Assembly: GCA_937879955.1 (NCBI GenBank)
Contig: CALFMK010000001.1
Span: 361,853 to 425,852 of the forward strand
Direction: 5' to 3'
DNA from: an uncultured bacterium
GTDB taxonomy: Bacteria; Patescibacteriota; Minisyncoccia; Phycocordibacterales; Phycocordibacteraceae
DNA length: 64,000 nt
Shown: positions 1 through 64,000 of the stretch, in pieces
Layout of the letters: each line of letters starts with the position of its first letter
Numbering within the stretch: the first letter of the stretch is position 1
Position numbers and translations under genes: made by a program
Notes under the pieces: model-generated
The model's input: only the letters and a program-made list of their open reading frames with translations
Databases searched by the model: none
What the model was told of the DNA's origin: nothing

Positions 1-870
1 GGTTCGGACAGCATCAAGAAGAACGCGAAGGCGCTCAGCATCAGCGGCATCGACGCCCCCACCGACCTCACCATCGGCGAGACCGGTACCTGGACCGTAG
101 ACGTGAAGAGCAAGGGTGCGGACGCGCTCCAGTACGCGGTCGTGTGGGGCGACGAGAATACCGCAGCTCGCTCCATGAGCGCCTCGAGCGCGACGCAGTC
201 CTCGGCGACGTTCACGCACACCTATGACGTTGCAGGGACCTATACCCCGACGTTCACCGTGACGGACAAGAGCGGCCGCACCGTCTCTAAGTCAGCAGCA
301 GCGGTTACCGTGCACGCGGAGGCAGCAGCCCATATCAGCGGCATCACGCCGGCGACCGGCCCTGCCGGAAGCACCGTGACGGTCTCGGGATACGGCTTCG
401 CGGATAGCGACGTCTATCTCGGATCCACGAAGATCGATACCGCGTCTATTACTGACGACGGCACGCTCAGCTTCGTCGTGCCGGCAGCGACCGCAATCGG
501 CACGTACGCCATCACCATCGATAACGGCAATGGCGTAAGCAACAGCGTCGACTACACGGTCACCGCAGCCGCGTCGAGCCGCCTCTCCGTGAACGGCATC
601 GACGCGCCGACGACGCTCGCGATCGGCGAGGACGGTACCTGGACCGTGAACGCGTCGAGCAGGACGTCCGGGAATCTCAAGTATTCGGTGGTGTGGGGCG
701 ACGAGAACTTCTTCGCCCGCGCCATGCAGGTCCTCCTTCCGGAGACCATGCAGTCCTCGGCGACGTTCGCGCACGCGTATGACGCGGCAGGCACCTACAC
801 GCCGACGTTCACCGTAACGGATGAGACCGGACGTTCCGTGTCCGTGAAGGCATCGGTCGTCGTGAAGTAG
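1..870 (+). CDS. 5'-truncated secreted repeat protein with PKD-like repeats and an IPT/TIG-like domain
   Basis: The reading frame is open from base 1, so the N-terminus lies outside the window. Two ~90-aa repeats share ISGIDAPT.LTIGE.GTWTV, VVWGDEN and AGTYTPTFTVTD, and a central segment (ITPATGPAGSTVTVSGYGF) looks like an IPT/TIG fold. Confidence 0.6.
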   Translation, partial: GSDSIKKNAKALSISGIDAPTDLTIGETGTWTVDVKSKGADALQYAVVWGDENTAARSMSASSATQSSATFTHTYDVAGTYTPTFTVTDKSGRTVSKSAAAVTVHAEAAAHISGITPATGPAGSTVTVSGYGFADSDVYLGSTKIDTASITDDGTLSFVVPAATAIGTYAITIDNGNGVSNSVDYTVTAAASSRLSVNGIDAPTTLAIGEDGTWTVNASSRTSGNLKYSVVWGDENFFARAMQVLLPETMQSSATFAHAYDAAGTYTPTFTVTDETGRSVSVKASVVVK

Positions 871-950
871 GCTTCCAGGAACAGTTCGCTAGAGCCAGCA
901 ACGAAGAACGCCCCTCGTGAGAGGGGCGTTCTTCGTTGTCTCTTCGGACC

Positions 951-1325
951 CTACACAGCAGGATCCATCCAGACCGCCTCGATATTGTTCCCGTCGAAGT
1001 CATGGACGAAGGCGGCGTAATAGCCGGGCGTATATTCCTTCCGGACGCCAGGAGCGCCGTTGTCTTCGGCACCGGCCGCGAGCGCTGCGTCGTAGAATGC
1101 GTGCACCTGTTCCTTGCTTTCGGCGACGAACGCGACGTGCACGCCCGCTGATGGCATCTCCCTCTCGCTCACCCAGAAGTCCATCTTCCCTCCCTGGCTG
1201 TAGCCCGCCACCTTGTACTCGTCGAGCGCCATCCCGAGTGTATAGCCCAGCGGAGCGAGCATCTTCGAATACAGCTTCTTGGATTCTGGATAATTACTGA
1301 CGGTTACCGATGCATGAGAGATCAT
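951..1325 (-). CDS. VOC (glyoxalase/bleomycin-resistance fold) family protein
   Basis: 124-aa ORF whose composition and motifs (HVAFVAESKEQVHAFYDAA, GYYAAFVHDFDGNNIE) are typical of the vicinal-oxygen-chelate fold. Confidence 0.55.
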   Translation of the reverse strand: MISHASVTVSNYPESKKLYSKMLAPLGYTLGMALDEYKVAGYSQGGKMDFWVSEREMPSAGVHVAFVAESKEQVHAFYDAALAAGAEDNGAPGVRKEYTPGYYAAFVHDFDGNNIEAVWMDPAV

Positions 1326-1352
1326 GGGGAGAGTATACCTGACGGATTCGCT

Positions 1353-2570
1353 CTAGTGTCCGTGGCCCGGCACGATGATACCGTCGAAGATCGTCTTGTC
1401 CTCCGGCCCCGTGACCGTAAGCATGCCCCAGGCTCCGCGTTCCGTACGCGCGAGCGCATGATCGACGAGCATGTAGCTGCCTGGGACTTGGGTCACGAAT
1501 TCGACCGCGGTCGCTCCACCTGCTGGCACCGCGGTCGTCTGTATGTCTTCCGCAGGCGAAGAGAGTGACCCTTCCCGATACACGCGGTCGAATATCTCGC
1601 CGATGACATGGAAGGACGATACGAGGTTAACGCCGCCGTTACCGAAGTAGATGCGCACGCGATCCCCCACCTCGGCCTGCATGCGGTTGCTGAGCCCTCC
1701 CGTCTTTCCATTGAAGACGACGTATGTCGGCCTGCCATCGAGCATCGCCTGGGCATCGAAGAGCTGGAGTCCCTTGCGACCCATGCCGCCGCTCGCATAG
1801 AACTCGCCCTGCATGACGTAATACTCCTTATCGACCTCTGCGAGCCCCTCGGCCGGCTCCACGAGGATGAGTCCGTACATCCCGTGCGTCATATGATTCG
1901 GAACGTTCGGGGTCGCGCAATGATAGACGAACAGGCCTGGATTCAGAGCCTTGAACGTAAAGGTTGCAGATTCTCCGGGCGCGACCATGCTCGCGGACGC
2001 GCCTCCGCCCGGGCCGGTCACCGCGTGCAGGTCTATGTTGTGATGGTGCAGGCTGGTCGGATCATTATGGAGGGTCAGCTCGACCGTATCTCCTTCGCGC
2101 ACACGGAAGAACGGTCCGGGCACGGTACCGTCATAGGTCCAATAGTTCATGAGCACGCCGGGGGCAATCTCCGCTATCACTTCCTTCGCCGTAAGCTCGA
2201 GCTTCACGGTAGCAGGCTCGGTACGCCCCGTCGGCGGCGGCACGTCATTCGGATCGCGTGCGATATCCTCGACCTTCTCGAACGAATCGAAATGCGTGAA
2301 GAAGCTGATGACGTTCTGTACCGGCATCGTCGGTCCGGAAGCGGTGCCATAGGTCCGCATGGAGAGCGGGAACTCAACGCCATTGGGTAATCCGTTCGGC
2401 ACATAGAAGAACATGGAGACGCCGAGGAACACGATGACGGCGGTGATGCGCATCCAGAACGAGTGCAGCTGGCGCAGTGCGAGATAGATGAAAATCGCAG
2501 CGAATATGAAGGCGATAGCCAGTCCCGCTACCTGTACGAAATATGACCAGGTATAGGCAAATAGTTGCAT
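1353..2570 (-). CDS. nirK: copper-containing nitrite reductase NirK (multicopper oxidase type) with N-terminal membrane anchor
   Basis: Type-1 and type-2 copper ligand motifs are present (HHHNIDLHAV; HCATPNVPNHMTHGMYG). There are two cupredoxin domains and two predicted TM helices in the first ~60 aa. Confidence 0.85.
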   Translation of the reverse strand: MQLFAYTWSYFVQVAGLAIAFIFAAIFIYLALRQLHSFWMRITAVIVFLGVSMFFYVPNGLPNGVEFPLSMRTYGTASGPTMPVQNVISFFTHFDSFEKVEDIARDPNDVPPPTGRTEPATVKLELTAKEVIAEIAPGVLMNYWTYDGTVPGPFFRVREGDTVELTLHNDPTSLHHHNIDLHAVTGPGGGASASMVAPGESATFTFKALNPGLFVYHCATPNVPNHMTHGMYGLILVEPAEGLAEVDKEYYVMQGEFYASGGMGRKGLQLFDAQAMLDGRPTYVVFNGKTGGLSNRMQAEVGDRVRIYFGNGGVNLVSSFHVIGEIFDRVYREGSLSSPAEDIQTTAVPAGGATAVEFVTQVPGSYMLVDHALARTERGAWGMLTVTGPEDKTIFDGIIVPGHGH

Positions 2571-2754
2571 GGGTATGTAGTTGTTATTTCGATAAGCAAT
2601 GACGCTAATCGCACTACAGACCGATTCTCCTTAGGAGACGGCGGGTTGGAAGAAGGATATCTTGCCAGCTGTGCGACCCGCAGCCTGGATGAGGCTACAT
2701 GCATGGTACCACTCGATTTCATGACCCAAAGGATATGCAAGGGCCCTTAACTGT

Positions 2755-2780
2755 AAAACCGCCCTTTCGGGCGGTTTTAC
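2755..2780 (-). terminator. intrinsic terminator hairpin (CCGCCC-TTTC-GGGCGG) flanked by A/T runs
   Basis: A GC-rich 6-bp stem and tetraloop with AAAA upstream and TTTT downstream, so it can act on either strand. It sits 3' of the minus-strand tRNA genes and before nirK. Confidence 0.55.
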
Positions 2781-2786
2781 TTTGTG

Positions 2787-2860
2787 CGCGGTCGACGAGA
2801 CTTGAACTCGCAACCTCCCGCGTGACAGGCGGGTGCTCTAACCAGTTGAGCTACGACCGC
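2787..2860 (-). tRNA. tRNA-Asp (anticodon GTC)
   Basis: Hand-folded cloverleaf: acceptor GCGGTCG/CGACCGC, D-arm TAGCTCAACTGGTTAGAGC, anticodon loop CTGTCAC, T-loop TTCAAGT. Confidence 0.8.
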
Positions 2861-2927
2861 ACGAAACGGGCCGAAGCCCGTAACGTTGGTACTGTACCGG
2901 TTTTGCCCTCTGAGGGCAAGATGGGTG

Positions 2928-3001
2928 TGCCGACGCCAAGATTTGCACTTGGGACCTTCTCTTTATGAGTGAGATGCTCTAACTACCTGAGCTACGCCGG
3001 C
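2928..3001 (-). tRNA. tRNA-Met/Ile2-like (anticodon CAT), possibly aberrant (G at T-loop position 55, A31-A39 mismatch)
   Basis: Acceptor GCCGGCG/CGUCGGC, D-arm TAGCTCAGGTAGTTAGAGC, anticodon loop CTCATAA. The T-arm is CCAAG-TGCAAAT-CTTGG, i.e. G instead of the conserved U55. Confidence 0.5.
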
Positions 3002-3002
3002 C

Positions 3003-3695
3003 TTATTTCTCCTGCATTCCGACCTCCGCAATACGCGCTATCTGGGCAAGGATCTTATAACGTATATCCTTACCCTTCGAGACGCGTAACGCTAAAACAC
3101 CATAATACATATCGCGGTTTTCGTAAATCTTCTTGCCTTTATCCAGGAATATCATCTTCCTGAACTGTGATCGCGGGATAGCGAGGGTCGTGGCCCAGTA
3201 TTCCGTAATTATCTCCTCCCGGTCGCGGTGCGTATCGCTGATGAACACCCGTGGCATGAACCGTTCCCGCTCGACTCCGTAGCACTCCAAGAACCATCGG
3301 ATCATGAGCACGATGACCCGGGGATCAGAGTTGACCACAGCCAGAGAGCTGCTGCTTTCTGCTTTGGCTCCCTCTCCCCAATACAGCCCGAGGCCGACGA
3401 AGAAGAGCTGCTCCGGGGAAAGAGACCGTATGGCTTCTCGTGCTTCAGATTCGGCTATCCGTATGCGTGCCGCCTTCTTCTCCTTATTCGCCTCTGCACC
3501 CATCATGCGACCCTTATGGCCCGCTGCAATCTGCCGCTCTCGGAGATGGGCTCTTTGAGCTGCCGTGAGGGGGACATCACGGGTCCAGATGCTCACCGTG
3601 CCGCTCGATACGCCGAGCAGCCTCGCGATCTCCTTCACGCTCTCTCCCTTGCGTCTAAGCTCTCGGGCACGGATACGCTCCAATGACTTCGCCAT
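3003..3695 (-). CDS. HTH-domain protein with a LAGLIDADG-like motif (possible degenerate or single-motif homing endonuclease)
   Basis: An N-terminal helix-turn-helix (SVKEIARLLGVSSGTVSIWTRD) is followed by LFFVGLGLYWGEGAK, which resembles a LAGLIDADG block. It abuts the tRNA-Met-like gene. Confidence 0.4.
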   Translation of the reverse strand: MAKSLERIRARELRRKGESVKEIARLLGVSSGTVSIWTRDVPLTAAQRAHLRERQIAAGHKGRMMGAEANKEKKAARIRIAESEAREAIRSLSPEQLFFVGLGLYWGEGAKAESSSSLAVVNSDPRVIVLMIRWFLECYGVERERFMPRVFISDTHRDREEIITEYWATTLAIPRSQFRKMIFLDKGKKIYENRDMYYGVLALRVSKGKDIRYKILAQIARIAEVGMQEK

Positions 3696-3757
3696 GGAAC
3701 GACGATACGCGACCGTAGATAGGGAGAACCTCTAGAAGATATAAGGTTGTGTATGAC

Positions 3758-4453
3758 TTATCCCCTTCGTGCGAGCGCCTCCTCTGCACGCGGCAAATCT
3801 TCCGGGGCGGTTATCTGGAACCAGAAGGACGCCTCTACCACCGCGAGCGGGATGCCTCCCGTGAGGGACGCGGCGAGCACCGTCTGCGGCAGGCCGTACT
3901 CGTCGCTGCCGATGGCCTTCGGGACCATGGGGTGCTCGAATATCCGAGGATCGAGCGCGAAGAGGTTCGTGTTCATGAGGCCCGGCTTCCCCACATGATC
4001 CCCCTCCTCGATCTTCACGAGATGCCCGGTCTCGTCCATGACCATGCGGCCGCCGGACGCCATGGAGTCCGTGCTCTGCACGAGCACGCTCCAGTTCGGG
4101 GCCGCGAAGCAAGCCTCGATGTCCTCGCGGCAGTAGAGGTCGTCCCCCATCATGACCACGAAGCGGTCCGTAAGATAGGGGGCGGCGAGCGCGAGCGCGC
4201 CCATGGTGCCGTCGAGCAGCTCCTGCTCGACGTAGCGGATCTTCCGTCCCTCGAACTCGTCGCCGAACTTCGCGCGTATCACGTCGCCCTGGTACCCGAC
4301 GACGAGGATTACCTCGTCGACTTCAGGCGGGAGGATGTCGAGCTTATGCTCGATGAGGGTCTTGCCCGCGACCGTGAGCATCGGCTTCGGGACCGACTCT
4401 GTCAGGTCCTTCATGCGGGTGCCCCTCCCTGCGGCGAGTATGACTGCCTGCAT
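3758..4453 (-). CDS. sugar-phosphate nucleotidyltransferase (NTP_transferase family)
   Basis: N-terminal MQAVILAAGRGTRM..PKPML signature of nucleotidyl-transferases, plus VMMGDDLY and a G-rich pocket. Confidence 0.75.
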   Translation of the reverse strand: MQAVILAAGRGTRMKDLTESVPKPMLTVAGKTLIEHKLDILPPEVDEVILVVGYQGDVIRAKFGDEFEGRKIRYVEQELLDGTMGALALAAPYLTDRFVVMMGDDLYCREDIEACFAAPNWSVLVQSTDSMASGGRMVMDETGHLVKIEEGDHVGKPGLMNTNLFALDPRIFEHPMVPKAIGSDEYGLPQTVLAASLTGGIPLAVVEASFWFQITAPEDLPRAEEALARRG

Positions 4454-4460
4454 ATGATTC

Positions 4461-5513
4461 CTAGAACGTGCGCATGGCGCTCGCAGGTTGCGTGCCGTCC
4501 GGCACGACTACGGTATCCATGTTCGTAGCATTGAACACGAGGAGGCTCAGCGCCACCAGGATGATGAGGAGGCCGCCGCCTGCCACCTCGAGGTACTGGA
4601 CCTTGAGGTGCGCCGCGATAGCGACGAGGAGCAGGATAGAGACGAGCGCGGCGAGGCCGGCAAGCACGTAGATGACGGTGTGCGTCGGGGACGCGGCCAC
4701 CTGCGCGAAGAAGCTCAGGGTCTCCGTGGCCGCACTCTTCTGCGCGGCCTCCGCCCTCGCCTCGTACTCGGTCTCGAGCATGGGCTCCTCGCCAGGCGCG
4801 GACGGCATGACGGTACCTATCTCGACGCCGAGGACCTCGCTGCCGGTCTCGACAGGCACCTCTGCGGGAACGTCCTCCGCAGTGGCGACCGTCGCCGGCT
4901 TCTCCTCAGGAACGCCTGCAGCCACCTGGTACGCCGCTACGGCGCGCGGCGTCGCGAAGAACTGCACCACGAACGTGGTCTCCTTCCCCTGGTATGTTCC
5001 CTGCGCTACGCCGATGCCGATGCGCGTGTACTGCGCTTTCATGATGTTCGCGTGGTGCGCGGGAGACTTCATCCATGCCTCCTCCACGTCCTCGGAGTCC
5101 GTGAAGTTAACGGCGAGGTTCTCGCCGGCGTAGGTGTAGTCGTAGCCGGCCTTGTCGAACCAGTACCACGGCTGGTTGCCGTCAGGGTCCACGTGCGAGA
5201 AGTATCCTCGCGCGGCCATGTCGTCCGCCTTCATCTGTGCCGCCTCGGAGAGGTGCGCATCCTCGACGAGCGCCGGGATGCCGTTCTCGGCGCGGTCCTT
5301 GTTCGTGAGGGTGGCAAGCACGCCCGGGAGGACTGACGCGAGGAAGTCCGTATCCTTGAAGACAATCCGGGTCTGCACGAAGTACGCGGCCTGGACCAGG
5401 AGGAGTACGAGGATCACGCTTCCGACGCCCGCGGCCGTGAAGAGGAGCGGCTTGAAGCCGTTCCCTTCGTGTGGGAGGAGATGGTCGCGCAGATGGGAGC
5501 GGAGGCGCTTCAT
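4461..5513 (-). CDS. CAP/SCP/PR-1 domain membrane-anchored protein
   Basis: CAP-domain motifs (GYFSHVDPDGNQPW, GENLA, WMKSPAHHANIM) flanked by N- and C-terminal hydrophobic helices. Confidence 0.65.
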   Translation of the reverse strand: MKRLRSHLRDHLLPHEGNGFKPLLFTAAGVGSVILVLLLVQAAYFVQTRIVFKDTDFLASVLPGVLATLTNKDRAENGIPALVEDAHLSEAAQMKADDMAARGYFSHVDPDGNQPWYWFDKAGYDYTYAGENLAVNFTDSEDVEEAWMKSPAHHANIMKAQYTRIGIGVAQGTYQGKETTFVVQFFATPRAVAAYQVAAGVPEEKPATVATAEDVPAEVPVETGSEVLGVEIGTVMPSAPGEEPMLETEYEARAEAAQKSAATETLSFFAQVAASPTHTVIYVLAGLAALVSILLLVAIAAHLKVQYLEVAGGGLLIILVALSLLVFNATNMDTVVVPDGTQPASAMRTF

Positions 5514-5585
5514 GCGTAATATAATACAATACGAATTTGAAACGGCAAGGCGCTTACCTGCGCTTCCCTTCCTGGTGGGGATAAG

Positions 5586-5617
5586 AAAAAGCCCCGTGCA
5601 AGACGGGGCTTTTTTTC
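5586..5617. terminator. bidirectional intrinsic terminator (AGCCCCGT-GCAAG-ACGGGGCT with A5 upstream and T7 downstream)
   Basis: Perfect 8-bp GC stem with a flanking poly-A and poly-T, lying between the convergent ends of the 4461..5513 and 5636..8152 genes. Confidence 0.7.
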
Positions 5618-5635
5618 CTTAGAGCAAGGCGTGGA

Positions 5636-8152
5636 CTATGCCGCGTCCTTCTTCATCGCATCGAGCTTCTCCTGAAGCTCCTTCACCTTCTCAAGGATGT
5701 CCTTGATGAGGGCTGCGCGAGCCTCTTCGGTCATGGTCGGTGCCGGGGTCGCTGCGGCGATTGCAGCCATGGTGAGCGGGCCGAAGAATCCGGTCGCCGG
5801 TACGCCATGCGCTGCCTGCCATGCCTTGAGAGCCTCGGTCGTCATAGGACCGAAGAATCCGGTAGGCGCAGCGATCTTGAGGAGACCTGCGTCGATCAGC
5901 ATCTGCTGGAGCGCGTTCACGTCAGCTCCGTTAGAACCAGCAGAGAGGTTCGCAGAGAAGTTGTACGTGGACGCACCGAGGACCTGGCCTCCGTCTACTC
6001 CGCCGGCAGTACCGGTGCCGGTGTTAGTGGCAGTCGAGCGGCTGCTACCGCCAGAGCGGCCGCGGCTCGGCTCTTCAGGACGAAGAACGTAGACACGTCC
6101 GGTAACGGCGCCGGAAACACGCTCGGAAGAGACATACTGACCGTTCGTATCGATCACCGACACGTTAGCTTTGGCGATGTCATCAACCCAGATCGCGTCG
6201 TTCTCATCATGCTTGCTTACGCCGTTTACGGTGAGCTCAGCGGCAGTCACGACGTTCACGCCACGATCGACGTTCACACCGTTCCAACCGTTACCAGAGG
6301 TGGTGAGGTTCGTGACGGTCACGGTCGAGCCATTCACGAGAAGTCCGGACTTGCCGCTACTCTTAACGGTTACATCCGTAAGAATCACGCCAGTCGTAGC
6401 ATATGCCTGGATACCGTGAACACCTGCCTTACCAACAACCGTGAGGTCGTTCACGGAGACGTTTGCTCCAGTGATGAGAACGACCGACCCCGTGAGAGCA
6501 CCGGAAGCCGTGATGGTCTTTCCGTTACCGTTGATAGTTACGGCGTGATCAGCCGTCACCTGAGACGAGACCGAGAAGGAGTCGCTAAGAGTGATGGCTG
6601 GGATATGAGCTGCGAGAGCCGCATTGAGCTCTGCCTCGCTCTTAACCGTGTTGAGGTAGTACGCCTTAGCAGGTGCCTGATCAACAACGGTGTACTGTGC
6701 ATCTGCGTTGACACTGCCCTTGTTGGTGTCATCAACGAAAATCGCAGGGCCGATATCGGAATGCGAGCTCGTACCAGTAACGGTAAGGACTGCTGGAGTC
6801 GTTACGCCAGAACCCTGGTCAACATTGATGCCATGCCAGTTGTTTCCAGACGTGGTGACATTGTTAACGGTAACGGTCGAGCCGTTGACCATGATTCCGG
6901 ACTTGTTCGCGTTCTTCGCGGTTACGCCATCGAGCGTGACATTGGTTGCGACATATGCCTGGATACCCTGAACCGGAAGACGCGCTGCATCTACCGTAAG
7001 GTTCTTGATAGTTACGTCGCTAGCCGTGACGAGTACTACAGAACCGGTGACTCCGGTAGCTGCGGTTACGGTATGGCCGTTACCCTCAATGGTTACCTTC
7101 TTGTCGACATTTACCGTCGTGGTCTCGGTGACGTCATGGTTGAGCACGATGGTGTCGCCAGCGTTTGCTGCAGCGATAGCAGCGCTAAGCGTATCGAATG
7201 AATTCGTTACACCCATGTCGCTCCACTGAACCGTGTAAGGACGGTTACCGAACACGCCATCGGCTGGAGTTCCCTCTGCACCGTAGTTGTACTGGTTAAG
7301 GATTACCTCCTTGATAGCGCTAGTGCCTGCGGTTCCATCGAGAGGCACCTGACTAAGCAGGTCACCGTTGATGTAGTAGTTCCAGTTTCCATCAGCGACC
7401 TCTACCCGAAGTACGTAGGTCTGACCAGGAACAGCTTCCATGACGGGAGTCCATGAGCCGCTACCCCTGGAGTCCCAGACACGGAATACTGGATCCTTAG
7501 TAAGACTTGCGCTGTTTCCAGCGGTATATCCAGCAGCGCTGGTGTAGTCGATGATTCCCCACTCACCTACTGCGCCGTTTCCGGTCGCCCAGAGGCCTGC
7601 ACGGACAGCCGTGTTCTCCCATGCCGGATCGATATAGAGAGATGCCTCTACGGAAGAAACATTGTTAAGCGAGGCCTTACGTCCTTCGGTGCGATAGAAC
7701 GCGCTTCCATCCTGCTGAGCATCAAGCGTACCGTCGATTACGACAACACCACCATTCCAAGAATCCGGTGCATGACGGTCAATCGCCCAACTACCATCGA
7801 TAGCAACAGCGCGATCGATAGTCACCTTAGCTGGCTCGGGAGCAACAACAGCATCGAGAGAGATATCATCAACTGCCGAGAAAAGGCTTGCGACAGAATT
7901 GATGACTTCCTCAACGATCCCTGCCTCTTCCTCGACAACGGGGGTCTCTTCCTGATTAACAATCTCTTCGGACTCCTCGATAGGAGCCTCTTCAACAACG
8001 GGAGTCTCGATGACAACATCAGAGATGACCTCTGGCGTCGTCTCGACGACCTCGGCTGGTGCCTCCTCAGCGAAGACAGCCGCCGGAACGAACGATGCGA
8101 CGAGCGCGAGAAGCGTGAGCGCGCTCGCGAGCTTGGTAAAGAAATTGGTCAT
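5636..8152 (-). CDS. large secreted right-handed beta-helix repeat protein with C-terminal peptidoglycan-binding domain
   Basis: Signal peptide and acidic linker, then a lectin/jelly-roll-like segment. Two ~170-aa internally duplicated blocks carry NGSTVTV.N.TTSGN.W.G.NVD parallel beta-helix rungs. The C-terminus has a PG_binding_1-like motif (LQQMLIDAGLL...TGFFGP.T..A.KAWQ). Confidence 0.7.
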   Translation of the reverse strand: MTNFFTKLASALTLLALVASFVPAAVFAEEAPAEVVETTPEVISDVVIETPVVEEAPIEESEEIVNQEETPVVEEEAGIVEEVINSVASLFSAVDDISLDAVVAPEPAKVTIDRAVAIDGSWAIDRHAPDSWNGGVVVIDGTLDAQQDGSAFYRTEGRKASLNNVSSVEASLYIDPAWENTAVRAGLWATGNGAVGEWGIIDYTSAAGYTAGNSASLTKDPVFRVWDSRGSGSWTPVMEAVPGQTYVLRVEVADGNWNYYINGDLLSQVPLDGTAGTSAIKEVILNQYNYGAEGTPADGVFGNRPYTVQWSDMGVTNSFDTLSAAIAAANAGDTIVLNHDVTETTTVNVDKKVTIEGNGHTVTAATGVTGSVVLVTASDVTIKNLTVDAARLPVQGIQAYVATNVTLDGVTAKNANKSGIMVNGSTVTVNNVTTSGNNWHGINVDQGSGVTTPAVLTVTGTSSHSDIGPAIFVDDTNKGSVNADAQYTVVDQAPAKAYYLNTVKSEAELNAALAAHIPAITLSDSFSVSSQVTADHAVTINGNGKTITASGALTGSVVLITGANVSVNDLTVVGKAGVHGIQAYATTGVILTDVTVKSSGKSGLLVNGSTVTVTNLTTSGNGWNGVNVDRGVNVVTAAELTVNGVSKHDENDAIWVDDIAKANVSVIDTNGQYVSSERVSGAVTGRVYVLRPEEPSRGRSGGSSRSTATNTGTGTAGGVDGGQVLGASTYNFSANLSAGSNGADVNALQQMLIDAGLLKIAAPTGFFGPMTTEALKAWQAAHGVPATGFFGPLTMAAIAAATPAPTMTEEARAALIKDILEKVKELQEKLDAMKKDAA

Positions 8153-8379
8153 AGACAGTGCTAATGAAGTAATCGCCCGTATTACTCCAGGAATGAGAAT
8201 TCCTGCCCCAGTAATAGCCTCACCCTATTCCTATCGCATCATTTGTCAATGAAAAATCTGTCATGTCTACACTATAAAAAATCCAGATTTTCTTTATCTT
8301 TTCTGTCCTTTAGGACAACAATGAATACGCCATTTCCTGACGCCTGTCCTATATATAGGTATGCGCTACTATTCCTTCT

Positions 8380-9507
8380 ATGAATATCCGCACCGCAGCA
8401 TCCGCACTCTTCGCAGGTCTCCTGCTCTTCGCACCGTCCGTCTCCTTCGCCCAGGACTTCCCTGCCGTTGAGCAGCAGTACCTCGAGAAGGCGAAGGTTA
8501 TCGAGGCGACGCCTTCGGTAGACAAGACCGTTGAAGGCACGAGCGTCGTGACGAAGACGCAGACCCTCACCGTGAAGGTGCTCGAGGGCGTGGACGAGGG
8601 GAAGATCGTCTCCTTCGAGAACGACTACACCCAGCTCGAGACCGGAGACGTGTTCTACGTCCGGCACATCGTGGGTGGGTTCGACCTCGAGACCTGGTCC
8701 GTATCCGACCCGTACCGTCTCGACGTCCTCATCGGCATCGGTGTTATATTCCTCCTCCTGGTATTCCTCTTCGGCGGCATCCAGGGCGTCCGCGGCTTAG
8801 CCTCCCTCGCCGGCTCACTCGTGCTCATCTTCTACGTCCTCCTTCCAGGGATCCACGGCGGCATCTCCCCTATCCTCGTCTCGCTCGGCGTAGCGATGCT
8901 CATAATCGTGGCCGGGTCCTACATCACGCACGGCTTCACCAAGACGACGACCGCCGCCATGCTCGGCATGCTCGCGACCATCGTGATAACAGGGATCGGC
9001 ACCTATATAGCCATCCACATGGCACAGCTCTCCGGATTCACCTCCGACGAGAACGTCTACCTGAACTTCAGCTCGGACGGGACCATCGACATGATCGCGC
9101 TCCTGTTCGGCGGCATCCTGATCGGCCTCCTCGGCGTCCTCTACGACTGCGCCATCGGCCAGGCGGTCGCGGTCGAGGAGCTCTTCGCGGCCAGCAAGGA
9201 CTACACGCGCAGGCAGGTCTACCTACGGGGCCTTCGCATCGGGCGCGAACATATCGGCGCGCTCATCAACACGCTCGCTATCGCGTACGTGGGCGCGTCC
9301 CTCCCGCTCCTCCTCCTTCTCAAGCAGTCCACCGCGAGCCCGCTCTACATCCTCAACGGCGAGGTATTCGCCACGGAAATCATCCGCATCCTCATGAGCG
9401 GCATCGGCATCATCCTCGCCGTTCCCGTAACGACCCTCATCGCCACCACGATGCTGAAGGACGCGAAGCGCTCGGGCATCCCGGCACACTCCCACGCGCA
9501 CGGGTAG
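8380..9507 (+). CDS. YibE/F family membrane protein
   Basis: Signal peptide plus soluble N-domain, followed by about 7 TM helices with a YibE/F-like topology. Confidence 0.55.
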   Translation: MNIRTAASALFAGLLLFAPSVSFAQDFPAVEQQYLEKAKVIEATPSVDKTVEGTSVVTKTQTLTVKVLEGVDEGKIVSFENDYTQLETGDVFYVRHIVGGFDLETWSVSDPYRLDVLIGIGVIFLLLVFLFGGIQGVRGLASLAGSLVLIFYVLLPGIHGGISPILVSLGVAMLIIVAGSYITHGFTKTTTAAMLGMLATIVITGIGTYIAIHMAQLSGFTSDENVYLNFSSDGTIDMIALLFGGILIGLLGVLYDCAIGQAVAVEELFAASKDYTRRQVYLRGLRIGREHIGALINTLAIAYVGASLPLLLLLKQSTASPLYILNGEVFATEIIRILMSGIGIILAVPVTTLIATTMLKDAKRSGIPAHSHAHG

Positions 9508-9556
9508 CGCGATTGACTCCCCTGGCATTTGCTATAGAGTAGGGATAGCTCTATAC

Positions 9557-9569
9557 GCAATTTATTTGC
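9557..9569. promoter_or_regulatory. candidate Fur-family operator box GCAATTTATTTGC (copy 1, upstream of the CDF transporter)
   Basis: A near-palindromic AT-rich 13-mer, identical to a copy at 11947..11959 in the divergent promoter of the Fur-family regulator. Confidence 0.5.
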
Positions 9570-9594
9570 AGGTGCTATCCCGAAGGAGTGACTG

Positions 9595-10236
9595 ATGAAT
9601 ATCACCATGTCCGCAGACCACGCACACGACACCCCGAACAACCGCCATATCCCGATCTATACGTACGTATGGCTCTTGAGCCTGGGCATCGTGTCGCTTG
9701 AGCTCGCCGGATCCTGGTTCTCAGGAAGCCGCGCGCTCCTCGCTGACGTCGGCCACGTCTTGAGCGATACGCTGCTCGCGCTCGTGCCGCTCACGGCAGC
9801 GCTCTTCATGCGCGCGGGCGTGAGCAAGAAGCGCGTCGCGTTCCTGGCGAGCCTGGCGGCGGTCGCACTCCTCGTCTACGTCGGCCTGCACGTCGGTGGC
9901 GAGGCCTGGGAGGCGCTCATGGGCGAGGCGCATCACGAGCACGAGGTGAACGGCCTCATGCTGTTTGCGTTCTCAGGAGCGGCCGCGATCATGAACGTGT
10001 TCCAGCATCGCCTCCTCTCCCGGATCGATCCGGAGCATCACCATGGCGCGCACAAGGGGCTCCACTTCCACGTCCTCATGGATCTCGTGAAGAACCTCGT
10101 GCTCCCGGTGCTCGGTCTCCTCATCGCCTTCGAGCTCCTTCCTGACCACGCGGACCTCTGGGCAGCGCTCGCGATCGGCGGCCTCCTCATCGTCCGCGCG
10201 ATCATCCTGCTCGTGGGTATCCTGAAGCGCCGATAG
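9595..10236 (+). CDS. cation diffusion facilitator (CDF) family metal efflux transporter, TM domain only
   Basis: ALLADVGHVLSD and HGAHKGLHFHVLMDL motifs typical of CzcD/ZitB-type CDF TM helices II and V. It is His-rich and lacks the usual C-terminal cytoplasmic domain. Confidence 0.65.
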   Translation: MNITMSADHAHDTPNNRHIPIYTYVWLLSLGIVSLELAGSWFSGSRALLADVGHVLSDTLLALVPLTAALFMRAGVSKKRVAFLASLAAVALLVYVGLHVGGEAWEALMGEAHHEHEVNGLMLFAFSGAAAIMNVFQHRLLSRIDPEHHHGAHKGLHFHVLMDLVKNLVLPVLGLLIAFELLPDHADLWAALAIGGLLIVRAIILLVGILKRR

Positions 10237-10290
10237 GCACCGCAATGAATAACCCCCGTCGCTATCGCGACGGGGGTTTTATCTATTGCG

Positions 10291-10983
10291 CTACGCTGCG
10301 ACGCGCTCGAGCTTTCGCTCCCGGAGGAACGAGATGCCCGGGGCCGCGAGCGAGCGGAGGTCGGTATCGCGACGCGGGAGCCCGTACAGGATCCCCGCCA
10401 TCTTCTGATACGAGGCGATCTCCGCCCTACCCATGTCGAGGCTCCGATCCGTCCATCCGGCGTCCGAGAACGTCGGGACCCGGACGATCGCCGTACCTGC
10501 GGACTCGGCCAGCGAGCGCAGATGGTTCACCTGCGCGTACGCCGGAGAGCCGAGGATGTCGGCCTCGAAGCCGTCGCTGATGCAGCCGCAGTCGCAGACC
10601 AGGCGCAGCTGCATGCCGAGCTCGTCTCGCAGGACGCGGTCGAGCAGGTCCATGTTCCGCTCGGCGAGCGCCATGGACTCGAAGACCGTATGGAACGCGG
10701 CCATGTCCTCGGTCTGCACCCGCTCGAGCGTATCGAGGTCGAGTGCCGAGAACGGCATCATGGCCCACGGGTACATCCCGTGATCGCGGTGCTTGGCCCG
10801 GTCCATCATCTCGAGCACGGCGATGAGGACCGCCGGCTGCGGGACGTGATGGTCGGTGATGGCCGTCACGATCGAATCGATGGCCTTCGTCCCGAGGCAC
10901 TTCTGGTAGCGTGCGGCGATGAGCGGCACGTCGTCCGCGTGGAGCGGACGGTCGTAGGACGTTCCGGTAGCTGCATGGCACAT
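10291..10983 (-). CDS. hypothetical protein with CDCGC cysteine motif (possible metallocentre protein or assembly partner)
   Basis: Start chosen at the first Met after the 17-bp palindrome (alternative start at 11085). No recognisable family. Conserved-looking LVCDCGCISDGFEAD and HH/HRDH motifs. Downstream of the CooC-like ATPase on the same strand. Confidence 0.45.
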   Translation of the reverse strand: MCHAATGTSYDRPLHADDVPLIAARYQKCLGTKAIDSIVTAITDHHVPQPAVLIAVLEMMDRAKHRDHGMYPWAMMPFSALDLDTLERVQTEDMAAFHTVFESMALAERNMDLLDRVLRDELGMQLRLVCDCGCISDGFEADILGSPAYAQVNHLRSLAESAGTAIVRVPTFSDAGWTDRSLDMGRAEIASYQKMAGILYGLPRRDTDLRSLAAPGISFLRERKLERVAA

Positions 10984-11032
10984 GGCCAGCTCCTTATGGC
11001 TGCGTGAAAGGACAATGATGGCGCTGATGCAT

Positions 11033-11079
11033 CCATCGCCCGCGCCTCCTCGCTCTATACGCGGAGGCGCGGGCGATGG
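11033..11079. repeat. 17-bp perfect inverted repeat (CCATCGCCCGCGCCTCC / GGAGGCGCGGGCGATGG) with 13-nt loop
   Basis: Seen directly in the sequence. It lies between the CooC-like gene stop and the next gene start on the minus strand. There is no T-run, so it is not a canonical terminator. Confidence 0.7.
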
Positions 11080-11087
11080 GAACATCG

Positions 11088-11942
11088 CTAGAGCTTCGCC
11101 TTCTGTCGCTCCTCTTCGAACGCGCGCAGGCGCGCGAGCGTATCTTTCCCGTCTGCAGCCTTCTCCCGCAGGGTCGCGAGCATGGCCGTGCCTGCTGCGC
11201 GCGTCTCCTCGGAAAGGGCGGACATATCGTACGCGAGGAGCCCCGGATCGGCCGGGAGGCGACCGACGATACGGTCGCCCCACTCAGCATCGATCGCTTC
11301 CGTGAGCTCGGTCGCGCCCTGGACCTTGTTCACGACGACATAGAGCGGAAGTCCGGTGCGGTCGGCTATGCCCGCGACCTGCGCGAGCACGCGGATGCTG
11401 TTGCCATGCGGCTCGACCACCACGACCACGGCGTCCGCGCCGAGGAAGAGCCCGAAGTTCATCATGTCCGCGCCCGCGACGCCGTCGATGATCACGTCAG
11501 CACTGTTCCCTTCATCGAGGAGCGGGAGATAGTACTTGAGCGCGGCCGAATGCCCGTGCGCGCAGCGATCCGAGAACAGCACGTCCTCGCTACCGAGCCC
11601 GACCGCGATAAGGTCGACATTGTCCGAGACCGGCATGGAGACCTCGTCCGTGTACGGGTCCTTCGGCGACACCGTGAATGTCGGGAGTGCGCGGCCGTCG
11701 AGGACGATATCCTGCCAGCGTCGGTCCTCCCTCTGCCCCACCATCGCGCGGAACTCGTCATGACGGCGATGCATCGTCGGCGTCTCGCTCGTGACCGTAG
11801 CGCCGAGCAGGGACGCGAGGTCCATATTGTGGTCTGCATCGATGGCCAGGACCTTCCGTCCCTGTTCCTCGAGCAGCCGCGTTACGAGCCAGCTCACCGT
11901 ACTCTTCCCGCTCCCTCCCTTCCCGATGAATGCCAGTTTCAT
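11088..11942 (-). CDS. CooC/MinD-ParA-type P-loop ATPase (putative metallocentre insertion ATPase)
   Basis: Deviant Walker A (GKGGSGKST) then VLAIDADHNMDLASLLG, matching CooC-family nickel-insertion ATPases. Confidence 0.6.
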   Translation of the reverse strand: MKLAFIGKGGSGKSTVSWLVTRLLEEQGRKVLAIDADHNMDLASLLGATVTSETPTMHRRHDEFRAMVGQREDRRWQDIVLDGRALPTFTVSPKDPYTDEVSMPVSDNVDLIAVGLGSEDVLFSDRCAHGHSAALKYYLPLLDEGNSADVIIDGVAGADMMNFGLFLGADAVVVVVEPHGNSIRVLAQVAGIADRTGLPLYVVVNKVQGATELTEAIDAEWGDRIVGRLPADPGLLAYDMSALSEETRAAGTAMLATLREKAADGKDTLARLRAFEEERQKAKL

Positions 11943-11946
11943 ATAT

Positions 11947-11959
11947 GCAATTTATTTGC
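11947..11959. promoter_or_regulatory. candidate Fur-family operator box GCAATTTATTTGC (copy 2, divergent promoter between the CooC-like gene and the Fur-family gene)
   Basis: Identical 13-mer to 9557..9569, and the flanks also agree (ATA.GCAATTTATTTGC). Confidence 0.5.
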
Positions 11960-12015
11960 GTTTACTATACAGGGGAGGGGAAGTAATTGCAAACGGCTTG
12001 CGTTTGTTCCATACT

Positions 12016-12444
12016 ATGTCCATGAAAGCCACCGCGATCGATCCTGCGTCCCTCCTGCGCGAGGCCGGGCTCCGTGTCACCCCGGGCCGCCTCGAGCTCC
12101 TCAGCATCCTCGCGAGAGAGCCCAAGCCCCTCGCCGTCCACCAGATCGAGAAGAAGATGAAGGGCGCGCTCAACCAGGTCACGCTCTACCGCGCACTCGA
12201 GGCGCTCGAGAAGGCCGGCATCGTCTCGCGCGTGAACCTCGAGCACGACCACGCGCACTTCGAGCTCTCCGTAGGCCGTCCGCACCACCATCACGCGGTC
12301 TGCCGCGCCTGCGGGCTCGTGGAGGATATCGAGGTACCGCATGCGGCCCTGCCCCAGAAGGAAGCGGCGAAACAAGCGAAGGCGTTCGCGTCCATAGACC
12401 GCTACTCTCTCGAGTTCTTCGGCCTCTGCCGCGGCTGCGCGTAG
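12016..12444 (+). CDS. Fur-family metalloregulator (Fur/Zur/PerR-like)
   Basis: Winged-helix N-domain (LRVTPGRLELLSILA...VTLYRAL) and a C-terminal metal site (HHHHAVCRACG...CRGC). Start set at the first ATG after the divergent promoter. Confidence 0.75.
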   Translation: MSMKATAIDPASLLREAGLRVTPGRLELLSILAREPKPLAVHQIEKKMKGALNQVTLYRALEALEKAGIVSRVNLEHDHAHFELSVGRPHHHHAVCRACGLVEDIEVPHAALPQKEAAKQAKAFASIDRYSLEFFGLCRGCA

Positions 12445-12559
12445 ACGTTCGCGAATCCCCACCGCTTCCCCACGCCGGGGCGCATTCTGCTACACTACTT
12501 CATGAAGATAAGGTGAGGCGCGCGTCTTGTCACCGTTACCTGCTAGCACCTAATCACCC

Positions 12560-13228
12560 ATGAGAATCCTAGTGATCGAGGACGAAGAGAAGATCTCCCG
12601 CTTCCTGCGGGACTCGTTCGAGGCCGAGTACTTCGCGGTAGACGTCGCGGAAGACGGCGAGCGCGGCTCTCTCTTCGCCCGCACCAACGAGTACGACCTC
12701 GTCGTGCTCGACAACATGCTCCCGAAGAAGGACGGCCTTCAGGTCTGCGAAGAGATCCGTGCAGCCGGGAAGACCATGCCCATCCTCGTCGTATCGGTGA
12801 AGACCGACGCGATGGACAAGGTCGACCTCCTGAACGCGGGCGCCGACGACTACCTCGCGAAGCCCTTCGTTCTCGAGGAGCTCCTCGCCCGCGCCCGCGC
12901 GCTCATGCGCCGCCCCGTCTCCATTGAGAGCGACGTGCTCACGGTCGAGGACATCACGCTCGATACCACGAGCGGCACCGCCAAGCGCGGCGACCGCGAC
13001 CTCGGACTCACCCGCAAGGAGTACATGCTCCTCCAGTACCTGATGCGCAACGAAGGCATCGTGCTCTCTCGCGGCATGATCCTGGAGCACGTGTGGGACA
13101 TGAGCGTGGACATCTTCTCGAACACCATCGAGTCTCACATCCTCTCGCTCCGCAAGAAGCTCAACGACATGGGACGCGAGCGCCTCATACAGACCGTATC
13201 GGGCCGAGGCTATCGCATCGGCGTCTAA
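12560..13228 (+). CDS. OmpR/PhoB-family response regulator
   Basis: Receiver domain (VIEDEE, DLVVLD, K-105 region) plus a C-terminal winged-helix (ILSLRKKL...SGRGYRIG). Confidence 0.85.
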   Translation: MRILVIEDEEKISRFLRDSFEAEYFAVDVAEDGERGSLFARTNEYDLVVLDNMLPKKDGLQVCEEIRAAGKTMPILVVSVKTDAMDKVDLLNAGADDYLAKPFVLEELLARARALMRRPVSIESDVLTVEDITLDTTSGTAKRGDRDLGLTRKEYMLLQYLMRNEGIVLSRGMILEHVWDMSVDIFSNTIESHILSLRKKLNDMGRERLIQTVSGRGYRIGV

Positions 13229-13374
13229 CCCATCGGTACGAGAATGCGCCTGCCGGCACATCGCTGGCAGGCGTTTTCGTATGTATGCACTCACCCGTGA
13301 CTTTATCTTTTTTCTAGATTTTCTTTATAAAAAATTTATCTCTTTGTTATGTTCTCTTCAGTATCTTCATACCT

Positions 13375-14064
13375 ATGAAGAACACAGGGACACTCGCGTT
13401 CGGCGACATGCGCGATGCTACGGTGCGCACGCGCGCCGAGATAGGGTTCGACGAGCGGGATACCTGGCGCGACGCGTCAGCCACGTTCACGGATCATACC
13501 CTCACGATCCAAGGTCACCCGGTGATGGAAGACTGGGAGGAGGGGTACATGAAGCGCCTCGCGCACATCTGCGCGGCGCAAGGCGGAACCGTCCTCGAGG
13601 TAGGATTCGGCATGGGCATCTCGGCGCGCCACATTCAGCGGCATCCTATAGACCGGCACATCGTGATAGAGGCGAACTGGGACGTCTTCGAGCAGCTCGT
13701 CTCGTTCGCGAAGTCCGCTGCGCATCCGGTCTCTCCCCTCTTCGGGTTCTGGGAGGACACGACCGCCCTGCTTCCGGACGCGAGCGTCTCCGGCATCCTC
13801 TTCGATACCTATCCGCTCACAGAGGAGGAGATACACAGGAACCACTTCCCGTTCTTCAAGGAGGCGCATCGTCTCCTGCGCCCTGGCGGCGTACTCACCT
13901 ACTACTCAGACGAGATCGACCGCTTCTCTGCAATGCATCGCTCCCTGCTCGAAGAGGCCGGGTTCTCCGACATACAGGGAGAGATATTCCCGGTCACGCC
14001 GCCCGCGGACTGCCAGTACTGGAAGAGCGCGACGATACTCGCCCCTATCGTACGAAAATCATGA
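13375..14064 (+). CDS. guanidinoacetate N-methyltransferase (GAMT)-like class I SAM-dependent methyltransferase
   Basis: Matches eukaryotic GAMT along the whole length (HPVMEDWEEGYM; GGTVLEVGFGMGIS; ILFDTYPLTEE; PPADCQYW; C-terminal APIVRKS). Confidence 0.7.
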   Translation: MKNTGTLAFGDMRDATVRTRAEIGFDERDTWRDASATFTDHTLTIQGHPVMEDWEEGYMKRLAHICAAQGGTVLEVGFGMGISARHIQRHPIDRHIVIEANWDVFEQLVSFAKSAAHPVSPLFGFWEDTTALLPDASVSGILFDTYPLTEEEIHRNHFPFFKEAHRLLRPGGVLTYYSDEIDRFSAMHRSLLEEAGFSDIQGEIFPVTPPADCQYWKSATILAPIVRKS

Positions 14065-14474
14065 CTACACTCCCGAAAGGCGCATATGGACTCCTGCTCG
14101 CGTTCGACGGCTACGATGCCTCGAGCGAACGGTGCGCCGATGTCGACCTGCTGCGCTCGGTCCTGCTCGAGCTTCCCGAGACCATAGGCATGCGCAGGCT
14201 CGGCGAGCCGCACACGGTATCCGTCGACGAGCCAGGCATCTCCGGGCTCTCCGGATTCACGTTCATCATGGAGTCGCACATAAGCATCCATACGTATTCC
14301 GAGCGCGGATTCGTCACGGCGGACATCTATTCCTGCAAGTGGTTCGACGCCGACGTGGCGGCGCGCTTCCTCGCCGACGCGTTCGCGATACCCTCCTATG
14401 AGACCAGCCATGTCGTCCGCGGCCTTCGTTTCGACAAGCTCCCGATCGCTTCAGGGGCGCGCGAGCGTCCCTGA
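14061..14474 (+). CDS. speH: class 1b pyruvoyl-dependent AdoMet-decarboxylase-like proenzyme (SpeH-like, which could equally be an Arg/Orn decarboxylase)
   Basis: The self-cleavage motif FIMESHISIHTYSE (ES-H-S) is present. ATGA overlap with the upstream methyltransferase. Confidence 0.75.
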   Translation: MTTLPKGAYGLLLAFDGYDASSERCADVDLLRSVLLELPETIGMRRLGEPHTVSVDEPGISGLSGFTFIMESHISIHTYSERGFVTADIYSCKWFDADVAARFLADAFAIPSYETSHVVRGLRFDKLPIASGARERP

Positions 14475-14485
14475 ATAACTGTTCT

Positions 14486-15235
14486 TTGACCAACTGGGAG
14501 AGTGCTATGACATCAGCGATACAGGTACGGAACGTCGAGAGGAAAGACCTGGCGACGCTCGCTCAACTAGAGACTGCCGTATGGACGGGCCTCGGCACGC
14601 CCATCCTTACGGAGAGCGTACTGACTGAATGGTTCGACGACGGGTCGCCGTTCTTCTTCATCGCGGAATTGGACGGCGTACCCTGCGGCTACTACTTCGG
14701 ACGCCGCATACGGTTCTCGATGGAAGAGCACCGCGCGTTCTTCAACCCTGCGCTCATGACGGGCCAAGGATGGAGCGCGCACCCGCATGTCCCTGACGGG
14801 AACTGCCTGTATGGGATCAATATCGTTTCCACCATACGAGGATCGGGACGGGCCCTGTACCAGGCCGTGCATGACCTACTCGAGGTGATGGGTCTCGATT
14901 ATTCGGTTGGCATCACGCGCCTCTCGGGCCTCGACGCCTATCTCTCTGGCATCGAGGCCAGAAACGGCGGGATCCTTCCATACGAGCAGGATGCGATCGC
15001 GCTCTGGTACGCGCACGAGAGCGCCGAGCGTCTCGGGCTTCGTTCCTGGAGCGAATGCCAGGCGAAGCCGGAGCTCGAAGGGCTGCCAGCACTCGAGAAT
15101 CCTGACCCCGTGCTAGCATTCCATGTACAAGGCACGACGTTCGGGATCCTCGGCATCCTTCCGGGATATATCGTTCCGGACCCGGAGAGCCGGGACTACG
15201 GAGCGACGATCGTATCCGCCTTCCCTCACCGATAA
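14486..15235 (+). CDS. GNAT-family N-acetyltransferase
   Basis: Motif A R/Q-x-x-G-x-G/A is present (TIRGSGRALYQ), with a beta-alpha architecture typical of GNAT. Confidence 0.55.
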   Translation: MTNWESAMTSAIQVRNVERKDLATLAQLETAVWTGLGTPILTESVLTEWFDDGSPFFFIAELDGVPCGYYFGRRIRFSMEEHRAFFNPALMTGQGWSAHPHVPDGNCLYGINIVSTIRGSGRALYQAVHDLLEVMGLDYSVGITRLSGLDAYLSGIEARNGGILPYEQDAIALWYAHESAERLGLRSWSECQAKPELEGLPALENPDPVLAFHVQGTTFGILGILPGYIVPDPESRDYGATIVSAFPHR

Positions 15236-15238
15236 GCC

Positions 15239-17227
15239 ATGTTCGCATTCACCTACGCAGCTGCCATATTAGCGACCGCATTCGCGGTTGCGGCAGCTGC
15301 TCTTCTTTTCAGGAGACGACGCATGCTCGACCTCGCGCTCGCGGCATATCTCTTCTCCGGGACGCTCTGGATAGGCGGGAACGCGGCAGCTGACATTTCC
15401 TACGTACCCTGGTTCCTCGTGCTCTCGAGCCAGATCGCCTTCTTCGGCGGCATCCTCAATCTCTTCTGCTTCATCCTGCTCGTGGACCTGCTCCTCGACA
15501 ACGCGTTCCCGCCATGGCGCAGGCTGTTCCTCTACGGCATACCGTGCCTCGTCCTTGCCGTATTCGGCTTCTCGCCGTACGGGATCGTGAGCATGTCCTT
15601 CCCGGCCGGCATGCCCGCGCAGATCGTCCCGGGCGTGATCTACTCGTTCGCGCTCGTCTTCTACATCGCGGGCCTGGCGTACGGCCTCATACGCCTGTGC
15701 CGCAGCCTTTCCCGCGAGTACGACCAGCTCCGCCGCACCCAGCTCCTCTACGTCCTCATCGGCCTCATCCTCACCATGACCGGGCAGGTGGTCTTCGACG
15801 TGATCCTGCCGCTCCTTGGCGAGCTACGCTTCTATACGGTAGGTCCGCTCACTTCGGTATTCTTCGGCTTCGGGTGCGCGTACGCGATCGCGCGGCATCA
15901 TCTCCTCGATATACGCATCGTGGCGCAGCGCGGCCTCATCTATTCCGTCCTGCTCGCCGGGATCGTCGGGCTCTATGTCGGGCTCGTGATGATGATGAGC
16001 CTCGTGCTGAGCGACTCGACCAGCGCGAGCATCTTCTTCTCGGCAGGTATCACGGTCGTCGCAGGCATCTTCGGTGCGCCCGCCGTCGAGCGGTATTTCC
16101 GGAAAGCGACCGACCGCTTCTTCTTCAAGGATATCTATGACTACGGCGCCGCGCTGCACACGCTCTCGAGCGTGCTGCACGCGAACGTCGCCTTCGCGGA
16201 CCTCGTGCGCGAATCGGAATCTGCGCTCCGTGAGATCCTCCGCGCCACCTACGTGCACGTCACGCTCGGCAGCTCCACAAGGAACGCGCCTGCGAAAGAC
16301 GCGTCCTTACGCATCCCGATCGAGCTCGATGGGGATGATATCGGCTGCATCTATATAGGAGAGAAGCGTTCAGGCGACCCCTACTCCCCCGAGGACATCC
16401 AGCTGCTCGAGACGTTCGCGTACCAGGCCGCGACCGCGCTCTCCCGCGCGCAGCTCCATGCGGAGGCGGAGCAGCATGCGGCAGCCCTCGAGACGAAGGT
16501 ACGCGAGCGCACCCGCGAGCTCTCCGAGGCCCATGACCGCGAGCGCCAGATGATAAATGACATATCGCACAACCTGCAGACCCCGCTGACCGTGCTCCAG
16601 ACGAAGCTTGACCAGCTCAAGCCCACCATGAAGGACGCGGCGGAGATCCGCTCCTTCGAGCAGTCTCTCGCCGGCTTCTCCGCGTTCGTGTACGACCTCC
16701 TCGCGCTCGCCCGCCTCGAGGGCGGCAGGAAGCCCGAGTTCGAGCCGGTCTCCTTGAGCGCGCTCCTGCGCGACCTCGCCGAAGAGGTTGAGACGATCGC
16801 CGCGGATCGCGGCATCAGCGTGAAAAGAGACATCGCGAACGGCATGCGCGTGTCAGGCGACGAGCGCAGGCTCCGCGAGGCGTTCATGAACGTCGCGAGC
16901 AACGCGCTCAAGTACATGCGCGAGAGAGGCGAACGGCTCGTATCGCTCGTCGCGCATGCCGAGGACGGCATGGCCGTCGTCACGATTAAGGATACGGGTA
17001 TCGGGATCGCGAAGAGCGACCTTCCTCATGTGTTCGAGCGCTTCTATCGCGGCAAGGAGACACCGAAGGAGATGAAAGGCACGGGCCTCGGCCTCCCTAT
17101 CTCGAAGCTCATCGTCGAGCAGCACGGAGGCACTATCGCGGCCGAGAGCGAGCCCGGAGCCGGTACCATCATAGAGATACGGCTCCCGCTCATGCACGGC
17201 CAGGAGCGCTCCAGCCTCACCGACTAG
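15239..17227 (+). CDS. sensor histidine kinase with multi-TM (about 7 helices) N-terminal sensor domain
   Basis: H-box HNLQTPLTV and HATPase_c N/G boxes (NALKYM, DTGIGI, GTGLGLPISK) are present, and the N-terminal 280 aa are hydrophobic. Confidence 0.85.
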   Translation: MFAFTYAAAILATAFAVAAAALLFRRRRMLDLALAAYLFSGTLWIGGNAAADISYVPWFLVLSSQIAFFGGILNLFCFILLVDLLLDNAFPPWRRLFLYGIPCLVLAVFGFSPYGIVSMSFPAGMPAQIVPGVIYSFALVFYIAGLAYGLIRLCRSLSREYDQLRRTQLLYVLIGLILTMTGQVVFDVILPLLGELRFYTVGPLTSVFFGFGCAYAIARHHLLDIRIVAQRGLIYSVLLAGIVGLYVGLVMMMSLVLSDSTSASIFFSAGITVVAGIFGAPAVERYFRKATDRFFFKDIYDYGAALHTLSSVLHANVAFADLVRESESALREILRATYVHVTLGSSTRNAPAKDASLRIPIELDGDDIGCIYIGEKRSGDPYSPEDIQLLETFAYQAATALSRAQLHAEAEQHAAALETKVRERTRELSEAHDRERQMINDISHNLQTPLTVLQTKLDQLKPTMKDAAEIRSFEQSLAGFSAFVYDLLALARLEGGRKPEFEPVSLSALLRDLAEEVETIAADRGISVKRDIANGMRVSGDERRLREAFMNVASNALKYMRERGERLVSLVAHAEDGMAVVTIKDTGIGIAKSDLPHVFERFYRGKETPKEMKGTGLGLPISKLIVEQHGGTIAAESEPGAGTIIEIRLPLMHGQERSSLTD

Positions 17228-17283
17228 CGCTGCTTCCTCTGCGTGCGAGCCATCGATATAATCAGCAAAGACCGCCCCATCCG

Positions 17284-17560
17284 CATCGATATCGGGCTAG
17301 CTTCTATCCGGCTTTTAATAAAGCTGGTGTTGCGCGAGCTAGCCCGATATCGGCACAGGTAGGACGGTCGTTTGTGTCAGGAACAGATGTAGTCTACGAA
17401 TACTCCTTAAAGAAATTCTAAAGTTTAGATAAAGAAAAAATAAAACCACATGGTACGTTCTTACCCTTAAAGAGCCACGGCAGCGTTCACGCACCGATAT
17501 CGGACCGGCTCCAGCAGCTTCCAAAGAAGCAACCGGGGCGCGAGCCGGTCCGATATCGCT
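17284..17560. repeat. two long perfect inverted repeats sharing a CGATATCGG core, flanking an AT-rich stretch, in a 445-bp convergent intergenic spacer
   Basis: IR1 is CGATATCGGGCTAGC...GCTAGCCCGATATCG (15 bp). IR2 is CGATATCGGACCGGCTC...GAGCCGGTCCGATATCG (17 bp). Between them lies AAAGAAATTCTAAAGTTTAGATAAAGAAAAAATAAAA. Confidence 0.7.
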
Positions 17561-17619
17561 TCGCGAACCCGGGCATTCTACGCACCGCACGCTAACGGAA
17601 ACTTAAAGTTTGCATAGCG

Positions 17620-17656
17620 AATAGTTAAGAGCACGGGCCCCATGGACCCGTGCTCT
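17620..17656 (-). terminator. intrinsic terminator for the 17673..18392 gene (GAGCACGGG / CCCGTGCTC hairpin followed by a T-rich tract on the minus strand)
   Basis: 9-bp GC-rich stem immediately 3' of the stop codon, then TTAACTATT on the minus strand. Confidence 0.5.
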
Positions 17657-17672
17657 TACCTGAGAGAACGGA

Positions 17673-18392
17673 TTATGGATTGAACGTGAGGAAGCCGGCG
17701 ACCTTCGCGAGCTCGATCGGAAGCGCGACCGAACCGAGCGCGCCTACGCCCACCTCGTACTTGTCGAAGTAGATCGTCATGACGCCATCATTGATGGACC
17801 AGTCAGAGAGCGAATCGATCGTGAGCTCATCCACGTACTCCGGCGACACGACCATCTCGGTCGCGTCTCCCGGCCGCCAGTCGAGCAGCTGCTGCTTCAC
17901 GAGCGCGACGAACGCATCCTGCTGCTCCGGCCTCACCGCATCCTTGATGCCGAGCACGGTATCGCTTCCCTTCTTCGCGGTGAAGACCTTGTAGAGACTC
18001 ATGCCGTTCGCGCCCCCGGTATAGAGATACTCGGCCATGACGATCGATTCGGTAGCGTCGCCCGCAAGGTACGTGGCCTTGAGGTCGATCGAGTAGTGCG
18101 CGGGCGGCGCATCGTCCCCGAACTGCGCGCGCATCTCGGGCACCTGCTCGTCCGCGGATGCCTTGAACGTCGCGACGGTCTCGTCGACGAACATGCGCGC
18201 CGCGACCGCGACCGCGCTGTCTCCTGTTATCATCGGACGCGTGCCGGTGAAATTCGGCTCCTGGATGTCCTCAGGCACGATCGATACCGGAACGGCTTCC
18301 TTGCCGGGCTTCATGACGACGAAGGACGCGATGCCTACCGCGATGATGATAAGCGTAACGATGCCCAGGATGATCGTGTGAGAGGTTTTCAT
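17673..18392 (-). CDS. membrane-anchored DUF3298/DUF4163 (RsiV-like) domain protein
   Basis: N-terminal TM helix and extracytoplasmic domain. Composition resembles RsiV-type anti-sigma / peptidoglycan-deacetylase-associated domains. Confidence 0.45.
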   Translation of the reverse strand: MKTSHTIILGIVTLIIIAVGIASFVVMKPGKEAVPVSIVPEDIQEPNFTGTRPMITGDSAVAVAARMFVDETVATFKASADEQVPEMRAQFGDDAPPAHYSIDLKATYLAGDATESIVMAEYLYTGGANGMSLYKVFTAKKGSDTVLGIKDAVRPEQQDAFVALVKQQLLDWRPGDATEMVVSPEYVDELTIDSLSDWSINDGVMTIYFDKYEVGVGALGSVALPIELAKVAGFLTFNP

Positions 18393-18718
18393 AGGAATGT
18401 ATGTCTTCTAGCGTACGACTCCTCACGAGAAACGCAACGACACGCGGAACAGAAAGCATGAAAGCCGCCCGATACGGGCGGCTTTCTCTCTAGGAGGAGA
18501 TATGAGGCGAGCTGTTTACGGCTTAGTTGTAAAAAGGTTCCAGCGCGAAGCCGGAAATAAGCCGTAAATAGCTTGTCTCAAACGTCCTGTCAACATAATA
18601 CCCCGAAATGACGCGCGGGGCAATCAGGCCGTACGCTCTAAGGTTATGCACCGTGCCGCCGGACACCTCTATCGTGACCCGCCTATACTTAGAGCATTAT
18701 CTTTAAGGTCCTATCCTC

Positions 18719-18934
18719 ATGAACCACCTGAACACCGCTCCCGGATGCCATTGCAAGCATCATGTCGTACTGCCGATCCTCATCATCTTCTTCGGCATCC
18801 TATTCCTCCTAAACGCGCTCGGCATCGTGAGCGACGGATCCACCGCTCTCACCTGGCCGATCATCGTCATCTTCGGCGGCCTCGCGAAGCTCAGGGCAGG
18901 ACACTGCCGCTGCTACATGAATCCGTCTGCATAG
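18719..18934 (+). CDS. small membrane protein with CHCKHH and CRC motifs
   Basis: 71 aa with one central TM segment. Coding potential is modest. Confidence 0.3.
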   Translation: MNHLNTAPGCHCKHHVVLPILIIFFGILFLLNALGIVSDGSTALTWPIIVIFGGLAKLRAGHCRCYMNPSA

Positions 18935-18988
18935 GACACGGATACGGAGCAGCAAGAAAGCGCCCGCGAGGGCGCTTTCTTTATCGTG

Positions 18989-19059
18989 TTGCGGGGGCCG
19001 GAATCGAACCGGCGTCTGGAGGTTATGAGCCTCCCGAGGTACCTCTCCTCTACCCCGCT
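18989..19059 (-). tRNA. initiator tRNA-Met (anticodon CAT)
   Basis: Acceptor and T-arm are near-identical to E. coli tRNA-fMet (GCGGGG...GGTTCGATTCCGGCCCCCGCAAC). Position 1-72 is unpaired (A.A), and the anticodon loop is CTCATAA. Confidence 0.75.
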
Positions 19060-19098
19060 ATAGGCATATAATACGCCACTTCGCGCCTTTTGCAACTC

Positions 19099-19692
19099 CT
19101 AGATCTCGCCGTGCTCGCGCATCACGACCTCGTACTGCGCGATGGTGCGATGCGCGAGGCGCTCGGTGAGCTGGAAGGCCGATCCGCTATGCGCTATCTC
19201 GTTACGCACCTTGTGCGCCTCCCAAGCATGCTGGAGCGAACGGAACCGTTCCGGATTCACCGCCTTGAGCTTCTCCCCCACCGATTGGCCCGGATATCCG
19301 AGCTGGGACAGGAGGTCGTCGAGCATGATGTCCGCCTCGATGATGGCCTGGCGCCATTCGCTCTCGTTCGGCCCCTCGACGAGCGAACGCACGTGCGCCC
19401 AGCGGCTATGGTCGCGCGCCTCCTCGGCCACATCCGCATGGATCGTCGCGTAGCGCGGCTCCTCGTCCTTGAGCGTCTGGTGGTACCGGAGCACGGCGTT
19501 CACGAACACGATCAGGAGCCCGATGGATACGATGAGGGAGATCGCGGTCGCGAACAGCCACACCTGGCTTGCGAGCTGCAGCAGGTCTCCTTGGAACGAC
19601 ACGCTGCGCGCCTGCACGATCAGCTCGTAGAGGAGCCTGAAGAAGTACTCGACGTTTATGAAATGGACCGCGGGCTCGGATGCGCTCTGCAT
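19099..19692 (-). CDS. membrane-anchored protein with C-terminal HEPN-like Rx4H motif (VRNEIAH)
   Basis: One TM helix (LFATAISLIVSIGLLIVFV), then a helical domain ending in ..AWEAHKVRNEIAHSG. Start set at MQSASEP. Confidence 0.4.
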   Translation of the reverse strand: MQSASEPAVHFINVEYFFRLLYELIVQARSVSFQGDLLQLASQVWLFATAISLIVSIGLLIVFVNAVLRYHQTLKDEEPRYATIHADVAEEARDHSRWAHVRSLVEGPNESEWRQAIIEADIMLDDLLSQLGYPGQSVGEKLKAVNPERFRSLQHAWEAHKVRNEIAHSGSAFQLTERLAHRTIAQYEVVMREHGEI

Positions 19693-19699
19693 CCCTCGA

Positions 19700-21127
19700 T
19701 TATAGCGTCTCTCCGGACACGAGCGCGCCGATTCTGAACAGGAGGTCGTCCGCGCCCAGCGGCGCGGTGAGGTGGATGCCGGTCGGGAGCGAAACGCCAT
19801 CGCGCTCCACATCACCCATCGGGACCGAGATTGCCGGCATGCCGGTCAGGTTCGCCGTCACCGTGAACACGTCCTCGAGGTACATGGAGACCGGATCGGA
19901 CTTCTCCCCGAAGCGGAACGCCGGGGACGGCGTCGTCGGGAACGCGATCACGTCGCAGGACTCGAAGGCAGCATCATACTCTGCGCGGAGCACGCCACGC
20001 GCCTTGTCCGCCTTGCGGTAGTACGCGTCGATGTATCCCGAGGAGAGGACGAACGTGCCGAGCAGGATGCGGCGGACGGTCTCCGACCCGAAGCCCGCCG
20101 TCTTCGACTTCACGTAGTCCTCGAGAAGGGTCGCTCCGCGCTCGGCGAGGCCGTACCGCACGCCGTCGAAGCGCGCAAGGTTCGTGGACGCCTCCGCCGG
20201 CATGATCACGTAGTACACCGGGAGCGCGTAGCCGCTCGTCGGGAGCGACACGTCCACGAGCGTGTGGCCCAGAGCCTCGAGCTTCGCGAGCGTCTCCTCG
20301 AAGCGGGCGAGCACGTCGGCGTCGAGACCCTCCAGGAGGAGGTGGCGCGGCACGCCGATGCGCAGGCGCTCCCTTGCCTCTTTCGGGGCATAGGTATAAG
20401 GCGTGATGGTCGTCGCATCCATGGGATCGGTCCCCTTCATGGCGTCGAACAATATCTTCGCGTCGGCCACCGACTTGGCGAGCGGGCCTGCCTGGTCGAG
20501 GGAAGAGCCGAGCGCGATGAGGCCGGAGCGCGAGATCGCGCCGTAGGTAGGCTTCAGTCCCACGAGTCCGGTATGCGCCGCCGGCTGACGGATCGAACCG
20601 CCCGTGTCCGTACCGAGTCCGGCGATGGCCATATGCGCCGCCACCGCTGCGGCCGAGCCGCCGGACGAGCCGCCTGCGGTGCGCCCCGTATCGATCGGGT
20701 TCTTCGCGGGACCGTACGCGGAATGCTCCGTGGAGGAACCCATGGCGAACTCGTCCATGTTCGCACGTCCGACGAAGAGCGCGCCGGCATCCTTCAGCTT
20801 CTTCGTCACGGTCGCGTCGTAGGTCGCGACATGGTTCGCGAGCATCTTCGAGGCGGCAGAGGCGACATGGCCCTCGACGAGGATATTGTCCTTCATGGCG
20901 AGCGGGATGCCGCAGAGCATAGGCGCGTCTCCGCGGTCGATGCGCTCCTGCGCGGCGATGATAGCCGCGTCATCGGCGTCGAAGAGCTCGAGGTACGCGT
21001 TGAGCTCCGGATTCTTTGCTGCAGCAGCGGACGCGCACGCATCCCAGAGCTCGCGCACGGAGAACTCCTTGGCGCGCAGGCCCTTCGCCGCTTCGGTTAT
21101 GGTGAGCTCGTTCAGGGGCTTAGTCAT
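19700..21127 (-). CDS. gatA: Asp-tRNA(Asn)/Glu-tRNA(Gln) amidotransferase subunit A
   Basis: Amidase signature GGSSGGSAAAVAA and a Ser-cisSer-Lys triad context, with full-length similarity to GatA. Confidence 0.9.
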   Translation of the reverse strand: MTKPLNELTITEAAKGLRAKEFSVRELWDACASAAAAKNPELNAYLELFDADDAAIIAAQERIDRGDAPMLCGIPLAMKDNILVEGHVASAASKMLANHVATYDATVTKKLKDAGALFVGRANMDEFAMGSSTEHSAYGPAKNPIDTGRTAGGSSGGSAAAVAAHMAIAGLGTDTGGSIRQPAAHTGLVGLKPTYGAISRSGLIALGSSLDQAGPLAKSVADAKILFDAMKGTDPMDATTITPYTYAPKEARERLRIGVPRHLLLEGLDADVLARFEETLAKLEALGHTLVDVSLPTSGYALPVYYVIMPAEASTNLARFDGVRYGLAERGATLLEDYVKSKTAGFGSETVRRILLGTFVLSSGYIDAYYRKADKARGVLRAEYDAAFESCDVIAFPTTPSPAFRFGEKSDPVSMYLEDVFTVTANLTGMPAISVPMGDVERDGVSLPTGIHLTAPLGADDLLFRIGALVSGETL

Positions 21128-21422
21128 GGCTGATGATCTTCTTCACGGAGAGGCTGTCGCCCTCCTTCTGCGGGAACTGCGCGACGAGCGCCTTAGTCCA
21201 CGTACCGGACTCGTACTCGCCGCCGTCGGTGCGCAGCACATTATGGAGCGGCGGGACCTCGAGTCCTGCCTCGGGGAGCGTGAGCTCGTCGAGCTTCCCC
21301 ACGTACGCGAGGATGCTGTCGAACTCGGCCGCGAACCGCTCCAGGTCGGCTTCGGGGACATCGACGCGCGCGAGCGCCGCTAAGCGCTTCACGTCCTCGC
21401 TGGTTGCCTTGGCTGTGCTCAT
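21120..21422 (-). CDS. gatC: Asp/Glu-tRNA amidotransferase subunit C
   Basis: About 100 aa, overlapping gatA by 8 bp, with the typical GatC motif DV.RLA.LARV. Confidence 0.8.
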   Translation of the reverse strand: MSTAKATSEDVKRLAALARVDVPEADLERFAAEFDSILAYVGKLDELTLPEAGLEVPPLHNVLRTDGGEYESGTWTKALVAQFPQKEGDSLSVKKIISHD

Positions 21423-21434
21423 AGGAGCAATCTA

Positions 21435-23462
<2,028 letters not shown>

Positions 23463-23485
23463 CTACGTCATCGGGGCGCTCAGGG

Positions 23486-24751
23486 TCAGTAGGAGATGAC
23501 CACGAACCCGCCGCCGCCTGCGCCGCCTGTCTGCGTGCCCGAATAGCCTGCCGCACCGCCGCCGCCTGCGCCGCGCCCGCCCGCACCGCCGTTACCGCCA
23601 TACCAGCCCGCACCGCCACCGCCGGCACCGAATCCTCCTGCGCTGCCGTTCATGTTGTTCGGAGCCGATGATCCAGAACCCGGACCGGTACCCGGTGTGC
23701 CAACCGGCGATCCTGCTGCCGTAAGCGCCGCAAAGAGCCCGCTGACATCTGTCGGCGTTCCTCCGGTCCCGCCAGCAGCGCCACCTGACGCCCCGCTACC
23801 GCCACCTATCGATCCACCGCCACCGCCACCCGTATCCCCGGACGTGCCGGAACCGGAACCTCCAGTTGCACCGCCGTCGCCGCCCGAATATGATCCGCCA
23901 CTTCCTGCAGAGCCGCTATTGTAAGAGCCTCCTGTCCCGCCGTTTCCAGATATCGTCGTACCGCCAACGGTAACGGTCGTATTGCCTCCGGAGGTACCGT
24001 TACTGCTCGAGGAGCCGCCGGCGCCGGTAGCACCGATAGCATAGGAAACCGTACTGCCGCCAGTCACGACGAACGTCCGGTACGACACGCCGCCTGCGCC
24101 GCCTGCGCCGCCCGACGTGCCGTCATTAGCAATCGAACCTGCGCCGCCGCCGCCGCCGCCAACTGCCCACACCTTGATCGAAGTTACGCCCGTCGGCACG
24201 GACCAGCTCGTCCCTGACGTGAGGAGCACACTTCCGCTCGGCACCACGATCGGCGGAATGGCCGTCGTCGAGGCGTCGTAGGTCACCTTGAGCCCGCGCT
24301 CGATGCGTCTCGGGTCCGAGGTACTGCAGGAGTTGTAGCCGGTAGCATAGATGCAGCTGGTCGCCGACGTGCCGCTACAGATGGGACCGTTCGTCTTATA
24401 GACCGTCACGGAACCGCTCACGCCGTTCGCGCAGGGCGTCGAGAACGTCGTCGTGCGAATACCTCCGGAGACGCTCGTCACGGGCGTTATGTCGGTCGCG
24501 GCGCATCTGATCGTAGAGAGCGGAGTCGTGTAGTCGAACGCGTTCTGCTTCTGGTCCCAGTAGAGGGCGCATTCCATGGCGGCGTCGGCGGCATAGAACG
24601 CGTACTGCGACTGGCGGGCGGTCGAGGAGAGCGTCACCTGCTTGTATGAGATATCGAGGAGCGCGAGGCCGATCGAGAGGAGCACCGAAGTGAGCACCAC
24701 GGCGACCAGGAGCGCGAATCCGCGTGTCTGCGTGTTCATGAGGTTCATCAT
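23486..24751 (-). CDS. PilX-like minor pilin with extremely Gly-rich (GGxGG) C-terminal half
   Basis: PilX_N-like hydrophobic N-terminus (TRGFALLVAVVLTSVLLSIGLALL). About 200 aa of Gly/Ser/Thr/Ala low-complexity repeats at the C-terminus. The ORF-track 5' extension is antisense junk. Confidence 0.6.
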   Translation of the reverse strand: MMNLMNTQTRGFALLVAVVLTSVLLSIGLALLDISYKQVTLSSTARQSQYAFYAADAAMECALYWDQKQNAFDYTTPLSTIRCAATDITPVTSVSGGIRTTTFSTPCANGVSGSVTVYKTNGPICSGTSATSCIYATGYNSCSTSDPRRIERGLKVTYDASTTAIPPIVVPSGSVLLTSGTSWSVPTGVTSIKVWAVGGGGGGAGSIANDGTSGGAGGAGGVSYRTFVVTGGSTVSYAIGATGAGGSSSSNGTSGGNTTVTVGGTTISGNGGTGGSYNSGSAGSGGSYSGGDGGATGGSGSGTSGDTGGGGGGSIGGGSGASGGAAGGTGGTPTDVSGLFAALTAAGSPVGTPGTGPGSGSSAPNNMNGSAGGFGAGGGGAGWYGGNGGAGGRGAGGGGAAGYSGTQTGGAGGGGFVVISY

Positions 24752-25284
24752 AGCCAATCGTAGAGGCGTTCGGTTATCACCACGGTGCGCGCCTGCCCGC
24801 GCGAGGTCCAGGCGACCGTGACCGTGAGGACCATCTCCGTAGTGCTTCCCGCCACGGCCGTGAGGCGGACCGTGCGGGTATACGGGGTCGTCGTGCCTGA
24901 TCCTCCCTGCCCATAGAAGCCGGACGCGTCGAGCGTCATGGGCGCGACCGTCCTGCTCACGGTGTTGCGCACGATGTCTACGACGCAGTCCCCCGTTATG
25001 CAGTTCGCGTACGTGGTCGGGTACCCGGCAGTCCCGTCGACGCCCGCGAGCCAGGTCCGCGCGCCCGGGTTCGCGATGTTGTAGAGGTAATTGCTGTCGC
25101 GCATGGCCCGGACGTACTCCACGCCCTCCTGGGCGAGCGAGGACGCGACGAGCTGCTCGCGCGCATTCCTCGATATGTTGAGCGACTGCTGCACCGCGTA
25201 CAAGGGACCCACGATAGCCGTCAGGATCACCGTGATGGCCACGAGCGTCTCTACGAGCGTGAATCCTCTCATCGGTGTCATCAT
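24748..25284 (-). CDS. type IV minor pilin (prepilin-type N-terminal cleavage/methylation domain)
   Basis: Prepilin N-terminus MRG-FTLVETLVAITV, with ATGA overlap to the PilX-like gene. Confidence 0.7.
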   Translation of the reverse strand: MMTPMRGFTLVETLVAITVILTAIVGPLYAVQQSLNISRNAREQLVASSLAQEGVEYVRAMRDSNYLYNIANPGARTWLAGVDGTAGYPTTYANCITGDCVVDIVRNTVSRTVAPMTLDASGFYGQGGSGTTTPYTRTVRLTAVAGSTTEMVLTVTVAWTSRGQARTVVITERLYDWL

Positions 25285-25835
25285 ATCTCGAGATAGCGCT
25301 GGGTCGCGCTCGTCTGCACGGCGAAGTTCGTCGTCTCCCCCGCATCCGTCGTCATGGTGCCCTTCAAGGCGAAGGTCACCTGCGGCTGGATGCGGTCGGT
25401 CGCGCCGACGCCGACCACGTAGAACTTGAGCGAGGTGATCGAGATGCGCGGGTCAGTGAGCGAGACGGCGGTCGCGCTCGTGCACACGCCGCCCGTGCAC
25501 TGACCGATGCTCCCATTGGACTTCAGGAGGTAGGTTACCGTCTGGCCCTGCGCGTCGACGAAGGCGATGCTCGTCCCGCCCGACGAGCAGTTGGGCGACG
25601 AGCTGCTCTGGTTGCACATGTAGGTCGTGCCGGTGCGCATCGAGCGGGCCATGCTCTCCACCGCGAACGCGAGCGTCGCCGAGAGCTGGTTGCTCGCGCG
25701 CGACTGGCGATCGAGGCTGATGAGCGTGAGGTACGCGCCGGTGACGACCACCATCACCATGCTGAAGAGGCCGAGCGATACGATGAGCTCGACCAGGGTA
25801 TATCCGCGCTTCGTCCGTGCGTTCATCATGGGCAT
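25281..25835 (-). CDS. type IV minor pilin
   Basis: Prepilin N-terminus KRG-YTLVELIVSLGLFS, and a Cys-containing C-terminal domain. Confidence 0.7.
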   Translation of the reverse strand: MPMMNARTKRGYTLVELIVSLGLFSMVMVVVTGAYLTLISLDRQSRASNQLSATLAFAVESMARSMRTGTTYMCNQSSSSPNCSSGGTSIAFVDAQGQTVTYLLKSNGSIGQCTGGVCTSATAVSLTDPRISITSLKFYVVGVGATDRIQPQVTFALKGTMTTDAGETTNFAVQTSATQRYLEI

Positions 25836-26524
25836 TCCGTATCTCCCTTAGTATGCACCGAGACCTGCCCGACGCGTGAGACGTAGATGCACCGCTCGAC
25901 CGCGCCGTCGGGCGACTGGACGCGGATGGTCGCGTCCGAGAGCGGGACGCGCACGCCCGCGCGCACGCCCGTCACCACGGACTGCGTATTCGGGCGCTGA
26001 TAGACGATATCGAGCGCATCGAGGTAGTCGTTGCAGCGCAGGGTACCCACGCCCGTCTCGACGCCGCAGAAGCTCTTTATCTTGAACCCGCCGTTGAAGC
26101 TGTACGTGCGCACGATCTCCGAGGCGAGCGTCTGGATGCAGTCTCCCGGCTTCGCCTCAGGGCCCGTGGAGACCGTATGCCCCGGACAGACGGATGCCGT
26201 CTGCACGTTGCCGGCTGCGACCGGCGAGATGTCGGCGAAGAGGCTGTACGCGTTCAGGGTGCCGGACGAGAAATGGACCCCGTACCCCGCGTTCTGTACG
26301 CTGCTGAATACGCGGCTCGAGAGGCCGAGCGACTGCGCCTCGCGCACCAAGAACGCGATCGTATAGGCGGTATCGGTGAGCGTGAGGGAACGGTTGAAGG
26401 AGGTCTGTCCGAGCAGCGCGATGGTCGTGATGATCACCATGATCGACACCACCACGAGCATCTCTACCAGGGTGAACCCTCGGGCAGGCATGGGGCTTAG
26501 AGTGTGAGGAAGAGAGGGTTCCAT
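25826..26524 (-). CDS. type IV minor pilin (GspH/FimT-like)
   Basis: ARG-FTLVEMLVVVSIMVI prepilin N-terminus. An alternative start at 26491 would avoid overlap with pilD. Confidence 0.65.
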   Translation of the reverse strand: MEPSLPHTLSPMPARGFTLVEMLVVVSIMVIITTIALLGQTSFNRSLTLTDTAYTIAFLVREAQSLGLSSRVFSSVQNAGYGVHFSSGTLNAYSLFADISPVAAGNVQTASVCPGHTVSTGPEAKPGDCIQTLASEIVRTYSFNGGFKIKSFCGVETGVGTLRCNDYLDALDIVYQRPNTQSVVTGVRAGVRVPLSDATIRVQSPDGAVERCIYVSRVGQVSVHTKGDTECP

Positions 26525-27255
26525 TGGGTGAAGAACGCGAGGAGGTATCCCGCAGCGAGGAACGGCACGAAGGGCACTTCAATACCCATTCTATGGCCTT
26601 TAGGGGTAGCGGCCAATATCGCTATCCCGACAAGCGCGCCGATCCAGAACGAGAACAGGAGTCCCGGTATGGCGAGCGAGCCGCCGACCAGGATCGAGAG
26701 CGAGAGCGCCACGGGCGCGTCCCCGAGCCCCATGGCACGCCCGCCGGAGAGCGTGTGGAGGAGGAAGAAGCCGAGCGATATCACGCCCGCTACCATGAGC
26801 GCGAGACCGAGCTGCACTCCCCACCCCATAGAGAAGAGCGCATACAGGAACGAGAACGCGAGGAGCAGCGCAGAGGAGGCCATGGGCACTATGGTGTGCC
26901 GGAGGTCGTACATGACAATGAAGGCGAGGACCGTGAACGCGGCGAGGAGCGGCGCGAGCGGAAGCATGAGACCGACCTTTATATACGCGAGCGCGAACGC
27001 GGTCCCGAGCAGGAACTCGCCGAGCGTGTAGAGGAATGGCACCCGCGCATGGCACGTGCGACACCGCCCGCGGAATGCGAGCCAGGAGAGGACCGGTACC
27101 AGATCAGGCGCCGAGAGTTCCCTGTTGCAGGAGTTGCAGTGCGAGCGCCCCTTCGCCCAGGACTGTCCGGTATAGAGGCGTTCAGCAATCACCGCCATGA
27201 AGCTCGCGAGGATGGAGCCGAGCGCGAAGAAGGCGAAGGCGATGAGGTACGTCAT
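26497..27255 (-). CDS. pilD: prepilin peptidase (A24 family) with N-terminal zinc-finger
   Basis: CNSC...CRTC tetracysteine motif, a polytopic membrane domain and catalytic Asp contexts (GLGDAP). Confidence 0.8.
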   Translation of the reverse strand: MTYLIAFAFFALGSILASFMAVIAERLYTGQSWAKGRSHCNSCNRELSAPDLVPVLSWLAFRGRCRTCHARVPFLYTLGEFLLGTAFALAYIKVGLMLPLAPLLAAFTVLAFIVMYDLRHTIVPMASSALLLAFSFLYALFSMGWGVQLGLALMVAGVISLGFFLLHTLSGGRAMGLGDAPVALSLSILVGGSLAIPGLLFSFWIGALVGIAILAATPKGHRMGIEVPFVPFLAAGYLLAFFTQWNPLFLTL

Positions 27256-27337
27256 GAGATCAGTATACCTCGCATACTGAAGGCAAAAGAAAGAATCCGC
27301 CTCAAGGCGGATTCTTTCTTTGAAATCACGAGACTAC

Positions 27338-27817
27338 TTAGTTGCAGTCCTGGTCGCCACTGGCAATCTTGTAGGTTGCCGTAGTAGTAGCGTCTCCGCT
27401 CGAATCAACGCAGTAGAATCCCGACGTCTTAAGAGGGACAGAAGCAGCCCATGCCGTTGCGGTCGCGAAGCAAGTCTCAGCCACGGTGTCATAGGAAGTG
27501 TTGCTACGACCATACGCGGTAATAGCAGCATCAACGCCATCTCCGATGACGTTCACCCCTACCGTGTTGCAGACGCTGGCGTAACTGTTGTTATTGCCGT
27601 CAAAATACAACTCAGCCTCCGCACGAGCATTCGCGAGGTTCGACTTCACTGCTGCGTCCGCGCCGCGATTACGCGCCGTGTTGAGGGACGCGAGCACTAC
27701 TGCCGAAAGGATACCGATAATTGCAATCACGACGAGAAGCTCGATGAGCGTGAAGCCGCGGGAAGTGTTGGGTGACGACATAATATTAGGATTCTTCATG
27801 AACGTACTATACGACAT
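27338..27817 (-). CDS. type IV pilin (major-pilin-like), paralogue 1
   Basis: SRG-FTLIELLVVIAIIGILSAVVLASLNTARNRGADAAVKSNLANARAEAELYF, then a variable Cys-containing C-terminal domain. Confidence 0.8.
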   Translation of the reverse strand: MSYSTFMKNPNIMSSPNTSRGFTLIELLVVIAIIGILSAVVLASLNTARNRGADAAVKSNLANARAEAELYFDGNNNSYASVCNTVGVNVIGDGVDAAITAYGRSNTSYDTVAETCFATATAWAASVPLKTSGFYCVDSSGDATTTATYKIASGDQDCN

Positions 27818-27905
27818 ACTTGCTACCCTTTAGGCAGAGGGTATATGGGGATAACAAAAGCGCCCGTTTCGCGGGCGCTTTTGCAGGTAACAGAATCTGC
27901 AGGGC

Positions 27906-28376
27906 CTAGCAGGCGTAGTCAGTACCGCTTGTGATAATACCTACTGCAGAGGTCGTAGCAGCACCGGTGCTGTCGACACAGTAGACGGTCGTACCACCCT
28001 TGAGACCGACGGCCGCTGCCCAAGCAGTTGCGCTCGCGTTACATACCGCAGTCGAACCAGAGCTACCGGCGCTGTTTGTGCTGTAGGAAGTGAAGCCGGC
28101 AGCGGCAGCAGCAGCCTGAACACTGTCTCCGATGACGTTGGCTGTCGTCGTGTTCGCACAAACGCCGGTATAAACATTGTTGTTGCTGTCATAGAACAGC
28201 TCAGCCTCCGCGCGAGCATTGGCGAGGTTCGACTTAACAGCTGCGTCCGCGCCGCGATTACGCGCCGTGTTGAGGGACGCGAGGACGACGGATGAGAGGA
28301 TGCCGATGATGGCGATCACGACGAGAAGCTCGATGAGCGTGAAGCCGCGTTCAGCCTTAAGGTGTCCGAGAGTCAT
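27906..28376 (-). CDS. type IV pilin (major-pilin-like), paralogue 2 (tandem duplicate)
   Basis: N-terminal ~60 aa nearly identical to the 27338..27817 product. Its C-terminal domain has diverged. Confidence 0.8.
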   Translation of the reverse strand: MTLGHLKAERGFTLIELLVVIAIIGILSSVVLASLNTARNRGADAAVKSNLANARAEAELFYDSNNNVYTGVCANTTTANVIGDSVQAAAAAAGFTSYSTNSAGSSGSTAVCNASATAWAAAVGLKGGTTVYCVDSTGAATTSAVGIITSGTDYAC

Positions 28377-28497
28377 AAATGTCTATAAAAGTAAGTTATT
28401 GCGCAGGATGGGTAATATCCGCTTCCCTGCATTGTACGCCACGCCCTCTCTTCATATTCGGATTATGGGGATAACAGCTTGATTTTTATTAACTTTC

Positions 28498-29706
28498 TTA
28501 AGATATGCCTCCTGCCACGTTGTAGATAGGGATGAGTACGGACGCGAGGAGCGTTCCCACGCCGAGACCGAGCAGCACGATCATGAGCGGCTCAATGAGG
28601 TCCACGAGCGTATCCACGGCCGTGGTCACCTCGCGCTGATAGAAGTGCGCGAGCGTGTTGAGGATCTTGCCGAGCTCTCCGGTCTCCTCTCCCACGCGCA
28701 CCATGGCCGTCATGATGCCCGGGATCTCCGCATGGAGCGCAAGCGCGTCCGAGATCGAGGCGCCTCCCTTCACCGCCTCCCCCACCTCCTTCAGGATGTT
28801 CTCGTACGTCGGACTGCCCACGACCGATGCCGTAATATCGACCGCCTCGACGACCGGCACGCCGGACACGAGCATCGTCGCGAAGTTGTCCGCGATGCGC
28901 GAGAGGTAGAGCTTCTGGTACAGGTCGCCGATGTACGGCACGTCGAGCTTCGTCTTGTCGAAGAAGAGCCGTCCGGACTCGGTCTGCAGCGCGCGGTACG
29001 CGAAGAACGCCGCGACGCCGAGCCCCACCAGGAACAGGAAGCCGTAGTTCACGAGGAAGTCCGAGAGCCCGATGACGATCTGGGTATAGATAGGGATCGC
29101 CTGCCCCGAGTCCTTGAGGATGCTCGCGATGCGCGGGATCACCATCGTGAGCATGAGCGCCATCACGACGAAGAACACGCTGATGGTGAAGGCCGGGTAG
29201 ATGAGCGCGCTCGTCGCCTTGTTCATCACCTCGTACGTGCGGTCGAGATAATCCGCGAGATAGCCGAACGTCTCCGAGAGCTTTCCGGACTCCTCGCCCG
29301 AGCGCACCATGTTCACGTAGAAGGTCGTGAACACCTTCGGATGGCGGCTCAGCGCCTTACTGATCGGGCTTCCGCCCTGGAGGTCGTCGGCGACCTGCGT
29401 CATGATCTCCGCGAGATAGGTGTTGTCCACCTCCGCCGCGAGGAGGCGGAAGATGCGGAGCGCGGACACCTGCGCCTCGAAGAGCGTCGCTATCTGCCGC
29501 GACAGGATGACCACGTCCTTGTTCGAGACGTGCCGCAGGAAGCTGATCTCGACGTTGAAGCCGGCCTTCTTCTGGATCGGCTCTATGGACGAGACGATGA
29601 GACCGCGGCGCTGCAGGGTCGAGACCGCGACGTCGACGGAGAGCGCCTCCACCGTGCCTGCGCGCTCGCGGCCGTCCTTATCGAGTGCATGGTAGGAGAA
29701 GAGCAT
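28498..29706 (-). CDS. pilC: type IV pilus platform protein PilC (GspF family)
   Basis: Two GspF-like repeats with three TM segments, 402 aa. Confidence 0.85.
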   Translation of the reverse strand: MLFSYHALDKDGRERAGTVEALSVDVAVSTLQRRGLIVSSIEPIQKKAGFNVEISFLRHVSNKDVVILSRQIATLFEAQVSALRIFRLLAAEVDNTYLAEIMTQVADDLQGGSPISKALSRHPKVFTTFYVNMVRSGEESGKLSETFGYLADYLDRTYEVMNKATSALIYPAFTISVFFVVMALMLTMVIPRIASILKDSGQAIPIYTQIVIGLSDFLVNYGFLFLVGLGVAAFFAYRALQTESGRLFFDKTKLDVPYIGDLYQKLYLSRIADNFATMLVSGVPVVEAVDITASVVGSPTYENILKEVGEAVKGGASISDALALHAEIPGIMTAMVRVGEETGELGKILNTLAHFYQREVTTAVDTLVDLIEPLMIVLLGLGVGTLLASVLIPIYNVAGGIS

Positions 29707-29712
29707 AGGGTT

Positions 29713-30780
29713 CTATAGGTAGCGCTCGAAGGTCTTCGGGTCGTTCGCGCGCTCGTACGCGTGCTCGATCGTCACCTCGCCGCGACGCACCAGCTCGGCG
29801 AGCGAGCGGTCCATGTCGATCATGCCCTCCTGGGAGCTCGTCTGGATGACGGTCGTGATCTCGTGCGTGCGACCCTCGCGGATGAGGTTCGAGACGGCGC
29901 TGTTGTTGATAAGGAGCTCGTAGGCCGGAAGCTGCCCGCCGGAGATGCGCGGCACGAGGCGCTGGCTGAAGATGCCGGCGAGGGATCCCGCGAGCTGCAC
30001 GCGGACCTGGTCCTGCTGGTTCGGCGGGAACATGTCGATGATGCGGTCGATGGTCTGCGCCGCGTTGTTCGTATGGAGCGTCGAGAGCACGAGGTGGCCG
30101 GTCTCTGCCGCGGTCACGGCCGAGGATATGGTCTCCTGGTTGCGCATCTCGCCCACCATGATCACGTTCACGTCCTCGCGGAAGGCGGCGTTGAGCGCGG
30201 AGTGGAAGTCCGGCGTGTCGATATGGACCTCGCGCTGATGGATGAGGGACTTCTTCTGGTCGAAGATGTACTCGACCGGGTCCTCGATCGTCACGATGTG
30301 CTCGGCGCGCGTCTCGTTGATGCGGTCGATGATGGTCGCGAGGGTCGTGGACTTGCCCTGCCCCACCGGACCCACCACGAGGAAGAAGCCCTGGGAGCGC
30401 TGGCTGAACACCTCGAGGATCGGGGGCAGGTTCAGGGACTCGAAGGAGCGGATCTCGTGCGGGATGAGGCGCATGGCTATCGTCACGCCGCCCTGCACGT
30501 AGTAGCCGTTCACGCGGAAGCGGGATTGCGCCGTGTGCGCGTATGAGAAATCGATGGACTGCTCCTTCGCGAAGCGATCGAGGCGTGAGGCCGGCACGAT
30601 GCTCTTGAGATAGCTCTCCGACATCTCGGCGGTGAGCACCGGATGCTGGAGGAGCGGCACGAGCGAGCCCGAGATGCGGAGGATCGGGTTGCTGCCAACC
30701 GAGAGATGGAGGTCGGACGCGCCTTCGCTGACGACCGTATCGAGGAGGGCTTTCAGGCTTGCGGAGGCCTGCTCGTTCAT
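29713..30780 (-). CDS. pilT: type IV pilus retraction ATPase PilT
   Basis: Walker A GPVGQGKSTT, Asp and His boxes, about 355 aa (PilT/PilU size). Confidence 0.85.
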   Translation of the reverse strand: MNEQASASLKALLDTVVSEGASDLHLSVGSNPILRISGSLVPLLQHPVLTAEMSESYLKSIVPASRLDRFAKEQSIDFSYAHTAQSRFRVNGYYVQGGVTIAMRLIPHEIRSFESLNLPPILEVFSQRSQGFFLVVGPVGQGKSTTLATIIDRINETRAEHIVTIEDPVEYIFDQKKSLIHQREVHIDTPDFHSALNAAFREDVNVIMVGEMRNQETISSAVTAAETGHLVLSTLHTNNAAQTIDRIIDMFPPNQQDQVRVQLAGSLAGIFSQRLVPRISGGQLPAYELLINNSAVSNLIREGRTHEITTVIQTSSQEGMIDMDRSLAELVRRGEVTIEHAYERANDPKTFERYL

Positions 30781-31166
30781 GCCTTCGCCTCGATTATCTT
30801 CATGGTCTCCGCGAAGACCTCAGACGGGATGGCAGACGCCTTGATGATGTAGCCGTCCGCACCCAGCTGCTTGGCGTTCACGATATCGGACTCCTGGCCC
30901 TGGTTCGAGAGGACGATCACCTTCATCGTCGGCGCGAGGTTCTCGCGCTTGATGACCTCGAGGATCTCGAAGCCGGTCATGCCCGGCATGACGATGTCGA
31001 TGAGGAGCGCGTCAGGCGCCGGCTGCTCGCGAAGCGCCTTGAGCACCTCTTCCCCGCCCGAGAAGGCGGTCACCTCGTGCCCAGCCGCCTTGAACTTCAC
31101 GGCATACATATCGAGGAGGAAGCGGTCGTCATCGACGAGATAGAGGCGGTAAGGGTTCGTAGGCAT
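30777..31166 (-). CDS. single-domain CheY-like response regulator (PilH/PilG-like)
   Basis: Receiver residues DDD...D (LVDDD, LIDIVMP) plus K, overlapping pilT by 4 bp. Confidence 0.75.
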   Translation of the reverse strand: MPTNPYRLYLVDDDRFLLDMYAVKFKAAGHEVTAFSGGEEVLKALREQPAPDALLIDIVMPGMTGFEILEVIKRENLAPTMKVIVLSNQGQESDIVNAKQLGADGYIIKASAIPSEVFAETMKIIEAKA

Positions 31167-31177
31167 GATGGGTCGTT

Positions 31178-32965
31178 TTAGGCGGGAATCTTCTCCTCGT
31201 CCTCCAGAAGCGTCTGGCCGCCCAGGGCGTTCACTTCCTCGAACGGGATCAGTCCTGCTAACGCCTTAATGATAGCATCCTCGCGCATCGTAAACATGCC
31301 CTTCTTGCGGGCGGCGGCGTAGACGCTCTCCTCGGTCGGCTGGGTGAGCACCACATGCTCGAGCTCCTTGTCCATGCGCAGGAGCTCGAAGACGGCGAGG
31401 CGGCCGCGGGTGCCGTTCGGGCAGTCCGGGGACGGCGCGGCCGTGTAGAACGTCTCGAACTTCGGGAGCTTCTCGCGGAACTCGGGCGCCAGATCCGAGA
31501 ACTCGTGCTCGAGGAGCCCCTGCATGCTCTCCGTGAGCGGGAACGGCTTCCCTGCGCCCGGACAGAGCTTCCGCACGAGGCGCTGGCCGATGGCCGCGAT
31601 CAGGGTCGGCGCGATGAGGTACGGGTCGACGCCCATGTCCACGAGGCGCGGGATCACGCCGGCCGCCGTGTTCGTATGGATCGTCGAGAACACGAGGTGT
31701 CCCGTGAGCGCCGCCTGGATGGCGAGCTGCGCGGTCTCCTTGTCGCGGATCTCTCCCACCATGATGATGTCCGGGTCCTGACGGAGGATGGAGCGGAGGC
31801 CGGAGGCGAAGGTGTAGCCGATCTCGGGGCGCACCTGCGACTGCGCCACGCCCGGGATCTCGTACTCGACCGGATCCTCGACCGACACCACGTTCTCCGT
31901 CTCGCGATCGAGCTCCGAGATCATGGAGAAGAGGGTCGTCGACTTTCCGGAACCGGTCGGTCCGGCGATGAGGACGATGCCGTACGGCTGCTTGATGATG
32001 TCCCGGATCTGCGCGAGGTCCGCGGCGGAAAGGCCGATCGACTCGAGGGTCGTCACGGACTTCGCGCTGTCGAGGATACGCATCACCACCTTCTCGCCGG
32101 CCTGCGTCGGGAAGGTCGAGACGCGGAAATCGATGCGGCGTCCCTCCACGGTCGCGGAGAAGCGTCCGTCCTGCGGCTTGCGCTTCTCGTCGAGGCGCAT
32201 CTGGGAGAGGATCTTGATGCGCGCGACCACCGCAGGATGCACCTTCGCCGGAAGCTCGAGAGAGGTATGGAGCTCGCCGTCCATGCGGAAGCGCACGCGC
32301 GTCTTCTCGGGCGTCGGCTCGATATGGATGTCGGACGCGCCGCCCTCAACCGCGTAGCGCAGGATCGTGGCGACGATTTTCGTCACCGGCGCGTCCTCCT
32401 TTATGTTCGCCTCGGCCGCCTCCTCGGTCTTGTCCTTCTCTGCGCCCGGCGCGGCGGCGGCGGAGCCCTCGTACTGCGAGAGCGCCTCCCCCACCACGCC
32501 CGAGAGGTCCTCGTACTCCTTGAGCACCTTCTCGAAATCGGAGCGCGAGATCAGGAAGAGCTTGTACGGCATCCCCACGCGCGAGGATATGAACTGGAGC
32601 GCGTCGAGCGCCTCGATGTTGTCCGGGTCGAGTATGCCCACCTCGAGCGCGCCAGAGGCGTTCGCGATAGGAACGAACTGGTAGTGCCGTGCGGACTCCT
32701 CGGGGATATACGCGAGCACCTCCTGGTCAGCGAGCTCGGCTGGAAGCTGGCGGTACGGGATGCCGTACTTCTCCGAGGCCACCGCGTACGCCTTCTCGGC
32801 CGTGATGCCGTGCTTCTCGAGGACCGCCTCGAGATCGGTGTCGGGCGCGCGCGTCTCTTCGGTGATAGCGGCAACGTCCGCGGGCGTGAGCATGCCCTTC
32901 TCGGCGAGGAGCGTTACGAGGTTCATGCGCAAGGGCGCAGGCCGCTCGCCTGCGATGATAGGCAC
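31178..32965 (-). CDS. pilB: type IV pilus assembly ATPase PilB (GspE family)
   Basis: N-terminal GSPII domains, Walker A GPTGSGKSTTL and a tetracysteine-like region, 595 aa. Confidence 0.85.
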   Translation of the reverse strand: MPIIAGERPAPLRMNLVTLLAEKGMLTPADVAAITEETRAPDTDLEAVLEKHGITAEKAYAVASEKYGIPYRQLPAELADQEVLAYIPEESARHYQFVPIANASGALEVGILDPDNIEALDALQFISSRVGMPYKLFLISRSDFEKVLKEYEDLSGVVGEALSQYEGSAAAAPGAEKDKTEEAAEANIKEDAPVTKIVATILRYAVEGGASDIHIEPTPEKTRVRFRMDGELHTSLELPAKVHPAVVARIKILSQMRLDEKRKPQDGRFSATVEGRRIDFRVSTFPTQAGEKVVMRILDSAKSVTTLESIGLSAADLAQIRDIIKQPYGIVLIAGPTGSGKSTTLFSMISELDRETENVVSVEDPVEYEIPGVAQSQVRPEIGYTFASGLRSILRQDPDIIMVGEIRDKETAQLAIQAALTGHLVFSTIHTNTAAGVIPRLVDMGVDPYLIAPTLIAAIGQRLVRKLCPGAGKPFPLTESMQGLLEHEFSDLAPEFREKLPKFETFYTAAPSPDCPNGTRGRLAVFELLRMDKELEHVVLTQPTEESVYAAARKKGMFTMREDAIIKALAGLIPFEEVNALGGQTLLEDEEKIPA

Positions 32966-33041
32966 CTGATAGAGGAAGCGTCCGTCATGCTTATGAAAGT
33001 GTACTACGGCATCCGCGGTACGCGCGCGATGGCGCCGTGCA

Positions 33042-33353
33042 TTACTTCGACGACACGCCCGGGATCGGCGCGAACGGGTCAGGACGACCGCTCGGCTCGG
33101 GCACGATGACGGTCTTTATGTCGACGAGCTGGGTGAACCTTGGATCCTGGAGGATCGCCGTGTCGAAGCCGACCGGATCGAGCTGGGCCGCGAGCGTGAG
33201 GAACGTCGCCTGCGCCTCGTTGGTCGCAGCTCCCGTCTCGCCTACGGAGATAGGAGCCTCGCTCGCAGGACGCATCCAGAGGAAATACGCCACGAGGCCG
33301 AGCACGACGATGCCGCTCGCTATGAGGATGGTGGTGTTCTTGGAGATCGCCAT
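33042..33353 (-). CDS. small membrane-anchored protein in pilus locus (possible PilP-like accessory)
   Basis: One TM helix then a Pro-rich C-terminus. Its position between pilO and pilB is the only functional hint. Confidence 0.35.
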   Translation of the reverse strand: MAISKNTTILIASGIVVLGLVAYFLWMRPASEAPISVGETGAATNEAQATFLTLAAQLDPVGFDTAILQDPRFTQLVDIKTVIVPEPSGRPDPFAPIPGVSSK

Positions 33354-33363
33354 AGGGTACGGA

Positions 33364-33930
33364 TTAGCGGAGCCAGTAAATGCGGAACGTCATGGTGTAG
33401 GTATAGACGCCGGTCGCCGAGTCCTGCACGGAGAGCTCGACCACGTCGAGCGGACGCAGGCTCTTCTCGAGGCCGTTGAGGAAGACGCGGAAGGCCTCAT
33501 AGCTTCCCGTCGCGGAGACCGAGACCTCGAGCGAGTCCGTAGACTCGCCGCTCGTGAACACGGAGTCGGGGGTCGCAGCGGCGGCGGCGTCACCTGCCGC
33601 GGAATCCTCGCCGCTCACGCTGAACTGCGAGAGCTCGACGCCCGAGCGCGCGGCGAGCGAGTTGAGGTCAACGATGAGCTGCACGTTGTCGACGCTGTCA
33701 GGCAGCGCGGCGTTCAGGCGCTCGAGCTGGTCGGCAGGGATGGTGCTGCGCTCGCGCGTGAGCGCCACCTCCTTCTCCTTGAAATCGCGCGCGGCCTGCA
33801 GCGCGGTGTCGAGGCTCTTGTTCTCGGCGGAGAGCGTCGCTATCGAGCCCGAATAGGTCGGCTGGATGTACCCGAAGAAGAGGCCGCCAGCGGCAATCAC
33901 GAGGAGGATGGGAATGAGGCGGGAGATCAT
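33364..33930 (-). CDS. pilO: type IV pilus biogenesis protein PilO-like
   Basis: N-terminal TM, a coiled-coil and a C-terminal ferredoxin-like domain, adjacent to pilN. Confidence 0.6.
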   Translation of the reverse strand: MISRLIPILLVIAAGGLFFGYIQPTYSGSIATLSAENKSLDTALQAARDFKEKEVALTRERSTIPADQLERLNAALPDSVDNVQLIVDLNSLAARSGVELSQFSVSGEDSAAGDAAAAATPDSVFTSGESTDSLEVSVSATGSYEAFRVFLNGLEKSLRPLDVVELSVQDSATGVYTYTMTFRIYWLR

Positions 33931-34721
33931 AGCGCAGGTGCGGATACCGGTGGGGTCGATGTCCCCTTCGCAGGGGCAGTGGTCGTAGCCGTCTTGGTCG
34001 TCGTGGTCGCAAGCGGCGCGCCCGGGAGCGTCGCCGGCACGATGTTGCTCGCCGACGCCGGCTCTTCAGGCTCGCTTATGCCCGGAAGGACCTCCGCGGA
34101 CGTGATGAGGCGCGGCTCTATGCTGGCCGAGAGAGAGAACGAGACGGTCCCGTTCTCGTTCAGGGAGATGCCGGAGAAGATGGCGCGCTTGATCTGCTTC
34201 TCGGCGGCGAGCTGCGTGCTCTGCGCGGCGAGCGCGTTGAAGTTCTTCGCGACGCCCTCCATCTGTATCTCCGCCGAGCGGTCCTCGTCTACCGAGAGCT
34301 TGAGGCCGCTGAAACGGACGGTCTGGAGCGTGCGCAGCTCGAGCAGGTCGAAGAACTCGGACAGGATGACGTGCTCGTCGAGGAGCGATTCGAGCGCGGC
34401 GAGACGCCCGCGAAGGCGTATGAAGTCCTCGACCGTATCGATATTGACCGCCTTCTGCGCTTCTTCGAGCTGGACGGTCTTCGACGCGTGCGCGCCCTTG
34501 AGATAGAACTCGTACGCGAACACGGCTCCGGCGATGACGACGCTGGCCGCGGCGACGGACGCGCCGATTATCATGAATACGTTCACGCCGCTCTTCGCGC
34601 GGCGCGCAGGCGCTGCCGCGACCGGCTGCTTAGGGACGAACGAGGTAGGTATGGTCGGAGGAAGGGCCACGGTGGGTACAGTATACGGGAAAACGCGAGC
34701 GCTGGCTGCGCCCTTATGCAC
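33927..34721 (-). CDS. pilN: type IV pilus biogenesis protein PilN-like
   Basis: Single TM (VFMIIGASVAAASVVIAGAVFAY), coiled-coil, and a Thr/Pro/Ala-rich C-terminal tail. Confidence 0.6.
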   Translation of the reverse strand: MHKGAASARVFPYTVPTVALPPTIPTSFVPKQPVAAAPARRAKSGVNVFMIIGASVAAASVVIAGAVFAYEFYLKGAHASKTVQLEEAQKAVNIDTVEDFIRLRGRLAALESLLDEHVILSEFFDLLELRTLQTVRFSGLKLSVDEDRSAEIQMEGVAKNFNALAAQSTQLAAEKQIKRAIFSGISLNENGTVSFSLSASIEPRLITSAEVLPGISEPEEPASASNIVPATLPGAPLATTTTKTATTTAPAKGTSTPPVSAPAL

Positions 34722-34727
34722 AGAGCC

Positions 34728-35819
34728 CTACCCTCCCTCCTCCTCGAGCTTGCGGAGCGCGAGCCCGACCGCGACCGCGAACTCAGGGCCGATGGCCTGA
34801 AGCACCGGACGCATGAAGGCGGGCGCCTGGGTCTTCCCGAACGGGTCGGCGATGCGCACGTCTATCGAGAAGAAGGTCTTCGCGTACGCTTCGAGCTCCT
34901 TCGTGACGCCGCCGCCTCCCGTGAGGACGAGCCCGGAGATCTTCTTACCCTTAACGGACTCGTACTGGCTCGCCGCGCGCTTCGCCTCGTCGAAGATACG
35001 CGAGAAGACGAGCTCGATCGAGCGTCGGTCATACGCGCCGTCCGATTTCGCGAACCCGTGCTGCTTCTTCAGGGTCTCCGCGCTCCCCACCGAGATACCG
35101 CTCGACGTGGCGATGGTGCGCGTCACGTCCTGGCCGCCGCGCGGGATGTTGTGCGAGAGTGCGATGACGCCGTGCTCGACGACGTACATCTTCGTCGCGG
35201 AGGCTCCGATATCGAGCACGAGCACCGGCTTCACCGGCTCGTCCACGACCGAGCGGATCGTGCTGAATATCTCTATCTCGTAGAACGAGGCCTCGAGCTC
35301 GGTCTGGCGGACGACGCTCTCAAGGAGCGCGAGCTCGTCGTTATGGACCGCGACGAGGAGCACCTGGATCTTCGAAGGAGGCTCCGCGCCCTCCGGGATC
35401 GCGTCCGGGATGACGAACCAGTCGAGCTGGACCTCTGAGACCGGGACCGGGATGTACTTCCTCGCCTCGAGCTCGATGACGGTCTTCTGCTCTTCGGGAT
35501 TGTCCCGGCGAGGCAGCTCGACGAGCGTGAGCAGGGAGCGCGAGAACGGGATGGACATGCCCGTGTTCTTCGTCGTGACATTCGCCTCGCGCAGAAGGTC
35601 GGCGAGCGTCTCCGCGATCTTCGAGGCAGGCAGGTTCGTCGCCTGCCCCACCTCGACGCCGGCATACGGGCCGAGCGCGAGCTCGCCATACGTCTCGAGC
35701 ACCGCGACGCCGCGATCGCGACGGAGCTGCACCACCTTCAAGGAGGACGAGCCGATATCGATGCCGATGACGCTCCTCGATTTCTTGTTCCCGCTGAACA
35801 GTTTTGACAGGAAGCTCAT
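34728..35819 (-). CDS. pilM: type IV pilus assembly protein PilM (actin-like ATPase fold)
   Basis: IGIDIGSSSLKVV phosphate-1 motif and FtsA/PilM-like architecture. Start set at MSFLSKLF. Confidence 0.8.
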   Translation of the reverse strand: MSFLSKLFSGNKKSRSVIGIDIGSSSLKVVQLRRDRGVAVLETYGELALGPYAGVEVGQATNLPASKIAETLADLLREANVTTKNTGMSIPFSRSLLTLVELPRRDNPEEQKTVIELEARKYIPVPVSEVQLDWFVIPDAIPEGAEPPSKIQVLLVAVHNDELALLESVVRQTELEASFYEIEIFSTIRSVVDEPVKPVLVLDIGASATKMYVVEHGVIALSHNIPRGGQDVTRTIATSSGISVGSAETLKKQHGFAKSDGAYDRRSIELVFSRIFDEAKRAASQYESVKGKKISGLVLTGGGGVTKELEAYAKTFFSIDVRIADPFGKTQAPAFMRPVLQAIGPEFAVAVGLALRKLEEEGG

Positions 35820-35842
35820 TGGGGCGATTGTATCATGCAGAC

Positions 35843-36469
35843 ATGAAGGTATTCCGCGTATTCCTCGACATCCTCTTCCCTCCTCGCGCGAACGAGGCGC
35901 TCGTGACGAGTGCTTCGAGCGAGTCGCTCGGCGTGCATGCGCGCGCACGCGTGGCAGGCATGCACATCGCGGTCCTGTTCCCGTACCGCACCCGACTCGT
36001 CCGCGCCTGCGTGCTCGAGGCGAAGTTCCGTGACAGCGAGCGCGCCCAGCGGCTTCTCGGCCGCGCGCTCGCCGACTACCTGCTCGAATGGAGCGCGGAG
36101 CGTGAAGCGTTCACGGAAGGAGCTATCACCCTCATACCGATCCCACTCTCCCAGGAACGTATACGGGAGCGCGGATACAACCAGACGGAACGCATCGCGC
36201 GCGACGCTGCACAATCGACCCAGTCCATAGCGATCGACACCGGCCTCCTCGCCCGCCCGCGCAACACCCTTCCCCAGACAAGCCTCGGCAAAGCGGAGCG
36301 CCGAGAGAACCTCAAGGGCGCCTTCCAGGCTGTGAAAGCCCTGGATCCGGACCATACCTATATAGTGTTCGACGACGTGCTCACGACCGGAAGCACGCTC
36401 GAAGCTGCCATGGATGCGCTGCGAGACGCCGGGGCGCGCCGCATCTGCGGCCTCGCATTGGCGCATTAG
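35843..36469 (+). CDS. comFC: ComF-family competence protein (phosphoribosyltransferase domain, ComFC-like)
   Basis: C-terminal PRTase motif YIVFDDVLTTGSTLEA. Divergent from pilM. Start set at MKVFRVF. Confidence 0.7.
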   Translation: MKVFRVFLDILFPPRANEALVTSASSESLGVHARARVAGMHIAVLFPYRTRLVRACVLEAKFRDSERAQRLLGRALADYLLEWSAEREAFTEGAITLIPIPLSQERIRERGYNQTERIARDAAQSTQSIAIDTGLLARPRNTLPQTSLGKAERRENLKGAFQAVKALDPDHTYIVFDDVLTTGSTLEAAMDALRDAGARRICGLALAH

Positions 36470-36512
36470 AAATTATCGAGATTAATTTGAAATAGGATAC
36501 GTATCCTAGTGG

Positions 36513-37148
36513 TTGATGCGCTATCCAAACAAATCCCATCGTCATGCCGTTACACTGCCGTCGCCTTCTGTGGAATTGGCAGAGTTCATAGGCATCATGC
36601 TCGGAGATGGCGGACTAAGCAGGTACCAGGTCTCAATATCGCTCAATCAGGAGAGCGATTCTGAATTCAGTGAATTTGTTTGCTCCCTGATACAGGAGCT
36701 CTTTGCCGTCACGCCGAGCGTGTACGATCGCAGGAATCAGCTTCTTCGTACCCTAGTCATATCCCGAACCGAACTCGTAGAATATCTTCACGGCCTCGGG
36801 CTTCCCATAGGGAACAAGGTCTCGCAAGAGTGCGACATCCCCGATTGGATACGTCGCGACCGATCATTCCTTACGGCGTGCATCCGGGGACTTGTCGACA
36901 CGGACGGGTCCGTATTCACTCATCGTTACCGAGTGAACGGGAAATGGTATGCATACAAGAAACTCTCCTTCACCAGCGCATCGCAGCCACTTTTGCATTC
37001 GGTACTGGAATCGCTCATTTCATTCGGCATGCATGCGCGCATAGGCAGTGCCAAGGATGTCCGCATCGACAGCAAAGCCGATATGGAACGTTATTTCACC
37101 CTCATCGGGACGAGCAATCCTAAGCATTTGAGAAGATATGCCTTTTAA
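36513..37148 (+). CDS. LAGLIDADG homing endonuclease (two-motif, free-standing)
   Basis: Two LAGLIDADG blocks (FIGIMLGDGGL and IRGLVDTDGSV) spaced about 100 aa apart. Confidence 0.8.
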   Translation: MMRYPNKSHRHAVTLPSPSVELAEFIGIMLGDGGLSRYQVSISLNQESDSEFSEFVCSLIQELFAVTPSVYDRRNQLLRTLVISRTELVEYLHGLGLPIGNKVSQECDIPDWIRRDRSFLTACIRGLVDTDGSVFTHRYRVNGKWYAYKKLSFTSASQPLLHSVLESLISFGMHARIGSAKDVRIDSKADMERYFTLIGTSNPKHLRRYAF

Positions 37149-37166
37149 CCTATAGTAACGCTCATA

Positions 37167-37254
37167 GGAGACGTGGGTGAGCTGGCCGAAACCACCACAC
37201 TGCTAACGTGGCAGGGGGTAAAACCCCTCGAGAGTTCGAATCTCTCCGTCTCCG
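37167..37254 (+). tRNA. tRNA-Ser (anticodon GCT), class II with long variable arm
   Basis: Acceptor GGAGACG/CGTCTCC, 3-bp D-stem, anticodon loop CTGCTAA, variable arm GGGGG-TAAA-CCCCT, T-loop TTCGAAT. Confidence 0.8.
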
Positions 37255-37260
37255 CAAAGA

Positions 37261-37290
37261 AAAACCGCCTTCGGGCGGTCTTTTCATATC
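37261..37290. terminator. bidirectional intrinsic terminator (ACCGCC-TTCG-GGCGGT with A5 upstream and T4 downstream)
   Basis: Lies between tRNA-Ser (+) and the stop of the minus-strand methyltransferase gene. Confidence 0.65.
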
Positions 37291-38093
37291 CCTCGCGCAG
37301 ATGCCTTTCTGCACACCATGAGGAACGCATCGAGGACGAAGAGCTTCTCGGGCGGAGCTTCCTGTGAAAGGTACGGCAGGCGCGTGACGAGCACCGGGAC
37401 GAGTCCTGCAGGCCTGATCGCCGTCTCGTAGAAGTCGACGAGGTTCCGTTCCCACGACGCGTCCTCGATGGTGGCAATGCGCTCCTCGGGACGCGCACCA
37501 TGCTCGAGCACGCGCTGACGTATCGGCAGCGGGTCGCTCACGATGACGACGCCGTCGTCCTTGAGGAGGTCGATCGCATTCGAAAGCAGCGTCCGCGGAC
37601 GCGCACAACGGTCGAGGACGTTTAGTATCGATATCACGTCGAACGACTTTGGCTCGAACGAGGACACGCCGGATGAGAGATCGACATGCGCAGCGCGGAA
37701 CCCCTTACTCCGCAGACGGCGTACCATGGAACGCGACGTCTCCGCTGTCACGATGTCGGGGAACAATCCGCGCGCTCTCTCTGTGACGAATCCCTGCCCT
37801 GCCCCGACGTCGAGCAAGGACCCTCCCCGGAGCAGCTCCGGCACGACACGCTTCCATTGCGCCTCGCTCATGAGATGCATCGGATACATGGCGAGAAGCC
37901 CGTGCACCTCGTACGGAGGCAGGAATCTATAGAGGAGCGTGCTCAGCAGCTCTTCCATCCTGCTCAAGGGACGACGCTCGCATGACGCGACGAAATCCTC
38001 AAGCTCCTGGTCCATACCGAACTCGACCGCTACGGATGCGAGCTCAGGTGGAAGCAGGGACGTATCTATGCGGTATTCAAAAGCGCGGTCCAA
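37284..38093 (-). CDS. class I SAM-dependent methyltransferase
   Basis: Motif I LLDVGAGQG, an acidic loop, and motif post-I DIVTAE. Confidence 0.65.
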   Translation of the reverse strand: MDRAFEYRIDTSLLPPELASVAVEFGMDQELEDFVASCERRPLSRMEELLSTLLYRFLPPYEVHGLLAMYPMHLMSEAQWKRVVPELLRGGSLLDVGAGQGFVTERARGLFPDIVTAETSRSMVRRLRSKGFRAAHVDLSSGVSSFEPKSFDVISILNVLDRCARPRTLLSNAIDLLKDDGVVIVSDPLPIRQRVLEHGARPEERIATIEDASWERNLVDFYETAIRPAGLVPVLVTRLPYLSQEAPPEKLFVLDAFLMVCRKASARGI

Positions 38094-38110
38094 CGCGCGC
38101 AGTATAGCTC

Positions 38111-38827
38111 ATGGAATCCTTAGGATCGCGCGCGTATCATGGTCCGGCCATGGACCATGACTGGAACCTCTCGCCCCGGGACGCCATAGCCCTCCAGAAG
38201 AAGCTCAAGGACGAGGTGCGGCTCGTGCCGCTCGCCAAGGAGCCTCTCCTCCTCGGCGGCTGCGACGTATCCATGAACCGTTTCGCCAAGGAAGGGTTCG
38301 CAGGGTTCGTGACGCTCACCTATCCGGAGCTCGCCGTGATAGACCATGCAGTCGCGAAGGATACGATCCCCTTCCCGTACGTGCCCGGCCTCCTCTCCTT
38401 CCGCGAGATACCGATGCTCATGAAGGCCTGGGAGAAACTCGAGACGAAGCCGGACGTGCTCCTGGTGGATGGTATCGGCATCGCGCATCCGCGCCGGCTC
38501 GGCATCGCCTCGCATCTCGGGCTCATGCTTGCCATCCCGACCGTCGGCTGCGCGAAGAGCGTGCTCACCGGATACCATGACGAGCCCGGGCCAGAGCCCG
38601 GGGACGTCGCGCGCCTCATAGATCCGAAGACCGGCGAGGTTATCGGCGCGGCGCTCCGCACGAAGCGCAACGTGAAGCCGATGTTCATCTCTCCCGGGCA
38701 CCTCATAACCCTCGAGGATGCCGTCCGGCTCGTGATGCGGTGCGTACGCGCGCACCGCCTCCCCGAGCCCACGAGGCAGGCGCACGACACCGTGAACGCG
38801 TACCGGCTCGAGGACATGGGCTCCTGA
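38111..38827 (+). CDS. nfi: endonuclease V (deoxyinosine 3' endonuclease)
   Basis: Conserved GGCDVS, LVDGIGIAHPRRLGIASHLGL and PTVGCAKS blocks. An alternative start at 38150 is possible. Confidence 0.8.
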   Translation: MESLGSRAYHGPAMDHDWNLSPRDAIALQKKLKDEVRLVPLAKEPLLLGGCDVSMNRFAKEGFAGFVTLTYPELAVIDHAVAKDTIPFPYVPGLLSFREIPMLMKAWEKLETKPDVLLVDGIGIAHPRRLGIASHLGLMLAIPTVGCAKSVLTGYHDEPGPEPGDVARLIDPKTGEVIGAALRTKRNVKPMFISPGHLITLEDAVRLVMRCVRAHRLPEPTRQAHDTVNAYRLEDMGS

Positions 38828-38864
38828 TTCGTCTTCGCGCGCCATACCTGGTATACAAGAAGCA

Positions 38865-39722
38865 ATGCCTAAGCCTCTCAAGATCGTCCTTTTCTCAGCA
38901 CTCGTCCTGTTCGCCGGGATCGGCCTCCTCTTCACCGGCGTGTTCGTCGCGATGCAGTTCGGCCTCCTGAACGTGCGCGGCAACATACTCGACCGGAACG
39001 CCTTCTTCGATCAGGGCACCTCGACCCCGGCCGCAGCCGTGAAGAGCCAGCCGTGCATAGCCGCAGGCGAGGATTCCTGCGCATGGAACGAGACCCCTGA
39101 GTGGGACGTGGTCGAGGGCGGGATCCGGAAGGACGAGGCGGTCATCAAGCGCGTCGCCGCGGAGACCGGTGTCGATGCCCGCCTCATCATCGCGAGCGCC
39201 ATCCCCGAGCAGATCCGCTTCTTCACCTCCGAGCGCGAGGTCTTCAAGCGCTACTTCGAGCCGCTCAAGATCCTCGGCTCCCTCTCGCAGTTCTCGCTCG
39301 GCGTGTCCGGCATCAAGCAGGAGACCGCGCGGCTCGTAGAAGAGTACGCGTACGACACGAGCTCTCCGTTCTACCCAGGACCCGAGGCCGGCCGCCTCCT
39401 CGCCTACAGCGACCCGGTCGACAAGGACGGACAGCTCTATCGCCGCCTCACCGACGAGAAGGACCACTACTACTCCTACCTCTACACGGCGATCTATCTC
39501 AAGGAGATCGAGGCGCAGTGGAGGAACGCGGGATTCGATATCAGCGACGATCCGTACGCGCTCGTGACGCTCTTCAATATCGGCTTCGGAAACTCCGTAC
39601 CGAAGGCGGACCCGATGGCCGGCGGCGCCGCTATCACGGTAGGCGGACGCACCTACGCGTTCGGACAGCTCGGCGGTGACTTCTACACCTCCGACGAGCT
39701 TACGGACATCTTTCCGCGCTAG
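38865..39722 (+). CDS. membrane-anchored hypothetical protein
   Basis: N-terminal TM plus extracytoplasmic domain with good codon bias. No family recognised. Confidence 0.45.
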   Translation: MPKPLKIVLFSALVLFAGIGLLFTGVFVAMQFGLLNVRGNILDRNAFFDQGTSTPAAAVKSQPCIAAGEDSCAWNETPEWDVVEGGIRKDEAVIKRVAAETGVDARLIIASAIPEQIRFFTSEREVFKRYFEPLKILGSLSQFSLGVSGIKQETARLVEEYAYDTSSPFYPGPEAGRLLAYSDPVDKDGQLYRRLTDEKDHYYSYLYTAIYLKEIEAQWRNAGFDISDDPYALVTLFNIGFGNSVPKADPMAGGAAITVGGRTYAFGQLGGDFYTSDELTDIFPR

Positions 39723-40020
39723 ATTCCTTCACGCGCGCCTCATGCGCGAGCTCGTACCCTTCGAGGGTATGGAACGTCGATTACAGAGACCGAGCATAGA
39801 AGCGCGCCTCTCCCGCAGGCATCAGAACGTAGACGTGCATCCTGTCGCGAAGCGGCTCAGTGCCATTCCGGTCCTTGGCCGGATCGTTTCGGCCTGGATT
39901 CAGGCGACGCACAGCGAGGGACCGGCACGCCGCTGGGCATCCTTGCCGCCATTCGCCGCAGCGTAGCGCAATACGCGGTAGAATGTACGGAGCCGTAACG
40001 GCATAACCTTTCGCCTGCCT

Positions 40021-40506
40021 ATGAATACGAAGACCGCCTGGATCGCCCTTATCATCATCGTCATACTCGCTCTCGGAGCCTGGTACGCGCTCTCGCCGAA
40101 GCAAGCCGCTGCCCCGACCGATAGCGCAGCCATGCAGGAAAACACCATGAACGCTGACGCCCCGGTAGAAGAAGATGGCGGCCCAGCCTTCACCGTCGTG
40201 ACGCTCACCGACGCTGGATTCTCCCCTGCTACCGTGACGGTCGCCGTCGGCGAGACCGTCCGCTTCGTGAACGAGTCCTCGCGCGGCATGTGGATAGGAT
40301 CGAACGACCATCCGACGCACACCCAGTACGACGGCACCTCCACCCGTGAGCACTGCGCGGACGGCGCGAGCACGAACGGCACGTTCGACCAGTGCGCATC
40401 CGCGAACAAGGGCGACTACTGGGACTACACGTTCGAGAAGGCCGGGACGTTCGGCTTCCATAACCACGTCGGCGCCTCGAACACCGGCACCGTCATCGTG
40501 AAGTAG
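40021..40506 (+). CDS. membrane-anchored cupredoxin-like beta-sandwich protein (tentative)
   Basis: TM anchor, then TVTVAVGETVRFVN.S...H.H..G..GTVIV, which resembles plastocyanin/EfeO-type cupredoxin strands. Confidence 0.35.
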   Translation: MNTKTAWIALIIIVILALGAWYALSPKQAAAPTDSAAMQENTMNADAPVEEDGGPAFTVVTLTDAGFSPATVTVAVGETVRFVNESSRGMWIGSNDHPTHTQYDGTSTREHCADGASTNGTFDQCASANKGDYWDYTFEKAGTFGFHNHVGASNTGTVIVK

Positions 40507-40507
40507 C

Positions 40508-40882
40508 ATGGTGAATCCTCTACGCCTCCCACTCCCCGGGCTCGTGATGCGGCTCGCGGTCGCCTTCAGCTTCGTCTACCCCGCGGTCTCCGCATACTTC
40601 GACCCCTACGCCTGGATCGGGTACTTCCCCGGATTCCTCCTCACGCTCGCCGGCGGCCACGACCTCGTCCTCCTGCATGCATGGGGACTCTTCGAGATAG
40701 CGCTCGCGCTCTGGGTGCTCTTCGGAACGCGCGTCTACGTCCCGGCGATCATCATGGCGCTCGCGCTCGTGGCGGTCGTCGTCGCGAATCCGGACCAGTT
40801 CCCTATCCTCTTCCGCGACCTCTCCATCGCGCTCGCGGCGATCTCGCTCGCGCTCGTAAACAAGAAGAAGCATGGCGGCTAG
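40508..40882 (+). CDS. small polytopic membrane protein (DoxX-like size and topology)
   Basis: Four hydrophobic segments in 124 aa. The call is weak. Confidence 0.35.
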   Translation: MVNPLRLPLPGLVMRLAVAFSFVYPAVSAYFDPYAWIGYFPGFLLTLAGGHDLVLLHAWGLFEIALALWVLFGTRVYVPAIIMALALVAVVVANPDQFPILFRDLSIALAAISLALVNKKKHGG

Positions 40883-41303
40883 AGAGCGCACGGCGGGCGG
40901 GATCGTGCTCGGCGACTCGGGGACCGTCGCCATGGTCCGTCGCTCCGACGCCTGGCTCTTCCCGAAGGGGCACGTCGAGGAGGGCGAGACGGACGAACAG
41001 GCCGCGCGCCGCGAGATAGCCGAAGAGACCGGACTCGCGAACCTGGAGCTCATCGATGACCTCGGCAGCTACGAGCGTTACGCCATCACGAAGGAAGGCA
41101 CGGATGACTTAGAGCGCATGAAGGAGATACACATGTTCCTGTTCGCCGCAGAGCCGCATGCGGAGCTCGCACCGAGCCATGAGATAGCAGAGGCGCGCTG
41201 GGTCTCCTTCTCCCGTCTCATAAGCGAGATCGGGAACGCGAAGGATAAGGCGTGGTTCACCACCGTCTTCGAGCGCGTGCGGCACGCGATACAGCGCGAT
41301 TAG
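40872..41303 (+). CDS. NUDIX hydrolase
   Basis: Nudix box GHVEEGETDEQAARREIAEETG. Confidence 0.8.
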   Translation: MAARERTAGGIVLGDSGTVAMVRRSDAWLFPKGHVEEGETDEQAARREIAEETGLANLELIDDLGSYERYAITKEGTDDLERMKEIHMFLFAAEPHAELAPSHEIAEARWVSFSRLISEIGNAKDKAWFTTVFERVRHAIQRD

Positions 41304-41307
41304 GCAA

Positions 41308-41335
41308 GGCGCCGGTCTGAAACCGGCGCTTTTGC
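41308..41335 (+). terminator. intrinsic terminator (GGCGCCGGT-CTGAAA-CCGGCGC plus TTTTG)
   Basis: GC-rich hairpin and T-run immediately 3' of the NUDIX gene. Confidence 0.65.
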
Positions 41336-41362
41336 TTCAGTACAGGAACGTATCTAACCGAA

Positions 41363-41887
41363 CTAGGACGCGCACGTGGGCGAGAAGTACGATATGTCGA
41401 GATTAATATTGTCATTCCTGGTCGGCGACCCGCTCGATCCATGCAGCCCGTCCGGTCCGGCCGAGAATACGATGTCCTTCCTGCAATTGCCGCTCTCAAG
41501 CTCGTTCTCATCAATAAGATAGACATTCCCCCATGGATCCCTGAATCCGCTCGCGATGAACGCGTCCAGCATGCCTCCGGATGCGGTGTTTATCTTCCCG
41601 AACTGCGTCTGCATGAACGAGATGCAGCTTGCGCTATTTATATTTGCGTCGATGCATGCACCTGCGCTGTTGCCGGAGCCGGTTAGGTCGGAAAGTATCT
41701 TCCCGCTACTCAGTCGCGCCTGATCTATGGCAAGCGCAACCTGGCGCAGAGCCTGCCTGGTCGCTGCCACGCGAGCGCGTTCGCGGGCGGTCGACAAGGA
41801 CGCGAGCACCACCGCAGACAGCACGCCGATGATCGCGATCACCACGAGGAGCTCGATGAGGGTGAAGGCGCGGTATGCGGATCTCAT
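41363..41887 (-). CDS. type IV pilin-like protein (tandem paralogue A)
   Basis: N-terminus YRA-FTLIELLVVIAIIGVLSAVVLASLSTARERAR. The C-terminus has GFRDPWGNVY and a Cys pair. Start set at MRSAYRA. Confidence 0.7.
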   Translation of the reverse strand: MRSAYRAFTLIELLVVIAIIGVLSAVVLASLSTARERARVAATRQALRQVALAIDQARLSSGKILSDLTGSGNSAGACIDANINSASCISFMQTQFGKINTASGGMLDAFIASGFRDPWGNVYLIDENELESGNCRKDIVFSAGPDGLHGSSGSPTRNDNINLDISYFSPTCAS

Positions 41888-41940
41888 GCGTCTAATGATA
41901 CCAGAGGCGTCCTTTCGTTCAGGTTCGACCAGGAAGACTA

Positions 41941-42468
41941 TCAGGATGCGCACGTAGGCGAGAAGAAGGAGAGATACAAATTGATATTATCGAGACGCGT
42001 CGGCGAGCCGCTCCCTCCATGGATACCGTCGGGTCCGGCGGAGAAGACCAGGTCCTTAGTACTACAGGAGCCATTCTCAAGCTCGTTCTCATCGAAGAGG
42101 TAGACGTTCCCCCACGGATCCCTGAAACCGCTCGCGATGAACGCGTCGAGCATGCCTCCAGATGCCACATTTATCTTGGTAAATTGCGCTTGCATGTTTG
42201 CAAGACATCCCGCGCTATTCATATTCGGATCAACACAAGCAGCCGCGCTGTAGGTTGAATTAGTAATATCTTTCAATACCATGCCGCTCTGAAGACGCGC
42301 CTGATCTATGGCGATAGCCACCTGGCGCAAGGTCTGCTTCGCAGAAGCGGTCCGCGCGCGGTCGCGGGCGGTCGACAAGGACGCGAGCACCACCGCAGAC
42401 AGCACGCCGATGATTGCGATCACCACGAGGAGCTCGATGAGGGTGAAGGCGCGGTATGCGGATCTCAT
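41941..42468 (-). CDS. type IV pilin-like protein (tandem paralogue B)
   Basis: About 70% identical to paralogue A across the full length, with an identical N-terminus and C-terminal SPTCAS. Confidence 0.7.
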   Translation of the reverse strand: MRSAYRAFTLIELLVVIAIIGVLSAVVLASLSTARDRARTASAKQTLRQVAIAIDQARLQSGMVLKDITNSTYSAAACVDPNMNSAGCLANMQAQFTKINVASGGMLDAFIASGFRDPWGNVYLFDENELENGSCSTKDLVFSAGPDGIHGGSGSPTRLDNINLYLSFFSPTCAS

Positions 42469-42492
42469 GCGTCTAATGATACCAGAAGCGTA

Positions 42493-43656
42493 TTAGCGGA
42501 TGGCCTTCGCCACCGCCGGCACCACCCGCTTGTCGAGCACGTCCGGGATGATTTTCTTCGCGACCGGCTTCTCGACGAGCGCCGCGAGCGCCTTCGCTGC
42601 TTTCAGCTTCATCTCCTGCGTTATGGCGGAGACGCCGCGGTCGAGCGCGCCTCGGAACACGCCCGGGAACACGAGCGCGTTATTTATCTGGTTCGGGAAA
42701 TCGGACCGTCCTGTCGCGACGACGGCAGCACCGCCCTTCAGGGCCTCGTCCGGCATGATCTCAGGGACCGGGTTCGAGAGCGCGAAGACGATACTATCTG
42801 CGGCCATGGTCCTGATATCCTCGCTCGTGAGGAGACCGGGGCCTGAGACGCCGATGAACACGTCGCTCCCGGCGAGCGCCGTGCGCAGGTCTCCGGAGAC
42901 CTTCCTCGGATTCGTGAGGACCGCGAGCTCCTGCTTGCTGTGATTGAGGTCGGGACGTCCCTCGTAGATCGCGCCGCCGCGGTCGAGCATCACGATGTCG
43001 TCGATACCGGCCGCCTTGAGGAGCTTCGCGGTCGCGACGCCGGCGGCGCCTGCGCCAGAGATCACGACCCGCAGCTTCTTGAACGTCTTCCCCACCACCT
43101 TCGCGGCGTTGATGAGCCCGGCGAGCACGACGATGGCGGTGCCGTGCTGGTCGTCATGCATGACCGGGATGTTGAGCGCCTCGACGAGACGCTTCTCGAT
43201 CTCGAAGCACTGCGGCGCCTTGATGTCCTCGAGGTTGATGCCGCCCCAGCCCGGCGCGATGGCGAGCACGGTCCGGACGATCTCGTCCGGGTCCTGCGTA
43301 TCGAGGACGATCGGCCATGCGTCGATACCGGCGAGCTCGCGGAATATGAGCGCCTTACCCTCCATCACCGGCAACGCGCCATAGGGCCCTATGTTCCCGA
43401 GCCCGAGCACCGCGGAGCCGTCCGAGATGACAGCGACGCTGTTCTTCTTCACGGAAAGGTTCCGGGTATCCTCCGGATGCGCTGCGAGGTGTGTGGACGC
43501 CACGCCGACGCCGGGCGTGTAGTAGAGCGACATCGCCTCCTTGCTCGACAGCTTCACGCGTCCTCGGGTCTCTATCCTCGCGCCGGTCTTCTTGAAGGCA
43601 GCGATGATCTGGGCCGGGGTCTTCTTTGCGGGAGCGGTCTTCTTCGGCGTTGGCAT
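42493..43656 (-). CDS. maeB: NAD(P)-dependent malic enzyme (malate dehydrogenase, oxaloacetate-decarboxylating)
   Basis: Malic-enzyme N-domain (YTPGVG) and an NAD-binding domain (GAGAAG). Confidence 0.8.
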   Translation of the reverse strand: MPTPKKTAPAKKTPAQIIAAFKKTGARIETRGRVKLSSKEAMSLYYTPGVGVASTHLAAHPEDTRNLSVKKNSVAVISDGSAVLGLGNIGPYGALPVMEGKALIFRELAGIDAWPIVLDTQDPDEIVRTVLAIAPGWGGINLEDIKAPQCFEIEKRLVEALNIPVMHDDQHGTAIVVLAGLINAAKVVGKTFKKLRVVISGAGAAGVATAKLLKAAGIDDIVMLDRGGAIYEGRPDLNHSKQELAVLTNPRKVSGDLRTALAGSDVFIGVSGPGLLTSEDIRTMAADSIVFALSNPVPEIMPDEALKGGAAVVATGRSDFPNQINNALVFPGVFRGALDRGVSAITQEMKLKAAKALAALVEKPVAKKIIPDVLDKRVVPAVAKAIR

Positions 43657-43698
43657 GAGCGAGAAAGGATTAGCGCGTATGCGCGCAGTATCCCACGC

Positions 43699-45255
43699 CT
43701 AACTCGCCGCTGTCGAACACGCCTTCTGAAGGGCTGCCTTGGTCGCAGGACCGACGAGACCGTAGGATGCAGATGATGCCGTCGTGACCTTCTGCTGCAC
43801 CTGGAAGCGCTTCACGGCGGCGAGCGTCGCCGTACCGAAGTAGCCCGTGACCTTCCCTTCCGGATAGACGCTTGGGTCCTTCGCGAGGATCTGCTGGAGG
43901 CGCGTCACTTCGCCGTTGGTGTCCGCGTCGGTCGCCTCAGGCGCAAGCGAACTCGCGAACGCTGTACAGGTACCGGCTGACGCAGCAGGCGCACGCGCGA
44001 CCGATGCTGCGGGCGACTCCGTGGTGGCCAGGCCGTACGCGGTATTGAGCGCGCTTCGGGTCGCGTGATCGAGCGTGCCCGTCTGCACGATGCCCCTCGC
44101 CGCCTGAAAGGCCTTTATGGACGCGGGCGTACATACATTCATGAGCCCGGATACCGGACACACCGCGAGCGAAGACTCGGTGCCAGGATAGAAGCCCTGG
44201 TCACGGAGCGCGGCTTGCAGCGCATAGAGCCCGCGACTATCGGCGCTCGAGGACGCCGTAACGTCGGTCGTGAACTGGTACGGCAGGATGCTCGTACCGA
44301 AGCGGGGGCGGGCGGCGGAGCCGAAGAAATCCTTCACGCCGAGCGCGGTCGCATACGCGTAATCGGCGAAGACCTGCTCGCGCGCGCCGTCCGTGATGCG
44401 CGGTTCGTAGATATAGCCGTACTCGATGAGGAGGCTCGGCATGCTCGCCGTGTTGTACGCGCCGATGGCGATGAGCTCGCGGTCTTCCACGATACCCCTG
44501 GTCTCGAGGCCCGAGGTCGAGGTCGCGGTGTACGCGTTCAGGCGTTCGAATATGGGCTCCGCGATCGCCTTGGACGCCTTCGCGTTCCCGTAGATGCTGT
44601 CAGGCACGTAGATCGCGAGCCCGGTATGGTCGCCGGCCGCGTCAGCAGCATGACTCGTCTCGTCGTTGAGATGCAGGTGCAGTACGAGGTCGACGTCGTT
44701 CTCGTCCGCCCATTTCGATACGCCGTAGAGACGCAGCGCCACGTCCGAACGCGCCTCGTTGTGCGCGGCCTGCTCCTCGTTCTCCTTGATCCTCCCGCGC
44801 TTCTCGAGCTTCTCCATGGCTTTCTTGTGTTCGTCCACGAAACGCTCGATTTTCTTGCCCTGCCGGTCGAAATAGTATTCGAAATCGTCGTTCCATCCGG
44901 CGTTCCCGCGCGCGACGAGCACCTCGAGGTTCGGGTCGGTGCGCAGCTCGGTCGCGAGCTTCTCCGCGATGTCGACCGCGAACTCGCGCTCGTAGAAGCC
45001 CTTGTACTCGGCGCCGCCGAAATCAGGCTCATGGCCCGGCATGATGAGGATGCGCACCTTCTCGCCGCCGGCTGCGGCCTCCGCGTAGGCTTCGGCCAGA
45101 TCGTCGGCACTCACGGTCTCCGGGAACGCGGTCTTCGACGACTTCTTGGTCGCAGCCTCGAGCATGTGCGCGCTCGGCACGAACGCGATACTAGCAAGAA
45201 GCGCTACGGAAAGGATACGGGGAAAGAAGGTGCTCATATGGAGATACCGTAGCAT
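43699..45255 (-). CDS. N-acetylmuramoyl-L-alanine amidase (Amidase_3) with two C-terminal peptidoglycan-binding domains
   Basis: ILIMPGHEPDFGGAE, LHLHLN and E residues of the Zn amidase, plus two PG_binding_1-like repeats (L.ALRDQGFYPG; LQQILAKDPSVYPEG). Confidence 0.75.
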   Translation of the reverse strand: MLRYLHMSTFFPRILSVALLASIAFVPSAHMLEAATKKSSKTAFPETVSADDLAEAYAEAAAGGEKVRILIMPGHEPDFGGAEYKGFYEREFAVDIAEKLATELRTDPNLEVLVARGNAGWNDDFEYYFDRQGKKIERFVDEHKKAMEKLEKRGRIKENEEQAAHNEARSDVALRLYGVSKWADENDVDLVLHLHLNDETSHAADAAGDHTGLAIYVPDSIYGNAKASKAIAEPIFERLNAYTATSTSGLETRGIVEDRELIAIGAYNTASMPSLLIEYGYIYEPRITDGAREQVFADYAYATALGVKDFFGSAARPRFGTSILPYQFTTDVTASSSADSRGLYALQAALRDQGFYPGTESSLAVCPVSGLMNVCTPASIKAFQAARGIVQTGTLDHATRSALNTAYGLATTESPAASVARAPAASAGTCTAFASSLAPEATDADTNGEVTRLQQILAKDPSVYPEGKVTGYFGTATLAAVKRFQVQQKVTTASSASYGLVGPATKAALQKACSTAAS

Positions 45256-45306
45256 GAGGGGTATATCCCCAGTCTCGCCCGCGGCGCGTGATGCGCGCGT
45301 GAAGCC

Positions 45307-45684
45307 CTAGCGATCCTTCTTCGGATGCACGAACACCTTCGCGACGCAGGTCGTCCTGCCGCCGGGTCCCTCGAACGTCATCGGGAACTCGTGCTTGCCG
45401 AGGAACGCGATGGCGACGCGCTGGCGACCCTTCGTCGGCCACACCTTCTCGTCGCGCGTGAGCCCGGTCATGCTCGTCGCGTTCTTGCTCTCCCAGACGA
45501 TCTCCGTCACGGAACCCGAGGTCATGACCCTCTTCGTCGAGCGCACCTCGCAGGTCGGCGGTGCCTTCACGATCGTGATGCTCTTCACGGAAAGCGTGAG
45601 CGGGGTCGTCGTCGCCGCATGCGCAGGCAGAGCTGCGAGGAAGAGTATCGGCACGAACAGGAGCGCGCGGTATCGGTTGGTCAT
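45307..45684 (-). CDS. secreted hypothetical protein
   Basis: Signal peptide ending AHAAT. No family recognised. Confidence 0.45.
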   Translation of the reverse strand: MTNRYRALLFVPILFLAALPAHAATTTPLTLSVKSITIVKAPPTCEVRSTKRVMTSGSVTEIVWESKNATSMTGLTRDEKVWPTKGRQRVAIAFLGKHEFPMTFEGPGGRTTCVAKVFVHPKKDR

Positions 45685-45758
45685 GGGTATATGAGAGCAC
45701 GACAGGGGCGAGAATGCCAGATGCGGGCTGAAACGGCTGGACGGTATACTGGAGCGGC

Positions 45759-47939
45759 ATGAAGCCCGAGGACCTCGTCTCCCAGCATTTCACCCGCCTC
45801 AAGCCCGACCAGAAGCGGGCGCTCGAGAAGCTCGGTATCCGCACGATCCTCGACCTGCTCTATCACTTCCCCGCCCGCTACGAGGCGGCAGGTCCGACCG
45901 GTACCATCGGGAGCGCCACTGCCGGCAGCGAGGTGACGCTCTACGGCACCATCCGGAAGCCCGAGGCGAAGAGGGCGTGGAAATCGAAGCGGCCCATGGG
46001 AGAGGCATGGCTCGAGGACGCGTCAGGGCGCATGAAGCTCCGCTGGTTCTCGCAGCCCTACATCGCGAAATCGCTCGCGGACGGCATGGTGGTGAAAGCG
46101 TCCGGGAAGATCGCGGGGACCGGCGACAAGATCTACCTCGCGAACCCCGAGATAGACCGCTCCCCCGTGAACCCGGAGGACGTGCACGACACCCTCTTCA
46201 CGGCCGCGGACGAGGTCGGCACGCAGATCCTCGAGGACACCCTGTATGCGATCTACCCGGAATCGAAGGGCGTCTCCTCGCTCTGGTTCCTGCACGCGAT
46301 GAAGCGCGTGTTCGAGGCGGGCGTGCACGAGCGTCTCGCCGACCCCATCCCGAAGGACATGCTCGACCGGTACAGCCTCCCGACCCTCGCGACCGCGCTC
46401 ATCTGGATGCACGCGCCGAGGAAGCTGCCGGACGCGCAGGCGGCGAGGAAGCGCTTCGCGTTCCAGGAGGTGCTCTCGATCCAGCTCACCACGCAGCGCA
46501 GGAGACTCGAGGCGACGCAGGAGCGCGCGCTCCCGGTGGACGCGAACCGCGAGGCGCTCCGCGCATTCATGGACTCGTTTCCCTTCCCGCCGACCGACGC
46601 CCAGGAGTCGTCCATCGAATCGATCGTCGCGGACTTCGAGAAGCCGCACCCGATGCGCCGTCTCCTCGAGGGCGACGTCGGCAGCGGCAAGACCGCGGTC
46701 GCGGCCGCCACCGCCTACATGGTGGCGAATTCCCGCCCGCCGGGCCGCAAGGCAGGTACGCTCCAGGTCGCGTACATGTGCCCGACCGAGATCCTCGCGA
46801 AGCAGCACTTCTCGACCTTCGTCTCGTACTTCAAGGACCACCCGATCCCGATCGGCCTCATCACCGGCAGCGAGTGCCGGAAGTTCCCCTCGAAGGTGCG
46901 ATACGAGGAGTCCGCGAAGGTCTCGCGCGCGCAGTTCGCCAAGTGGGTGGCGAACGGCGAGATCCCGATCGTCATCGGCACGCACGCGCTCGTCTATAAG
47001 TCACTGAAGTTCCAGAATCTCGCGTACGCGATCATCGACGAGCAGCACCGCTTCGGGAAGGCGCATCGCCAGAAGCTCACCAGGAAGGACGGGCAGCTCT
47101 CGCCGCATCTCCTCTCCATGACGGCGACGCCGATCCCGCGCACGCTCGCCCTCTCCATATACGGAGACCTGGACCTCTCGCTCCTCGATCAGATGCCGCT
47201 CGGAAGAAAGCCCATCATCACGGAAGTGCTCGGTCCCGAGAAGCGCGAGCAGGCGTACGAGCGCGTGAAGAGCGAGCTTTCGGCAGGACACCAGGCATAC
47301 GTGATCTGCCCGCGCATCGACGAGCCAGACCCCGCGAAGGAGTTCGCCGTACAGGCGAAGAGCGTGAAGGCGGAGGCGGAACGGCTGAAGCGGGACGTGT
47401 TCCCTGACGCGGAGATAGACATCCTGCACAGCAAGATGACGCCGAAGGCGAAGGAGGACGTGATGAAGCGGTTCGAGGACGGCACGGTCGACATACTCGT
47501 AGCGACATCGGTCGTGGAAGTGGGCGTGAACGTGCCGAACGCGACCGTGATCCTCATCGAGGGCGCCGAGCGCTTCGGTCTCGCCCAGCTGCATCAGCTG
47601 CGCGGCCGCGTGATCCGCTCGAGCAACCAGGCGTACTGCTTCGCGCTCCCGAACTCCTACGGACCCGTCACGAAGGAGCGCCTCAAGGCCCTCACCACGG
47701 CGAAGAACGGATTCGAGCTCGCCGAGTACGACCTCGCGCTCCGCGGCGCGGGCGAACTCTACGGCGCGCGCCAGTGGGGCGTCTCGGACATCGCCATGGA
47801 GGCCCTCAAGAACATAAAGATGGTGGAGGCTGCCCGGAAGGAGGCGCAGGCGCTCGTGAAGAAGGATCCGGAGCTCAAGAAGCACCCGCTCCTGGCCGCG
47901 CTCGCGAAGGAGGCGGACGAGGAAGTGCATCCTGAATAA
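45759..47939 (+). CDS. recG: ATP-dependent DNA helicase RecG
   Basis: Wedge domain, Walker A GDVGSGKT, DEQH box and helicase C-terminal motifs, 726 aa. Confidence 0.9.
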   Translation: MKPEDLVSQHFTRLKPDQKRALEKLGIRTILDLLYHFPARYEAAGPTGTIGSATAGSEVTLYGTIRKPEAKRAWKSKRPMGEAWLEDASGRMKLRWFSQPYIAKSLADGMVVKASGKIAGTGDKIYLANPEIDRSPVNPEDVHDTLFTAADEVGTQILEDTLYAIYPESKGVSSLWFLHAMKRVFEAGVHERLADPIPKDMLDRYSLPTLATALIWMHAPRKLPDAQAARKRFAFQEVLSIQLTTQRRRLEATQERALPVDANREALRAFMDSFPFPPTDAQESSIESIVADFEKPHPMRRLLEGDVGSGKTAVAAATAYMVANSRPPGRKAGTLQVAYMCPTEILAKQHFSTFVSYFKDHPIPIGLITGSECRKFPSKVRYEESAKVSRAQFAKWVANGEIPIVIGTHALVYKSLKFQNLAYAIIDEQHRFGKAHRQKLTRKDGQLSPHLLSMTATPIPRTLALSIYGDLDLSLLDQMPLGRKPIITEVLGPEKREQAYERVKSELSAGHQAYVICPRIDEPDPAKEFAVQAKSVKAEAERLKRDVFPDAEIDILHSKMTPKAKEDVMKRFEDGTVDILVATSVVEVGVNVPNATVILIEGAERFGLAQLHQLRGRVIRSSNQAYCFALPNSYGPVTKERLKALTTAKNGFELAEYDLALRGAGELYGARQWGVSDIAMEALKNIKMVEAARKEAQALVKKDPELKKHPLLAALAKEADEEVHPE

Positions 47940-47959
47940 GGGTGCGATACAGTACAGGG

Positions 47960-48033
47960 GCACCCTTAGCTCAGTTGGTTAGAGCACCGAGCTTATACCT
48001 CGGCGGTCCTTGGTTCGAGTCCAAGAGGGTGCA
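47960..48033 (+). tRNA. tRNA-Ile with anticodon TAT (UAU)
   Basis: Acceptor GCACCCT/AGGGTGC, D-arm TAGCTCAGTTGGTTAGAGC, perfect anticodon stem CCGAG/CTCGG, loop CTTATAC, T-loop TTCGAGT. Confidence 0.7.
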
Positions 48034-48106
48034 CCGATTTACGGGAAGTGCGTAGACGGGGCTTTTCTGGTACGGTGCAATCAGGTAAGACAGAAGGAGT
48101 ACTGAT

Positions 48107-48352
48107 GTGCCTATAATGATTGCACTGTTCCTTTGGGGACCGATGGCGATCCGTGAAGGACGACGTGCAGGATGGTTCTACGCCCTCGCGATCGTCCTCA
48201 TAACCCTCATCGTCACCCTCGCGTACGTGACCTTCGCCATCGCCCCGACGCCGATGGCAAACTATGGCCTCGTTCCCGCAGCGCATCTCTGGTACGCGCT
48301 TGCTGGTACCCTGTACTGGCTCACGCGCAAGAGCTCGCTCGCGAAAACCTGA
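48107..48352 (+). CDS. small two-TM membrane protein (hypothetical)
   Basis: 81-aa hydrophobic ORF downstream of tRNA-Ile. Coding evidence is weak. Confidence 0.3.
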   Translation: MPIMIALFLWGPMAIREGRRAGWFYALAIVLITLIVTLAYVTFAIAPTPMANYGLVPAAHLWYALAGTLYWLTRKSSLAKT

Positions 48353-48421
48353 CCCGGTACGGTCACGATGAAAAGAATAATGGCGGACTCTCGCGAGTCC
48401 GCCATTTCCTTATAACTACCG

Positions 48422-50422
<2,001 letters not shown>

Positions 50423-50890
50423 ATGCTGGTACCCTTCCTATATATGAGCGCACTCATAGAGAACAAGAAGGCGCGCCTCCGGTTCGAGGTGCTTGAGACC
50501 TACCAGGCAGGCCTCGAGCTCCAGGGGTTCGAGGTGAAATCCGTCCGGGCGAAGCTCGGCAGCCTCGACGGCTCCCGCGTGATCGTGCGCGGGGGCGAGG
50601 CCTTCATCGTCGGCATGACGGTCCCTCCCTACCAGGCCGCGAACGCGCCCAAGACCTATGACCCAGAGCGTCCGCGCCGCCTCCTCCTCTCGCGCAAGGA
50701 GATCGTCGAGCTGCTCGAGGCAGAGTCGAAGAAAGGATTGACACTAGTGCCTTTGGAACTGTATAATAGTGGCAGATACCTGAAGGCACGCATCGCCATC
50801 GTCCGCGGAAAAGGCAAGGCTGACAAGCGCGAAGACATGAAGCGCATGGAGGCTAAGAAGGAAGCGGACCGTGCGATGCGCCAGAAGTAG
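50423..50890 (+). CDS. smpB: SsrA-binding protein SmpB
   Basis: Conserved SmpB blocks (IENKKA..F, GFEVKSV, RKLLL.K.EI). The real start is probably at 50444. Confidence 0.8.
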   Translation: MLVPFLYMSALIENKKARLRFEVLETYQAGLELQGFEVKSVRAKLGSLDGSRVIVRGGEAFIVGMTVPPYQAANAPKTYDPERPRRLLLSRKEIVELLEAESKKGLTLVPLELYNSGRYLKARIAIVRGKGKADKREDMKRMEAKKEADRAMRQK

Positions 50891-50913
50891 CTTGAGAGAA
50901 TGAATGTCTGAAA

Positions 50914-51138
50914 GTGACGAGCCAGATAACGGAGGAAGAGATGGCGAAGCACGAAGACGGTATGCGTATCGACCCGGCCGCGCGTGAGAGCGGCTGCCAG
51001 TTCATGGCCAAGATCGAGATGTCCGGAGAGGACGATCGGTACACCGATCCGATCTGGGACAGCGAGCAGCCCGGCTTCGCCGAGGACGACAGCGGCAGGA
51101 ACGATACCCGCCTGCCGCTCGACCAGCTTCTCCGCTGA
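50914..51138 (+). CDS. small acidic hypothetical protein between smpB and ssrA
   Basis: 74 aa with genome-typical GC3 codon bias. Very acidic. No family recognised. Confidence 0.3.
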   Translation: MTSQITEEEMAKHEDGMRIDPAARESGCQFMAKIEMSGEDDRYTDPIWDSEQPGFAEDDSGRNDTRLPLDQLLR

Positions 51139-51258
51139 CGCAGCGGCATCACTACCGGAGAATCGCTTGGGATAGCCGGCGATTCTCCTCACTTTCAGGT
51201 ATTCATTCTGTGCGGGCCCCTCCCGTTCTGGAACCGTTCTCCTGACCGGTTCCAGAAC

Positions 51259-51667
51259 GGGGGTGACCGGCTTTGACGGTCCTGTACTTTGAGAGACGTG
51301 CGGCGCGGTGGAAGGATGCTGACCACCTAAAAACGCATTCACCCAAACTTGCCAAGAACACTCTTGCAAGCGTGAAGTCCCCGTACTTCGGTATGAAGGA
51401 TTTCGCGTTCGCTTACGCGTAAAAGCTTCGCGCTTTCGCCTGAGCGACGTTCATGCAGTCCCGTTCCTTCAGGGGTCTGTATGGGCGGAATCATCTGAAG
51501 GATCGGTATCGCGGCTTTCCCAGGCCACGGCTTAAAAGACGGGATCAGGCAGGGGCGTTTTCGCTAACGTTCCTATTCCCCTGCCGAAGCTTCAACGTTA
51601 GCTACGCGCCGTAGACTCGCTCTTGAAGCAGGATTCGGACCGGAGTTCGACTCTCCGCACCTCCACC
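51259..51667 (+). ncRNA. ssrA: tmRNA (ssrA), standard one-piece
   Basis: 5' GGGGGUGACCGGCUUUGACGG matches the tmRNA 5' consensus. The 3' tRNA-like end is GGACCGGAGTTCGACTCTCCG-CACCTCC-A-CC, whose acceptor is complementary to the 5' end. It lies 370 bp downstream of smpB. Candidate tag ORF is ...KSPYFGMKDFAFAYA*. Confidence 0.7.
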
Positions 51668-51693
51668 GATATAGAACTATGTAGAAATACATA

Positions 51694-51733
51694 GAACATT
51701 AGAAAACCGCCTCATGGGCGGTTTTCTAATGTT
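51694..51733. terminator. 18-bp perfect hairpin (GAACATTAGAAAACCGCC-TCAT-GGCGGTTTTCTAATGTTC) between ssrA and the convergent DUF305 gene
   Basis: Seen directly in the sequence, with T-tracts inside the 3' arm on both strands. Confidence 0.55.
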
Positions 51734-51746
51734 CTACAGCTAGGAG

Positions 51747-52142
51747 CTACTTCCCGTACCAAGCTTTCTGCCAATCTTGCATCTCTTTAATCTCGGCGTT
51801 CTGTGCAGAGATTATGTTCTTTGCCAGGTCCTTTATCTCTTGATGCTTTGCATCCTTGAGGGCTGCCTCTGCCATTACTACTGCTCCCTGATGATGCATG
51901 ATCATCTCGCTCAAGAACGCTTGATCAAATGCATCTCCTGTTTTTCCAGAGAGACCCTGCATCATGGAATCCATTTCTCCCTGCATCCCGTTCATTGGAC
52001 CTCCCATGGTCGTTCCGTCGGCCATCATATGGCCACCAGTATTTACTACTGGCTCGGAAACCTTATTCATGCCCAGAGCGTATCCACCGCCGGCACCGAT
52101 AATAAGTGCGACGAGCCCGATAACAACTACGTTCTTTTCCAT
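51747..52142 (-). CDS. DUF305 family protein (secreted or membrane-anchored)
   Basis: DQAFLSEMIMHHQGAVVMAE...AEIKEMQDW matches the DUF305 signature. It is in a lower-GC region. Confidence 0.6.
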   Translation of the reverse strand: MEKNVVVIGLVALIIGAGGGYALGMNKVSEPVVNTGGHMMADGTTMGGPMNGMQGEMDSMMQGLSGKTGDAFDQAFLSEMIMHHQGAVVMAEAALKDAKHQEIKDLAKNIISAQNAEIKEMQDWQKAWYGK

Positions 52143-52182
52143 AGAGTTTAATTAGATTAGATAAGTAGAGAGTTTGCTAAAT

Positions 52183-52551
52183 CTATGGAGCCTTAGGGTG
52201 AAGAATCCCGCGTGAGAATAGCTCTTGCAACAATGGAGGTGCTGGATAGAAACGTCTGCGATATCCGGGCGGCCGTTCGGGCCTTGGAACAATGGGCCAA
52301 ACCCTTGCGAGAATAAAGACAGGTATGGCAAACGTGAGAATCTCGACAAGTGCGATAGTAAACGTATTCTGCCAGCTTGTTATGTGGTCCAAGGCTGACA
52401 TGGGACAGAGCGAAGTTTCACCCTGCATGAAGGGACATCCGCCAGGTGTCTGGTCCATAGGCATGGCCATTAAAAACAGCATCAGGAGAGGAACGGTGAG
52501 CACGAGGAGTAGCGTCCCCCAGGAACCAGCCCTCTGTATCTGCTCGGTCAT
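52183..52551 (-). CDS. small membrane protein with Met/Cys-rich motif (MPMDQTPGGCPFMQGETSLCPM), a putative metal-binding site
   Basis: Two or three TM helices. The Met-rich Cys pair is reminiscent of Cu(I)-binding motifs. Confidence 0.4.
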   Translation of the reverse strand: MTEQIQRAGSWGTLLLVLTVPLLMLFLMAMPMDQTPGGCPFMQGETSLCPMSALDHITSWQNTFTIALVEILTFAIPVFILARVWPIVPRPERPPGYRRRFYPAPPLLQELFSRGILHPKAP

Positions 52552-52630
52552 GCACTCATTCTATACCTATTGTTTATGGACAAAAGGTACACTTCTTCTA
52601 GGTATTACTGGCTCACAGCACATAAATTTT

Positions 52631-53089
52631 ATGACCCCCAGAGACACGTCATACGGCAAGCTGGCCCTAATGGCCGGACTTCACTTAATCGCAATGTTCT
52701 TCCTCATGTTCGCGATGGTAAATACTTTTGCGAACGCCATTCCGAATATTAACTTCGTCTATATGGCCGCTCTTATGACCGCGCCGATGCTCATTCTCGA
52801 GATACTTCTTATGGGAATGATGTACAAGGACAGGAAATTAAATGTGACGGTTGTTTGTTTTGGCCTTATACTCCTTGCGGTTTCATTCTTACTTATTCGA
52901 TTCCAGACAGGTGTTGGAGACAGGGGGTTTCTCCAATCCATGATTCCTCATCACTCAGGAGCAATTCTCATGTGCGAGAAGGCAAACATCACTGATCCTG
53001 AGATCAAACAGCTGTGCGACGACATTATTCTCAGCCAGCGACAGGAGATAACTCAGATGAAAGAAATTCTTAGTCGACTGGACCGATAA
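52631..53089 (+). CDS. DUF305 family protein (second copy)
   Basis: Two TM helices, then MIPHHSGAILMCE...QEITQMKEIL, which is the DUF305 signature. Start set at MTPRD, since the upstream ORF-track extension overlaps the minus-strand gene. Confidence 0.55.
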   Translation: MTPRDTSYGKLALMAGLHLIAMFFLMFAMVNTFANAIPNINFVYMAALMTAPMLILEILLMGMMYKDRKLNVTVVCFGLILLAVSFLLIRFQTGVGDRGFLQSMIPHHSGAILMCEKANITDPEIKQLCDDIILSQRQEITQMKEILSRLDR

Positions 53090-53324
53090 ATGGCAAATCG
53101 AGGTAGGTTCTAATCTGAAAGCACCCGACTTCCATGTTTGTATGGACTGGTTGGCCTCTGCTCATTTTGACACCCTACCAACTGTCCGCTACAGAAAGGA
53201 AATACGAAGCCCTGCTTTCCAGTCATGAGGCTCTAACTTCGTGTAGCCACTTCCATCCAGTTTCAATAAAAGGCCTCTTCGGAGGCCTTTTATGTTGGCA
53301 CGTCTTGACGGTTTTTTTGGGGTT

Positions 53325-53981
53325 TTATTCTGCGCGCAGACTATCTACTATCTGGTCCACAACACTATCAGGGATGACCTGATCTTCTGAGCGGTCATAC
53401 CACATGGCTATGACTGGATACGAGGGATTCTTTGTCTCGATGAACGTTACGAAGAAAATCTCATCGCCGCACTCTTCGAAACCATTGCACGCAGGCAGAT
53501 ACCCGACCTTAACTACCGTTAGCCCGTGGGCGTTGACGCTCTTGGCGCAGGAAAGCGGGTATAGACCCTGATCGCAATACTTGTGAATGTCCCAGGTGCG
53601 AAGCGTATCTTCACGCGAAGGCTCGCGCGGGGTCGGATACTGTGCGAACAATGCGCTCTCTGCCGACATGAACCAGAGCGTGCCATTCTTGCCGGCAACT
53701 CCTAAGTAACGGTGATCGCACTGATCTTCGGGGGTACGGAGTTCCGGCGGACAGTCGCCCCGCTCCCTCACCGCTTCCTCTATAGGGCTTTCGAGCGAGT
53801 ACTCGAAGGCGATGCCTAGGGCGGGGCTTACATAGGTGCGCGTAGAGTACGTATCTTGCACGCTGTGGTTCTCCCCTTCCCTGGTCACTCCTAGCATGAA
53901 TCCGAGAACTGCCACGATGACGAGCGCGACCCCGAGCAGCAGCGCGCGGAGGAGCGGAGAATTGATTATGGTCTTATACAT
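53325..53981 (-). CDS. membrane-anchored hypothetical protein with Cys-rich extracytoplasmic domain
   Basis: N-terminal TM and several Cys pairs. No family recognised. Confidence 0.45.
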   Translation of the reverse strand: MYKTIINSPLLRALLLGVALVIVAVLGFMLGVTREGENHSVQDTYSTRTYVSPALGIAFEYSLESPIEEAVRERGDCPPELRTPEDQCDHRYLGVAGKNGTLWFMSAESALFAQYPTPREPSREDTLRTWDIHKYCDQGLYPLSCAKSVNAHGLTVVKVGYLPACNGFEECGDEIFFVTFIETKNPSYPVIAMWYDRSEDQVIPDSVVDQIVDSLRAE

Positions 53982-53985
53982 ACGA

Positions 53986-54795
53986 TTATGTTGCTAGCCA
54001 GCCCCCGTCAACATAGAACGTTGCCCCCGTGCAATAGCTTGACTCATCGGAAGCAAGGAACGCGACCAGTGCTGATACCTCCTCTGGCTTTCCCATTCGC
54101 TTGAGCGGTATCCCTGCAAGCATCTGATCGCGCGTCTCACTCGTGGCATCGGAATTTCGCACCATGGGCGTATCTATGGCTCCTGGAGCGATCGCGTTTA
54201 CAAGAATGCCGTGCGGCGCAAGCTCGATCGCCAGCGCTTCAGTCATGGCGATAACTCCGCCCTTCGACGCCGCGTAATGCACGCCTCCAGCGATGCCGAT
54301 TCCCACCTGCCCAGAGGCTACGGAGGAGATATTGATTATCCTCCCGCCTCCATCCCTAGCCATCTCCTGTGCAGCGCGCTGAGCGCACAGGAACTGTCCC
54401 TTGAGATTCACATCGAGCATGCGGACCCATGCTTCTTCCGTAAGCTCAAGCGCAGGCGCGGTCTCGTAGATGCCTGCGTTATTCACCAGGATATCCAGCC
54501 GACCATACTTCATGATGATGCCGGCAATGACCTCATTGACTTCATGCTTCTGGGATACGTCGAGACGGAAGCAGGTGGACTCGCTATCGCACACCTCATT
54601 CACCTCCTGCATGACCCTGCGGCAATCGTTCAGATTCACATCGGTAATGATCACCGTTGCTCCCTGCTTGGCGAGCGTGAGCGCGTGAGTGCGACCCATT
54701 CCCCTTCCTGCCCCCGTAATGAGCGCGACTTTGTCTTTGAGGCTGAACATGCGCATGGCGTTAGGTTGGATAATGTATGGCGCGTCTTCTAGCAT
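53986..54795 (-). CDS. SDR-family oxidoreductase (short-chain dehydrogenase/reductase)
   Basis: TGAGRGMG cofactor motif, NNAG, and the catalytic S...YAASK triad. Confidence 0.85.
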   Translation of the reverse strand: MLEDAPYIIQPNAMRMFSLKDKVALITGAGRGMGRTHALTLAKQGATVIITDVNLNDCRRVMQEVNEVCDSESTCFRLDVSQKHEVNEVIAGIIMKYGRLDILVNNAGIYETAPALELTEEAWVRMLDVNLKGQFLCAQRAAQEMARDGGGRIINISSVASGQVGIGIAGGVHYAASKGGVIAMTEALAIELAPHGILVNAIAPGAIDTPMVRNSDATSETRDQMLAGIPLKRMGKPEEVSALVAFLASDESSYCTGATFYVDGGWLAT

Positions 54796-54857
54796 CGAGC
54801 GGTGCTCAGGAAAAGGAAAAGCACCTTGTCACGCGTGATGATCTCGTACGCCATATA

Positions 54858-55391
54858 TCAGTTCATGAGCATTACTGCGTAATTGATAGCCACGGCAATC
54901 ACGACCCAGGCGAGATAGGGCGCGAGCAGCCATGCAGCAGCCTTCGATGAGTTCTTCACCCGCAGGATAAGGACCAGCACGGATACGCCGACGACGACCG
55001 CTGCCCATAAGGCAGGCACGAGCTGATGAATCCCGAAGAAGAGATAGTTCCAGAGAAGGATCAGGAGCGCGTTGCCCATGTACACGAGCACCGTGCTCCG
55101 GAACGCTCGTGTCTGCTCTTTCTGCGCATCACAAAAGATGCTTAGCGATAGGACCGTAGTTACGAACAGCGTTCCCCATATGGCCGCGATGACGAGCTCG
55201 GGCGGAGTCCATAGCGGCGTATGCAAGCTTCCGTACCAACCCAGACCGAGAGTCGTGATGATGCCGATCGCAAAGAACACCAGGGTGGCTGCGTAGAAGA
55301 TGAAGAAGTCACGGACAACCCTGTCGCTAAACGCGCCCGGGGGCAGGCTCGTCACTGCAGGGATGTTAGGGGTACTCATGTCTTGGATCAT
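54858..55391 (-). CDS. tspO: TspO/MBR (tryptophan-rich sensory protein) family
   Basis: Five TM helices with Trp-rich loops (WNYLFF, LLAPYLAWV). Confidence 0.65.
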   Translation of the reverse strand: MIQDMSTPNIPAVTSLPPGAFSDRVVRDFFIFYAATLVFFAIGIITTLGLGWYGSLHTPLWTPPELVIAAIWGTLFVTTVLSLSIFCDAQKEQTRAFRSTVLVYMGNALLILLWNYLFFGIHQLVPALWAAVVVGVSVLVLILRVKNSSKAAAWLLAPYLAWVVIAVAINYAVMLMN

Positions 55392-55457
55392 AGTCGTAAT
55401 CTGAGGATAGCTTCCTATATGTTCGTCATGTAACCTTTCATGCCTTCCGCCGGGCTT

Positions 55458-55943
55458 CTACAGAGGCGGCTCCGCCGGATCGACTCGAGTGAGTACCTGG
55501 TCCGTGCCTGTACCGAACGTAAAGTCTCCCCACCTGACCCAGGCAGGCGAGAGGCGGTAGAACTTGAGCTCGCTGCTATCAAGATGCGATAGCGGTATGC
55601 CGTACTGCTTGTCGGTCATGAGCCTGTGCACGAAGCCAGTGAGCAGCGGGTCATTGGTGGCGGTGTACGTAAGGTCAGCAACATCCCCTTCTACCTGAAT
55701 AGTCTTCGGAGTTCCCGCCTCTGACACAACGAAAGCAGCTTTCTGATTGGAAGTCAGGTCGGCAGCCTTTCGAGTGTTCTTGAGGGTTATGAAATAAATA
55801 TTGAATGCGTCATCGCACGTATAGTAAATCGTGCGTGCGTGCGGTTCTCCGGCACGAGAGACAGTGGCCAACACGCCAACATCATGGTCGACCAAGAATG
55901 ACAGAGCCTCGTCTCGCTCTCCTTCTGTGTCTGACTCCTTCAT
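55458..55943 (-). CDS. pyridoxamine 5'-phosphate oxidase-like FMN-binding split-barrel protein
   Basis: GVLATVSRAGEPHARTIYY... is typical of the PNPOx-like / general stress protein 26 fold. Confidence 0.55.
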   Translation of the reverse strand: MKESDTEGERDEALSFLVDHDVGVLATVSRAGEPHARTIYYTCDDAFNIYFITLKNTRKAADLTSNQKAAFVVSEAGTPKTIQVEGDVADLTYTATNDPLLTGFVHRLMTDKQYGIPLSHLDSSELKFYRLSPAWVRWGDFTFGTGTDQVLTRVDPAEPPL

Positions 55944-56099
55944 GAAGCAATGGTACACCTTAATACAGCAACTCAATAGTCTGTATAGGAAGCCCGCTAT
56001 CCTTAAAACAAGGGTCCTAGGAGCCTGGCTTAAAAAGGGCTCTAGGAAACCACCTCCCTCTGGATTACAGCCTGTGTGAGTCCTTAATCAGAGCGCTAC

Positions 56100-56669
56100 T
56101 CAGTTCCCTCCGAGGCACCGCTGCTGGTAGACGCCGCTCTTATTCAGCCAGTCTGCACCGGTTCCGCTATATTTCTGCGCGCAATACGGCGGGTTGTTCC
56201 CCACTTCGTACGCGTTCGAGTAATAGCCACCATCGTTCGCGCCGATGTTCGTCTCTACATAGACTAAGAGCCCGTATGACTGCCGCGCATCGTCCGACTG
56301 TGACGCATAGGAATAGTAGTAGTTGCCCTGGGTCGCGTTCGAGAGCGATTCCGGTCTGATGGAGATGTACGGCGCGAGCGCGGTCGTGAGGGTATTGAGT
56401 CGGTCACAGTGCCCCCAGTTCTCCGTGAGCGATCCGCACGTGGACTCCGCACCGAGCCCGTGCTCGATCGCCGGATACGCGCCGTTCGCCGCATAGTAGA
56501 GCTCGAGCGCCTTCGCTATCTCTTTCGCCTGCGCGACGCGAGCCGCATCCCGAGCCTTCGCGCGCGCGGTATTGAGGGATGCCATGACCACCGACGAGAG
56601 GATGCCGATGATCGCGATGACCACGAGGAGCTCGATGAGGGTGAAGCCTGTAGGTCGATTCGTTTTCAT
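56100..56669 (-). CDS. type IV pilin-like protein (dispersed paralogue)
   Basis: PTG-FTLIELLVVIAIIGILSSVVMASLNTARAKARD N-terminus. Start set at MKTNRPTG. Confidence 0.7.
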   Translation of the reverse strand: MKTNRPTGFTLIELLVVIAIIGILSSVVMASLNTARAKARDAARVAQAKEIAKALELYYAANGAYPAIEHGLGAESTCGSLTENWGHCDRLNTLTTALAPYISIRPESLSNATQGNYYYSYASQSDDARQSYGLLVYVETNIGANDGGYYSNAYEVGNNPPYCAQKYSGTGADWLNKSGVYQQRCLGGN

Positions 56670-56813
56670 CGCCCTCAAGTATACAAGGCGTAGTGGCACG
56701 ATATGTCTGAGTCTGGTCCATGCATCTATGTACAATTTCATAAATATGTACTATAGTTACCACAAGGACGCCCGGATGGCGGGATAGGTCCTCAAGCTGA
56801 AGGATTATTCGGT

Positions 56814-57095
56814 ATGAAGAAAGCTCTTTTCGTGGGCGCCATGGCGGCCCTGCTCTTCACGAGCCAGGCCCAGGCCATCGGCCGCAACAGCGACAAGAAC
56901 CTCAGGATCGCCACCGCGACCAAGATCGGCGGCATCCTGAGCGACGACGTGACCCTGTCCGACGTCAAGCGCAAGATGCTGAGCGTGAAGTGGACGGCCA
57001 CGACGCCCTCCGGCACCTACCGCTGCGAAGCCGACGACATGGTCGAGCACGTCAACTGCATCAAGGTCGCCGCCACGGTCGCCGACAACAAGTAG
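56814..57095 (+). CDS. small secreted protein (signal peptide, two Cys)
   Basis: Signal peptide MKKALFVGAMAALLFTSQAQA and good codon bias. Followed by a terminator. Confidence 0.5.
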   Translation: MKKALFVGAMAALLFTSQAQAIGRNSDKNLRIATATKIGGILSDDVTLSDVKRKMLSVKWTATTPSGTYRCEADDMVEHVNCIKVAATVADNK

Positions 57096-57132
57096 CGAAG
57101 GCAGAACAACTCTTGCGTATCTATCACATGTA

Positions 57133-57162
57133 AGGCCCGATCTTCCGATCGGGCCTTTTTCT
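57133..57162 (+). terminator. intrinsic terminator (AGGCCCGATC-TTCC-GATCGGGCCT plus T5)
   Basis: 10-bp stem followed by TTTTTC. Confidence 0.7.
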
Positions 57163-57166
57163 ATAC

Positions 57167-57715
57167 CTAGAGTCGAAGGAGTACCTTGAGCGCGAGCGCG
57201 ATAAGGACGAGGGCGCCGCCAAGCTCGATGTGATTGCCGAACAGGTGCTTGCTTCGCCTTCCGAAATAGACCCCGGCGAGCGCCATGAGGAACGTGACGA
57301 TACCGATTACAGCGATCGCAACCGGAACGTTCACTGGCACGAAATTGAACGTGATACCCACGACGAACGCGTCTATGCTGGTCGCGACAGCGAGGAGCAG
57401 CAGCGTCGACGTCTTCGTGATATCCCTCTCACGCTCAGCATCCTCTTCGCCGAACGATTCGAAGAACATCTTGCCTCCGACGAGAAGGAGCAGGACGAAC
57501 CCGACGACGTGACCGTATGCGAGCAGATACTCGCGGAAGCCGAGCCCCAGCACGAGACCGAGGAGCGGCATGGCTGCCTGGAAGGCGCCGAAGAAGAGCG
57601 CGACCTTGAGCGCGGCGCGGGGCCGCACGTGCGCGAGCGCACCTGCACCAACTGCGACTATGGCAGCATCGAGTGCAAGGCTCACGGCGATGAGGACTAT
57701 CTCGAGAACTGACAT
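57167..57715 (-). CDS. mntP: manganese efflux pump MntP family
   Basis: Six TM helices with two DUF204 repeats (LALDAAIVAVGAG; TSIDAFVVGI). Confidence 0.7.
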   Translation of the reverse strand: MSVLEIVLIAVSLALDAAIVAVGAGALAHVRPRAALKVALFFGAFQAAMPLLGLVLGLGFREYLLAYGHVVGFVLLLLVGGKMFFESFGEEDAERERDITKTSTLLLLAVATSIDAFVVGITFNFVPVNVPVAIAVIGIVTFLMALAGVYFGRRSKHLFGNHIELGGALVLIALALKVLLRL

Positions 57716-57835
57716 GGCGTACCGAAGAGCATAACACCCGGATAGGAACCAGGCAGACGTCTCGCTATCGTATTCTTTATAGAGGACGCCGTATGCATCG
57801 AGTCCGAATACGGAACCTTGAGAAGCACAGCGGGG

Positions 57836-58342
57836 CTATTTTGCGGGACCGAGCAGGCAGTACCATCCCGTGCCCGCAGAACTCGTCGCGTACTGGGGAC
57901 GCGGACGCTCCGGGGAGAACGTCAGGACCCATTCGTAATCGTTGTACGATTGGCCGCCGCAGGATTGCGCCGAGCCGGTCACGCGATACGAGAGGATGTA
58001 GCACTTCCCGCTCGTCGGATCCTGCGGCACGGAAGGCAGGTACCCGGCCAAGACGAGCGGCGCGAGCACGGTCGCGACAGATCCACTGGTTCCCCATCCA
58101 TTGCAGGCAGGGTTGGCGTTCGCATAGTGCGCGCCGCCGCCTGCGATAGGGTTGCCCGTATCCGCGTATTGCATGCGGAGCGCCTGGTCGATAGTTCGCA
58201 TGTCCGACATGCGCTGCGTGTCGCGCGCGTTCATGCGCGCCGTGTTGAGCGACGCGAGCACCACGGTCGAAAGGATGCCGATGATCGCGATCACCACGAG
58301 GAGCTCGATGAGGGTGAAGCCTTTCGGGTGCGCTCTATCCAT
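57836..58342 (-). CDS. type IV pilin-like protein (dispersed paralogue)
   Basis: PKG-FTLIELLVVIAIIGILSTVVLASLNTARMNARD N-terminus. Start set at MDRAHPKG. Confidence 0.7.
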   Translation of the reverse strand: MDRAHPKGFTLIELLVVIAIIGILSTVVLASLNTARMNARDTQRMSDMRTIDQALRMQYADTGNPIAGGGAHYANANPACNGWGTSGSVATVLAPLVLAGYLPSVPQDPTSGKCYILSYRVTGSAQSCGGQSYNDYEWVLTFSPERPRPQYATSSAGTGWYCLLGPAK

Positions 58343-58471
58343 AGTTAGAGTATAGGGCATCAATGCCGCCCTAACCCGCCCATCAATCACCCTTGCGCCC
58401 GATTCATGAACCGTTCATGCTAAGGGGCGTAGAGTCGTCACTGTTAGACAGGCTTATCGTAACTATCAACT

Positions 58472-58768
58472 ATGGATTCCAAGACAAAGCTCACGCTCGC
58501 ATGGACGGTGGCCGGCATTCTGGCCGTGCTTCTCGCCATTACCCTCTTCTTCCTCATGAACCAGCCGAAGGACCTCGACCAGGTGCTTCAGGAAGGCAAG
58601 GAGGACATCACCGCCAAGCGCGACGAGGTGGCGAAGGCCTGCAACGGCTCGGACGCCGCAAGCAAGGCCAAGTGCCAGGACGAGCTCCGCGAGCTCTCCG
58701 ATATCCTCCGCGACTTCAGCAAGGATATCGACAAGGCCACCACGACCGCAGCCGAGAAGGCCCAGTAG
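58472..58768 (+). CDS. small membrane-anchored coiled-coil protein (hypothetical)
   Basis: One TM then a charged helical tail, with strong GC3 bias. Confidence 0.45.
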   Translation: MDSKTKLTLAWTVAGILAVLLAITLFFLMNQPKDLDQVLQEGKEDITAKRDEVAKACNGSDAASKAKCQDELRELSDILRDFSKDIDKATTTAAEKAQ

Positions 58769-58857
58769 CCCTCAGGACGAGAAACGTGCGGAAACGGCCC
58801 GGTATTTCCGGGCCGTTCCTTGTTTAGGGCCTATTTACGTGCTAGAATATAGGTACT

Positions 58858-59436
58858 TTGAGCAGCAATACCGAACGAATACGCATAAACCGCGAGATCC
58901 GGGCCCCGAAGCTCCGTGTCATAGGCGCCGAGGGAGAGAATCTCGGCGTCCTCGATACGGACGAGGCCTTGAAAGCGGCCCAGAACCTGGGTCTCGACCT
59001 CATCGAGATCTCGCCGAACGCGGCCCCGCCCGTTGCGAAAATCATGGATTATGGTAAGTTTCAGTACGAGCAGAAGAAGCGTGAGAGTGCCGCCAGGGCC
59101 AAGGTAAAGGTCTCAGAGACCAAGGAGGTCCAGATCAAGGTAGGCACAGGAGAGAACGACATGCGCCTGAAGGCCAAGAAGGCAGCCGAGTGGCTCGCCG
59201 AAGGCCATCGGGTCCGCATGGAGCTCTTCCTCAAGGGCCGGTACAAGGGGATGGAAGAAGCCTTCCTCAAGACCCGGCTCGAGAAGTTCATGCTCATGAT
59301 CCCGTACGCCTACAAGATCGCCGAGCCGGTGACGCGAGCCCCCAAGGGATTCGCCGCCATCATCGAGCGGGACCTGAAGGCCGCGGCGCCCGCGAAGAAG
59401 CAAGACAGTCCTGAAACAGAACCAACCCCAGCATGA
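58858..59436 (+). CDS. infC: translation initiation factor IF-3
   Basis: INREIRAPKLRVIGAEGENLGVL and the C-terminal domain. Followed by rpmI-rplT as in the canonical operon. Confidence 0.85.
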   Translation: MSSNTERIRINREIRAPKLRVIGAEGENLGVLDTDEALKAAQNLGLDLIEISPNAAPPVAKIMDYGKFQYEQKKRESAARAKVKVSETKEVQIKVGTGENDMRLKAKKAAEWLAEGHRVRMELFLKGRYKGMEEAFLKTRLEKFMLMIPYAYKIAEPVTRAPKGFAAIIERDLKAAAPAKKQDSPETEPTPA

Positions 59437-59624
59437 AAACCAACAAGTCATACACCAAGCGCATCCGAGTAACCCGCAACGGGGTGCTTATCGCGCGCAA
59501 GCCGGGTCAGGACCACTTCAACGCGAAGGAGCGCGGCCGCACCAAGGGCCTCAAGGGACGCGCGAACATCCTCAAGGTGCCGAAGCGCATCGTCCGCCAG
59601 TTCCTCAGCAAGACCAGCAAGTAA
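59433..59624 (+). CDS. rpmI: 50S ribosomal protein L35
   Basis: 63-aa basic protein in the infC-rpmI-rplT position, with a 4-bp overlap with infC. Confidence 0.75.
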   Translation: MKTNKSYTKRIRVTRNGVLIARKPGQDHFNAKERGRTKGLKGRANILKVPKRIVRQFLSKTSK

Positions 59625-59643
59625 TTTCAGTAAGTAACTACGT

Positions 59644-59994
59644 ATGGCACGAGTAAAAGGAGGAGTAACAGCATCGAAGCGCCGCAAGAACATCCTGCTG
59701 CGCGCGAAGGGATACCGCCACGGACGCTCCACGAAGGTGCGCCTCGCGAAGGAGTCCCTCGTCCACGCCGGAAAGAACGCGTTCAACCACCGCCGCGACA
59801 AGAAGACCGACTTCCGCCAGATCTGGATCGTCCGCCTCAACGCGGCTATCCGCGACCTCGGCTTCAAGTCCTACAGCACCTTCATCGCTGCGAAGGCGAG
59901 GGCAGGCATCGAGCTCGACCGCAAGGTCCTCGCCACCCTCGCCGCACAGGAGCCTGAGGTATTCGCTCGCGTCGCGAACAAGATCCAGGCGTAA
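59644..59994 (+). CDS. rplT: 50S ribosomal protein L20
   Basis: MARVKGGV..KRRK..L..AKGY.G conserved N-terminus of L20. Confidence 0.9.
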   Translation: MARVKGGVTASKRRKNILLRAKGYRHGRSTKVRLAKESLVHAGKNAFNHRRDKKTDFRQIWIVRLNAAIRDLGFKSYSTFIAAKARAGIELDRKVLATLAAQEPEVFARVANKIQA

Positions 59995-60015
59995 GCCGCC
60001 CGTTTTGCAAGAGAA

Positions 60016-60045
60016 AGGCCCCGCATGTGCGGGGCCTTTCTTATC
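60016..60045. terminator. intrinsic terminator (AAAGGCCCCGCA-TGT-GCGGGGCCTTT plus TCTTAT)
   Basis: 11-bp stem 3' of rplT. Also 3' of the convergent MBL-fold gene. Confidence 0.7.
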
Positions 60046-60053
60046 GGTTCCCT

Positions 60054-61445
60054 CTACCCTACCTTCTTCACTCCTTCCTTCGTGACATCCCACACGTCGC
60101 CCTGGCTCGGGACGATAGCGTTGCCGTCGAGGAAGTCATGGATGCGCTGCGCGAGGAACCGTTGCGCAGACGGCTCGCCGATAGACACGAAGATAGCCTT
60201 CGCGCGCGGGAGCGTGCCCTCCGCGAACCTGAGGAGTCCGTCCCTGTCCGCATGCGCGGACCAGCTCGTGAGACTCTCCACCTTCGCCCTCACCTTGATC
60301 TCCCGGCCGTCGAGCTTCACCTTGGGAGCGCCGTCCTGCAGGAGGCGTCCCGGAGACCCTGGCGCCTGGTATCCCACGATGAGGAGGGTGGTGGTCGGGA
60401 TTGGCAGGTACTTCGCCTCCCATTTCCCGATGCGCCCGCCGTGCGACATGCCGGCACCGGCGATGATGAGCTTGGGCTCCGGCTCTCCGGCGATCGTCTC
60501 CGAGTCCTCGCGGCTCTCGGTCATGGTGAGGAACGGGAACCGGAAGATGCTGCCCTCCTTCAGGGTCTCCTCCCTCGCCTTCGCATTGAAATACTTCCCT
60601 GCCCACTTCTCGTAGATACTCGTCACGTTGATGGCGAGCGGCGAGTCGAGATATACCGGGAACCGCGGAAGCTCGCCCGCTTCCATGAGGTTCGATATCT
60701 CATAGAGCATGAGCTGGGTGCGCTCCATGGAGAACGCCGGCATGAGGATGGTCCCGCCGCGCGCGAGCGCGCGCTTCAGGGTATCTCGGAGCTGCGGTAC
60801 CCGCTGGTCCACGTGCTCATGCACCCGGTCCCCATAGACGGCCTCCATGATGACCGCGTCCGCGTCGTCCACCCGCTCCGCGTCGTTCAGGTACGGGTTC
60901 GGGGAGTTCCCGATGTCTCCCGTGAAGACGACGCTCGTGCCGTCTGATATATCCCTCACGCGCACCGAGGCCGCGCCAAGGATATGTCCGGTGTCGCGCA
61001 GGTAGATGGAGAGCCCTGGAGCCGCCTCGCGCTCCTCGTGGTACTCGATGGTCTCGACGAGCTGCATGAGCCCTTCCACGTCCTGCTCGTCGTAGAGCGG
61101 GTCCTTCCCGTACCGCTTCGCCTCCTGCGCGAGCAGGGTGACGCTGTCACGCAGCATGAGCTCCATGAGGTCGCGGGTGGCGGCCGTCATGTACGCCTTG
61201 CCGCGGAAGCCCTCGCGGACGAGCTTCGGCACCCTGCCGATATGATCGAGGTGCGCGTGCGTTATCACGAGCGCCTGGATGGCGGACACGTCGTACGGGA
61301 ACGGCGCGTACATGCAGTCGACGCAGAAGTCCCGTCCCTGCTCGAGACCGGCATCGACCAGGAGCTTACCCTTCTCGCCCTCGACGAGAAAGTTCGAGCC
61401 GGTGACGGCGCCAGCGCCGCCATGGAAGGTTACGCGGAGCGCCAT
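60054..61445 (-). CDS. MBL-fold metallo-hydrolase with beta-CASP/RMMBL domains (RNA-processing nuclease-like)
   Basis: HxHxDH motif (ITHAHLDHIG), then beta-CASP motifs A-C and a C-terminal RMMBL-like domain. Confidence 0.7.
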   Translation of the reverse strand: MALRVTFHGGAGAVTGSNFLVEGEKGKLLVDAGLEQGRDFCVDCMYAPFPYDVSAIQALVITHAHLDHIGRVPKLVREGFRGKAYMTAATRDLMELMLRDSVTLLAQEAKRYGKDPLYDEQDVEGLMQLVETIEYHEEREAAPGLSIYLRDTGHILGAASVRVRDISDGTSVVFTGDIGNSPNPYLNDAERVDDADAVIMEAVYGDRVHEHVDQRVPQLRDTLKRALARGGTILMPAFSMERTQLMLYEISNLMEAGELPRFPVYLDSPLAINVTSIYEKWAGKYFNAKAREETLKEGSIFRFPFLTMTESREDSETIAGEPEPKLIIAGAGMSHGGRIGKWEAKYLPIPTTTLLIVGYQAPGSPGRLLQDGAPKVKLDGREIKVRAKVESLTSWSAHADRDGLLRFAEGTLPRAKAIFVSIGEPSAQRFLAQRIHDFLDGNAIVPSQGDVWDVTKEGVKKVG

Positions 61446-61789
61446 AGGGTATATCTAGCTGCCAGGTACGCGAGCGACATGCCGACCGCGTCCATGAGGA
61501 GGTCGAGCGCGGTGTCGAACGCGAAGTTCGCCTCCCGCTCGGCATTGATCGCAAGCTCGAAGAGCTCCCAGCCCACCGCGATCGCGAGCATGCCCGTAAG
61601 GAACACGATGGCACGATGCCTGTCGAGGAGCGCGATGCCGAAGCTCGCGACGGTGAGCCCGCCGAGGAAATGCATCACGGTGTCGAACCAGGGGTAATGC
61701 CAGTACCAGAGGTTCGCGAGCGCCTCATGCTGCAGGTACGCGAGCGCGCTTGCGAGGATGAGGGTGACGAGGAGCCAAGGGAGACGCAT
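61430..61789 (-). CDS. small polytopic membrane protein (hypothetical)
   Basis: Four hydrophobic helices. Start set at MRLPWLL. Confidence 0.35.
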   Translation of the reverse strand: MRLPWLLVTLILASALAYLQHEALANLWYWHYPWFDTVMHFLGGLTVASFGIALLDRHRAIVFLTGMLAIAVGWELFELAINAEREANFAFDTALDLLMDAVGMSLAYLAARYTLWRSA

Positions 61790-62066
61790 AGGGATAACTC
61801 TAGCATGACAAAAGCCGAGGCTCTCGCCTCGGCTTCTCTCATAGAACCGCCCCGTGTGGCAACGTTGTGATGCCACGTGGGTGCCCGCATCGCGCGCCGT
61901 TGGTCGTCCGAGGACGTCCGCAGAGGCGCGGGATATGAGGCTCCCGGAAAAGTATCAAGTTGCGTTTAGGGCGGCTCTGGAGCCAGTATATCGCTCCTCG
62001 CATGCCCGGGCAAAAGGAAGGCCCGGATCGCCATGATCCGGGCCTTCTTTCCATATAGCGTATGGA

Positions 62067-62675
62067 TTACTCCAGGATGCCGTCGAGGTTCACGTCGTAG
62101 AGCACCTCGTCGCCGATGAGGCGGTAGCTGATGAGCTCCTCCTCGCTGAACCAAAGCGCGATCTCGGTCTCCGCGTTCTCCGGGGTGTCCGAGCAGTGGA
62201 TGAGGTTGCGCACCGCGCGGTCGTCGATCGCCGCGATGTTATAGGAATCGATGGTGAAGTCGCCGCGGATGGTGCCGACGTCGGAGGTAGCCGGCTCGGT
62301 GCCGCCCACGAGCTTGGTGACGACGGAAACTGCGGAGTTACCCTCCCATGCCATCATCACGACCGGTCCTGCGGTCATGAACTTCTCGAGGGCACGGATG
62401 ATGTCCTTGCCGTACTCGATAGGCTCCTTCTCGGCCGAGAGGCCTGCCGCAGCGCGATCCTCGGCGATCTTGGTGCCCTTCTTGATGAACCAGGCGTCAT
62501 CCTTGTTGTAGTGCTTCCAGATGCGGTCCGCATCAAGGACCGTGAGCTTCATACCGATAAGCTTGAGGCCGGTGCGCTCGAAGCGCTTCACGATCTCGCC
62601 GACGAGTCCGCGCTGCACGCCGTCTGGCTTCACGATGACGAACGTGCGCTCCTTCTTCGGATGTGGGATTGGCAT
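62067..62675 (-). CDS. ndk: nucleoside diphosphate kinase
   Basis: ERTFVIVKPDGVQRGLVGEIVKRFE and an NxxH active-site region, with an insertion relative to the canonical Ndk. Confidence 0.75.
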   Translation of the reverse strand: MPIPHPKKERTFVIVKPDGVQRGLVGEIVKRFERTGLKLIGMKLTVLDADRIWKHYNKDDAWFIKKGTKIAEDRAAAGLSAEKEPIEYGKDIIRALEKFMTAGPVVMMAWEGNSAVSVVTKLVGGTEPATSDVGTIRGDFTIDSYNIAAIDDRAVRNLIHCSDTPENAETEIALWFSEEELISYRLIGDEVLYDVNLDGILE

Positions 62676-62752
62676 AGTGTCTATAGTAAAAATCGCCCTA
62701 GGGCGCTTGTATGTCCGCACTATACTACAGCCTCTGAGGGCTGTCAGCTTCC

Positions 62753-63055
62753 CTACTTCTCGCCCTTCAGGATGACTTTCCCGTCGAATCCGCCCCGCTC
62801 CTCCCGCTTCGCGAGACGTACCGCTTCGACATCCGCATACTCCGGAAGCATCTTCAGGGCCGCGATCACCTCGAGCACGTCGCCGAGCTCTTCGACGGAG
62901 GTTACCTCGGCGAACTCGCCCGCCTCCTCCACGAGCTTCTTCACGAGCTCGCGCTTGTATTCGCCGTCGTCAGCGATCCGCATCTCATACGGAACGCCTT
63001 TCGAATCGAGTAGATCCGGGATACCGTCGCGCACGAGCTTCTCGTACTGGGCCAT
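62753..63055 (-). CDS. MazG/HisE-like nucleotide pyrophosphohydrolase (all-alpha NTP-PPase)
   Basis: About 100 aa with an EE..E/D helix pair (LVEEAGEF; ELGDVLEV). Confidence 0.55.
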   Translation of the reverse strand: MAQYEKLVRDGIPDLLDSKGVPYEMRIADDGEYKRELVKKLVEEAGEFAEVTSVEELGDVLEVIAALKMLPEYADVEAVRLAKREERGGFDGKVILKGEK

Positions 63056-63059
63056 AGGA

Positions 63060-63845
63060 CTATCGTACCACCTCGCTCGGACGCCTCGTCACCACGATCG
63101 TGCCTTCCTCCTCGATGAGGAGCGTGTGCTCCGAGTGCGAGGAGATGGACCCGTCGCGCGTGCGGTACGTATGGCCGTCCGGCGCGAGGATGATGGAGCC
63201 CTTCCCCGCGTTCGCGATAGGCTCGAGCGCGAGCACCATGCCCGGCACGATCTCAGGGCCGGTCCCGGCATGGCCGAAGTTCGAGATGTACGGCTCCTCA
63301 TGCACGCGACGTCCCACGGCGTGCCCGCCGAGCACCTTCACGATGGAGAAGCCCGTGCCCTTGAACGCGAGCTCGGTCGCATGCGAGATGTCGCCGGTCC
63401 GGTTCCCCACCCTCGCAGCCTTGATGGCTTCTTCGAGGGCGTAGTCGGTCGCCGCGATGAGCGCGCTCGCCTGCTTCGATACCTTCCCTACCGGAACCGT
63501 GACAGCCGAGTCCGTGAAGAATCCGTCATGCACGATGCCGAAGTCGAGCGATACGATGTCGCCTTCCTTGAGCATGCGCGGCTTCTCGTTCGGGATGCCG
63601 TGCACCACCTCCTCGTTCACCGAGACGCAGAGCGCGGCCGGGAACGGACGCGGCGCGCCCTCGGGCGTATAGCCCTTGAAGGCCGGCTTATCGCCCGCCT
63701 CCTCGATGAGACGCATCGCCTCGTTCTCGAGGTCGAGCGTGGTGACGCCAGGCGCGACCATCCTCTCGAGCGCTTCGAGCATCACGCCGAGCCGGCGACC
63801 CGACTCGATGATGCCCGCACGCTCCTCAGGCGTCCGTACGATCAT
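63060..63845 (-). CDS. map: type I methionine aminopeptidase
   Basis: Metal ligands in DIVSLDFG, HGIPN, HEEP and EE contexts, 261 aa. Confidence 0.85.
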   Translation of the reverse strand: MIVRTPEERAGIIESGRRLGVMLEALERMVAPGVTTLDLENEAMRLIEEAGDKPAFKGYTPEGAPRPFPAALCVSVNEEVVHGIPNEKPRMLKEGDIVSLDFGIVHDGFFTDSAVTVPVGKVSKQASALIAATDYALEEAIKAARVGNRTGDISHATELAFKGTGFSIVKVLGGHAVGRRVHEEPYISNFGHAGTGPEIVPGMVLALEPIANAGKGSIILAPDGHTYRTRDGSISSHSEHTLLIEEEGTIVVTRRPSEVVR

Positions 63846-64000
63846 GCCGCTGGCGCGTTAAGGGCCGCGAGGATCGCCGCTTCCACCTCCTCGGGCGTCT
63901 TCGTCCCGTCGATCGTGACGAGCTTCCCCTGCTTCTTGAAATAGTCGAGGACCGGCGCCGTGTGCTCATGATAGGTCGAAAGACGCGCCTCGATCTGCTC
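63838..64000 (-). CDS. adk: adenylate kinase, C-terminal fragment (N-terminus beyond window end)
   Basis: Translation of the minus strand gives ...EQIEARLSTYHEHTAPVLDYFKKQGKLVTIDGTKTPEEVEAAILAALNAPAA*, the typical Adk C-terminus upstream of map. Confidence 0.7.

Follow-up and report, generated by a model that had tools for sequence, protein, structure and literature searches.

A conserved palindromic box marks a candidate Zur-type regulon around a Fur-family regulator gene in Patescibacteria

Results

The DNA analysed here is a 64,000-nucleotide stretch from an uncultured bacterium (hereafter the window), with a measured G+C content of 61% instead of the 65% assumed for the genome in an earlier note on this sequence. 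The part of interest contains a YibE/F-family gene, a CDF-like transporter gene, a two-gene operon encoding an ATPase and the Cys/His-rich protein CysP, and the gene for a Fur-family regulator (fur), together with three copies of a palindromic box. Scores of the boxes refer to the position weight matrix (PWM) described below.

8380..9507, plus strand: YibE/F-family membrane protein gene (Pfam PF07907, 212 bits), with no box of its own in the window
9513..9540, plus strand: predicted sigma-70-type CDF promoter (promoter scan), -35 TTGACT at 9513-9518, 16-nt spacer, -10 TAGAGT at 9535-9540
9552..9574 (core 9557-9569): Box A, TATACGCAATTTATTTGCAGGTG, 24.3 bits, at about +5 to +27 of the CDF promoter
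9595..10236, plus strand: CDF-like transporter gene, 213 aa (PF01545)
10251..10278: likely bidirectional terminator where the CDF and CysP genes converge, a G+C-rich hairpin with a 12-bp stem and a trailing T run (terminator scan)
10291..10983, minus strand: CysP gene, 230 aa, Cys/His-rich product, second gene of the ATPase operon
10984..11087, minus strand: spacer between the two genes of the operon, containing an AAGGAG Shine-Dalgarno sequence ahead of CysP and a hairpin of very high stability (-59.3 kcal/mol by RNA folding, z = -6.4)
11088..11942, minus strand: MinD/ParA/CooC-like P-loop ATPase gene, 284 aa, with C-x-H in place of the CxC of CooC1
11942..11964 (core 11947-11959): Box B, TATATGCAATTTATTTGCGTTTA, 34.1 bits, the best site of the window
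11964..11969, minus strand: predicted ATPase -10 TATAGT (promoter scan, TTGCAA-17-TATAGT)
11984..12006 (core 11989-12001): Box C, TAATTGCAAACGGCTTGCGTTTG, 23.8 bits, TTGCAA-ACGGC-TTGCGT
12010..12015, plus strand: predicted fur -10 CATACT, read from the sequence, 17 nt downstream of TTGCAA, with 6 nt left to the ATG at 12022
12016..12444, plus strand: Fur-family regulator gene, 142 aa from the ATG at 12016 (PF01475, 75 bits)

The earlier note had reported an identical 13-mer, GCAATTTATTTGC, in two promoters, and an exact search of the whole 64 kb window recovered just these two copies, at 9557-9569 and 11947-11959. The 13-mer is a 6-1-6 dyad (GCAATT-T-ATTTGC) with a single mispair, and both copies are flanked by ATA[C/T], in agreement with the flanks described before. 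As the note had also stated, the first copy lies 25 nt 5' of the CDF start (ATG at 9595), while the second is located in the divergent promoter between the CooC-like ATPase and the Fur-family regulator, 4 nt from the ATPase ATG (11942, minus strand). Comparison of related genomes showed the 13-mer to be the central part of a palindrome with the consensus tAAATGCAA-N5-TTGCATTTa, in which the G+C-containing half-sites ATGCAA and TTGCAT are conserved and the A+T-rich centre is largely variable. The box is less A+T-rich than the note had assumed, with inner bases GCAA and TTGC. The palindrome has the same TG...CA ends and the same centre as the 7-1-7 register of the Fur family, and the positions at +/-1 of the centre have a T/A preference of 0.67, so that a 7-1-7 reading (TGCAAnT-n-AnTTGCA) is also possible.

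Searching the window for the 13-mer with up to three mismatches gave 7 matches against 4.6 expected, which is not above chance and made this search uninformative; we therefore used a 23-bp PWM derived from orthologous promoters, trained on other genomes only (89 ATPase-upstream sites). This matrix identified three sites in the 64 kb (34.1, 24.3 and 23.8 bits), the next non-site reaching 10.9 bits, and all three fall in the two promoter regions. At a threshold of at least 20 bits, the three observed hits compare with 0.015 expected from local shuffles of the window, a result that speaks against the scattering over random positions that the note had named as a refutation. Across about 1 Mb of related loci, we obtained 124 hits of at least 16 bits, a total that includes the 89 training sites, against about one in shuffled sequence. 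The significance of the box thus rests on the exact pair and on the comparative matrix. The same scan extended the original two-box picture, in which both reported boxes were correct, by Box C (11984-12006), which had been overlooked. A look-alike near the nirK start, ATGCAACTATTTGCC (2556-2570, minus strand), exists as a sequence but was rejected as a site, having a spacer of 4 nt instead of 5 and a PWM score below 8 bits; the ORF at this position encodes a multicopper-oxidase-family protein.

Within the divergent promoter region, Box B occupies the stretch from the -10 element to the ATG of the ATPase gene. Box C has the core GCAAACGGCTTGC, and the palindromic TTGCAA within it (11987-11992) could act as -35 hexamer for both divergent promoters. 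For the other two transcripts, the predicted starts give the ATPase a leader of about 15 nt and place the CDF +1 near 9547. The putative assignment of CATACT as the fur -10 was made by inspection, and the arrangement TTGCAA-16/17-TATACT-6-ATG also occurs in the related loci L081 and L090; the ATG at 12022 is likelier than that at 12016 to be the start of a leaderless fur mRNA.

The box and fur genes co-occur across Patescibacteria, in matching promoters of many uncultured members. Of 58 fur homologues, 46 have a box in the 200 bp preceding the gene and 12 do not; for the 81 ATPase homologues, the corresponding numbers are 50 and 31. All eight CDF orthologues examined (that of the window and those of L083-L089) have one directly upstream. 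These counts bear out the conservation in orthologous promoters that the earlier note had proposed to check. In six of the seven CDF orthologue loci outside the window the box is preceded by a promoter of the form TTGAC[T/C]-N16/17-TA[G/A][A/G]GT, with no such match in L085, and in six of the eight orthologues it lies just 3' of the -10 element, across the start site. Among 80 loci that encode an ATPase homologue, fur and the ATPase gene are divergent in 32, most of which carry two boxes at the stereotyped positions of about -17 and about -62 and have kept the fur-proximal box as ACGCAA-N5-TTGCAAT. The ATPase-proximal box is the upstream box closest to the ATG in most related loci and abuts the ATG exactly in 15. 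In several relatives, the CDF gene is co-transcribed with fur. Most related loci have a YibE/F homologue at a distance of a few kb from fur, often directly downstream on the same strand; only 1 of 34 YibE/F genes has a box of its own, and YibE/F may be tied to the regulon through this synteny.

Several further gene families lie behind the same box in relatives. A znuA / ABC_tran / ABC-3 cassette is located beside fur in L081, L082 and L090, whose Fur proteins are 67-87% identical, and in NCBIfam the cassette best matches AztC and AztB, components of a zinc transporter. In addition, boxes precede ZnuA in L039, ZIP transporters in L009, L030, L058 and L064, and COG0523 GTPases in L002, L004, L005, L013 and L029, one box-adjacent COG0523 protein scoring 523 bits on the ZigA zinc-metallochaperone model. 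The MntC (manganese) score of the L082 binding protein nearly equals its AztC score, MntC is the top hit of the L039 protein, and an arginase-family (Mn enzyme) gene adjoins one box, in L031. The box-adjacent families scanned comprised ZnuA, ZIP, COG0523, ArsP-type permease, arginase-family and short Fur-like proteins; nickel or iron uptake genes and sodF-type targets were not found among the box-adjacent genes scanned in this way, and ribosomal-protein paralogues were not seen among the targets.

The regulator matches PF01475 over residues 16-122 with 75.0 bits (cut-off 23.1), which places it in the Fur family, and a 99%-identical protein of 142 aa is present in public data. Among 34 homologues, Y58, R59, C96, C99, C138 and C141 are invariant, providing the DNA-reading Tyr-Arg pair of the recognition helix and the two CxxC motifs of the structural zinc site; Y58/R59 and the first CxxC align with Y56/R57 and C93/C96 of Nur. 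H81, E83 and H90-H93 are also invariant, and the candidate sensing site is composed of His and Glu only, without Cys, whereas several characterised Zur proteins carry Cys in this site. No NCBIfam equivalog cut-off was reached (Fur 57, PerR 51 and Zur 28 bits), the Zur model PRK11639 having a cut-off of 167 bits, and the protein is about equidistant from the solved Fur, Nur, PerR and Zur structures, so that the metal is not assignable from the protein sequence. In a HMMER alignment to 3eyy, H70 and H72 of Nur, which together with H126 have been described as nickel-site residues (PMC2691836), are replaced by R72 and N74. On these replacements, Nur orthology was rejected.

The CDF-like protein scores 53.1 bits against PF01545 (cut-off 26.6) and has the six-helix membrane domain. 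It consists of this domain only, the chain stopping right after TM6, and the match to TIGR01297 (47 bits, cut-off 82) covers profile positions 7-190 of 285, in line with a missing cytoplasmic C-terminal domain. Its orthologues, which were gathered via Fur homologues (a metagenome scan with the CDF protein gave only two loci), are 201-221 aa long, and in their alignment an HxxxD motif is invariant in TM2 and in TM5 and a His-rich loop is present. An HD-HD site combined with a His-rich loop is typical of zinc CDFs, and we counted this pattern in favour of zinc.

The ATPase can be aligned with CooC1 over its full length and displays a deviant Walker A motif and the MinD/ParA-type fold, and annotation pipelines label it 'CO dehydrogenase nickel-insertion accessory protein CooC1'. 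However, the 'CYC' of CooC1 aligns with 'CAH' in the ATPase, and the C-[AS]-H motif is near-invariant: C and H are present in 79 of 79 homologues, with one locus having CPH. No CODH gene was noticed in a non-systematic look through the gene lists of the window and the related loci. The ATPase is the commonest target of the box and is often paired with CysP, which has a confident predicted structure but no fold neighbour in the PDB and no Pfam, NCBIfam or PDB sequence match.

Discussion

Our analysis suggests that the 13-mer is most likely the centre of a conserved operator of 17-23 bp for the adjoining Fur-family regulator. We consider it probable that the protein encoded at 12016-12444 is a Zur-type repressor that binds this palindrome when loaded with metal, the metal most probably being zinc. 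In such a system, the metal-loaded dimer would occupy tAAATGCAA-N5-TTGCATTTa at three places: at Box C, overlapping the palindromic -35 TTGCAA common to the back-to-back fur and ATPase promoters; at Box B, over the start site of the ATPase-CysP operon and the short leader that follows; and at Box A, in the CDF promoter from about +5 to about +27. Under these conditions fur, the ATPase/CysP operon and the CDF-like transporter would all be switched off, and metal shortage would release all three. The boxes overlap a -35 element or a transcription start and thus occupy repressor positions, and the boxes in the fur promoters themselves are the usual signature of autoregulation. Likewise, repression of the CDF gene is predicted from the location of its box after the -10 element and across the start, and from its co-transcription with fur in several relatives. 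The suggestion in the earlier note that the regulator controls itself, the CDF transporter and the ATPase/Cys-protein pair is supported, as a prediction, by the positions and the conservation of the boxes.

That note had left the type of regulon as Fur/Zur, and the znuABC, ZIP and ZigA-like COG0523 genes behind the same box in relatives favour the Zur option; zinc-acquisition genes are present in the regulon of the relatives and not in the window. ZnuABC, ZupT and COG0523 proteins form the canonical Zur regulon (PMC6103462, PMC2770081), and two boxes per promoter are also known for Zur targets (PMC6103462). The sites, their specificity, their conservation in orthologous promoters and their co-occurrence with fur are observed, and from these we infer binding by this regulator, repression and zinc as the signal.

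The same operator and regulator could instead respond to nickel, as in a Nur-like system, to manganese (Mur-like) or to iron, a reading that we regard as unlikely. The GCAA-N5-TTGC core lines up with the Nur box of Streptomyces, tTGCaa-N5-ttGCAA (PMC2691836), yet H70 and H72 of Nur are replaced here by R72 and N74, and genes for nickel or iron uptake or of the sodF type are absent among the scanned box-adjacent genes. The commonest target is annotated as nickel-insertion CooC1, but it has C-x-H and no CooC CxC. The good MntC scores of the ZnuA-family proteins, the arginase-family gene beside the L031 box and a sensing site restricted to His and Glu could all be accommodated by another metal, whereas the 523-bit ZigA-like COG0523 targets and the HD-HD site and His-rich loop of the CDF protein conform to zinc. 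ZnuA-family, ZIP and CDF proteins may also carry manganese or iron.

It is far less probable that the box is bound by another factor, such as the OmpR-type response regulator whose gene lies just 3' of fur, and that the link to fur is incidental. In the window and the nearest relatives, genes for a response regulator and a histidine kinase lie on either side of fur, but the regulator is found in only 1 of 80 ATPase-anchored loci, within the clade of the window itself, while boxes are present in most, and 46 of 58 fur genes have the box in their own promoter. Moreover, OmpR-family proteins typically bind direct repeats, and the box is palindromic. On the basis of co-occurrence, we rejected the response regulator as binder. 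We attach equally little weight to the notion that the box is no operator and represents a promoter or leader feature (-35/-10 context or a 5' leader RNA hairpin) or the remnant of a local duplication. TTGCAA of Box C is at the same time a -35 hexamer, transcription would run through Boxes A and B, and the 5-nt spacers of A and B are identical and elsewhere variable, a coincidence with a chance of about 0.5% (estimated from PWM column frequencies) that hints at within-genome copying. Against this, the hairpin has 4 bp and -2.5 kcal/mol, no better than shuffles, Rfam gave no match, and the half-sites are conserved as sequence, without compensatory changes; an RNA element was rejected on account of the missing Rfam hit and the insignificant hairpin. 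In distant genomes, the box lies at the -35, in the spacer or at +1 before unrelated gene families, which fits a protein-binding site better than a promoter element or a leftover of duplication.

Taking the Zur-type repressor as the preferred interpretation, the system would be a standard Fur-family repressor/operator system in kind and an ordinary metal regulon, here in Patescibacteria. Like the Zur regulons of Bacillus, Streptomyces, Mycobacterium and E. coli, it would involve autoregulation, a dimeric Fur-family regulator carrying two CxxC motifs, palindromic boxes over the -35 or +1, sometimes two per promoter, and, in relatives, znuABC-type importers, ZIP transporters and COG0523 GTPases as targets. 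In contrast to these regulons, the protein reaches the cut-off of no Zur model, a CooC-like ATPase takes the place of COG0523 as the most frequent target, and a CDF gene lies at a repressor-type site. ATGCAA-N5-TTGCAT is also not known to resemble the Bacillus and actinobacterial Zur boxes. From the E. coli Zur box, TRWNAYRWTATAWYRTNWCA (PMC6103462), it differs as well.

With the 6-5-6 Nur box of Streptomyces coelicolor (PMC2691836), the box shares the GCAA-N5-TTGC core, the 11-bp spacing of GC dinucleotides, a largely non-conserved centre and a regulator of the Fur family. The outer bases give ATGCAA / TTGCAT here and TTGCAA in Nur, the centre has a partial T/A preference here, and, unlike Nur, the regulator has no nickel site and its targets are not nik or sodF. 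A Nur-like arrangement of half-sites may thus be possible without the Nur nickel site. The classical Fur, PerR and Zur boxes are of the 7-1-7 type, for example TGATAATnATTATCA in Bacillus subtilis, and are bound by one Fur-family dimer. They have in common with the present box a 15-bp palindrome, TG...CA ends and a central T-n-A, with inner bases ATAA / TTAT where the box has GCAA / TTGC.

The weight matrix of the box can be used directly to locate genes of metal homeostasis in hundreds of genomes from uncultured organisms, and our full-text search for Zur and zinc, which was incomplete in coverage, found no report of a transcriptional regulon in Patescibacteria (candidate phyla radiation). 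It also suggests a testable role in metal homeostasis for three uncharacterised families, namely the C-x-H ATPase, the orphan-fold CysP and YibE/F; literature searches on YibE/F function and on CooC in Zur regulons returned nothing relevant. COG0523 members are standard Zur targets (PMC6103462, PMC2770081). The ATPase resembles CooC and COG0523/ZigA proteins in being a SIMIBI-class P-loop NTPase whose metal-binding motif would lie at the dimer interface, but this motif is C-x-H and not CxC, and the protein is not a G3E GTPase. Across the ATPase dimer, C-x-H could form a Cys2His2 zinc site. More tentatively, and as a reading that is less likely than not, we put forward that the main Zur-like output in Patescibacteria may be this ATPase instead of COG0523, that together with CysP it may constitute a new chaperone/client system for zinc or another metal, and that the CDF protein, lacking a cytoplasmic domain, and YibE/F may be co-regulated with uptake genes or linked to them genetically and so act in acquisition, not efflux.

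CDF genes under Zur control have been described before: at zitB of S. coelicolor and XC2976 of Xanthomonas, the box lies 5' of the -35 and Zn-Zur activates (PMC5472717, PMC6103462). The present locus resembles these in having a CDF gene with a box for a Fur-family regulator, here a putatively zinc-sensing one, whereas the box in the window lies just past the -10, opposite to the activation logic of Zur at zitB. A zinc-type CDF, normally an exporter, shares a repressor-position operator with uptake genes, which raises the concrete puzzle of a CDF gene regulated in the fashion of an importer.

Results

A palindromic box recurs in Patescibacteria promoters

As the earlier note had reported, the 13-mer GCAATTTATTTGC stands in two promoters (9557-9569 and 11947-11959) with agreeing flanks (ATA[C/T]); the window contains no other exact copy. 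The first copy ends 25 nt upstream of the start codon (ATG, 9595) for a CDF protein of 213 aa (Cation_efflux family); the second lies in the divergent promoter between a 142-aa PF01475 Fur-family gene (fur) and a 284-aa MinD/ParA/CooC-like ATPase, ending 4 nt from the ATG (11942) of the latter gene (11088-11942, minus strand). With three mismatches allowed, the 13-mer gives 7 matches in the window versus 4.6 expected, and the loosely matched sequence is therefore uninformative.

We fetched 80 loci via homologues of the ATPase, which belong mainly to Patescibacteria metagenome-assembled genomes (Parcubacteria/Paceibacterota; some labelled Saccharibacteria), and ten additional loci from the CDF protein and from close homologues of the Fur protein, which has many homologues at 45-99% identity. 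Of the 80 loci, 32 have fur and the ATPase gene in divergent orientation with a spacer of about 90-130 bp. Two copies of the palindrome are present in most of these spacers: the first directly adjoins the ATPase ATG (about -17), and the second is close to fur (about -62). From 89 such sites, with no window sequence included, we built a symmetrised 23-bp weight matrix with the consensus tAAATGCAA-N5-TTGCATTTa, in which G, C, A and A hardly vary; in the centre, only positions +6 (T) and +8 (A) show a preference (0.67 each). Instead of the random scatter that the earlier note had warned against, the matrix finds exactly three sites in the window, the next score being 10.9. One of them, box C, is absent from that note.

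Predicted operator boxes in the window
Box A, 9552-9574, CDF promoter, 24.3 bits
Box B, 11942-11964, ATPase promoter, 34.1 bits
Box C, 11984-12006, fur-proximal, TTGCAA-ACGGC-TTGCGT, 23.8 bits

Locally shuffled windows contain 0.015 matches of at least 20 bits, and all loci together yield 124 sites of at least 16 bits, the 89 training sites included, versus about 1 in shuffles. The weaker look-alike listed previously at the nirK start is present in sequence, but its spacer is 4 nt long and it does not pass the matrix, which rules it out as an operator; the ORF so named (1353-2570, minus strand) encodes a multicopper-oxidase-family protein (Cu-oxidase_3 / _2). The G+C content of the window is 61%, not 65%.

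The box precedes metal-handling genes

Calling a box at 16 bits or more and at most 200 bp upstream of a gene, we found that the conservation in orthologous promoters proposed earlier as a check holds for fur (46/58 homologues), for the ATPase (50/81) and for the CDF gene, where one strong box lies directly upstream in all eight orthologues (window and L083 to L089 of the related loci) and follows a conserved TTGACT-N16/17-TAGAGT promoter in six of them. The Cys/His-rich protein CysP, encoded by the second gene of the ATPase operon, has its own box in 3 of 10 homologues, the remainder following the ATPase. Short Fur-like genes and several CysP-resembling Cys-cluster proteins are also preceded by a box, as are the following.

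Further genes under the box in related loci
COG0523 GTPases: L002, L004, L005, L013, L029
ZIP transporters: L009, L030, L058, L064
Weaker ZIP-like proteins: L014, L015, L021, L026
ZnuA: L039
ArsP-type permease: L029

With the model of the zinc metallochaperone ZigA, the COG0523 protein of L002 reaches 523 bits, and the best matches of the L082 binding protein and permease are AztC and AztB, which are zinc transporter components; all these scores fall below the curated cut-offs. In L029, the divergent COG0523 GTPase and ArsP_1-family permease (PF03773) genes share a single box (11179-11201), which hints that the permease is a member of the same metal regulon. Short Fur-family genes of 109-119 aa with their own boxes stand immediately upstream of the ATPase in L016, L057 and L058 (each at about 5600-5650) and in L070 (182-204), and appear to form a truncated regulator branch.

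The closest relatives of the window (Fur 67-87% identical) share its flanking genes: NTP-transferase, CAP and pectate-lyase-like genes with yibEF on one side, and response regulator, methyltransferase, AdoMet decarboxylase and kinase genes on the other. Between yibEF and fur (window 9508-12015) lies a variable cassette, and the operator is kept in each version.

Cassette versions in the closest relatives
CDF alone: L083, L084, L085, L087, L089
znuA / ABC_tran / ABC-3: L081, L082, L090
CDF + CysP + ATPase: window

A YibE/F homologue (window 8380-9507; PF07907) is found within a few kb of fur in most loci (about 35 of L001-L090), often immediately 3' of fur on the same strand across Patescibacteria loci, and only 1 of 34 such genes has an upstream box. 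A literature search for YibE/F function found nothing; its neighbourhood suggests a metal-related membrane function. The response-regulator gene contains a weak guanidine-II riboswitch match (12685-12740, plus strand; 22.7 bits, E = 0.2, gathering score 32). A guanidinoacetate-methyltransferase-like gene lies two genes downstream of it; the match is probably due to chance.

Promoter geometry suggests repression

On the minus strand, promoter scanning predicts an ATPase promoter composed of TTGCAA (11992-11987), 17 nt and TATAGT (11969-11964). Box B spans the predicted -10 element to the ATG, and thus the start site and the leader of about 15 nt, and the box ends exactly at the ATPase ATG in 15 related loci. 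On the plus strand, the same palindromic TTGCAA (11987-11992) is followed by 17 nt, CATACT (12010-12015), 6 nt and an ATG at 12022. L081 and L090 show this arrangement too (TTGCAA-16/17-TATACT-6-ATG), and the fur mRNA is probably leaderless, starting from this ATG rather than from 12016. TTGCAA within box C is thus a possible -35 element of both promoters, a layout common in related divergent spacers. Given this layout on both strands, a regulator bound to box C would occlude the -35 hexamer common to the two back-to-back promoters and block both. Box A lies at about +5 to +27 of the predicted CDF promoter TTGACT-16-TAGAGT (9513-9540). All three boxes occupy repressor positions, a geometry from which we infer repression. 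Paired boxes in a single promoter, the first at the -35 element and the second at the -10 element or start site, have precedent among Zur targets (PMC6103462).

Between the convergent CDF and CysP genes lies a hairpin (10251-10278), so that CDF forms a transcription unit of its own, ATPase and CysP a second, and fur with any genes that follow it a third. Judging by its spacing, the ATPase leader appears to be devoid of a Shine-Dalgarno sequence; AAGGAG / GGAG is present for CysP and the window's CDF. The ATPase-CysP spacer (10984-11087, minus strand) forms a very stable hairpin (-59.3 kcal/mol and z = -6.4 for the entire spacer) whose 17-bp G+C-rich stem is not followed by a T run. This intercistronic hairpin may serve in processing, stability or attenuation; L004, L007 and L059 have a box at the corresponding position instead.

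Discussion

Our comparison of promoters and target genes supports the Fur-family operator and regulon proposed in the earlier note and sharpens it to one that is conserved across Patescibacteria and most probably of Zur type. The box is best read as the operator of a Zur-like regulator because znuABC, ZIP, COG0523 and an autoregulated fur make up the canonical Zur regulon (PMC6103462; PMC2770081). The Fur protein itself scores under every cut-off of the Fur, PerR and Zur models and is about equally distant from the solved Fur, Nur, PerR and Zur structures, and is therefore not assignable by sequence; it carries two CxxC pairs, and its invariant H81, E83 and H90-H93 are candidate sensing ligands.

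With its weak T/A preference beside the centre, the box is described equally well as a 7-1-7 Fur-family box, TGCAAnT-n-AnTTGCA. It differs from the known Zur boxes of Bacillus and actinobacteria. It is also unlike the E. coli Zur consensus (PMC6103462). Its core, GCAA-N5-TTGC, has the sequence and spacing of the Nur box of Streptomyces, tTGCaa-N5-ttGCAA, a 6-5-6 motif that is reported to be unique to Nur (PMC2691836). The regulator has R72 and N74 in place of the Nur nickel ligands H70 and H72, which rules out Nur orthology.

That the same predicted regulon senses another metal seems to us rather improbable, although ZnuA-family, ZIP and CDF proteins carry Mn or Fe too, MntC models score near AztC for L082 and top for L039, and annotation names the ATPase a nickel-insertion protein. 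A different protein is unlikely to bind the box, since the adjoining OmpR-type regulator is restricted to the window's own clade, and a role as an RNA element is likewise unlikely, its hairpin comprising just 4 bp (-2.5 kcal/mol) and the Rfam search being without a match. Boxes A and B share the 5-nt spacer TTTAT, which varies in other genomes and in box C; we estimate the chance of this identity from the matrix frequencies at about 0.5%. Operator copying by duplication within this genome may account for the common spacer, but this would leave the conservation in other genomes unexplained.

In our view, greater novelty attaches to the uncharacterised proteins under this most probably Zur-type regulon and to a paradox concerning the CDF protein. 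This protein combines an HxxxD + HxxxD site with a His-rich loop, and the cytoplasmic domain is missing from all of the orthologues. In known Zur-CDF links, Zur activates from a box that precedes the -35 element (PMC5472717, PMC6103462), whereas the CDF box here coincides with the start site, and several relatives have CDF and fur overlapping within one operon. We see three readings: CDF may function in acquisition, it may be co-expressed with fur for a different reason, or the regulator logic may differ at the CDF promoter. The ATPase aligns with CooC1 over its full length (E = 4e-9) but has C-x-H at residues 127-129 in place of the CxC nickel/zinc site; C-x-H is invariant among 79 homologues, the family also has an invariant IDADHNMDL motif, and an ATPase dimer could form a Cys2His2 site.

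Follow-up and report, generated by a model that had tools for sequence, protein, structure and literature searches.

A CooC/MinD-class ATPase and an orphan Cys/His protein form a genuine conserved gene pair, found in the 64,000-nucleotide stretch of DNA analyzed here (the window), from a member of the Parcubacteria with a tiny genome, and at related loci. As the two are always found together behind an operator of the zinc-regulator type, they probably represent a new kind of metal-handling pair. The reading that we favor, and to which we give an even chance, is that of an ATPase metallochaperone induced by zinc starvation and working with a partner or client of its own, encoded by a two-gene module of the Parcubacteria under a Zur-like repressor. 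The metal itself is most likely zinc. The features of the locus are compiled in Table 1.

Table 1. Features of the ATPase/partner locus and its surroundings, in window coordinates.
Feature	Position	Strand	Remarks
Operator copy 3	9557..9569	.	Downstream of CDF promoter
Short CDF transporter, co-regulated neighbour	9595..10236	+	213 aa; Pfam Cation_efflux 4.5e-14
Canonical bidirectional intrinsic terminator	10251..10278	.	12-bp stem and T-run; ends CDF and Cys genes
Orphan Cys/His protein (partner)	10291..10983	-	230 aa; starts MCHAATG after AAGGAG Shine-Dalgarno
Pyrimidine-rich motif region	10990..11012	-	TCCTTTC at 11006-11012, preceded by CCAYC
Intercistronic RNA hairpin	11026..11086	-	Starts 2 nt past ATPase stop codon
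CooC/MinD-class P-loop ATPase	11088..11942	-	284 aa; Pfam and PDB sequence matches
Operator box 1 (GCAATTTATTTGC)	11947..11959	.	5-17 nt downstream of ATPase-promoter -10, 5 nt upstream of ATG
Predicted sigma-70-like promoter of ATPase operon	11964..11992	-	TTGCAA, 17 nt, TATAGT; consensus match only
Operator box 2 (GCAAACGGCTTGC)	11989..12001	.	Overlaps ATPase-promoter -35; upstream of divergent fur
Fur-family metalloregulator	12013..12444	+	143 aa, two CxxC pairs, divergent; Pfam FUR 7.6e-21

Conservation of the gene pair

The initial annotation had proposed that the ATPase and the Cys gene belong together, and an analysis of co-occurrence bears this out. The Cys gene was found at 14 distinct loci, each of which has the ATPase directly upstream on the same strand, and the arrangement extends to very distant members of the family, with the order of ATPase and partner kept even for partner homologs at profile E 1e-6 (L019/L020) and at 36% identity (L009). 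At the level of sequence clusters, 27 of the 46 partner clusters have a longest contig equal in size to that of an ATPase cluster. Other arrangements do occur: in L018 a distant partner homolog follows fur with no ATPase in between, and in the ATPase subgroup L011, with the motif CAHGL, the downstream genes differ. Alignment of downstream proteins to the partner family with hhalign yielded a probability of 36% for L010, confined to the CDCxC hairpin region, and no relationship for L011 (4.5%). As a scan of GTDB genomes returned two loci and a scan of metagenomes six, the module family must be considered rare. The initial annotation had named two outcomes that would count against the pair, assignment of the Cys protein to a known family and a lack of co-occurrence elsewhere, and neither was observed. 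A literature search for links between CooC-like ATPases and zinc or Patescibacteria came up empty, and one for YibE/F yielded nothing pertinent.

The ATPase

The assignment of the 284-aa protein as a CooC-like ATPase, made initially from the sequence alone, is corroborated by a match to PF01656 CbiA at 3e-12 (47 bits, with a Pfam cutoff of 25.4) and by CooC1 as the top-scoring PDB sequence (3kje; E 4e-9, 25% identity over 226 aligned residues). Residues 7-14, GKGGSGKS, constitute a deviant Walker A motif with the signature lysine (xKGGxGK[ST]) that is invariant in 42 homologs, and in its fold the protein belongs to the MinD/ParA/CooC/NifH superfamily (SIMIBI, PF01656 CbiA). No match to PF02492, the G3E GTPase domain, was found in the ATPase, which is thus not a COG0523 protein as defined by G3E and CxCC.

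In CooC1, Cys112-x-Cys114 bind Zn/Ni at the dimer interface (PMC6006190). The residues that align to Cys112/Cys114 are Cys127-Ala-His129, so that the strictly conserved Cys-x-Cys of CooC is not present as such, and the complete motif reads Cys127-Ala-His129-Gly-His131 (CAHGH). Four residues, C127, H129, H38 and H58, are invariant in the 42 sequences at identities down to 44%, with His38 residing in an invariant DxDHNMD motif, and His131 is kept in most members.

The partner protein

The product of the Cys gene, which is 230 and not 231 aa in length, had been termed unclassifiable, and it has kept this status. There was no Pfam or NCBIfam match above noise and no PADLOC or PDB relative by profile, and the structure model, confident and of a mixed alpha/beta type, found no structural match in a search of the PDB. 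An earlier description of the protein as His-rich was overstated, for its conserved histidines are H46 and H98 only.

The conserved features comprise an N-terminal Met-Cys, the motifs DRP, PFSAxD, RVQ, FH98xVFES and LDM, and a C-terminal -VAA. Residues 128-139, LVCDCGCISDGF, hold the conserved C130-D-C132-G, which is placed on a beta-hairpin turn. Over a range of 16-60% identity, S79, H98, C132, G133 and R156 are near-invariant, position 130 is occupied in most cases by Cys or His, and a Met-Cys start is seen in most members. Cys2 and Cys130 are not universal across the wider family, leaving C132 as the only invariant cysteine. The invariant polar residues are D11, R12, S79, R88, Q90, N110, R156, E160, D183 and E188, and so many of them look more like those of an enzyme than of a simple metal carrier.

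The intercistronic hairpin

ATPase and Cys gene are separated by a spacer of 104 nt. The perfect 17-bp inverted repeat noted here by the initial annotation is present, although its coordinates, given as 11033..11079, were one base off: the stem core pairs positions 11032-11048 with 11062-11078, and the hairpin extends to 27-nt arms of 85% complementarity (11026-11052 and 11060-11086). The spacer folds with -59.3 kcal/mol vs -36.4 +/- 3.7 kcal/mol in dinucleotide shuffles, corresponding to z = -6.2. A significantly stable hairpin is found in 13 of the 14 loci, starting 1-6 nt past the ATPase stop codon and with z from -2.4 to -6.2. Its position is conserved throughout, while the stems of 15-26 bp are unrelated in sequence and have undergone complete sequence turnover. 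The exception is the AT-rich L004 (z = -0.7), with a shorter, terminator-like stem and a T-run. A strong stem-loop right past the ATPase stop codon is also seen in L010 and L019/L020. No Rfam family matches the element; the best hits at 11033-11079 are miRNA/sRNA models with 17-20 bits vs gathering thresholds of 80-93.

Most likely, the hairpin would uncouple the two cistrons in their expression or stability, be it as a protector of an mRNA 3'-end, as a processing site or as a partial attenuator, and it would not be a protein-binding palindrome. It is rather unlikely that the hairpin is nothing more than a factor-independent terminator or attenuator, with the Cys gene transcribed from a promoter of its own in the spacer. 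The L004 stem with its T-run does resemble a classical terminator, the L004 spacer contains a copy of the operator, and a conserved TCTTTCA motif is situated between hairpin and Shine-Dalgarno sequence. However, in the window, where the stem precedes GGAUGCAUCAGCG, and in most other loci the hairpin is not followed by a U-tract, and a stem with U-tract, as required for an intrinsic terminator, occurs only in the AT-rich L004. The terminator scan made no call at 11026-11086, though it did detect the one at 10251-10278, showing that the same genome uses U-tract terminators. The spacer was also found to hold no promoter-like site, and the invariable order of the two genes points to co-transcription.

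The pyrimidine-rich TCCTTTC is found about 10 nt upstream of the Shine-Dalgarno sequence of the Cys gene (AAGGAG, 10990-10995). A motif of this kind, CCAWC...TCTTTCA, is seen again in about 10-12 of the 14 spacers, and also in L010. We further considered that ribosome occupancy might act as a switch, with the ribosome opening the 5' arm as it terminates and altering the accessibility of the Cys-gene Shine-Dalgarno sequence. Constrained partition functions for 14 loci revealed no consistent change, and this candidate was rejected.

The loop of the hairpin had furthermore been noted to share a 10-mer with the hairpin next to the CDF promoter. The sequence CTCTATACGC indeed occurs in exactly two copies, at 9549 and 11053, whereas for any given 10-mer about 0.1 additional exact copies would be expected over both strands (128 kb). 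The copies are real, but as the hairpin loops of the other 13 loci are unrelated to this 10-mer, they establish no meaningful link, and we rejected the 10-mer as a regulatory connection. The real shared element is the operator GCAA-N5-TTGC, which lies outside the hairpin and beside the CDF copy of the 10-mer.

Operator, regulator and metal context

The palindromic GCAA-N5-TTGC is present in three copies in the 64 kb vs 0.48 expected, and all of them are located at the divergent ATPase/fur promoter and at the CDF promoter. The putative Fur regulon of the initial annotation is upheld, as a Fur-family regulon, by the operator, which overlaps the -35 element of the ATPase promoter and also lies just downstream of its -10 element. 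Paired boxes are found at the equivalent place in L002, L010, L011 and L015, and the operator occurs upstream of the ATPase or of a cobW-ATPase arrangement in 11 loci, namely L001, L002, L004, L007-L013 and L015. In L015 the box also precedes znuA, and in L004 and L009 it precedes cobW. Eleven loci have an adjacent fur gene (the window, L001, L002, L007, L008, L010, L011, L013, L015, L018 and L019), the product of which is the presumed repressor of the module. The regulator is about equally similar to the structures of Fur, Nur, PerR and Zur, which its sequence does not separate.

The genes neighbouring the module at related loci encode ZIP, ZnuABC and COG0523 proteins. The ZnuA homologs carry loops rich in His, Asp and Glu, and a COG0523 gene (a separate, true cobW) shares the operon with the module or adjoins it in L004, L009 and L010. 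With its ZIP and COG0523 genes and a znuA whose product has a His-rich loop, the regulon looks Zur-like, directed towards zinc rather than iron, and it has the composition of a Zur regulon, a fur-family gene together with a common palindromic operator at the promoters of zinc uptake genes. Note that the CDF protein is an exporter under the same operator, an odd member for a zinc-starvation regulon. In accordance with the initial survey, a scan of ten large ORFs of the window detected no CODH, hydrogenase or urease, and a CODH was likewise not found among the neighbours in 16 loci.

Proposed mechanism and alternatives

With metal in plentiful supply, most likely zinc, the metallated Fur-family protein would occupy the two GCAA-N5-TTGC boxes at the operon promoter, and once the metal becomes scarce the operon would be transcribed along with the uptake genes for ZnuABC and ZIP and the COG0523 GTPase. 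CooC assembles a Cys4 nickel/zinc site across its dimer interface from Cys112-x-Cys114. The ATPase would act as a nucleotide-dependent dimer of the CooC/MinD class, in which Cys127-x-His129, joined by His131 in most members, would form a Cys2His2-4 site that should be better suited to Zn(II), and binding and hydrolysis of ATP would gate the capture and release of the metal. The partner would act as recipient or donor of the metal, with a candidate site made up of His98, [Cys/His]130-x-Cys132 and probably the N-terminal Cys2. It could be the client that is being metallated, or else a co-chaperone as CooT, HypA and UreE are for their respective NTPases. As the initial annotation had suggested, the two proteins may be viewed as a putative chaperone-and-client pair for metallocentre assembly. 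The layout of the locus, the gene order, the distribution of the operator, the conservation of the motifs and the partner's status as a structural orphan are observed, and the metal, the site in the ATPase dimer, the transfer and its direction, the activity of the partner and the role of the hairpin are inferred.

Three other readings of the module were weighed. In the first, which we deem improbable, the partner is a zinc-independent back-up enzyme produced under zinc starvation, and the ATPase is its maturase, inserting Fe, Ni or Co at the Cys/His site. It would stand in for some zinc enzyme, in the manner of FolE2 and other alternative enzymes of Zur regulons. The Zur-type regulon context would agree with such a role, the many invariant polar residues in the partner suggest catalysis, and relatives of the ATPase such as CooC insert Ni (PMC9164220). 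The partner, however, resembles no enzyme family or fold, a Ni or Co transporter was not found in any locus, and COG0523, ZIP and the His-loop ZnuA point to zinc itself.

Still less credible is an iron or Fe-S system, with a true Fur as regulator, the ATPase as a carrier akin to Mrp/NBP35/NifH that holds a bridging cluster via Cys127/His129, and the CDCGC protein as the Fe-S recipient. The regulator does have Fur proteins as its best sequence matches, the ATPase yields faint Pfam matches of the NifH and NUBPL type and counts NifH, Cfd1 and ApbC among its structural neighbours, and the partner contains clustered cysteines. Nevertheless, both the CxxC of Mrp/NBP35 and the cluster cysteines of NifH are absent from the ATPase, the partner retains C132 alone as an invariant cysteine, the neighbours are of the zinc type, and no Suf, Isc or iron-uptake genes were found in any locus. 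A non-metal system of the ParA/MinD type, in which the ATPase positions or regulates the partner (cf. MinD-MinE, FlhG, ParA-ParB) and the metal-regulated promoter is incidental, has a similarly slim chance, given the invariant Cys-x-His exactly at the metal site of CooC, the further invariant histidines, the close linkage to Fur, COG0523, ZIP and Znu seen at more than 10 loci, and the finding of no DNA-binding or MinE-like feature and no match to a defence system (PADLOC).

Should the zinc metallochaperone reading prove true, the module would provide a natural combination of chaperone and candidate client whose transfer step is directly testable in vitro, and it would assign a role to a family of orphan fold. 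It would also show how the ultra-small genomes of the CPR, which keep few accessory genes, handle metal scarcity. The operator GCAA-N5-TTGC gives a practical means of predicting which genes form the zinc regulon in Parcubacteria.

Comparison with known systems

The closest parallel is CooC, as represented by CooC1 from C. hydrogenoformans (3kje/3kji). Both proteins have the deviant Walker A motif GKGGxGK[ST] and carry their metal-ligand motif at an equivalent place on the face that forms the dimer, and both are encoded beside a partner that starts with Met-Cys, which in the CooC co-chaperone CooT provides the Ni ligand Cys2 (PMC6006190). In contrast to the Cys-x-Cys of CooC, the ATPase described here has a Cys-x-His(-x-His) motif, with His as the second ligand residue in each of the 42 homologs, and it possesses the extra invariant histidines His38 (DxDHNMD) and His58. 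The protein exceeds CooC by 30 aa in length, featuring an insertion around residues 55-100 as well as a C-terminal helix, and instead of a coo/acs operon with a CODH/ACS gene nearby its surroundings are those of a Zur-like zinc regulon.

With the COG0523/G3E GTPases (ZigA, ZagA, YeiR, Zng1) the ATPase shares its membership in the SIMIBI-class NTPases, the presumed induction via a Zur-type repressor together with zinc uptake genes and a presumed hand-over of metal to a client. Zinc allocation under starvation is attributed to these GTPases, the clients of which are mostly unknown. Unlike them, the present protein is an ATPase of the MinD/CooC type and not a G3E GTPase, it has neither the CxCC motif nor the CobW_C domain, and it comes with an obligatory adjacent partner gene, which most COG0523 genes do not.

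The partner itself is reminiscent of CooT, HypA and UreE in being a small protein encoded beside an NTPase and, in most members, in its conserved Met-Cys. In HypA, the metal ligand is an N-terminal Met-His-Glu motif, and CooT is a seven-stranded, all-beta protein of about 7 kDa. The partner, at 230 aa, is an alpha/beta protein with no PDB neighbour and no sequence similarity to these carriers, and it cannot be classed as CooT-like.

The hairpin resembles REP or puf/mal-type intercistronic hairpins in that its position is conserved and its sequence free, here with a long GC-rich stem directly past the upstream stop codon and without a U-tract. Unlike REP-class hairpins it is not a repeated element of the genome and has no Rfam family, and it is bound to one gene pair across divergent genomes with GC contents of 17-65%.

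For P-loop ATPase metallochaperones there is essentially one known case, CooC for nickel (PMC9164220). We regard it as possible, though somewhat short of an even chance, that the module contains the first MinD/CooC-class ATPase for zinc (or zinc-starvation) metallation, with a Cys-x-His inter-subunit site, an obligatory partner of new fold and a conserved intercistronic hairpin of its own. Confined to the CPR/Parcubacteria, it would constitute a second, independent NTPase solution for allocating zinc, beside the COG0523 GTPases.

Conserved pairing of the two genes

In each of the 14 distinct loci retrieved that carry the gene for the Cys protein (the window, L001, L002, L004, L006-L009 and L012-L017), the gene for the CooC/MinD-type ATPase lies directly upstream on the same strand, at a distance of 73-133 nt (104 nt in the window). 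The two are a real pair, as the initial annotation had proposed; both outcomes that would have overturned it, lack of co-occurrence and a known family for the Cys protein, were looked for and neither was obtained. Their order is kept for a Cys-protein homolog of 36% identity (L009), and in L019/L020 the arrangement fur-ATPase-partner is retained with the partner P0203, which is detectable only by profile (E 1e-6). For 27 of 46 Cys-protein clusters, the longest contig equals in size that of an ATPase cluster. Two loci at the edge of the family depart from this order. In L018, a contig of only 2 kb, a partner homolog comes after fur without an intervening ATPase gene, and L011 combines an ATPase subgroup with the motif CAHGL and two unrelated small ORFs downstream. 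In this part of L011 (5001-6632) the ORFs, of 145 and 123 aa, replace the Cys protein without a spacer or hairpin, still between fur and ZIP.

Features of the window around the ATPase and Cys-protein genes
Feature	Position	Strand or orientation	Remarks
Secreted protein, 838 aa	5636-8152		
YibE/F-family membrane protein	8380-9507		
Operator copies	9557, 11947, 11989		GCAA-N5-TTGC
Short CDF transporter gene, 213 aa	9595-10236	convergent with Cys gene	
Canonical bidirectional terminator	10251-10278		between CDF and Cys genes
Cys-protein gene, 230 aa	10291-10983	minus	start MCHAATG; AAGGAG Shine-Dalgarno ahead of start
Perfect 17-bp stem	11032-11048 with 11062-11078		in the intergenic spacer
ATPase gene, 284 aa	11088-11942	minus	
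Fur-family gene	12013-12444	divergent from ATPase gene	
Response regulator (OmpR-type) and histidine kinase	12560-17227		
Methyltransferase-like ORF, then AdoMet-decarboxylase-like ORF	13375-14474		

Beyond the module, the large secreted protein contains repeated segments resembling a right-handed helix (NGHT/NGKT...VTxxNLT) and a peptidoglycan-binding-like repeat at its C-terminus. The OmpR-type response regulator and the histidine kinase are encoded beside the methyltransferase-like ORF and an ORF that resembles AdoMet-decarboxylase by the look of its sequence.

The Cys protein is an orphan

The description of the Cys protein as unclassifiable was borne out, apart from small points such as its length, given earlier as 231 rather than 230 residues. 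It has no match in Pfam, NCBIfam or PADLOC, PDB sequence and profile searches returned only noise, and no two of 44 family members have a Pfam family in common. When 1.84 billion representative proteins were searched exhaustively by profile, no more than 66 clusters came up, and their members are about 110-290 aa long with a single domain. Relatives that bear a name are MAGs of Parcubacteria or Paceibacterota; the window, too, is from a Parcubacteria/Paceibacterota (CPR) genome, and the identical Cys protein is recorded on an NCBI contig of 591 kb. The protein is an orphan from a rare family that is limited to uncultivated CPR bacteria.

Invariant residues in the close family include M1-C2, D11-R12-P13, H46, P77-F-S-A-x-D82, R88-V-Q90, F97-H98-x-V-F-E102, N110, C130-D-C132-G133, R156 and L182-D-M184; with only H46 and H98 conserved among the histidines, the label 'His-rich' was overstated. 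Across the whole family (16-60% identity) S79, H98, C132, G133 and R156 survive, Cys or His predominates at position 130, and most members begin with Met-Cys. In a confident AlphaFold model (pLDDT 92.8, pTM 0.90) the [C/H]-x-C-G motif lies at the turn where the predicted strands 124-129 and 133-138 form a beta-hairpin, and a helix starts at H98, as would be expected for a Cys/His metal site. About half of the members end in -[V/I/L]-A-A or -A-A (...ERVAA in the window, 10291-10305). By analogy with the ClpXP-recognised end of the ssrA tag, this suggests a protein possibly short-lived by design.

The ATPase resembles CooC in architecture

CooC1 is the best PDB sequence match of the ATPase (E 4e-9); it also ranks first in identity (25%) and in the length of the structural alignment. 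HMMER aligns Cys127 and His129 precisely with Cys112 and Cys114 of CooC1, the two ligands of Zn or Ni between the subunits of the CooC dimer (PMC6006190), and the architecture is thus CooC-like. In 42 homologs, the most distant at 44% identity, neither Cys127 nor His129 varies, nor do His38 (in DxDHNMD) and His58; position 131 carries His in most members and Leu in those of the L011 type. However, the ATPase lacks the defining Cys-x-Cys of CooC, and no CODH lies among its neighbours in 16 loci; it is therefore not filed as a CooC. As had been noted, no CODH, hydrogenase or urease is encoded among the ten large ORFs scanned in the window.

A probable zinc-type regulon

A 27-nt direct repeat (D5) is common to the CDF and ATPase promoters, and its core is the palindrome GCAA-N5-TTGC, the presumed operator of the Fur-family regulator, of which the 64-kb window has only three copies where 0.48 would be expected. 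Two of them lie between the ATPase gene and fur: one overlaps the -35 hexamer of the predicted ATPase promoter (TTGCAA-17-TATAGT) and the other lies just downstream of the -10 hexamer, which is a standard repression layout. The pattern also closely precedes the ATPase gene in L001, L002, L007, L008, L010-L013 and L015. In L004 and L009, with their cobW-ATPase-partner operons, it stands ahead of cobW, and in L015 it stands ahead of znuA as well. The module adjoins a Fur-family gene in 11 loci and ZIP transporters in five (L002, L007, L008, L010, L011), and ZnuABC is present in two (L001, L015). The two ZnuA homologs have long loops rich in His, Asp and Glu, as is characteristic of zinc-specific ZnuA. 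These neighbours fit a zinc regulon. As the regulator type is not separable by sequence similarity, the regulator is called Zur-like by regulon content, which refines the Fur regulon proposed initially.

The GTPase cobW (COG0523) is encoded in the same operon as, or adjoining, the pair in three loci (L004 3897-4979, L009 3925-5004, L010 2958-4016); some lineages therefore combine two types of NTPase chaperone. In L004, whose genome is AT-rich, an operator copy (5931-5943) lies inside the spacer after the terminator-like hairpin, where a separate regulated promoter may serve the partner gene. A CDF gene also adjoins the pair in L015 and lies close to it in L008. In the window, where the CDF transporter has no cytoplasmic C-terminal domain, its operator lies downstream of the promoter (region 9513-9569), as for uptake-type genes; repression of an exporter by a metal-loaded regulator is counter-intuitive. 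The YibE/F-family protein, of unknown function, adjoins the module in four loci (the window, L002, L008 and L011) and might be one more neighbour linked to metals; the window shows no operator copy ahead of its gene.

A structured spacer

The perfect 17-bp palindrome reported between the genes is present, one base from its first coordinates, and extends to 27-nt arms of 85% complementarity. Base pairing is predicted to begin 1-6 nt past the ATPase stop codon in each of the 14 loci, and 13 form a stable hairpin of 15-26 bp with MFE z-scores of -2.4 to -6.2 against dinucleotide shuffles; none of 200 shuffles reached the observed MFE in nine loci, and one to five did in the other four. The exception is L004 (z = -0.7), with a shorter terminator-like stem and a T-run. 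Strong stem-loops directly follow the ATPase stop in L010 and L019/L020 as well. The stem sequences share nothing, and conservation of structure with free sequence argues for a role at the RNA level and disfavours a protein-binding palindrome. In the window no U-tract follows the stem, although real terminators of the same genome have one, and no Rfam family matched the hairpin. A CCAWC...TCTTTCA motif recurs between hairpin and Shine-Dalgarno; a test for a ribosome-driven structural switch in the spacer was negative. Our preferred reading is a stabiliser, processing site or partial attenuator between the two cistrons, which would set the ratio of their proteins. The 10-mer CTCTATACGC, through which the loop had been linked to the CDF promoter region, does occur exactly twice in the window, but as a link it is weak, being one recurrence of a 10-mer chosen post hoc from a loop conserved in no related locus.

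Proposed function and relation to known metallochaperones

Taken as a whole, the data are best read as an ATPase induced by zinc limitation that exchanges metal with its partner, a reading to which we give an even chance. Under zinc limitation the Zur-like repressor would leave both operator boxes, the ATPase dimer would capture metal at a Cys2His2-4 inter-subunit site, and ATP would drive exchange with the His/Cys site of the partner, either a client or a CooT/HypA-like co-chaperone. We consider it unlikely that the partner is instead a back-up enzyme that needs no zinc and is matured with another metal. Less probable still, beside the ZIP and ZnuABC neighbours, is a system for iron or Fe-S whose regulator is a true Fur, a type that sequence similarity does not set apart. 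The same low probability applies to a non-metal ParA/MinD-type ATPase with an adaptor, against which stand the invariant residues aligned with the metal ligands of CooC1.

Compared with known systems, metal exchange by the ATPase and its partner would constitute a novel form of NTPase metallochaperone, since CooC, for nickel, is the one well-characterised P-loop ATPase metallochaperone according to a 2022 review (PMC9164220), since the NTPases so far described for zinc starvation are COG0523 GTPases (PMC2770081), and since our literature search found no CooC-like ATPase linked to zinc or to Patescibacteria. The module of the window and its relatives, a putative metallochaperone, pairs an ATPase with a partner of orphan fold.

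Follow-up and report, generated by a model that had tools for sequence, protein, structure and literature searches.

The methyltransferase of the locus described here is closest to guanidinoacetate N-methyltransferase (GAMT; EC 2.1.1.2; 1xcj and 3orh), which it matches over the full length at E ~1e-46, with an identical motif I and retention of rat E45 and D134. It differs from GAMT in lacking a 13-residue carboxylate loop (rat 168-180), in being prokaryotic and found mostly in CPR bacteria, and in having decarboxylases, acylating enzymes and a sensor kinase as partners, rather than AGAT. A bacterial enzyme that its authors call GAMT-like, BlsL of blasticidin S biosynthesis, methylates the delta-N of an arginine-derived guanidine and requires prior acylation of the neighboring amine (PMC5572114). 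The pairing of acylation and guanidine methylation that we propose resembles BlsL as described in print, although BlsL acts on a peptidyl nucleoside within an antibiotic gene cluster and has no two-component link. The adjoining decarboxylase shares the class-1b fold, the Ser, His and Cys residues, and occurrence in CPR bacteria with SpeDA and SpeDC, which decarboxylate arginine and ornithine, respectively (PMC10407285; Li et al. 2023). By its residues it resembles SpeDA, from which the AdoMetDC-invariant Pro has also been lost, whereas the SpeDC signature is missing. That paper does not report clustering or fusion with a GAMT-like methyltransferase and does not mention guanidinoacetate.

The nearest structural kin of the fourth protein of the locus are the CurA GNAT_L, GphF and SxtA domains of PKS loading modules and malonyl-CoA decarboxylase. 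In contrast to these, it is a stand-alone protein of 242 aa with no ACP or PKS partner, and its invariant residues are unlike the His-Thr dyad, the candidate catalytic His being variable within its own family. Finally, CqsA/CqsS, LuxM/LuxN and LqsA/LqsS are pairs of an autoinducer synthase and a polytopic receptor kinase. As in these pairs, biosynthetic genes here adjoin the gene of a histidine kinase that has multiple TM segments and very little loop outside the cytoplasm, there is a partner response regulator, and autoregulation is likely. By contrast, the enzymes and their presumed chemistry are unrelated (an arginine-derived guanidino amine versus alpha-hydroxyketones or acyl-homoserine lactones), and the kinase has an extra cytoplasmic GAF domain.

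The window, a 64,000-nucleotide stretch of DNA from an uncultured patescibacterium, contains five + strand ORFs that encode, in order, an OmpR/PhoB-type response regulator (12560..13228; 222 aa), a GAMT-family SAM-dependent guanidino N-methyltransferase (13375..14064; 229 aa), a pyruvoyl-dependent decarboxylase of the class-1b AdoMetDC (SpeD/SpeH) fold (14061..14474; 137 aa), a GNAT-fold enzyme from a small unannotated family (14507..15235) and a polytopic sensor histidine kinase (15239..17227; 662 aa). We propose, tentatively, that they constitute an arginine-derived signaling and biosynthesis cassette in which the product or an intermediate is sensed by the cassette’s own kinase, a reading that we regard as quite possible, if a little short of probable. 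An earlier note on this DNA described a single operon; the strand and order of the five genes agree with it, but one interrupted operon is contradicted by an intrinsic-terminator-like hairpin behind the regulator gene (13246..13274, + strand), with a 12-pair stem, nine of the pairs G-C, followed by TTTTCG. A hairpin and T-run also follow the regulator gene in L002, L008, L009, L010, L015, L021, L022 and L038. This strong terminator therefore indicates the layout regulator gene, terminator, promoter region and four-gene operon, with the genes from methyltransferase to kinase forming a tightly coupled operon separate from the terminated unit of the regulator gene. Within the operon, the methyltransferase and SpeH-like genes share the bases ATGA, which is the 4-bp overlap previously reported. 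For the fourth gene, the likeliest start is ATG 14507, which has a GGGAG Shine-Dalgarno sequence 6 nt upstream and agrees with the recorded 242-aa product; TTG 14486 is probably not the start, so the gap behind the SpeH-like gene is 32 bp instead of 12 bp. The kinase gene, whose start is backed by a conserved N-terminus (MFxFTYxAAIL) in orthologues, begins 3 nt past the stop of the fourth gene, one base closer than had been stated.

Assignment of the regulator to the OmpR type is borne out by Pfam matches to Response_reg (1.5e-26) and Trans_reg_C (3.1e-24); no NCBIfam equivalog cut-off is reached. In 16 related loci, an orthologue of the regulator precedes the methyltransferase gene. Three phased direct repeats precede the methyltransferase gene in the window (13302..13341, + strand): TTTATCT at 13302, TTTATAA at 13324 and TTTATCT at 13335, spaced by 22 and 11 bp. 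The window contains ten copies of TTTATCT (2.2 expected), two of them in this array. Of 18 orthologous regulator-methyltransferase spacers, 11 contain TTTATC (against 2.5 expected and no more than 8 in any of 1000 shuffles) and five contain it at least twice (0.18 expected), values obtained for AT-rich repeats with simple shuffles as controls; spacing of 11 or 22 bp recurs in L008, L009, L010 and L017. These repeats may be bound by the OmpR-type regulator or may serve as a promoter element. Because the terminator and the phased repeats lie ahead of the enzyme-kinase operon, the sequence suggests that this operon is autoregulated by its own two-component system.

The GAMT homology noted earlier, with the motifs PVMEDWEEGYM, VLEVGFGMGIS and PPADCQYW, all of which are present, does extend over the whole protein. 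In phmmer searches, residues 26-228 match human GAMT (3orh; E 9e-47) and rat GAMT (1xcj; E 2e-46), full-length identity to mammalian GAMT is ~45%, motif I and the N-terminal cofactor/substrate segment (VLEVGFGMGIS, PVMEDWE) are nearly identical, and the protein groups with GAMT rather than with rRNA or tRNA methyltransferases. The source database tags it PF27704 (GuanidinoAc_N-MeTrfase). The supposed rarity of such enzymes in bacteria was an overstatement, as homologues form 871 clusters at E<=1e-5 and 153 relatives occur among GTDB species representatives; one relative lies inside an NRPS cluster in Lyngbya. In an alignment of prokaryotic relatives, E55 and D144 are invariant; they correspond to rat E45 and D134, which we take from the ternary-complex literature to be guanidino-binding and catalytic. 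Missing from all ~80 of these relatives is the 13-residue mammalian loop CNLTSWGELMKSK (rat 168-180), in which L170 and T171 presumably hold the substrate carboxylate; the deletion removes both residues and leaves an invariant acidic TYYSDE motif. Because the guanidino-binding and catalytic residues are kept and the carboxylate-holding loop is lost, these comparisons support the guanidino-group methylation proposed earlier, and the enzyme would act on a guanidino group without an adjacent carboxylate.

The decarboxylase matches Pfam AdoMet_dc (E 5.8e-21), in keeping with a class-1b fold, and scores 60.7 against NCBIfam TIGR03330, for which the cut-off is 75.65. The ESHISIHTYSE self-processing motif is present as claimed, with predicted self-cleavage at E71/S72, and the catalytic Glu-Ser, His and Cys are all retained: alignment to the T. 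maritima and A. aeolicus AdoMetDC enzymes equates S72, H77 and C92 with S63, H68 and C83, and S80 with P71. This Pro, part of an HTWPE motif, is invariant in bona fide AdoMetDC enzymes, whereas the arginine decarboxylase derivatives do not conserve it (PMC10407285). Ser replaces it here; a residue other than Pro also stands there in 76 of 82 members of the subfamily and in each of the six methyltransferase::decarboxylase fusion proteins (P0042, P0062, P0065, P0067, P0077 and P0111). By contrast, two ATP-grasp type loci (see below) and two loci without a nearby kinase pair the methyltransferase with Pro-containing SpeH-like proteins. The SpeDC ornithine decarboxylase signature, Q..ETSL.SGHF, is absent. 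In 14 related loci, moreover, an unrelated PLP-dependent Orn/Lys/Arg decarboxylase adjoins the methyltransferase, never together with a SpeH-like gene. Production of either agmatine or dcSAM had been envisaged; because the AdoMetDC-invariant Pro is lost and a PLP enzyme can substitute, the agmatine route is favored and dcSAM disfavored. Most likely, to judge from these residues and replacements, the protein is a neofunctionalized basic-amino-acid decarboxylase that converts L-arginine to agmatine, and not an AdoMetDC. We infer arginine, rather than ornithine, lysine or another amino acid, solely because the partner enzyme is specific for guanidino groups.

Searches of Pfam, NCBIfam and PDB sequences with the fourth protein gave no match, but its AF2 model (pLDDT 95.5) has a GNAT fold, and its identification as a GNAT protein was right at that level. 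Structurally, it is nearer to the malonyl-thioester decarboxylase domains of CurA, GphF and SxtA than to N-acetyltransferases and is not SpeG-like, and its family has invariant R138, Y168, D200, D225 and S228. N-acetylation is thus the weakest part of the earlier interpretation. What stands is an amide-forming step of some kind, supported because sister cassettes have an ATP-grasp ligase, or else a FeeM-like N-acyl synthase, in place of the fourth gene. Although uncertain, the role of the fourth protein is probably an acyl-CoA-dependent modification of the amine; malonyl-CoA and fatty-acid synthesis are often absent from CPR bacteria, which counts against a ready acyl donor for this step.

Of 80 GTDB species representatives with a methyltransferase relative, 15 keep the order methyltransferase, SpeH-like gene, fourth gene and kinase; most of these 15 also have the regulator upstream, some have the methyltransferase fused to the decarboxylase, and two further metagenome contigs carry the same cluster between unrelated flanks. 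Gene order is therefore conserved in relatives, and the arrangement is far beyond chance. The novelty claimed for it agrees with our literature search, which yielded no description of the cassette. Three cassette types exist in all, each with its own methyltransferase clade. The two others retain the methyltransferase and this kinase sensor but swap in a PLP Orn/Lys/Arg decarboxylase; across the three types, the further partner is the fourth gene, a PurD-like ATP-grasp ligase or a FeeM-like N-acyl synthase, each to the exclusion of the other two. An amide-forming step thus appears to be a constant feature. GntF/PNMT-like amine N-methyltransferases are added in some variants, and the ATP-grasp type has an EamA exporter and overlapping methyltransferase and kinase genes. 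The cassette is typical of Patescibacteria (CPR) and, in the proposed reading, self-contained in both signaling and biosynthesis.

The kinase has ~9 hydrophobic segments with short loops, followed by GAF, HisKA and HATPase_c domains (Pfam and hydropathy profile), and its orthologue in L003 carries HisKA_7TM (PF16927). In 38 of 82 loci, a homologous membrane sensor region adjoins the methyltransferase relative. Roughly half of the relatives lack a nearby kinase, and the methyltransferase is therefore not intrinsically a signaling enzyme. From the context, it is plausible that the module is under the control of this two-component system or that its product is what the system senses. From the observed gene identities, folds, catalytic residues, conserved order, fusions and non-homologous replacements, we infer substrates and a step order as follows. 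The SpeD-fold pyruvoyl enzyme would convert L-arginine to agmatine. Next, the GAMT-family enzyme and SAM would methylate the guanidino group of this carboxylate-free amine, perhaps at the substituted (delta-type) nitrogen, by analogy with GAMT and BlsL. With an acyl thioester as donor, the GNAT-fold protein would modify this molecule too, acylation of its primary amine being most likely; some GAMT-like enzymes (BlsL) require such acylation ahead of methylation. In the most economical reading, the kinase would sense the agmatine-type product, methylated and acylated, or else an intermediate of the pathway, in parallel with CqsA/CqsS or LuxM/LuxN, and the polytopic 7TM-GAF kinase and the regulator, perhaps binding the repeats, would control the operon in a feedback loop.

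Other readings of the enzymes deserve consideration. The three folds mirror SpeD, SpeE and SpeG, and the class I methyltransferase fold is also found in spermidine synthases. A true AdoMetDC making dcSAM, a GAMT-like aminopropyltransferase and a GNAT polyamine N-acetyltransferase could thus form a polyamine module, in keeping with the AdoMetDC annotation of the decarboxylase in source databases, weak PDB matches of the methyltransferase to aminopropyltransferases (E 3e-3) and the few methyltransferase relatives near Pro-containing SpeH-like proteins. However, the GAMT match is 40 orders of magnitude better and both guanidino-site residues are kept, the decarboxylase lacks the Pro and falls under the AdoMetDC cut-off, the GNAT protein does not resemble SpeG, and the PLP decarboxylase swap can be understood only for a step that decarboxylates an amino acid, leaving polyamine synthesis improbable. 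Yeast RMT2 is a GAMT-family delta-N arginine methylase, and the guanidino-binding residues would suit peptidyl arginine too. That the methyltransferase has the kinase, the regulator or a ribosomal protein as its substrate, with neighbors devoted to unrelated metabolism, would accord with its gene overlapping that of the kinase in the ATP-grasp type, but is very improbable given its fusion to a small-molecule decarboxylase, its consistent occurrence beside amino-acid decarboxylases, amine N-methyltransferases, ligases and an exporter, the NRPS-cluster relative and the lack of a nearby kinase for about half of the relatives. Least credible, with only a very slight chance, is a genuine guanidinoacetate methyltransferase making creatine or a creatine-like phosphagen precursor: despite the identity to mammalian GAMT and the JGI label of relatives as guanidinoacetate N-methyltransferase, the carboxylate-binding loop is deleted in every prokaryotic relative, no cassette has an amidinotransferase (AGAT) or kinase partner for such a pathway, and the partner found throughout is a decarboxylase, an enzyme that takes a carboxylate away.

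A weightier alternative, in our view unlikely but far from negligible, keeps the same chemistry but has the two-component system sense an external cue, such as a host-derived compound, arginine/agmatine supply, or envelope or osmotic stress; the guanidino metabolite would not be the kinase’s ligand but would be secreted or protective, acting as an effector, antimicrobial or solute. In its favor, the hairpin terminator and the phased repeats point to an operon under regulator control, polytopic short-loop kinases also sense membrane state, the EamA exporter is as compatible with a secreted effector as with a signal, and many methyltransferase relatives, including that of Lyngbya, have no kinase. 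Against an external cue, translational coupling ties the kinase to the enzymes, the cassette has neither an importer nor a catabolic enzyme, and the methyltransferase-kinase pairing persists in three cassette types in which other enzymes are replaced, which is easier to explain if the kinase recognizes the pathway’s own product. If this favored reading, of a cassette whose kinase senses its own product or intermediate, is true, then a small-genome CPR-type bacterium would encode a home-made signal together with its own receptor.

The cassette on the forward strand at 12560–17227 holds, as the earlier note had claimed, five co-directional genes, and the first of its enzymes, encoded at 13375–14064, is by sequence a true homologue of guanidinoacetate N-methyltransferase (GAMT). 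In phmmer searches of solved structures, human GAMT (3orh, 9e-47) and rat GAMT (1xcj, 2e-46) cover residues 26–228 of 229, and the next-best structures, an aminopropyltransferase and KsgA, follow at E ~3e-3. SAM-binding motif I is present (VLEVGFGMGIS), and PF27704 is precomputed for homologues of the protein. E55 and D144, equivalent to E45 and D134 of rat GAMT, are invariant in 23 and in ~80 relatives; from work on the rat ternary complex, we take this acidic pair to bind and deprotonate the guanidino group. In GAMT, the backbone amides of a loop containing L170 and T171 presumably bind the carboxylate of guanidinoacetate. This 13-residue loop (CNLTSWGELMKSK), which marks guanidinoacetate-specific GAMT (EC 2.1.1.2), is deleted in the window methyltransferase and in all prokaryotic relatives examined, and the junction in the prokaryotic relatives carries an invariant acidic TYYSDE motif. 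For a carboxylate-free guanidino compound supplied by a decarboxylase, the simplest candidate is agmatine from arginine. The blasticidin S guanidino methylase BlsL, a bacterial enzyme called GAMT-like by its authors, places a methyl group on the delta-N of a guanidine derived from arginine, and works efficiently only if the adjacent amine carries an acyl group (PMC5572114), a precedent for the pairing of a guanidine methylase with an acylating enzyme that we propose for the window cassette.

The decarboxylase would be the SpeH-like protein (14061–14474), whose gene overlaps that of the methyltransferase by ATGA. It has the class-1b AdoMetDC fold (Pfam AdoMet_dc, 5.8e-21) and retains the self-processing pair E71-S72 and the catalytic H77 and C92, with S72, H77 and C92 aligning to S63, H68 and C83 of the T. 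maritima enzyme; with these residues intact, it should be an active pyruvoyl enzyme. Li et al. (PMC10407285) report that the proline of the HTWPE motif never varies in bona fide AdoMetDC and that the arginine decarboxylase derivatives have lost it. Ser80 occupies this position in the window protein, and a residue other than proline is likewise found in 76 of the 82 subfamily proteins and in each of the six proteins that fuse the GAMT-like and AdoMet_dc domains in one chain. The score against the AdoMetDC equivalog model (NCBIfam TIGR03330) is 60.7 bits, below the cut-off of 75.65. Ornithine decarboxylases of the SpeDC type carry a distinct signature around the processing site, Q..ETSL.SGHF...Y (PMC10407285); its diagnostic Gln, Thr, Phe and Tyr are absent from the window protein, which reads FIMESHISIHTYSE at this site. 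By these motif diagnostics, an AdoMetDC-like core without the invariant proline, a mark of the SpeDA arginine decarboxylases, is present at the level of sequence. Together, the lost proline, the missing SpeDC signature, the sub-threshold score and the replacement of this gene by a PLP-dependent decarboxylase in related cassettes argue for a basic amino acid, and not SAM, as the substrate of this decarboxylation.

For the fourth gene, the earlier note had placed the start 12 bp after the SpeH-like gene. We move it to the ATG at 14507, which is almost certain: a GGGAG Shine-Dalgarno sequence lies in front of it, and the resulting 242-residue form (14507–15235) is the one on record. Sequence searches with this protein against family models and solved structures gave no match. 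It nevertheless has a GNAT fold with the β4-α3 pyrophosphate-binding loop (R/Q-x-x-G-x-G/A), and profile-sequence alignment reveals a DPVLxFH motif in common with GphF (DPVLAFH, including H206, in the window; DPVLGFH in GphF). In CurA and malonyl-CoA decarboxylase, a catalytic His at this site replaces the general-acid Tyr of canonical GNATs, and GNAT-like thioester decarboxylases use a His-Ser/Thr catalytic dyad (PMC3701320). H206 is invariant in the 24 closest homologues, but His occupies the site in only 25 of 54 diverse members of the family, which is small (312 representatives among 1.84 billion). Across those 54 members R138 is invariant, and R8, D14, W42, H94, Y168, D200, D225 and S228 are nearly so. 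The label GNAT therefore survives as a description of the fold; as an assignment of N-acetyltransferase activity it is unproven. The protein likely carries out an acyl-thioester-dependent reaction on a cationic substrate.

Relatives of the methyltransferase form 871 homologue clusters at E<=1e-5, those with names being mostly Parcubacteria or Paceibacterota, and 6 of the top 120 are fusions of the GAMT-like and AdoMet_dc domains. Scanning one genome for each GTDB species with a profile returned 153 relatives, and we examined 80 loci (loci are denoted by L numbers below), annotating them with the window proteins and further queries; some carry the record labels Gammaproteobacteria or Bdellovibrionales, which we took as recorded. 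Three cassette types recur, each corresponding to its own methyltransferase block in a neighbour-joining ordering. Type A has the window order of regulator, methyltransferase, SpeH-like protein, GNAT-fold protein and 7TM-GAF kinase; we find it in 15 species representatives and in two metagenome contigs with unrelated flanks. Among carriers of the cassette, the closest named relatives of the window organism are metagenome-assembled genomes of Candidatus Paceibacterota. In two further Type A-like loci (L010 and L017), an unrelated gene fills the fourth slot, encoding a protein of 221–225 residues with no recognisable kinship to the fourth-gene family. One Type A locus adds an amine N-methyltransferase resembling GntF and PNMT (NCBIfam GntF match), and a GntF-like, guanitoxin-type amine N-methyltransferase lies beside the GAMT-like enzyme in L020 and L060.

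Type B (13–15 loci; examples at ~4.3–9.4 kb in each of L037, L039, L045, L046, L055, L056 and L059) combines an EamA-family exporter, a PurD-like ATP-grasp ligase, the methyltransferase and a kinase with a polytopic, homologous membrane sensor and no GAF domain. Four Type B loci encode a double-receiver protein, which in L037, L045 and L059 follows the kinase and has no output domain; L045 also has a SpeH-like gene, here with the proline. In Type P (14 loci, many of them from Saccharibacteria), a PLP-dependent decarboxylase of the Orn/Lys/Arg group, with lysine/ornithine decarboxylases and a chlorovirus arginine decarboxylase as its best solved relatives, adjoins the methyltransferase, the two genes being divergent in L036 and L053. 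Six Type P loci pair the PLP decarboxylase with a FeeM-like N-acyl synthase of the GNAT class; in five labelled Saccharibacteria (L036, L053, L068, L070 and L074), this pair lies within ~5 kb upstream of the methyltransferase on the opposite strand, and in four (L036, L053, L068 and L074) the 7TM kinase is present too. SpeH-like genes (25 loci) and PLP decarboxylase genes (14 loci) never occur together, and the three putative amide-forming enzymes (GNAT-fold, ATP-grasp and FeeM-like) are mutually exclusive across loci. The GntF-like methylases, ATP-grasp ligase and FeeM-like synthase of the sister cassettes fit modification of the same compound at its amine end.

Outside these types, the methyltransferase contexts in actinomycetes, Gemmatimonadota and Silanimonas were uninformative; none was blasticidin-like, and the neighbours comprise an amidohydrolase, an ordinary GNAT, MFS and unknown genes. 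One Silanimonas locus (L052:6878–9094) has two GAMT-like copies ~0.8 kb apart, the second matching the query only from about residue 78 in an ORF scan. In Lyngbya sp. CCAP 1446/10 (L063:3199–14576), the GAMT-like gene sits inside a natural-product cluster with an aminotransferase, a DHDPS-family enzyme, a second methyltransferase and a 2261-residue NRPS ending in a thioesterase domain, which suggests methylation of a guanidino building block.

The outermost genes encode a response regulator and a histidine kinase. The regulator (12560–13228) joins a receiver domain (Response_reg) to a winged-helix Trans_reg_C domain, as in the OmpR/PhoB type. The kinase (15239–17227) has GAF, HisKA and HATPase_c domains. 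Its start at 15239, as first proposed, is upheld because an N-terminal MFxFTYxAAIL helix is conserved in orthologues; the spacing to the preceding stop is 3 nt, one less than the earlier note had it. Hydropathy places ~9 hydrophobic segments with short loops in residues 1–285, so that a polytopic membrane region precedes HisKA and HATPase_c in a HisKA_7TM-type layout. PF16927 is recorded for the L003 orthologue, and a Pfam scan of residues 1–304 of the window kinase gave no match to this or any other family.

A strong terminator-like hairpin with a 12-bp stem, including nine G-C pairs, follows the regulator gene at 13246–13274, and analogous hairpins follow it in many orthologous loci. The stretch between hairpin and methyltransferase gene is AT-rich in a genome that is otherwise 61% G+C, and contains the direct repeats TTTATCT (13302), TTTATAA (13324) and TTTATCT (13335), spaced by 22 and 11 bp. 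The window has 10 copies of TTTATCT against 2.2 expected. Among 18 orthologous spacers, 11 contain TTTATC (2.5 expected, and no more than 8 in any of 1000 shuffles), and 5 have two or more copies against an expectation of 0.18; 11- or 22-bp phasing recurs in L008, L009, L010 and L017. In L009 (6157–6976), a Type A locus from Falkowbacteria, the regulator and methyltransferase genes are separated by an extra gene for a 201-residue multi-TM protein that weakly matches MtN3/SWEET (PQ-loop-like), and upstream of this gene TTTAT-type repeats occur five times, spaced by 11 bp. As OmpR/PhoB-type regulators bind phased direct repeats, the regulator would be expected to control the methyltransferase-decarboxylase-GNAT-kinase operon, forming a feedback loop. 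An Rfam search of the window for riboswitches, such as the guanidine riboswitch, found none, with tRNAs and a tmRNA as the only matches.

Further copies of TTTATCT at 8293 (87 bp upstream of a YibE/F start), 10278 and 17427 (minus strand) might be additional sites of the same regulator. The YibE/F gene belongs to a metal-homeostasis-looking block directly upstream of the regulator gene (8380–12444). Besides the YibE/F membrane protein, the block encodes a CDF cation-efflux protein, a 330-residue ORF, a ParA/CbiA-like ATPase and a Fur-family regulator, with Pfam assignments taken from L001, an identical contig. The 330-residue ORF, called as a 230-residue gene in L001, had no family match, and the orthologous locus L002 has ZnuABC in place of the block. 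Elsewhere in the window, smpB (50423–50890) precedes the tmRNA gene (51259–51668), after which a segment within 50423–56000 falls to a G+C of 0.50–0.55, versus ~0.62, and encodes two DUF305 proteins, an SDR, TspO and a PNPOx-like protein. This segment may be an island inserted beside the tmRNA gene; no integrase was found among scanned ORFs of at least 120 residues.

We propose that the enzymes would make an arginine-derived, guanidine-methylated and acylated metabolite of the agmatine type, that the operon also encodes a polytopic sensor kinase for this metabolite, and that the adjacent regulator would control the operon while the kinase senses the product or an intermediate. We advance this joint reading tentatively, with confidence that stops a little short of the midpoint. 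Sensing of the product or an intermediate is suggested indirectly by the translational coupling of the kinase to the enzymes, by a methyltransferase-kinase pairing that is kept in three cassette types despite replacement of the enzymes, by the exporter of Type B and, by analogy with lipophilic-autoinducer receptors, by a sensor embedded in the membrane. With the same chemistry, the kinase could instead respond to an external cue and induce a secreted or protective metabolite; this is the leading alternative, which we consider somewhat unlikely. A broader form of our proposal, in which Patescibacteria (CPR) and some other lineages would share a new class of cell-cell signals, N-methylated and N-acylated agmatine-type guanidino amines made from arginine by interchangeable enzyme sets and read by dedicated 7TM histidine kinases, is unlikely, yet we give it a substantial chance.

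Readings that change the chemistry fare worse. A polyamine module, made up of an AdoMetDC, an aminopropyltransferase and an acetyltransferase, has against it the loss of the AdoMetDC-invariant proline, the substitution of a PLP decarboxylase for the SpeH-like gene in sister cassettes and a GAMT-like cofactor site that is unaltered; we regard it as very unlikely. A true AdoMetDC would also require a spermidine synthase in the genome; the annotation here spans the cluster and its flanks. The fusions and the partner genes count against a protein arginine methyltransferase, which is highly improbable, and the deleted carboxylate loop against genuine creatine synthesis, which we find scarcely credible.

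In public annotations the enzymes go by the names guanidinoacetate N-methyltransferase, S-adenosylmethionine decarboxylase and hypothetical protein; the first two of these probably name the wrong substrate. All components come from known superfamilies, and the logic of enzymes plus a receptor kinase has precedents. Literature searches found no description of a cassette of GAMT-like, SpeD-like, GNAT and kinase genes or of bacterial agmatine guanidino-N-methylation of the proposed type, and nothing relevant on Patescibacteria quorum sensing, on GAMT homologues with agmatine or on GAMT with AdoMetDC in Parcubacteria. Saskemycin, the only methylagmatine match, is unrelated and belongs to an SznE-type pathway. 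The Michael-lab paper on neofunctionalised AdoMetDC homologues (PMC10407285) mentions neither guanidinoacetate nor this association. In enzymology, the cassette points to three novelties: a clade of prokaryotic GAMT homologues whose probable substrates are decarboxylated guanidino amines, another subfamily of neofunctionalised AdoMetDC homologues now annotated as AdoMetDC in public databases, and a small, unannotated GNAT family related to the decarboxylases of PKS loading modules.

Patescibacteria (CPR) account for much of bacterial diversity and are mostly uncultured and host-attached; to our knowledge, almost none of their signalling or secondary metabolism has been characterised. A cassette conserved across many CPR lineages, with four clonable genes, offers a concrete route to a new arginine-derived metabolite and to the question whether it is a signal. 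The broader class of signals, if real, would give these ultra-small bacteria their first native signalling chemistry of a quorum-sensing-like or symbiont-host kind. If the product is the ligand of the kinase, the cassette would help to show how episymbiotic bacteria gauge their own density or perceive their hosts.
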